Of a DNA stretch of 18,397 bases, positions 1 to 18,397 are shown in pieces. The stretch's first letter is position 1, and each line of letters opens with the position of its first letter. The stretch comes from a virus. Lineage: Duplodnaviria > Heunggongvirae > Uroviricota > Caudoviricetes. Made by a program: the position numbers and the translations under genes. The notes beneath the pieces are model-generated. The model did not search any database, was not told the DNA's origin, and saw only the letters and a list, made by a program, of their open reading frames with translations. The DNA lies in the IMG/VR virus record IMGVR_UViG_3300044797_000163, positions 1-18,397 of that record; one strand, given 5' to 3'.

Positions 1-85
1 TATTGGTTAGCCCGAACTTGTACCACTGCTCTGTACCAGTGAACTGGCCAAGGTCAGACAGTTTCAAATCCATTAGTTTTGGCAT
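1..85 (-). CDS. Partial hypothetical phage protein running off the window edge (MPKLMDLKLSDLGQFTGTEQWYKFGLTN...), resembling a DUF6876-type N-terminus
   Basis: ATG at 85 preceded by a strong SD (AAGGAGGT); open frame to the window edge. The L-x-Q-F-T-G-T-E-x-W-Y motif is recalled from DUF6876-like proteins and was not searched. Confidence 0.7.
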   Translation of the reverse strand, partial: MPKLMDLKLSDLGQFTGTEQWYKFGLTN

Positions 86-164
86 CTTGTTTGTACCTCC
101 TTCTCTTTGCCATAGAGATTGTCAGTTCGTTGTGAACCTCGAAGTCTGGTTCGTTCTCACTCAT
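54..164 (-). CDS. Small hypothetical protein, 36 aa (MSENEPDFEVHNELTISMAKRRRYKQDAKTNGFETV), possibly a truncated gene
   Basis: SD GCAGGAG just upstream of the ATG at 164; lies directly downstream of the promoter at 194-223; its 3' end overlaps the next gene's SD. Confidence 0.45.
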   Translation of the reverse strand: MSENEPDFEVHNELTISMAKRRRYKQDAKTNGFETV

Positions 165-193
165 AGCTCCTGCTTTCTGTCCGGCAACCGGAC

Positions 194-223
194 GTTATAC
201 CAATATGGATGCAGCACTGTCAA
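194..223 (-). promoter_or_regulatory. Sigma70-type promoter
   Basis: Minus strand reads TTGACA-18 nt-TATAAC with an extended -10 TG (TGgTATAAC). Confidence 0.7.
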
Positions 224-230
224 CTTGGAT

Positions 231-479
231 TCATTCGTCATTGTCAGCATGGTATAATGACTCTTCACCCGCCATGCTCTCACCAATGCCGCCCTCCTGC
301 AAACATTGCTTCAATAAATCAAAAGCAGAGTCATACTCAACCGTGACTTTGTGCAACGTGCCAAAGCTCGCATGAGGTTGACCCACCATTGCATTCTTCG
401 CCGCCTTGCGCGTGCGCTCACGAATCGAATAGGCGGGTGAGTCATCCAATCGCTCGGCAACCCAATAAGTTAGTTTCAT
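231..479 (-). CDS. Hypothetical phage protein, 82 aa (MKLTYWVAERLDDSPAYSIR...)
   Basis: ORF track; ATGA overlap with the stop of the upstream gene at 476-479, indicating translational coupling. Confidence 0.8.
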   Translation of the reverse strand: MKLTYWVAERLDDSPAYSIRERTRKAAKNAMVGQPHASFGTLHKVTVEYDSAFDLLKQCLQEGGIGESMAGEESLYHADNDE

Positions 480-844
480 AAATCACCGCGTGCTTTCTCT
501 GTCAATTTGGATTCTTTAAACTTGTACCCATCGGCATTAGGGTACAGTTTGTCGTACTCCTCGGTGGACAGCGCAACCTCACGAACACGCGATACTTTGG
601 TATAGATACCTCGAAACATATCGCGCAAACGTGCATCGCCTGAGAATTCAGGTTGGTTGGCATCAAGCGCACGGGTAATGAGTGCTTCGATCTCACCCGC
701 CACTAACAGCTCACTGCATATCTCGCAAGCGGCCATATAACCAGCATTCATTTGAATATGCAATGCTGGCACATCGATCTCCGGTTGTTTGAACATCCAG
801 ACCGGATTCGGTCGCGTGCAAAAATCACAAACCAAGCTCTTCAT
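476..844 (-). CDS. Putative zinc-binding hypothetical protein, 122 aa (CDFC...CEIC)
   Basis: Two CxxC pairs; SD AAGAGGTGA upstream; tightly packed with its neighbours. Confidence 0.8.
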   Translation of the reverse strand: MKSLVCDFCTRPNPVWMFKQPEIDVPALHIQMNAGYMAACEICSELLVAGEIEALITRALDANQPEFSGDARLRDMFRGIYTKVSRVREVALSTEEYDKLYPNADGYKFKESKLTEKARGDL

Positions 845-847
845 AGT

Positions 848-1120
848 TCACCTCTTAGGAATTTGCTGGCCTAACACGTATTCCACGCAATAGGCCATAT
901 ACATTGGATCATTTTCTTGACCCAAGGTTTCATTGATTCGTGCAATCACTGGCCGAATGATCTCTTCGGCAACAATGTCCGCATAGCTACGGTGTTGATT
1001 GCTCGGGTCGCCTGTCATCCTGTAACGCTTGTACAGGTTGACCGCCTTGGCAATCTCCGCTGGCAATAGAAAATCCGGCAACGTGATGTAACGGCGCTCA
1101 GTTGTGTTATCAGTGTTCAT
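848..1120 (-). CDS. Hypothetical phage protein, 90 aa
   Basis: SD AAGGGAG before the ATG at 1120; 3 nt gap to the next gene. Confidence 0.85.
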   Translation of the reverse strand: MNTDNTTERRYITLPDFLLPAEIAKAVNLYKRYRMTGDPSNQHRSYADIVAEEIIRPVIARINETLGQENDPMYMAYCVEYVLGQQIPKR

Positions 1121-1178
1121 TGTGATCTCCCTTCAGATCATCTCCGAATCGCCGTTCTGCAATTAGTTTCGGCGTCAC
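1110..1178 (-). CDS. Possible micro-ORF, 22 aa ([22 protein letters not shown]), or the remnant of a gene start
   Basis: GTG start preceded by a perfect SD AAGGAGGT; the initiation region resembles that of the gene starting at 85. Confidence 0.3.
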
Positions 1179-1339
1179 TGTGACCTCCTTCCGAGTTTGT
1201 TGTGAGTGTCTTTGACAAGTCCGGCCTCAACGTCCAAGCCATGCCATTATCTACCAGCTCTTGAAATAGGGCAATGGTTTGTGCCTCATCCAATTGCCCA
1301 TCTTCCCAAGCCATTAACTGCCCTACCATGTCGCATCAT
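1138..1339 (-). pseudogene. Small phage protein (..[34 protein letters not shown]..), apparently frameshifted at its start and with a foreign C-terminus
   Basis: SD AAAAGGGAG precedes ATGs at 1339 and 1336, both out of frame with ORF 1138-1329. The family motif W/Y-E-x-G-x-L-D...FQELVDxGxAWxL is recalled to continue QGxYGR, which is absent here (unverified). Confidence 0.45.
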
Positions 1340-1373
1340 TGATCTCCCTTTTGGTCGAATATGGCGAGCTGTT

Positions 1374-1553
1374 CTACCTTAATTGTCCTGCCAGTCGAGG
1401 ACCTGACCACATCGGACACAGATGTAATAGCAGTTTCCACGGTCCGCCTGATTTGCTAGTGTCGCCATATTTCCGCTCTGCCACGTTTTCTGCCGGATAG
1501 CAGTCTTTACAGAAGTCGAGTGGATCGTTGCTGGAATCGTAGATGCGCGGCAT
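1374..1553 (-). pseudogene. Cys-motif protein (MPRIYDSSNDPLDFCKDCYP...), probably frameshifted near 1441; the alternative frame continues RGNCYYICVRCGQVLDWQDN-stop (1441-1379)
   Basis: TAATG coupling to the upstream gene; one CxxC in the first frame and a second CxxC in the other frame ending at a TAA at 1379-1381. Confidence 0.5.
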
Positions 1554-1756
1554 TAGATTCTCTCCTCCATGGCTTGCACGGCTACCAGCATATTCTTGAC
1601 CATCTTATCCACGGCATAGAACAGCTCACCATAAGACAGGCCGGACTCCTTAAAATCTTCGCCGCTAGAATGCACGGTCAGGTTGTATTTGTTGACTATA
1701 TTGTTATCCGACGCTTCGACTTCGAATTGCAGTTTGTAGGGTTGGCGCGTGATCAT
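1553..1756 (-). CDS. Hypothetical protein, 67 aa (MITRQPYKLQFEVEASD...)
   Basis: Part of track ORF 1553-1783; SD CGGAGGT and an ATGA overlap favour the start at 1756. Confidence 0.75.
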   Translation of the reverse strand: MITRQPYKLQFEVEASDNNIVNKYNLTVHSSGEDFKESGLSYGELFYAVDKMVKNMLVAVQAMEERI

Positions 1757-1923
1757 TGGATAAGACCTCCGATGATGCTGCACACTTCAGCAGCGGCTAA
1801 CAGTGTGACGCCGATAACCGCGATTGCCCAAGCCGTGTAACGCATGGCCGTCTTGAGCGATTGCCAGATGCTAGGCATGACTGGCACAATTGACAGGGTA
1901 ATAAACTCCATCAATGCTTCCAT
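1753..1923 (-). CDS. Small membrane protein, 56 aa (MEALMEFITLSIVPVMPSIWQSLKTAMRYTAWAIAVIGVTLLAAAEVCSIIGGLIQ)
   Basis: Translated by hand; SD CAGGAG; hydrophobic C-terminal helix; stop overlaps the next ATG. Confidence 0.7.
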   Translation of the reverse strand: MEALMEFITLSIVPVMPSIWQSLKTAMRYTAWAIAVIGVTLLAAAEVCSIIGGLIQ

Positions 1924-1952
1924 CGTGATCTCCTGATGCTAGATGCATCCAC

Positions 1953-1977
1953 GGCTAGCTACTCATAATAGCTAGCC
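1953..1977. terminator. Perfect 9-bp hairpin in an intergenic gap (terminator, processing or operator element)
   Basis: GGCTAGCTA-CTCATAA-TAGCTAGCC; no U-tract on either strand. Confidence 0.45.
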
Positions 1978-1988
1978 TAAGTCACACC

Positions 1989-2204
1989 TTACATTTCCTG
2001 ATTAAACCCTCTATCCATGAACACATCACCCAATGCATCTAGGATGCGGTCCCGGAGAGAGATTGCTATCACTGCCGCACTACCGTGTTGGCCGTGCAAC
2101 CATAGGCCGACGCCAAAGAACATAGCGGCCACTAGTAGCCATTTGTGGTTGCTGTGAGCTAATGCGACTGCCTTGTTGCGAAGCTTTACAGCTTGGAGTG
2201 TCAT
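1989..2204 (-). CDS. Small membrane protein, 71 aa (MTLQAVKLRNKAVALAHSNHKWLLVAAMFFGVGLWLHG...)
   Basis: 3' part of track ORF 1989-2381; SD TGAGG upstream of the ATG at 2204; one TM-like segment. Confidence 0.7.
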   Translation of the reverse strand: MTLQAVKLRNKAVALAHSNHKWLLVAAMFFGVGLWLHGQHGSAAVIAISLRDRILDALGDVFMDRGFNQEM

Positions 2205-2218
2205 AAGCGTTAACCTCA
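2196..2218. repeat. 23-bp direct repeat, copy 1 (21/23 identical to 2853-2875), covering the SD, spacer and first three codons
   Basis: GAGTGTCATAAGCGTTAACCTCA versus GAGTGTCATTAGCGTTAGCCTCA. Confidence 0.85.
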
Positions 2219-2235
2219 GAGGTGAGTTTGCCTTG

Positions 2236-2421
2236 CTACACAGACTGATACTCATGGCCCGGAACTGATTCCAATCCCTTGAGTGCTTCCCGTTCGTAAT
2301 CGGGACAATCACAGTGGCCTTTGCCGTGACAATGCACGCATTGGATGCTGGGATTGTTCGAGGGTTGCAGTTTGCTAGCAACCCAATTAGTTTGCGCGTG
2401 ATACTGCTTGAATTTGTTCAT
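2236..2421 (-). CDS. Small Cys/His-rich protein, 61 aa (CVHCHGKGHCDC)
   Basis: SD CGGAGGA; CxxCxGxG zinc-knuckle-like motif of the DnaJ central-domain type. Confidence 0.75.
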   Translation of the reverse strand: MNKFKQYHAQTNWVASKLQPSNNPSIQCVHCHGKGHCDCPDYEREALKGLESVPGHEYQSV

Positions 2422-2447
2422 GTTATCCTCCGTTGATTACTTCCACG

Positions 2448-2669
2448 CTAGCGCTCAAATTCTGGAAGATCATTCGATTCGAGCACGACTTGGTGATTGT
2501 CCACTTTGGTATCCGTAACAGGGGCGATCACTAATTCCTCGTCATAGTTACGGAAACAACAGGCAATGTTGCCTTCTATCTTGCGTATCGCCTGTAAGTG
2601 GGCTATCATCTCATCGATGGTTAGCGGTTTGCCCATCCCGTAGTTGGCTTCCCAGCGGTTAGCTAACAT
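2448..2669 (-). CDS. Hypothetical protein, 73 aa (MLANRWEANYGMGKPLTIDEMIAHL...)
   Basis: SD CGGAGGT before the ATG at 2669, inside track ORF 2448-2705. Confidence 0.75.
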   Translation of the reverse strand: MLANRWEANYGMGKPLTIDEMIAHLQAIRKIEGNIACCFRNYDEELVIAPVTDTKVDNHQVVLESNDLPEFER

Positions 2670-2766
2670 GAGACCTCCGCTTGGCTTCCGTTGAATACAG
2701 GGCATAGCCGATAGCGACTATGATGCTATCGATCGAAGCCGCTAGGATTAGAGTTAGGACCATCAT
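2659..2766 (-). CDS. Tiny membrane peptide, 35 aa (MMVLTLILAASIDSIIVAIGYALYSTEAKRRSHVS)
   Basis: Translated by hand; ATGA coupling to the upstream ORF; hydrophobic core followed by a basic tail. Confidence 0.55.
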   Translation of the reverse strand: MMVLTLILAASIDSIIVAIGYALYSTEAKRRSHVS

Positions 2767-2861
2767 AGCGTCACTCCCAGCGAGCGGAGAATTGACGCCA
2801 GAATGATTAGCAGGGCTATGGCGTAGTAGCTGAACGATTCGGCTTTGAGATTGAGTGTCAT
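2763..2861 (-). CDS. Tiny membrane peptide, 32 aa (MTLNLKAESFSYYAIALLIILASILRSLGVTL); first gene of the leftward operon
   Basis: Translated by hand; SD TGAGG; about 30 nt downstream of the leftward promoter. Confidence 0.6.
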   Translation of the reverse strand: MTLNLKAESFSYYAIALLIILASILRSLGVTL

Positions 2862-2875
2862 TAGCGTTAGCCTCA
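2853..2875. repeat. 23-bp direct repeat, copy 2
   Basis: 21/23 identical to 2196-2218. Confidence 0.85.
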
Positions 2876-2897
2876 ATTGGATTGTTAAAGCATGGCC

Positions 2898-2925
2898 ATC
2901 ATAGCACATGGTTGACAGTAGTCAA
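2898..2925 (-). promoter_or_regulatory. Leftward sigma70 promoter for the small-gene operon
   Basis: TTGACT (2925-2920), 16 nt, TATGAT (2903-2898), with an extended -10 TG. Confidence 0.7.
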
Positions 2926-2940
2926 GCGCTATAGTATATT
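2912..2940 (+). promoter_or_regulatory. Rightward sigma70 promoter overlapping the leftward one
   Basis: TTGACA (2912-2917), 17 nt, TATATT (2935-2940). The two -35 boxes form the palindrome TTGAC-AGTA-GTCAA. Confidence 0.7.
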
Positions 2941-3269
2941 TTCTTTTCAATAACTTACGATTTCCACAATTGTGCGCTATCGCACGTATTACCTAGCAGA
3001 GGGAAAAAAGTTGAGGTTGCGGACCTCGAAGCAAAAAACCTCAAATCGCAAACTCTGAAAACCCTCCGGATGGTATCAATTCGGTATCACTGAGCTGATA
3101 TCACGTGTAGAATGTTAGTGTTAGGTAGTATGCTGTATTCTATTTAATCGTTTTTGTTGATGCCGATAGGGTCCCCTATTCTTGGGGATGCTAAGGGGAT
3201 GCCGCCAGGCCCCCTTGCGGCCCGCGAGCCGGTGCAAGTTGCCTGGTGATACCCCGGGAAAGTACGTCC

Positions 3270-3298
3270 TTGACAAACACGACGCTGGTTAGTATAAT
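3270..3298 (+). promoter_or_regulatory. Perfect-consensus sigma70 promoter, probably giving a leaderless transcript
   Basis: TTGACA-17 nt-TATAAT; the ATG at 3305 lies 7 nt after the -10 box. Confidence 0.9.
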
Positions 3299-3304
3299 GT
3301 CTGT

Positions 3305-3832
3305 ATGGTTAATGCAGGTATGGCTCTAGGATCTATCTCTTCCAATATCACGAAACCGGTTTACCGGTATTTCGTATTCGAATACGACCATTCCTATCCC
3401 ATAAATGAAGAAATCCTGAATCGATTTGGTTCCGGAGGGTGGGAAGCGGTATGTTCTCTCACAAATTTAGGTCGTCCGGCACTACTTTTCAAACGCTTCG
3501 AAGGCTGGCACCCGGCCATCCCCTTGCCGCCGTCTTCCCAGGAGCCCTTACCGGCGTCCTCTAACAGACCGGAGCAGATCAGCCAAGCTGAAGAACAGAC
3601 TGCCGAGCAAGCATTCGGTGAACTCAACCGCATCGTTGAAGAGATCGTCACTCCGAACACTACGGCAACCTGCAACATCTGCAATCAGCCGATGCCGGAA
3701 GGCGAAGAGATGTTCAACTATCACGGCTACAGCGGCCCCTGCCCGCCCCCGCCACCGAAGTTCAGTCATTATGACTGTGGTGAATTCATCCATACTGACG
3801 AGAATGGATACGTGATTGGACCGGTGATCTAA
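3305..3832 (+). CDS. Hypothetical protein, 175 aa, with a DUF4177-like N-terminal domain and C-terminal Cys/His motifs
   Basis: Y-x-Y...EEILNRFGSGGWEAV...LLFKR matches the DUF4177-type pattern as recalled; C-terminal CNIC...H..C and H-x-x-C. Confidence 0.75.
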   Translation: MVNAGMALGSISSNITKPVYRYFVFEYDHSYPINEEILNRFGSGGWEAVCSLTNLGRPALLFKRFEGWHPAIPLPPSSQEPLPASSNRPEQISQAEEQTAEQAFGELNRIVEEIVTPNTTATCNICNQPMPEGEEMFNYHGYSGPCPPPPPKFSHYDCGEFIHTDENGYVIGPVI

Positions 3833-4065
3833 TGACTGAAACAAAGGCACCAGTTCAGTTACACCCAGTTGGTAACTCGTTGCAGTGCGCCACCCAGGGA
3901 TTCACCACCGAGGACTGCTCGTCCGCTCTCGTTAGTGATGGTTTCTACTGGCGCTGTCCTTATAACCACATTCAAGGCTTTGATCAAGCAGGAAAGCCGA
4001 TCCGCAAGATTGCCGATCGGCGCCCCTCAGTGCGCAAGGGCCATCTGAATCGAGATGTCCTATGA
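3832..4065 (+). CDS. Hypothetical protein, 77 aa (Cys/His motifs)
   Basis: TAATG coupling to the upstream stop. Confidence 0.65.
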   Translation: MTETKAPVQLHPVGNSLQCATQGFTTEDCSSALVSDGFYWRCPYNHIQGFDQAGKPIRKIADRRPSVRKGHLNRDVL

Positions 4066-4132
4066 ATTGGCCCGAGGCTGCAGTTTGTATCGCTTGCTTT
4101 GTTTTAATGTCAGTCATCGCATGGAAGCTGCT

Positions 4133-5029
4133 GTGAGCCACGCTTACTACAACGAAAACGATAAGTTTGCCGCAGCTTGGCTGAAAGAATTGATTAAAGC
4201 CGGGCATATAGCAGCAGGAGATGTAGATGATCGATCAATTGAGGACGTAACTCCTAATGATCTTAGAACATACACACAGTGTCACTTCTTCGCAGGCATC
4301 GGTGGTTGGAGTTATGCCCTCCGACTTGCAGGATGGCCGGACGATAAACGGGTCTGGACCGGATCATGTCCTTGCCAGCCTTTCAGCGCGGCAGGCCAAA
4401 GAAAAGGGATTGCTGACGAGCGGCACTTATGGCCGTCCTGGTTTCATCTTATCGAGCAGTGCGGCGCTTCAGTCGTTTTTGGGGAACAAGTTACGGCAAG
4501 CCTTAAACACGGCTGGCTCGACCTTGTTCAAGATGACTTGGAAGGAGCAGGTTACACCGTCGCAGCGCACGGTATCGCTGCCTGTAATCTCGGCGCTCCG
4601 CATCAACCGAAACGATTGTACTTCGTGGCGGACACCCGATCACACACCTCGTGGAGCACGGTTAGATCAGACCAAGGGACATCAAATCAACTTGCAGGAT
4701 CAAGCGATCCTGAGTGGTTGGTCAAGCCCACGAGCGAGCAAATGGGGATTTCCCGACTCTCATGGGAGCCACGAAGCTCCGACAGCCGGTTGGCCTGCGG
4801 ACGGAAGCATCAGAGAGAGAGTGGATCAGCTACCACGTCAAGCGGCACTTTCTGGTCAACCGTTGATTGGATCTATTGCCGGGACGAAAAGTATAGGCCA
4901 GTTGAACCCGGCACATTCCCGCTGGCTCATGGGGTTTCCAACAGAATGGGAAAGTTGCGCGGATATGGTAACGCTATCGTCCCACAAGTCGCCCAAGCGT
5001 TCATCGAAAGCTACTTAGGGACTTTATGA
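4133..5029 (+). CDS. C5-cytosine DNA methyltransferase, alpha-type polypeptide (about 298 aa from the GTG at 4133; ORF open from 4055)
   Basis: Motif I FFAGIGG (4286), motif IV GSCPCQPFS (catalytic Cys 4373-4375), motif VI GEQV, motif VIII GAPHQPKR, motif X LRGYGNAIVP (4955). No motif IX in this frame. Confidence 0.93.
   Translation: MSHAYYNENDKFAAAWLKELIKAGHIAAGDVDDRSIEDVTPNDLRTYTQCHFFAGIGGWSYALRLAGWPDDKRVWTGSCPCQPFSAAGQRKGIADERHLWPSWFHLIEQCGASVVFGEQVTASLKHGWLDLVQDDLEGAGYTVAAHGIAACNLGAPHQPKRLYFVADTRSHTSWSTVRSDQGTSNQLAGSSDPEWLVKPTSEQMGISRLSWEPRSSDSRLACGRKHQRESGSATTSSGTFWSTVDWIYCRDEKYRPVEPGTFPLAHGVSNRMGKLRGYGNAIVPQVAQAFIESYLGTL
4257..5018 (+). CDS. Nested +1-frame ORF, putative methyltransferase beta polypeptide supplying motif IX and a TRD-like region (start at 4257 or 4314)
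   Basis: 253 codons without a stop, entirely inside the alpha gene; ends with LNPAHSRWLMGFPTEW (4902 onward), a motif IX-like segment; precedent in M.EcoHK31I alpha/beta. Confidence 0.75.
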   Translation: MILEHTHSVTSSQASVVGVMPSDLQDGRTINGSGPDHVLASLSARQAKEKGLLTSGTYGRPGFILSSSAALQSFLGNKLRQALNTAGSTLFKMTWKEQVTPSQRTVSLPVISALRINRNDCTSWRTPDHTPRGARLDQTKGHQINLQDQAILSGWSSPRASKWGFPDSHGSHEAPTAGWPADGSIRERVDQLPRQAALSGQPLIGSIAGTKSIGQLNPAHSRWLMGFPTEWESCADMVTLSSHKSPKRSSKAT

Positions 5030-5223
5030 ACATCCCTCAGATCGCCGTACAGACCGCCAAGGACTTCGCCGGTAAGTGGCAATACAAAGGAGTGCTCTTC
5101 GTTAACCTCGATGACGCGCACCTAGCGTTTGCTACTGACCTTACCAACATGGTGCTCCAGCAAGTATTTCAACAGATGGCGGCTCAACAAGCAGCGCCAA
5201 GGATTGTGAGCACCGAATGCTAG
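5026..5223 (+). CDS. Hypothetical protein, 65 aa
   Basis: ATGA coupling to the MTase stop. Confidence 0.75.
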   Translation: MNIPQIAVQTAKDFAGKWQYKGVLFVNLDDAHLAFATDLTNMVLQQVFQQMAAQQAAPRIVSTEC

Positions 5224-5387
5224 ATGATCTCAAAGTAGACCGTATCGCTACGTGGTTGACTGTGGCGCACCAGGCGACGGAGCTTCGAGCGATGCTTGAT
5301 GATCGCTTGAAGAATGGAGCGGAGTCATTAACCATTTCTAGCATTGTCTCTTATTGCCTGAACAAAGCGCTGGAGGCTGCGATATGA
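5217..5387 (+). CDS. Hypothetical helical protein, 56 aa (MLDDLKVDRIATWLTVAHQATELRAMLDDRLKNGAESLTISSIVSYCLNKALEAAI)
   Basis: Translated by hand (below the track cut-off); overlaps both neighbours and exactly fills the gap. Confidence 0.7.
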   Translation: MLDDLKVDRIATWLTVAHQATELRAMLDDRLKNGAESLTISSIVSYCLNKALEAAI

Positions 5388-5617
5388 ACCAGACACCAAC
5401 CTCACATCTCGTGGGTGCCACCAAACGATTTCGCAAACGCAACCACGGCAGCAGCACTGCAGGATCGAATCGCGGGCGTTCCGCAAGGTTCGTCACTTAC
5501 TGTCCGGAATGTCCGAACTCAAACATGGCGAATCCGGAACAGGCCGAACATCTTACAGTATCCGCCTACACAAAGACAGCGACCTGTAGAGCAGGGCATA
5601 GGTGGAAGATTCAATGA
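5384..5617 (+). CDS. Putative zinc-ribbon protein, 77 aa (CPEC...CRAGH)
   Basis: SD GGAGG and ATGA overlap at 5384; CxxC plus CxxxH. Confidence 0.75.
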   Translation: MNQTPTSHLVGATKRFRKRNHGSSTAGSNRGRSARFVTYCPECPNSNMANPEQAEHLTVSAYTKTATCRAGHRWKIQ

Positions 5618-5838
5618 CAACGACTTTTGGGCTCCCGCCAGGAGTTACGACTCACCTGCCGGATGACAGGGATGAAGCAATCGCGGCTCTAATCAATGTT
5701 TTGGATCTCTGTATGATCCCGATCGACATCCTGGTCGGCTCAGGGCAGTGCGATCCTCGGGCCGATTATCTGCCAGCGGATCTCAAACGGGCAATTCTCG
5801 ACGCGCATGAAGCTATCACCCAGGTGATGGCCGAGTAA
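5614..5838 (+). CDS. Hypothetical protein, 74 aa
   Basis: ATGA overlap at 5614; SD GGAAG. Confidence 0.7.
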   Translation: MTTTFGLPPGVTTHLPDDRDEAIAALINVLDLCMIPIDILVGSGQCDPRADYLPADLKRAILDAHEAITQVMAE

Positions 5839-5847
5839 ACCCTCACC

Positions 5848-6342
5848 ATGCGCCACTGGAAATGGAAGCAGGACAAAGTTCTTTCAGTGCTCCAGGACAT
5901 CGATGCCACCGAGCATAAGATTCTGGATCAGCTTCAACCACGGCTCTCGTTTATCAAGATCAAGTTTTCAGCGGTATGCAGGCATTATGGCTGTAACTGC
6001 TGTGGAGGAATTATGGCAGAAGGACCGGTAACACTTACACTAGGACAGACCACGGTAGCGAGCATCGACGGCTACGATCAGAATGGCGCGGCATGGACGG
6101 GGCCGATCCCGACTCCGACTTGGAGCATCGACCAGCCGTCGCTCGATACCATCACTCCGGACGCGACTACACCGGCCAACGAGGATGTCCTCTCGGTTGC
6201 CGTTGGTGTTGCGAACCTCACTGTGACCGTAACTAACGCCCAGGGAACTGTGCTCACTGATACCGAGGCTGTCACTAACGTTGCGCAGGCTCTGGTTCTA
6301 TCGAGCATCAAGATCAGCTTTGCCACCCCGACCGGTGTCTAA
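5848..6342 (+). CDS. Ig-like beta-sandwich protein (possible virion decoration), 164 aa, with a strong internal start at 6013 (109 aa)
   Basis: Thr/Val-rich beta pattern (TLTLGQTTVASIDGYDQNG...TWS...LTVTVT) resembling bacterial Ig-like domains; SD GGAGGA before the ATG at 6013. Confidence 0.7.
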   Translation: MRHWKWKQDKVLSVLQDIDATEHKILDQLQPRLSFIKIKFSAVCRHYGCNCCGGIMAEGPVTLTLGQTTVASIDGYDQNGAAWTGPIPTPTWSIDQPSLDTITPDATTPANEDVLSVAVGVANLTVTVTNAQGTVLTDTEAVTNVAQALVLSSIKISFATPTGV

Positions 6343-6402
6343 CTATGATCCAGCCTTCGGCTGGTGGCGCAGTTGGATTAGTATTTCACGACGTTTAACG
6401 GA

Positions 6403-6464
6403 AGCCCCACTGCTACCGAAAAAACCCGAAGAACTCGCAAGTTAAAGTAGGATGCGGTGGGGTT
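6403..6464 (+). ncRNA. Candidate structured RNA element directly upstream of the tRNA-Met-like gene
   Basis: AGCCCCACTG (6403-6412) pairs with CGGTGGGGTT (6455-6464); CTAC pairs with GTAG; inner hairpin AACT-CGCA-AGTT; A-rich junctions. No family recognised. Confidence 0.35.
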
Positions 6465-6471
6465 AAGATTT

Positions 6472-6544
6472 GGCGGGGAAGTGAAATGGCATCACGAGAC
6501 CCTCATAAGGTCTAGATCCGGTTCGAATCCGGCGACCGCCCCCA
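6472..6544 (+). tRNA. tRNA-Met(CAT)-like gene, non-canonical or possibly a pseudo-tRNA
   Basis: D arm GTGA/TCAC, anticodon arm AGACC-CTCATAA-GGTCT, T arm CCGG-TTCGAAT-CCGG, encoded CCA. The acceptor stem has only 5 pairs (G6:A67 and G7:G66 mismatches) and position 8 is A. Confidence 0.7.
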
Positions 6545-6642
6545 ACATGAGCACCTACGCTGCCCGTAGGGAGGGAGTGGAAGTCTCCCATTTATACCCT
6601 ATGTAAGAAAGGTTGCCTGCAAAGCAACCTATTGAGCACACA

Positions 6643-6855
6643 ATGTTAGTCCTCATCCTATTCGCGGCAATGCTCCAACCTACCCCCGATTGGACGTGCC
6701 GCGCCTTGGATGAGGCGCACATGGTCTGTGAGGCGCCGGACACCTTCGATGTAACCGACGAGGAGATCCGAGCGTGGCGCCTGGAGTATCTGGATAATCA
6801 CAACAACGACGACTTCTGTGTAGAGTGTGAACCACTAAGACTGATCAAATTATGA
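6643..6855 (+). CDS. Small exported or membrane-anchored protein, about 70 aa, with four Cys
   Basis: Hydrophobic N-terminus MLVLILFAAML; ATGA coupling to the next gene; alternative upstream start at 6613. Confidence 0.6.
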   Translation: MLVLILFAAMLQPTPDWTCRALDEAHMVCEAPDTFDVTDEEIRAWRLEYLDNHNNDDFCVECEPLRLIKL

Positions 6856-7178
6856 AAATCATAGCAACCGTAGTCCTGTTTCTATCGTTGGCTACCGCAT
6901 CCTTCAGCCAGACCCTGCAAGATGTCGCACGCCTCAATCAATGTGAACTTCAAGCTATCGCCAACGCGCAGCTCGCGGTTGACCAGGCGAACTGGAATCT
7001 GGAGCGAGTGAAGGCCACGATCGCCAGCAATCACGGTCACAGCGGCGTCTTGTACAACCCCTCCTATAAGTTCGAGGGTGATTTCATCCTGTTTTACTCT
7101 AATACGGTAATTTGGTCCGGCTCTACTATCGTCACGCCAGTTGACCGCAACAGTACCCTCATAGCGGTGCCGCAATGA
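6852..7178 (+). CDS. Putative secreted protein, 108 aa, with a signal peptide and a coiled-coil segment
   Basis: MKIIATVVLFLSLATASFS|Q signal-peptide pattern; heptad-like ELQAIANAQLAVDQANWNLERVKA. Confidence 0.8.
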   Translation: MKIIATVVLFLSLATASFSQTLQDVARLNQCELQAIANAQLAVDQANWNLERVKATIASNHGHSGVLYNPSYKFEGDFILFYSNTVIWSGSTIVTPVDRNSTLIAVPQ

Positions 7179-7450
7179 ACGCAACCGACGTAATTGACGC
7201 CTGGCGCTGCGACTACTGCAACATCTACGTCTATAACCTCGAAGTGAAGGGTGGGGTTCTCGGCCCGACACACGGCGCCCCGACCCCCAAGTACCTCTCG
7301 AAGCTGTATCCCAAGGTCTGCACCCTGTGCTTTGACATGCACAACGTGATTGAAGACAACGACTACTTCATGCGTGAGCAGACGAAGTGGGAAGATGCAG
7401 GCCACACACAGCAGCCGATGAATGCAATTGACAGAGGACGTATCTTGTAG
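7175..7450 (+). CDS. Putative zinc-finger protein, 91 aa (CDYC...CTLC..H)
   Basis: Two CxxC pairs; ATGA coupling. Confidence 0.8.
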   Translation: MNATDVIDAWRCDYCNIYVYNLEVKGGVLGPTHGAPTPKYLSKLYPKVCTLCFDMHNVIEDNDYFMREQTKWEDAGHTQQPMNAIDRGRIL

Positions 7451-7456
7451 TATAAT
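7428..7456 (+). promoter_or_regulatory. Perfect-consensus sigma70 promoter, probably giving a leaderless transcript
   Basis: TTGACA-17 nt-TATAAT; the ATG at 7463 lies 7 nt after the -10 box. Confidence 0.9.
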
Positions 7457-7462
7457 GCCAGC

Positions 7463-7687
7463 ATGTATTATTACATCATGCCGGTTGTTACGTTAGTATG
7501 TGTCCTCACTCTCCTCCTTATGCTCGAAGAGTTCACCAAGCGCTGGGTACGGCGCAGGCAGTACAAAAAGTTCTACTGGGAGCTACTCGATATCCAGGAC
7601 GTGCTCAACGCTGCGCTCGACAGCTCTGAGGCGGATAGGAAGCTCAAGATCAAATATTCCGTGAATGAACTGCGGAAACTAGTCTGA
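7463..7687 (+). CDS. Small single-pass membrane protein, 74 aa
   Basis: N-terminal TM helix followed by a basic stretch (KRWVRRRQYKK); no SD, and the ATG sits at the predicted +1. Confidence 0.8.
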   Translation: MYYYIMPVVTLVCVLTLLLMLEEFTKRWVRRRQYKKFYWELLDIQDVLNAALDSSEADRKLKIKYSVNELRKLV

Positions 7688-7693
7688 GGTCCT

Positions 7694-8173
7694 ATGCGCT
7701 ATTGCCTTCTTTTCTTGATGTTCTTGTTTTTGATCTTTCCGGTTAAAGCTAAGTCACAGGTTCCAACCTCGGCCCGAGGGTGGGTCACCTTCGTGATGCC
7801 GAGTCCGGAAGGCCCCGGCATCGGTTATAATTTTGGCCTCTTCGGTGGGGATGGATCGACTGAAACCAACGTCTTCAGTTACAGCAAGGGCGCCTTCAGT
7901 CTTTCGACGCACTTCCCGCTGGTTGATCCTCATCTTCTGGTTCTCTTCACCGGAACCACTGGCGAGCCCACGATTGTTGCCGCAGATACTTTGGGCTGCT
8001 ATTACGTCTACTTTGACGTTACCAATGGCCTGCTTACCGTCGAAGAGTTGAATGGAACCATTCTCAAACAGTTTGTGCCGAGTGACAGCACTTACTGGCA
8101 AGAATTCTGCTCCCTCGATGGAGGCGGAAACAACTTCTGGAGTGCGGGCGGTCTCAACGTCCTGCATCCTTAA
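7694..8173 (+). CDS. Putative secreted beta-rich protein, 159 aa
   Basis: Signal peptide MRYCLLFLMFLFLIFPVKA; SD GAGG. Confidence 0.8.
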   Translation: MRYCLLFLMFLFLIFPVKAKSQVPTSARGWVTFVMPSPEGPGIGYNFGLFGGDGSTETNVFSYSKGAFSLSTHFPLVDPHLLVLFTGTTGEPTIVAADTLGCYYVYFDVTNGLLTVEELNGTILKQFVPSDSTYWQEFCSLDGGGNNFWSAGGLNVLHP

Positions 8174-8196
8174 AGTCTGGCGTGGTCGCCCCCGCA

Positions 8197-8249
8197 GTGA
8201 AGGGTAGGAGCGCAGAGCCAGGCCCGTGCAGCCCACGGGCCTCCTTCAC
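8197..8249 (+). other. Nested stem-loop structure upstream of the hydrolase catalytic domain
   Basis: AGGCCCGTG-CAGCC-CACGGGCCT (8220-8242), enclosed by GTGAAGG/CCTTCAC (8197-8203 and 8243-8249). Confidence 0.55.
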
Positions 8250-8337
8250 CACACATATCCTCTTATGGATGCTGCTGCTCGTTCTACTTGCACCCCAACC
8301 ACGATTCACTCCTCTCCCTCCCGTAGAAAGACCCCCA

Positions 8338-8766
8338 ATGACCGTAGCAGATTTAGAAAAAGGGCTCGCGTGTATTCTGGCCTGGCGCGAAGAACGTTCC
8401 AACAAGATCAATGGCATGCTCGCCGTTCTGTTCGTGGTGCGTAACCGCTCCAAGGCAGGATGGAGCCAGGGTAGTTGGACACAAATCATCGAGTCCCACA
8501 ACCAGTTCAGCAGCATCTCGGTGGTGGGGAACAGCCAGACCGTCCTATATCCTGATCCCCGCGATCCCGACTTCATCTCAGTGATGCAGTTAGTCGATTC
8601 CGTGTACGACGGCACCCGCGCCGACAACCTCACGGATGGCGCCCTCTACTACGCCGACATCGGCAGGGGCATCACTCTAGGCGGATGGTTCGAGAAGAAC
8701 ATCATCAATGACCCCACCAATCACCCCCGCACCGCCCAAGTCGGCACCACAACCTTCTTCAAATAG
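8338..8766 (+). CDS. SleB/CwlJ-like cell wall hydrolase (Hydrolase_2 family), candidate endolysin or virion lysin; ORF open upstream to 8182
   Basis: LAWREERS (catalytic Glu position), GMLAVLFVVRNR, NQFSS, TDGALYY and terminal TTFFK match the SleB-family pattern. The start is uncertain (8182, 8269 or 8338). Confidence 0.85.
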   Translation: MTVADLEKGLACILAWREERSNKINGMLAVLFVVRNRSKAGWSQGSWTQIIESHNQFSSISVVGNSQTVLYPDPRDPDFISVMQLVDSVYDGTRADNLTDGALYYADIGRGITLGGWFEKNIINDPTNHPRTAQVGTTTFFK

Positions 8767-8836
8767 TGATTTATAGGTCACTTATTACCGATTAACAGCA
8801 TAAATGTGACATATAAAGTCGCATTGTGCCGGTTAT

Positions 8837-8911
8837 TGGCATGTAGCTCAACGGCAGAGCTGTTGACTGTTACTCAACCGGTTGGAGGTTCGAATCCTCC
8901 CGTGCCAGCCA
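8837..8911 (+). tRNA. tRNA-Asn(GTT)
   Basis: Acceptor TGGCATG/CGTGCCA, G73, CCA; D arm GCTC/GAGC; anticodon arm GTTGA-CTGTTAC-TCAAC; T arm GGAGG-TTCGAAT-CCTCC. Confidence 0.95.
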
Positions 8912-9034
8912 CCTTGTTATGAAAACACCAATCACCATCTTTCGAACACATAGCAATCGAAAACTTACAAGGGTATGAAACTCACTGTCAGTGAATGACC
9001 CCGAGCAACTAACTCCGTATCAAAGGAAAACATA

Positions 9035-9637
9035 ATGGCAAATGCAAATACGTTCGCTGGCTTTCAGAACCTGACAGCCGTAACCTGGACCAATGGCTCC
9101 ACCGAAACTGGGTACGTAATCCCTGCGGCTGGTGTCTATCCGTCCCTCCCTTCTCCCACTCAGGTGGCCGGTAACTGGCTGTGCATCCCTGCTCTCGCTG
9201 GCGATGTCACAGGTGGTGTGCTTGACTACGCACGCCCGTTCCGTGTGCGCGTGAACATGGAGATCAACTCGGCGCAGTCCGAGAACATTACGATCGCGAT
9301 CTACCAGGCGACCGCTGCCAAGTTCGCCGCTGGCATCACCGCTACTGGCAATGGCACAAAGATCGCCACCACTGGCGCGTTGGCGACTGGCGCTGCACTC
9401 AAAGGCAAGGTGTTCCTCGATGCCGTTTGCATCTGGGATAGCCAGTCAAAGTCTTTGAACGGCTATTACTCTGGTTACAACGCTCTCGGCACCCCCGCCG
9501 TGATCGCTGCTACCACCTTCAGTGCTGCGGTTGCGTCCCTGAACGAGAGCGATTTGAACTTCTTCTTCACGGTCCTGACGGCCACCGGCACGTCTGATGT
9601 CATCGGCCCGATCGATTTCACCATCGACCGTTACTAA
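9035..9637 (+). CDS. Putative virion structural protein, 200 aa (Ala/Thr/Gly-rich, beta-sandwich-like)
   Basis: SD AAAGGA; strongly biased codon usage; MANANT start and composition typical of structural proteins. Function is inferred only. Confidence 0.7.
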   Translation: MANANTFAGFQNLTAVTWTNGSTETGYVIPAAGVYPSLPSPTQVAGNWLCIPALAGDVTGGVLDYARPFRVRVNMEINSAQSENITIAIYQATAAKFAAGITATGNGTKIATTGALATGAALKGKVFLDAVCIWDSQSKSLNGYYSGYNALGTPAVIAATTFSAAVASLNESDLNFFFTVLTATGTSDVIGPIDFTIDRY

Positions 9638-9679
9638 ACAAGATGTCCTGGGCATGACTAGAAACTGCCCAAATTCTAA

Positions 9680-9755
9680 GCCAGCGTAGCTCAAGCGGAA
9701 GAGCAACCGCACTGTAAGCGGAAGCGTGGGGTTTCGACTATCTCCGCTGGCTCCA
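9680..9755 (+). tRNA. tRNA-Thr(TGT), non-canonical
   Basis: Perfect acceptor GCCAGCG/CGCTGGC (Thr identity pairs G1-C72 and C2-G71), T73, CCA; anticodon loop ACTGTAA (A32, C33); T53-A61 instead of G53-C61. Confidence 0.8.
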
Positions 9756-9757
9756 AT

Positions 9758-9832
9758 GGGCCTGTAGTGCTAGTGCGAACACGCCCCGCTTGCACCGGGG
9801 AATCAGAGGTTGAACTCCTCTCAGGTCCACCA
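9758..9832 (+). tRNA. tRNA-Ala(TGC)
   Basis: Acceptor GGGCCTG/CAGGTCC with the G3:U70 Ala determinant, A73, CCA; anticodon arm CCCCG-CTTGCAC-CGGGG; atypical T loop TTGAACT and a D loop lacking GG. Confidence 0.9.
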
Positions 9833-9836
9833 AATT

Positions 9837-10091
9837 ATGGCAGCTAAAGACGTACTCGCGGGTCAAGCAAGAGGGCAGGGAACCAAGGTCGCGGAGTATT
9901 CCGAGGCTGGGCCTTTCCATTGTAAAGACTGCACGTATCTGAAGACGCCAGGCCCCGATGCGGCCCACGGCCTCTGCAACCAGAAAGTCATGCTGAAAGA
10001 TCCTCAGGTCAAGACGGATGCGAAAAGTAAGTTAAAAATCGTCAACATCGAGCATGGCTGCTGCCGGTTCGTGAAGGTAAAAAATGGCTAA
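9837..10091 (+). CDS. Small Cys-rich metal-binding protein, 84 aa (CKDC-x13-C-x25-GCC)
   Basis: ATG 5 nt after the tRNA-Ala CCA; the track start at 9810 lies inside the tRNA. Confidence 0.75.
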   Translation: MAAKDVLAGQARGQGTKVAEYSEAGPFHCKDCTYLKTPGPDAAHGLCNQKVMLKDPQVKTDAKSKLKIVNIEHGCCRFVKVKNG

Positions 10092-10449
10092 CGTATTCAG
10101 CTCCAACCCTGTGTATATCGACACTGATACGACAGTGGGAGGCAACACCAACTGGAAGGGATCGAGCGGAGGGTCCAAGTACACCGGGGGTATCGGCATC
10201 CGTCCGATTCAAATCATCCTCACGCCCCTCGGCGCGACCACGGCCACTGAGATCGTTATCAATGAGGTCAAGTCTGTTGGTGGTGCCACAGGTGCTGTGC
10301 TCTTCGCCGTTCAATTTCCTACTGCTACCGCTACTGCCGCCGTCTCACTGCAGTTCAACCTGGAACAGACAGCTTCAGGATGGCATGACTTCATCGTTAC
10401 CGGCGTAACAGCGGCGGGCATCGCGATGACGATTTACTACAGGGTTTAA
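10084..10449 (+). CDS. Putative small virion structural protein, 121 aa (beta-rich)
   Basis: Overlaps the upstream stop; alternating beta-strand pattern; Gly/Thr-rich. Confidence 0.7.
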   Translation: MANVFSSNPVYIDTDTTVGGNTNWKGSSGGSKYTGGIGIRPIQIILTPLGATTATEIVINEVKSVGGATGAVLFAVQFPTATATAAVSLQFNLEQTASGWHDFIVTGVTAAGIAMTIYYRV

Positions 10450-10457
10450 GGAGATCT

Positions 10458-10757
10458 ATGGCAGACCGTACTCGTAGTGCAATGGGTGGTTCAAAACCCA
10501 AAAAGAAATCCAGCAAGTCTCGCTCGAAGAAGAAATCGAGCAAACGTTTCAAGTCCATGAACATTCGGCGCATGAGCGGGGCGGATAATCCCCAGTTCTC
10601 GATCTCGCACGAACAGCATCCCGGCGAAGACGGCACCACCGCAGCTCCAGAAGAGCACGGCGCGGCTGACGAACAGGATTTGATGAGCCATGTTCAACAG
10701 CATGCTCCGAACCTCGGCCCGCCCGAGCCCCAGGAACCGATGCCGCAGATGGCGTAA
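10458..10757 (+). CDS. Hypothetical protein, 99 aa, with a Lys/Ser-rich N-terminus and an acidic His-rich C-terminus (possible nucleic-acid-binding or core protein)
   Basis: SD AAGGAG; KPKKKSSKSRSKKKSSKRFK. Confidence 0.8.
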   Translation: MADRTRSAMGGSKPKKKSSKSRSKKKSSKRFKSMNIRRMSGADNPQFSISHEQHPGEDGTTAAPEEHGAADEQDLMSHVQQHAPNLGPPEPQEPMPQMA

Positions 10758-11294
10758 ATGGCTTACACCGCATCGTCTTCACCACCGCACCCAGCCTTTG
10801 ATCCCTCCTTCGATCCCTCCTGGTACACCATCCGCCTTACTGATGGCCGCAGGTTTGAAATCGCCCACGATGATGACACCTGGTACGTCATCATCGATGG
10901 CCGTTTCTATTGTGCGGCCAAGCGGGAAGATCTCTTGCGCGGTGTGGAGGAGCACTTCCACGTTCGGCATCCGCAGCCCCCACCGGCTCCAGACAAACAT
11001 CCCCTGCAAATTGCCGCCGAAACATTGAAAAGCTCAACCTCCTCTTTAATCGATCGCCAAGCGGCCCGCAACGACTTGAAACGCTTCGCCTCGGCGGGAG
11101 ATGTTGCTGCGAAGGTCTTGCTGCAGGATCTTTCCAACAAACCGGCTCTCTCTCCTCGCGCCCAAACTATCACGGCCCGCCTGAAGAAGGACAGCTTTGA
11201 GGATGTGACTCACGAGGAGCTTGTTCAACACGTAAACGATCTAGTGCTGCGTTCGGTCCTAATACTCGAACTATCCGACAGGCTGAGGTTCTAA
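10758..11294 (+). CDS. Hypothetical protein, 178 aa
   Basis: Abuts both neighbours (TAAATG and TAATG). Confidence 0.7.
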   Translation: MAYTASSSPPHPAFDPSFDPSWYTIRLTDGRRFEIAHDDDTWYVIIDGRFYCAAKREDLLRGVEEHFHVRHPQPPPAPDKHPLQIAAETLKSSTSSLIDRQAARNDLKRFASAGDVAAKVLLQDLSNKPALSPRAQTITARLKKDSFEDVTHEELVQHVNDLVLRSVLILELSDRLRF

Positions 11295-11866
11295 TGATAG
11301 GTCTGAGCAATGCACTTACTCCGAGCATCGATACGATCGGACTGCAGGTTGCGATTGGCCCCGCGACCTTGTGGTTGAACGGTACCGTCATTATCTCGCC
11401 CTTCAGCTACGTATATTTGTCCAATAACTCGACCACCTACATCTATCTGAACACGACTAGCGGCCAGATCGGTGCTAATAATTCTGGTTATGCATCCGGT
11501 AACATCCCCATCGCCACGGTTATAACCAATCTCACGCGAGTTACAAGCCTGATCGACACACGGCCTGATTTTACCAACATCGGCAGCGCAACTGGAAGCG
11601 GTGGCACGGTGTGGGCTGATGTAAGCAGCAGCGGAACGTTCGTTCCGACCTCGCTCAACCAATCTATCAATGCTTCAGGAACTATATCGATCGCGCTCAC
11701 TGCAGTCGCCGGTCAGATCTACAACGTCGTGAACACAGGAAATGGGGTCATAACCCTGACCACCACCGCTTCAGCGACCATTTACGAGTTAGTCAATCAA
11801 AACCAGGCCGTACAAATTAGTTACGACATCACCAGTACGACGTTCCGAGTCCTGGGGGGAAATTAA
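11294..11866 (+). CDS. Putative tail fibre or baseplate-associated structural protein, 190 aa
   Basis: TTYIYL...G..NNSGY...PIATV.T....I..DTRPDF pattern recalled from phage fibre-proximal proteins; Thr/Ser/Asn-rich. Confidence 0.7.
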   Translation: MIGLSNALTPSIDTIGLQVAIGPATLWLNGTVIISPFSYVYLSNNSTTYIYLNTTSGQIGANNSGYASGNIPIATVITNLTRVTSLIDTRPDFTNIGSATGSGGTVWADVSSSGTFVPTSLNQSINASGTISIALTAVAGQIYNVVNTGNGVITLTTTASATIYELVNQNQAVQISYDITSTTFRVLGGN

Positions 11867-13750
11867 ATGAAGCGTCTTCTAGGACTGCTCCTGCTTTTCT
11901 GTTCACTTGCGGCCTGGTGTCAAACACCAGGAGTGGCGACGACCATACGCTACGGCGCATCACTACCTTCGGGCGCGGCGGAATGGAGCATCTTCATTCT
12001 CACCGGAGCAAGTTCGGGTCTCTATATCTGCGAAAACAGCCCCTCCTGCACCAGCAGCGGCCAATGGGTTAACGTCTCTAGTTGTCTTGCGAACCCCAAT
12101 GACGGCGGCTGCGCTCTTATCGGTAGCCCCAGCGTCGATACGTTCATTGGTAGCGTCGGTAGCGGTCTTGGTTGGGTCGTACAGGTGCTGGCCACCGTTA
12201 TTAACACCACCCAACCGATCAACGTTCAAGGGACAGGTGCGGGCACGGTCACATTGGGTTGCAGCACGCAACCAGGCACGGGATCTGGTATCTCGCTCGT
12301 GGCGCCCGCAAGTTGCACTCCTTATATTTTGATTCTTCCGAGTGCCGCAGGGTCCGGCTACTTCCAGTGTGCGAACGTCGGGTCGGTAGTCACTTGCGAT
12401 TATGAAGCCGCTATTAACATCGGTTCTTCTGATGTCACCGGCACGTTACCGATTACGTCTGGCGGGACTGGAAACACTACCCAGCAGAGCGCCCTCAACG
12501 CATTGGTGGGCGCGGGCACGGGTGGAAGCCTAGTCATCTATGCCGGTACAAACTGGACCAACACGATTGGTTGCACCCTTAGCACATGTTTCGGCGCTGA
12601 GAATGGGAACGGCGCTTGGGAGTGGATACAATCCCCCCTCCCGGTTATCGATGGAGGCTTCGGCTTAGTAACTCTGGCCTCAAACGCCATCTACAAAGGC
12701 AACGGGACCAGCGCCCCGCAGGTATCTTCTATCAGCGACAACGGTTCTAACGTGGCAATCTCAGAAACAATTACCTGCACAGTGTGTGTAAGTGTTCCTG
12801 ATGGTGGCACAGGATTAGGCACGCTGACAACCGGAACGATTTACAAAGGCAACGGCACGTCGGCTATGCAGGCCAGCAGCATTACAGAAGGTGTTTCTGG
12901 CGTTAGCAGCACGGACGCCATCAATACCAGCGTTGGATTTAAGGTGGGCGCGAGTTTCGGCACTAGTGGTTACTGCTTGACCTCGACCGGCACTGGATCG
13001 GCCTTCAACCCCTGCGGTTCGAGCAGCGCGACGATCAATAACGCCGCGAGCACCGGCACGGTCGCCTTCGATCTCGTGAAACTTACTGGTGTGCCCTCTA
13101 CTGCAGTCAAGACGGCCACCACCGATATCGGTGGCATCATTGGCATCTGCATCTCTTCCTGCGGCACCACCGGAGCTGCGGTAATTCAGCTCATGGGTGT
13201 CAGCACCTGCAACTTCGACAACGTTACTACAGCGGGTGACTATTTCACAATCAGCTCGTCAACCGCTGGACAATGTCACGATCCTTCTGTTGGTGGATTT
13301 CCTCCTCAATACTATATCGGCGCTCAGAATTTGGGTCGTATTCTCGCGAGCGGTTCAGGCGGCGCTACCTCAGTGCTTCTGTTTCCGCCCGAATTTTCTT
13401 CCGCAGGCGCACCCGTAGCAACCTTTAGTTTAGGGTCGGGCGCAGGGTCAGGTTCCCCAACTGTGTCTTGTGCCGTTACCTCCGGAGTGTGTACCGATAG
13501 TGCCGGGCAGATCGAGGTTCATACAGGCACCTCACCATCGACCAACAATATCATTGTCACCATCAATTTTGGCGGCAATCACAACGAAGGTTCTTGTATC
13601 TTCCAGGGACTGGCTGCAAATACCTCCCTCCTTGGCAACGACGTTTACTCATCTCTCGGTGGTTTCGGAACACTTTCTGTCGGTGCTACTGCCCTTAGTG
13701 CAAGCACAACTTATTTCTGGGGGTATGTATGCAATTTTATCGGCAACTAA
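11867..13750 (+). CDS. Fibre or adhesin-like protein, 627 aa, with an N-terminal signal peptide, GGTG fibre repeats and many Cys
   Basis: MKRLLGLLLLFCSLAAWC|Q; repeats TLPITSGGTG, PLPVIDGGFG and VSVPDGGTG; duplicated unit IYKGNGTSA.Q.SSI; Gly/Ser/Thr-rich. Confidence 0.8.
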   Translation: MKRLLGLLLLFCSLAAWCQTPGVATTIRYGASLPSGAAEWSIFILTGASSGLYICENSPSCTSSGQWVNVSSCLANPNDGGCALIGSPSVDTFIGSVGSGLGWVVQVLATVINTTQPINVQGTGAGTVTLGCSTQPGTGSGISLVAPASCTPYILILPSAAGSGYFQCANVGSVVTCDYEAAINIGSSDVTGTLPITSGGTGNTTQQSALNALVGAGTGGSLVIYAGTNWTNTIGCTLSTCFGAENGNGAWEWIQSPLPVIDGGFGLVTLASNAIYKGNGTSAPQVSSISDNGSNVAISETITCTVCVSVPDGGTGLGTLTTGTIYKGNGTSAMQASSITEGVSGVSSTDAINTSVGFKVGASFGTSGYCLTSTGTGSAFNPCGSSSATINNAASTGTVAFDLVKLTGVPSTAVKTATTDIGGIIGICISSCGTTGAAVIQLMGVSTCNFDNVTTAGDYFTISSSTAGQCHDPSVGGFPPQYYIGAQNLGRILASGSGGATSVLLFPPEFSSAGAPVATFSLGSGAGSGSPTVSCAVTSGVCTDSAGQIEVHTGTSPSTNNIIVTINFGGNHNEGSCIFQGLAANTSLLGNDVYSSLGGFGTLSVGATALSASTTYFWGYVCNFIGN

Positions 13751-16700
13751 TCCTCTGGCTCCTGCTTTGCGCGTGTGCGTTCGGTCAAACTACTGTCTCG
13801 GGAGTCGAGAGCAATAGCGGCCTAATCACGATTGGTGGCGTTGGCACCGCTGTAGTCCCGGTTTCCATCACGATTGCCCCTTCGAATCCGACCGTTTGTT
13901 ACTCTTGTGCGCAACTGTTTAGCGCGACCATGACGTTTTCCAATGGCTCAACACAGCCAATAACCACATTGGCCACATGGTCCTCTAGCAATCCATCTGT
14001 AGCGACCACGAGTCAAAGCGGAAACTATCTTTGCGTTGCTCGCGGAACAGTAACCGTGAGCGCTGTCTATCTCGCAGTCACCGGCACTACAACTCTCAAC
14101 TGTCAATCACCCACTTTTACTCCACAGGGTATTCAAAACGTTACGCAAAGCAGCAGCTCGCAGACCTTGGTCCAATACACCGGAGCTGACGGAATAGCCC
14201 CGTTTACCTTCACCGCTGCCAACCTGCCTGCCGGATGGTCCTTATCGTCCGCTGGATGTCCTAGTAGCCAGATCAATTGCTCCTTGATTGGAACGCCCTC
14301 AGCGATCGGCACTTATAACTTCTACATTCAGGCGACCGACAACCTGGGAAATACCGCATGTTCGTCGCCTGGATGCCAGGTTGGTGTGGCTGTGGCCGCA
14401 GGCGGCTCCGAGGGGCTTGAGAATCAATATTGCACTCCGACTTATACTGTAACCGGCCTCTCACAGGACGGCCCGGCGCAGCCGCTTCTGAATTGCAATT
14501 ACACCACAGTCGCGAGCACTTCTCTTAGCTCCCCCTCAGGAATTGGCACTGGGATTATCATCAACGTGTGCTCGCCAGGGGGCACCAGTCCATCCCTCAA
14601 CTGCTTAAATTCACAGCTCCCGACGAAGCCCTCGCTCGCGATGGTCTCCTGCGGAGTAACGTACGGTTATGCGGTTTACGGAACCGGAACCTGCACCTCG
14701 CTTGCTGACGGCCCTTTCTACTCTCGTACTTTTCAAGGCGCTGTTAACTTCACCGCATGGGGTGGCGCGTCACTTGCCGGGGGTGCCGGTAACCTGTGCG
14801 GAGCATGGATACAAGCTCAACCAGCCTTCACTGTCACATTCCACACCGTACAAGCCGTCTATATCGAGCCCAATGTTCAGGCGCCTGTCAACATAAATTG
14901 CGGTCCCGCCTACACCCAACCGTGGGTCTGGGTCACCACATCAGCTTACGACGCCTCCACAAACGCCATAGGTGGTCTACTTCCAGGAAACCGCATAACT
15001 CCTGGATGGGTAGGTCAATCGTCTATTGTAGGGCGCCCTGCCTACGCTCAACCCACCACTGCCGGAATTTACTCACCGATGTGGGAGGGTGAGGAGCTTC
15101 TAGGAGGCCAATGTCCGATATTCACAACACCCAGCGGATCAGCCTTCAATGGCCTACGAATCATGGGCATCGAGTTTGCCTGCGCTCATGGAAGAGACAC
15201 TACGGTCGATCTGTACGGAAATAATGTATGTCCAGCGAATAAGGCCGGTACGCCTCAATGCGATCCCGGCTTTATTGGCGGTTTGGTTGACGTAGGCTGC
15301 TACGTATCCGGACAGGTACAATGCACATCCTCGAACGTTGGCGGCACGGTAGCCACCACCAACTCATCTGTCACTCAAGGTTCGATCACCTGTCCATATT
15401 ATTGCGCGACGTTCACAGGGACATCCGGCACGAATTTTCAGTTCCTAGCGGGCTCAGGATTCAACGGTCTCGTTGACACACAAAACGCTGCAACAGGCGG
15501 ATGTCCGGCCTATTGCGTTCTTCTGCAAAGCGGGCAAAACTTCGGCAATCTTCAGCAGGGTCAGGCAATCAGCATCAACGGCGTGCTTTACTACGTCGGA
15601 GTCAATACAAACCCACAGGGTAGTCTTGGCGTGTACAGCAACACCCTGATGTCGGTGTACAGCGGTATTGTAAGCACAACTGCCGCAGCCACCTTGCCTT
15701 GCACCGGCAATTGTGTAGTGTGGGTATCCGGTGACAACTTCTCCAACCTCACCAGCAGTGAAACCATCGATCTTAATGGTACGTTGTACACGATCGGAAC
15801 CGTATATAGCTCGACCCTGTTTTCCGTTACCTCTTCGGTCACCAAACAAAACTCAATACCATTTACCCTGCCGCTAGGAACGCAAACCAATGCCGTCTAT
15901 CTGTGGGATAGCAGCAATCAGATCAACATCAATGGCGTCGTCTACGGCGTGGCACAGCAGTACACAAACACCCTGATTGGTTTAGTAACAGCCCCCGGAA
16001 CGCAAAGCGGAGTGTCCTATAATTGGCAAACCGGCTCACAATACATCATCCTCGACAGAAACATCTTCTCGGAAACAACTGACATAACACAGCTCAGCAA
16101 CTTCACTACCGGCGAATCCGGCCTCGTAATGCAGGGAGGTCAACATTTGGCCGCGATCAATAACTATTTCGTGGGCTTCACTTGCCTGTACGGTATCGGT
16201 CCCTGCGTAGACGCTCACGCTATCCTCGGTGGTGTTAATGAGCTGACCTCGGATGTTGCGATCACGATCATCAATAACTATATCGAATCTGCCGGTGAGA
16301 CCTGGTTCTTCGGCGGCGGTGCTTCTAACGCCACTCCGATGGATCTGGAAATTCGCGGAAACCATAAGTTCAAGCCTCTGACATGGAAAATTGACAATGC
16401 TCTCTACACCACCACATTCGGAACTGTGGGTGGAGCTTACGTACACACACAAAACAATATCCCATATCAAAGTGCGCCGACTTGTACGGTAAATGCTCCT
16501 CAAACACTGCCGGGGGTATCGTGCAGCTCTCCTCAGTGTGTTCAAGCATCCTGCACTGCACTTTCTAGCGGCGGCAACGGTACTGCGGACACAACCAACT
16601 CTAGCGTTACCCAAGGAACCATTACCTGCCCTGCTGATTGCGTTAGCTGGGATTCCGGCAGCACAAATTTCTCCGTACTAAACGCGAACGAGCAGATCTG

Positions 16701-18397
16701 GCTGAATGGCAGCATCTATGACATCAATGTCATATACAGTCCCACGTTGTTGTCAACGAACGAGGCTCCGGGATCTAATTCCGGCATCGCGTACAGCAGT
16801 TACTACATCACGGACACCATGATCACTGCTGGTGGCAAAGGATATGGCATCTGTTACAAGGGCGGCAGCAGTACCAACAGTTACGGTTGCGGTACCGGCT
16901 TCACATTCACTGACAGTGTAGCTACCTACACCAGTTGCAACACGCAGCTTGCTGGCGATGTGTATGTCACAGGCACGGCGGGCGCGAATAATGACGTGTT
17001 CTGGGTTGACGGTGATAAGTTCACCGCCAAGTTGACTAGTATTCAGGTCAATGGCGTTACCTATGCGATCCTGAACCCCGGTGGTTTTATCAACACTAAA
17101 GAAGTCATCATTGTCAACGGCCCTGGCACTCTGGGAAGTTCCTCTTCACCTGTGCCGTGGTCTACAGTTTTTCAGACCAAAGGCGACTGCGTTGAGCCTC
17201 TGGTAGGCTACTACGATATCAAGAATCTGGGTGAATTAAAAAGCGGTATCCGTGCTCTCATGGAAGGTGAAATTGCGGAGAACTGCTGGACCGGTCAATC
17301 GGATCAATTCGGTTTCTGCTTTCTGATAACCCCCAAGAACCCCAACAATCTTTGCCCTAATTGCTCGGTAACTGATGTCACTTACCGCTATAATTTCTGT
17401 CGTAACACGCTACAAGGAGCCCAGATTGCCGTCGCAGCCGCCACCCAAGGTGGTGAGATGCCTTCTTACTTATCTCGAATTTCCATCCATGACGATGTGT
17501 TCGACGCGATGATTGGGCAGTATCTCACAGCAGGGACGGCGCCTATTTATGCGCAATCTGGAACAGCGATCTCGGTTGAAAACGCTTCACAGTACCCGTT
17601 CGCTACCAACAACGTTACCATCAACCACATCACTGCGATCTTTTCTTCTGTGTACGGTCTTCAGGGGTATTTGGCTTACACTGGAAGCTCTGCCTTGGAG
17701 TTGTTCTACAACCCTTCCTATACGAAGAATTCCACTGTGCCGACCCTCCTTCAAAACATCGCCTACTACAACAACATCGCGGGTGGGGGCGTAAAATCAT
17801 TCGCATCGCATTCAATCGGGACTGTACCAAACATGTTTGGCGCTGCCAACTGCACTACTGATAACGCTTGTATAAATCCGAGCGATCCGCGCCAAGCTCT
17901 TGGGCAGTTAGGCCCAAGTGAAGTTACTATGCGCCAGAATCTCCCGTCCGATTACATGGACCCAGTGTCTGGCGGTCTCTATCAAGGCAACATCGTTACC
18001 GCAATCCAACTAACCGCCCAAGGCACGGGCGGCAACGCTCCAACGTCCTGCACCATGTCCGCGCCGAGTTGCTGGGGTTCAGGTCCGAACACACATACGT
18101 GTGCGGTTGCCCAGTGCCAAATGAACACCTCTGGCGCCAATATTACGAAAATCTGGCCGAGCGCCACCGGAGCTGGCTACACTTCAGCACCAACCGTCTC
18201 CTTTTCTGGCGGCAACACTCCAACCGCAGTTGCATGGATTGGTGGATCAGGTCAATTGAGCACGGGTTCAGGGTGTTTCGACCACAACGTTCTTCCCGTA
18301 CAGGCTTGGGTGAAGGAAGTCGAGATGGGGCCGTACCCTACCGCGCAACTCGACGCCATTAACAATACCTGTTTCTGCCCCACAGGTGGGTATAACA
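13729..18397 (+). CDS. Giant exported Cys-rich protein (more than 1556 aa, 3'-truncated by the window): signal peptide, Ig-like domain, second Ig-like (He_PIG-type) domain, parallel beta-helix (pectate-lyase-like) with inserted repeat modules; candidate tailspike/depolymerase or adhesin
   Basis: Translated by hand, with no stop from the ATG at 13729 to the window end (absent from the ORF track). MQFYRQLILWLLLCACAFG|Q; WSSSNPSVAT; LPAGWSL...LIGTPSAIGTYNFYIQATD; beta-helix rungs YIILDRNIF, ITIINNYIESAGE, LEIRGNH, IKNLGELKSG, VTDVTYRYN; GAGYTSAPTVSFSGG; about 56 Cys by hand count. Confidence 0.92.
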   Translation, partial: MQFYRQLILWLLLCACAFGQTTVSGVESNSGLITIGGVGTAVVPVSITIAPSNPTVCYSCAQLFSATMTFSNGSTQPITTLATWSSSNPSVATTSQSGNYLCVARGTVTVSAVYLAVTGTTTLNCQSPTFTPQGIQNVTQSSSSQTLVQYTGADGIAPFTFTAANLPAGWSLSSAGCPSSQINCSLIGTPSAIGTYNFYIQATDNLGNTACSSPGCQVGVAVAAGGSEGLENQYCTPTYTVTGLSQDGPAQPLLNCNYTTVASTSLSSPSGIGTGIIINVCSPGGTSPSLNCLNSQLPTKPSLAMVSCGVTYGYAVYGTGTCTSLADGPFYSRTFQGAVNFTAWGGASLAGGAGNLCGAWIQAQPAFTVTFHTVQAVYIEPNVQAPVNINCGPAYTQPWVWVTTSAYDASTNAIGGLLPGNRITPGWVGQSSIVGRPAYAQPTTAGIYSPMWEGEELLGGQCPIFTTPSGSAFNGLRIMGIEFACAHGRDTTVDLYGNNVCPANKAGTPQCDPGFIGGLVDVGCYVSGQVQCTSSNVGGTVATTNSSVTQGSITCPYYCATFTGTSGTNFQFLAGSGFNGLVDTQNAATGGCPAYCVLLQSGQNFGNLQQGQAISINGVLYYVGVNTNPQGSLGVYSNTLMSVYSGIVSTTAAATLPCTGNCVVWVSGDNFSNLTSSETIDLNGTLYTIGTVYSSTLFSVTSSVTKQNSIPFTLPLGTQTNAVYLWDSSNQININGVVYGVAQQYTNTLIGLVTAPGTQSGVSYNWQTGSQYIILDRNIFSETTDITQLSNFTTGESGLVMQGGQHLAAINNYFVGFTCLYGIGPCVDAHAILGGVNELTSDVAITIINNYIESAGETWFFGGGASNATPMDLEIRGNHKFKPLTWKIDNALYTTTFGTVGGAYVHTQNNIPYQSAPTCTVNAPQTLPGVSCSSPQCVQASCTALSSGGNGTADTTNSSVTQGTITCPADCVSWDSGSTNFSVLNANEQIWLNGSIYDINVIYSPTLLSTNEAPGSNSGIAYSSYYITDTMITAGGKGYGICYKGGSSTNSYGCGTGFTFTDSVATYTSCNTQLAGDVYVTGTAGANNDVFWVDGDKFTAKLTSIQVNGVTYAILNPGGFINTKEVIIVNGPGTLGSSSSPVPWSTVFQTKGDCVEPLVGYYDIKNLGELKSGIRALMEGEIAENCWTGQSDQFGFCFLITPKNPNNLCPNCSVTDVTYRYNFCRNTLQGAQIAVAAATQGGEMPSYLSRISIHDDVFDAMIGQYLTAGTAPIYAQSGTAISVENASQYPFATNNVTINHITAIFSSVYGLQGYLAYTGSSALELFYNPSYTKNSTVPTLLQNIAYYNNIAGGGVKSFASHSIGTVPNMFGAANCTTDNACINPSDPRQALGQLGPSEVTMRQNLPSDYMDPVSGGLYQGNIVTAIQLTAQGTGGNAPTSCTMSAPSCWGSGPNTHTCAVAQCQMNTSGANITKIWPSATGAGYTSAPTVSFSGGNTPTAVAWIGGSGQLSTGSGCFDHNVLPVQAWVKEVEMGPYPTAQLDAINNTCFCPTGGYN

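Follow-up and report, generated by a model that had tools for sequence, protein, structure and literature searches.

A phage DNA methyltransferase gene with two overlapping reading frames: a predicted two-chain C5-cytosine enzyme of the M.EcoHK31I type

Introduction

To our knowledge, the nesting of one chain of a C5-cytosine methyltransferase within the gene for the other has been demonstrated experimentally for M.EcoHK31I of E. coli only. In the published descriptions of this enzyme (E. coli HK31, YGGCCR; work of Lee, Kam and Shaw, 1995), the beta gene lies inside the alpha gene in a different frame, motif IX is found on the beta chain, and the target-recognition domain (TRD) is assigned, by prediction, to the alpha chain (PMC2836561, PMC3404938). 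The first 42 residues of the beta chain are described as dispensable in vitro (PMC2836561). M.AquI is described as two chains that are split within the variable region, with motifs IX and X both on the small chain (PMC3404938).

Here we analyse a locus in 18,397 nucleotides of phage DNA (the window; positions 1 to 18,397 of IMG/VR record IMGVR_UViG_3300044797_000163). The locus very probably specifies a two-chain C5-cytosine DNA methyltransferase of the M.EcoHK31I type from a single stretch of DNA. The gene is predicted to be read in two overlapping frames, of which alpha would supply the catalytic core and beta the DNA-recognition part. As in M.EcoHK31I, beta lies wholly within the alpha gene, on the same strand and in another frame (here 4257-5018 inside 4133-5029). 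In both systems, motifs I-VIII and X belong to alpha and motif IX to beta, and beta would be made by internal initiation inside the mRNA of alpha. The dispensable start of M.EcoHK31I beta, of about 42 residues, matches the neutral beta residues 7-43 of the present locus.

The two systems also differ. In M.EcoHK31I the TRD is placed on alpha, whereas here the stretch of alpha from motif VIII to motif X evolves neutrally and is modelled as disordered, and TRD-like modules are found on beta. This difference may be real, or it may be a product of the 1995 assignment by position. M.EcoHK31I is part of a restriction-modification system; at the present locus, no nuclease can be recognised. None of ten neighbouring ORFs matched Pfam, although restriction enzymes often escape recognition by sequence, and of ten ORFs scanned against PHROGs the only one with a match was a distant ORF (8182-8766), to endolysin families. 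The likeness to M.EcoHK31I is one of layout and description rather than of proven sequence homology. A Swiss-Prot fold search with alpha returned ordinary type II C5 methyltransferases and M.AquIA, and M.EcoHK31I is not among the matches listed. M.AquI shares with the enzyme predicted here the need for two polypeptides, but the account of it cited above, as far as it was available, does not describe an overlap of the chains in another frame.

Results

The alpha coding sequence (4133-5029, plus strand) comprises 298 codons from a GTG at 4133 and specifies the chain that bears the catalytic large domain, including motifs I-VIII and X. According to the ORF listing, the frame is open from 4055 to 5029; homologue alignments begin at about 4133, which supports the GTG as the start. 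In-frame ATG codons at 4121 and 4055 are alternative starts. Alpha matches phrog_363 over its full length (E 1e-82); in the long form, residues 101-198 match PF00145 (E 3e-16). It scores 42.8 bits with TIGR00675, under the cut-off of 100.65 bits. The best Foldseek matches of the AF2 model are M.HaeIII, DNMT2 and M.HhaI.

The motifs, all on the plus strand, can be read directly from the sequence. Motif I (FAGIGG, AdoMet binding; 4286-4306) contains the invariant columns F53, G55 and G57, motif IV (GSCPCQPFS, with the catalytic Cys; 4361-4387) the invariant columns G77-C81, F84 and S85, and motif VI (FGEQV, the ENV equivalent; 4478-4492) the invariant columns G117, E118, Q119 and V120. In motif VIII (GAPHQPKRLYF; 4592-4624), Pro159 takes the place of an Arg that is found in 45/45 homologues. 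Motif X (GYGNAIVPQVAQ, with GNAIVPQVA; 4961-4996) has the invariant columns G279, N280 and A287 and an alpha-changing substitution rate of 0.007; the AF2 model of this region has a mean pLDDT of 86-92 over alpha residues 281-298, with a helix at 284-297. Motifs I, IV, VI, VIII and X and the large-domain fold expected of a C5-cytosine DNA methyltransferase are hence united in one chain, and the TRD and motif IX expected between motifs VIII and X are not part of that chain. Motif IX is absent from the alpha frame, as the initial annotation of this DNA had noted.

The beta coding sequence (4257-5018, plus strand) is fully nested in alpha, in the +1 frame relative to it, and would encode a small-domain chain of 253 codons. 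The same annotation had pointed to a stop-free frame that ends in a motif IX-like segment, and both its coordinates and its codon count are confirmed. Beta matches phrog_1008 (E 9e-20) and phrog_31772 (E 4e-14). It has no match among Pfam and NCBIfam models, and its profile found no related sequence in the PDB. When modelled alone by AF2, beta reaches a mean pLDDT of only 57, and the Swiss-Prot fold search with this low-confidence model gave chance matches only. By tblastn, beta is found with about 40% identity over its full length in 241 phage records, where its loci coincide with those of alpha.

At about 55 related IMG/VR loci, the +1 frame has a single open stretch that covers about 85-90% of alpha, and the +2 frame has 8-35 stops. 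A nested open +1 frame is likewise present in K1ind2, Cr-LKS3, PhiXhv-5, Paenibacillus phage Likha and an E. coli prophage. Frequent +1-frame stops in homologous alpha genes, which would have refuted the initial annotation, are not seen: the beta frame is open in all complete homologues, with 234-436 codons. The length of the frame rises with that of alpha, and even insertions as long as about 180 codons leave it open. When the codons of alpha are shuffled synonymously, a +1 ORF as long as the real one arises in 0.05% of shuffles for the window, and in 0-3% for 12 homologues. The openness of the first 41 or so codons of beta is uninformative, because the alpha sequence there already precludes +1 stops. 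The amino-acid motifs of beta are kept at about 40% identity among phages of Proteobacteria, Cyanobacteria and Firmicutes, and the two-frame layout is kept in every related phage gene examined. Beta is not a chance ORF.

Selection on the two frames was compared by substitution-class rates, expressed relative to expectation, in 135 pairs of related sequences that are not phylogenetically independent. The rate of alpha-silent, beta-changing substitutions is 0.33-0.39 before the overlap and over beta residues 1-49 (0.33 in the non-overlapped alpha residues 1-41), 0.16 over beta residues 50-124, and 0.012 over beta residues 125-199. Over the last of these segments, alpha-changing, beta-silent substitutions occur at a rate of 0.30, near the doubly silent rate of 0.38. 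In terms of nucleotides, changes that are silent in alpha and alter beta are suppressed about 30-fold over 4637-4816 (rate 0.000-0.026), and alpha-changing, beta-silent changes are neutral there (0.33-0.47). Both frames are constrained at once over 4385-4636 and 4817-4960, in agreement with the earlier proposal of constraint at both ends of the overlap; true double constraint within the overlap is limited to about 400 nt.

Amino-acid constraint is absent, by the same rates, from beta residues 7-43. The conserved N-terminal block that follows (beta residues 44-124; 4386-4628, plus strand) overprints alpha motifs IV-VIII, and both frames are constrained, with rates of 0.04-0.32 for alpha-silent, beta-changing and 0.00-0.12 for alpha-changing substitutions. 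Within this block, AF2 predicts a helix and a hairpin for residues 67-115 (pLDDT 72-86). At third codon positions of alpha, identity is 0.37-0.47 ahead of the overlap and climbs to 0.86 where motif IX is encoded. A comparison of synonymous sites across homologues had been called for in the initial annotation. Beta is under purifying selection.

The roles of the two frames are swapped over 4637-4816 (plus strand), where W-x-T/S-P modules of beta, which are TRD-like, are strongly selected, and the linker of alpha (residues 169-228) is neutral and stop-free. The length variation of the family falls entirely in this region. The earlier description of the alpha interval between motifs VIII and X as shadow-like proved apt: its amino-acid identity is 0.19-0.34, alpha-changing substitutions occur at the neutral rate, and the AF2 pLDDT is 31-40 over residues 173-241. 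The interval is probably an unconstrained, disordered tether of about 60 residues. The neutral linker is without stops in all 45 genes. Given a conserved beta protein, the median probability of an open linker is 0.045, and for linkers 228-236 codons long it falls to 0.000. As the linker is stop-free against expectation, it is likely that alpha is read through to motif X.

Motif IX of beta (GQLNPAHSRWLMGFPTEW, residues 214-231; 4896-4949, plus strand) has the invariant columns L216, P218, W223 and L224. By hhalign (86.5%, E 4.6e-6), it corresponds to the segment that directly precedes motif X in single-chain relatives, whose TRD position is the one taken by the W-x-T/S-P modules of beta. These relatives are Mycobacterium phage Wachhund gp69 and similar actinophage enzymes, in which L-P-T-P modules, motif IX and motif X follow motif VIII in one frame. 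The actinophage enzymes thus have homologous catalytic motifs, L/W-P-T-P modules and motifs IX and X in common with the present locus, but their modules and motif IX share the frame of motifs I-VIII and X. Their motif IX is not confirmed by Pfam, because Pfam reports the N-terminal half only, and a PDB search with the C-terminal profile of the single-chain relatives gave chance matches only. Signs of constraint in the actinophage genes are limited to a shorter +1 stretch that ends in the first P-T-P module. The point of return to the alpha frame appears to shift between clades, from after motif IX here to after the first P-T-P module in actinophages. With respect to the original claim that beta supplies the missing motif IX, the motif is indeed on beta, but it is not all that beta supplies, since the conserved N-terminal block and the W-x-T/S-P modules are also located there.

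The translation start of beta (4241-4259, plus strand) consists of a GAGGA at 4241-4245, a +1-frame stop TAA at 4248-4250 and the ATG at 4257-4259, just upstream of alpha motif I. The Shine-Dalgarno (SD)-like motif and the ATG are 11 nt apart, a spacing that is long but still usual. Among homologues, 45/46 have their first +1-frame ATG at alpha residues 28-42 (residue 71 in the exception), usually close behind the last +1 stop, and 31/46 have an SD-like motif. Within 4241-4276, the alpha-silent substitution rate falls to 0.06. A candidate sigma-70-type promoter (3270-3298, plus strand; a consensus match only, 12/12) heads the same-strand gene string that includes alpha and beta, and no promoter-like site was found ahead of beta.

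Modelling of alpha together with beta, another of the checks suggested at the outset, gave an ipSAE of 0.90 (best control 0.07) from custom alignments, in which nucleotides common to both chains could inflate apparent co-variation. The ipSAE mark is attained by 58/80 solved complexes and by 2/110 mismatched pairs. Contact agreement between runs is at least 68%, and partner pLDDT is at least 58. None of the best contacts listed is at the offset of 41-42 residues that corresponds to shared codons. In the model, beta residues 213-240 contact alpha residues 274-297, 11-25 and 56-61, so that motif IX of beta packs on motif X and the N-terminal helix of alpha, and the conserved beta block 44-124 touches alpha residues 100-167.

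A search with the beta profile matched 27,346 clusters at 50% identity. Nested pairs of CDS, both labelled 'DNA methyltransferase', are on record for K1ind2 (gp32/gp33), Xanthomonas phage PhiXhv-5 and Paenibacillus phage Likha (gp51/gp52). These pairs (phrog_363 with phrog_1008) have the frames and motifs described here, with full-length homology in both frames, but the records offer no interpretation; no source was found for the name 'Mte8-like' that K1ind2 gp33 bears. The view of this overprinted type as rare is contradicted by the number of clusters and by the annotated pairs. Judged by sequence, the nested two-chain layout is widespread. Annotation usually misses the second frame: the Cr-LKS3 record has the beta frame alone, and RefSeq plasmid and E. 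coli records have alpha alone or cut into two 'partial' pseudogenes. A literature search for a family-wide account of this dual coding found none, which is no proof of absence.

Discussion

The initial annotation had proposed a dual-coded gene like that of M.EcoHK31I, and ORF conservation, substitution-class rates, the conserved internal start and the complex model all speak for it. In the proposed mechanism, alpha would be the catalytic large domain, in which a tether of about 60 residues joins motifs I-VIII to a short conserved segment and then to motif X. Beta would be translated from the mRNA of alpha, in the +1 frame, by ribosomes that initiate internally, at an SD-like motif and an ATG of its own. 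The first 43 or so residues of beta would be a neutral leader; the conserved block (residues 44-124) would dock on alpha, the W-x-T/S-P modules (residues from about 124 to 200) would replace the TRD, and residues 214-231 would be motif IX. Alpha and beta would then assemble into the usual two-domain enzyme. We infer that beta is translated, that the chains bind each other, that the enzyme is active, and that it protects phage DNA from restriction, as the initial annotation had proposed; it may also be the orphan that was supposed there.

With respect to activity, it is conceivable, if rather unlikely, that the two-chain architecture is intact and the copy in the window is catalytically weakened or inactive, a possibility that is compatible with the main reading. 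In motif VIII, Pro159 stands where an arginine is otherwise invariant, so this copy may be impaired. Near Pro159, moreover, both frames are off consensus (alpha residues 151-152, beta residues 109-111). However, neither ORF is interrupted, the 10 deviations from consensus in alpha and the 8 in beta are within the family range, and Lys160 and Arg161, right after Pro159, might compensate.

A programmed frameshift had been considered as an alternative to two chains. In its explicit form, a single polypeptide would be made by two programmed shifts, in which ribosomes follow alpha to motif VIII, move +1 into beta for the TRD and motif IX, and return by -1 for motif X. Such a double shift would restore the canonical order of motifs, which single-chain relatives have in one frame, and selection does pass to beta near 4637 and return to alpha near 4961. 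It is nevertheless disfavoured, because the neutral alpha linker stays stop-free, which is nothing that a shifted ribosome needs, and because beta begins at a conserved ATG of its own, frequently with an SD-like motif, long before the supposed shift. Selection on beta is also seen at residues 44-124, a segment that shares its DNA with alpha motifs IV-VIII and lies ahead of the first supposed shift. A GGGAAAG read from the sequence near 4941-4947 has a phase that suits the wrong frame, and M.EcoHK31I functions as two separately expressed chains. We therefore reject the double frameshift as very improbable.

An equally slim chance attaches to a beta that is translated and conserved but has an independent role, for example as a DNA-binding or regulatory protein, instead of being a methyltransferase subunit. 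The failure of beta to match Pfam, NCBIfam or PDB sequences would fit such a role, as would its uncertain fold when modelled alone. However, the beta modules and motif IX are homologous to the interval between motifs VIII and X of single-chain C5 methyltransferases, the parts missing from alpha are exactly those on beta, and motif IX adjoins motifs X and I in the complex model. In addition, beta is nested within an alpha gene at every locus inspected, and in the 150 best beta-profile matches listed it is a stand-alone ORF that starts at or near residue 1.

That the +1 frame is an untranslated shadow, open through composition or nucleotide-level constraints, can be dismissed as extremely improbable: the frame would be open under synonymous shuffling anyway over alpha residues 44-84 (median P = 1.0), and beta residues 7-43 are free of amino-acid constraint, but, barring an alignment artefact, this explanation is contradicted by the substitution-class rates, with their strong suppression of beta-altering silent changes over 4637-4816 while alpha drifts, by the conservation of beta motifs across phages of three bacterial groups, and by an open frame that spans long insertions.

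Within the preferred reading of a two-chain enzyme, we lean, by a modest degree, towards beta as a separable specificity subunit. It would carry the whole target-recognition part in the form of a variable number of W-x-T/S-P modules, and the alpha tether would be neutral, with its sequence and length dictated by beta. If this is true, textbooks are wrong to place the TRD of M.EcoHK31I-type enzymes on alpha, and the family, with over 27,000 clusters at 50% identity, would rank among the largest and longest overlaps of genes on one strand that are known from dsDNA phages.

The findings have consequences for annotation, in which an intact alpha is recorded alone or as pseudogenes, and in which beta is without a Pfam or NCBIfam model despite its tens of thousands of clusters. 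For the evolution of overlapping genes, nature provides in this family a data set of very large size: the two frames share the load, with one evolving neutrally where the other is under constraint. Finally, if beta holds the recognition modules, the published domain assignment of M.EcoHK31I needs to be revisited, and the specificity of such enzymes could be studied, or re-engineered, through one small chain.

The two reading frames

The ORF on the + strand is open from 4055 to 5029. Since homologues align only from about 4133 (GTG) on, alpha, the C5-cytosine methyltransferase chain, was taken as 4133-5029 (298 codons), other possible starts being in-frame ATGs at 4121 and 4055. Alpha contains motifs I (FAGIGG), IV (PCQPF), VI (GEQV), VIII (GAPHQPKRLYF) and X (GNAIVPQVA). 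Its match to PF00145 is confined to the IV-VIII part, and phrog_363 matches its whole length (E 1e-82). Beta (4257-5018, +, 253 codons) lies in the +1 frame; upstream of its ATG at 4257 there is a TAA stop two codons before and a GAGGA 11 nt before. Both the alpha motifs and the nested frame, as described in the initial annotation, can be read directly from the sequence. Beta has no match in Pfam or NCBIfam, and its PHROG matches, phrog_1008 (E 9e-20) and phrog_31772 (E 4e-14), are both labelled DNA methyltransferase.

The alignment of beta sequences divides into four parts. A variable leader is followed by a conserved block with the consensus LSARQA..GLLTSGT.G, then GSTL.KLTWKE..TPSGR and ..LRAS..RTS. 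The third part consists of W-x-T-P modules, the variable number of which is the source of all length variation in the family. The fourth, GQLNPAHSRWLMGLPPEW, is highly conserved and leads into a basic tail.

Conservation of the nested frame

A tblastn search of phage genomes with beta identified 241 records, with about 40% identity over nearly the full length, at the same loci that alpha matches with about 50% identity. Frequent +1-frame stops, which would speak against the proposed dual coding, were not found in homologous alpha genes: among 55 related loci fetched from IMG/VR, every complete one has a single open +1 stretch of 234-436 codons. It begins 60-135 nt inside alpha, ends just before the alpha stop (in two cases just after), and lengthens along with alpha, which reaches up to 487 codons. 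The +2 frame of the same loci is interrupted by 8-35 stops and is nowhere open for more than 43-108 codons. Shuffling the synonymous codons of alpha gave a +1 frame as long as the observed one in 0-3% of cases for individual genes and in 0.05% of cases for the window.

To assess selection on both frames, 46 alpha genes were aligned by codon. In 135 pairs at 2-30% nucleotide divergence, each single-base difference was classed by what it does to alpha and to beta, and the count in each class was normalised to the number of changes that could fall in it. The pairs lack phylogenetic independence; the gene ends outside the overlap provide an internal control, and the effects amount to about 30-fold. 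Before the overlap and over alpha 42-90 (beta 1-49), alpha-silent/beta-changing differences occur at 0.33-0.39 and alpha-changing/beta-silent ones at 0.011-0.015, indicating constraint on alpha only. At 4241-4276, which includes the SD-like motif and ATG of beta, the two rates are 0.06 and 0.004, a local nucleotide constraint. Both frames are constrained at 4385-4636 (beta 44-127; 0.04-0.32 and 0.00-0.12) and again at 4817-4960 (0.03-0.12 and 0.03-0.07), only beta in between (4637-4816; 0.000-0.026 and 0.33-0.47), and mainly alpha from 4961, where motif X begins (0.25-0.56 and 0.002-0.007). Doubly silent changes have a rate of 0.38-0.43 in the first segments; beta is therefore unconstrained there, and alpha over 4637-4816. 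The third-codon-position identity of alpha (0.37-0.47 before the overlap, 0.60-0.67 over 4403-4627, 0.86 at 4898-4942) tells the same story.

When phage K1ind2 is compared with E. coli genomes, only the stretch coding for beta motif IX and the pre-X part of alpha (alpha nt 728-890; L001:2249-2411 in the fetched locus) shows about 76% nucleotide identity, as expected for a doubly constrained part; the remainder of these prophage methyltransferase genes has diverged.

Beta and the small domain of single-chain relatives

In Mycobacterium phage Wachhund gp69 and some 25 relatives, a single chain carries motifs I-VIII, four L-P-T-P modules, FPEWMMGWPAGW, about ten residues and motif X (GNGVVPQQ) in this order and in one frame. 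With the beta profile, matches fall on their modules and pre-X segment, in the same frame as their motifs, and hhalign places beta 214-237 on the pre-X segment (86.5%, E 4.6e-6). After motif VIII and before motif X, C5 methyltransferases carry the target-recognition part (TRD) and motif IX. Hence beta carries the parts of the small domain (described in PMC3404938) that alpha is without, and the idea that the nested frame supplies the missing motif IX is borne out.

In actinophage relatives (loci L061-L093; also Wachhund gp69, L060:1309-2730), the +1 frame overlaps motifs VI-VIII and the next ~60 codons and terminates in a bona fide L-P-T-P module. Changes silent in frame 0 are suppressed in this stretch (0.04-0.07), and at residues 161-220 the constraint on frame 0 itself is relaxed (0.08-0.18). 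Frame 0 encodes the later modules as well as motifs IX and X. The place where coding goes back to the main frame seems to vary from clade to clade. The length of the +1 ORF alone is not significant in these GC-rich relatives (P 0.02-0.6).

Structure models

AlphaFold2, run on alpha alone with the alpha alignment, gave a mostly confident model for residues 1-172, with two short low-confidence dips, and a confident C-terminal motif X helix (~281-298); over residues 173-241 pLDDT is 31-40. The best PDB matches are M.HaeIII, DNMT2 and M.HhaI. In the model of beta alone, residues 1-40 are disordered, a helix and hairpin (67-115, pLDDT 72-86) and two short helices (218-234) are formed, and the remainder is uncertain.

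The complex of alpha and beta, modelled with author-made alignments and for two chains that have nucleotides in common, reached an ipSAE of 0.90, compared with 0.07 for the best control; of 80 solved complexes 58 attain this mark, as do 2 of 110 mismatched pairs. Three runs share at least 68% of contacts, with partner pLDDT of at least 58, and among the best contacts listed there is none at the 41-42 residue offset that shared codons would give. Beta 213-240 packs on the motif X region (274-297), the N-terminal helix (11-25) and motif I (56-61) of alpha, and beta 39-128 lies against alpha 100-167. The complex model lends support to a predicted binding of alpha and beta to each other.

Two chains or a frameshift

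The initial annotation left the choice between two chains and a programmed frameshift; the data favour the former. Alpha 169-228 drifts freely, yet is stop-free in all 45 distinct genes. With the beta protein kept and synonymous codons shuffled, the median probability that alpha remains open is 0.045, and it is 0.000 for linkers of 228-236 codons. The linker is thus open against expectation, which means that alpha is read on as far as motif X. Constraint on beta sets in at residue 44, atop alpha motifs IV-VIII and far upstream of any possible shift point. For a single polypeptide built by two programmed frameshifts, there would be no need of an open alpha linker or of constraint on the N-terminal block of beta, and this alternative is very improbable.

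For beta as a separate chain, the first ATG lies between alpha residues 28 and 42 in all but one of 46 genes, mostly with the last +1 stop shortly before it; an SD-like motif precedes it in 31 of the 46. No promoter-like site was found ahead of beta, the nearest consensus promoter being at 3270-3298, so that internal initiation on an mRNA shared with alpha would be the simplest reading. That site is a perfect match to TTGACA-17-TATAAT, with an ATG (3305) 7 nt past the -10 hexamer. It heads a same-strand string of genes that abut or overlap by few bases (3305-3832, 3832-4065, alpha/beta, 5026-5223 and onward).

The window copy and its surroundings

The IMG/VR virus record that contains the window is 82,397 nt long, with an estimated completeness of 78%. 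Its nearest relatives share 53-57% identity in alpha. Departures from columns with at least 85% consensus (10 positions in alpha, 8 in beta) are inside the range of the family. One of them is conspicuous: alpha Pro159 (4607-4609) replaces the first motif VIII arginine present in 45/45 other sequences (H-I-R-Q-R to H-Q-P-K-R), and may weaken this copy. Just upstream, in a small patch at 4581-4589, alpha 151-152 and beta 109-111 are off consensus too.

None of the neighbouring ORFs matches Pfam and no methyltransferase neighbour matches a PHROG family, which makes an orphan methyltransferase plausible; it may have an anti-restriction role. Among ten ORFs scanned, the sole PHROG match is a weak one of ORF 8182-8766 to endolysin families (E 1.7e-5), and the remainder of the 18-kb window has no recognisable families.

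Relation to M.EcoHK31I and to existing annotation

In the alpha/beta C5 methyltransferase M.EcoHK31I, the beta gene lies wholly inside the alpha gene in another frame; motifs I-VIII, X and the predicted TRD are in alpha, and motif IX is in beta (PMC2836561, PMC3404938). In vitro its beta can do without the first 42 residues, and Met codons inside the chain are usable as starts (PMC2836561, PMC3404938). The comparison, made with published descriptions instead of the M.EcoHK31I sequence, shows the same nested layout and motif split, as originally proposed, and the dispensable leader parallels the neutral beta residues 7-43 of the window. The sole difference is the TRD: the evidence points to beta as its carrier in the window enzyme, in contrast to the prediction for M.EcoHK31I; this difference may simply reflect a positional assignment made in 1995.

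Both nested CDS are annotated already in K1ind2, PhiXhv-5 and Paenibacillus phage Likha. RefSeq-style records annotate alpha only. In Cylindrospermopsis phage Cr-LKS3 (L002, OM373202.1 38260-38997) the single annotated frame is that of beta ('methyltransferase'), and the unannotated alpha frame is 56% identical to window alpha. In a lambdoid prophage of E. coli Ec1117 (NZ_CP126602.1, L095:2330-3532), an intact alpha of 400 codons encloses an intact beta of 334 codons, and the RefSeq pipeline records this gene as two 'incomplete, partial' DNA cytosine methyltransferase pseudogenes; the locus adjoins a frameshifted MT-A70 methyltransferase and bet/exo/gam genes. The beta profile matched 27,346 clusters at 50% identity, of which 8,704 have E <= 1e-30; in the best 150 of the 27,346, which are stand-alone ORFs, the match begins with residue 1 or close to it. 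Searching by words gave 5,079 called proteins; the 120 listed have no Pfam domains, and those with a source name are 'hypothetical protein'. No paper giving a family-wide account of alpha/beta dual coding was found in the literature searched.

The initial observation is thus confirmed and its core interpretation supported: the locus belongs to a known, experimentally precedented but under-annotated kind. Of greatest interest are the apparent shift of the frame boundary between clades and the possible specificity role of beta, which may be the specificity subunit.
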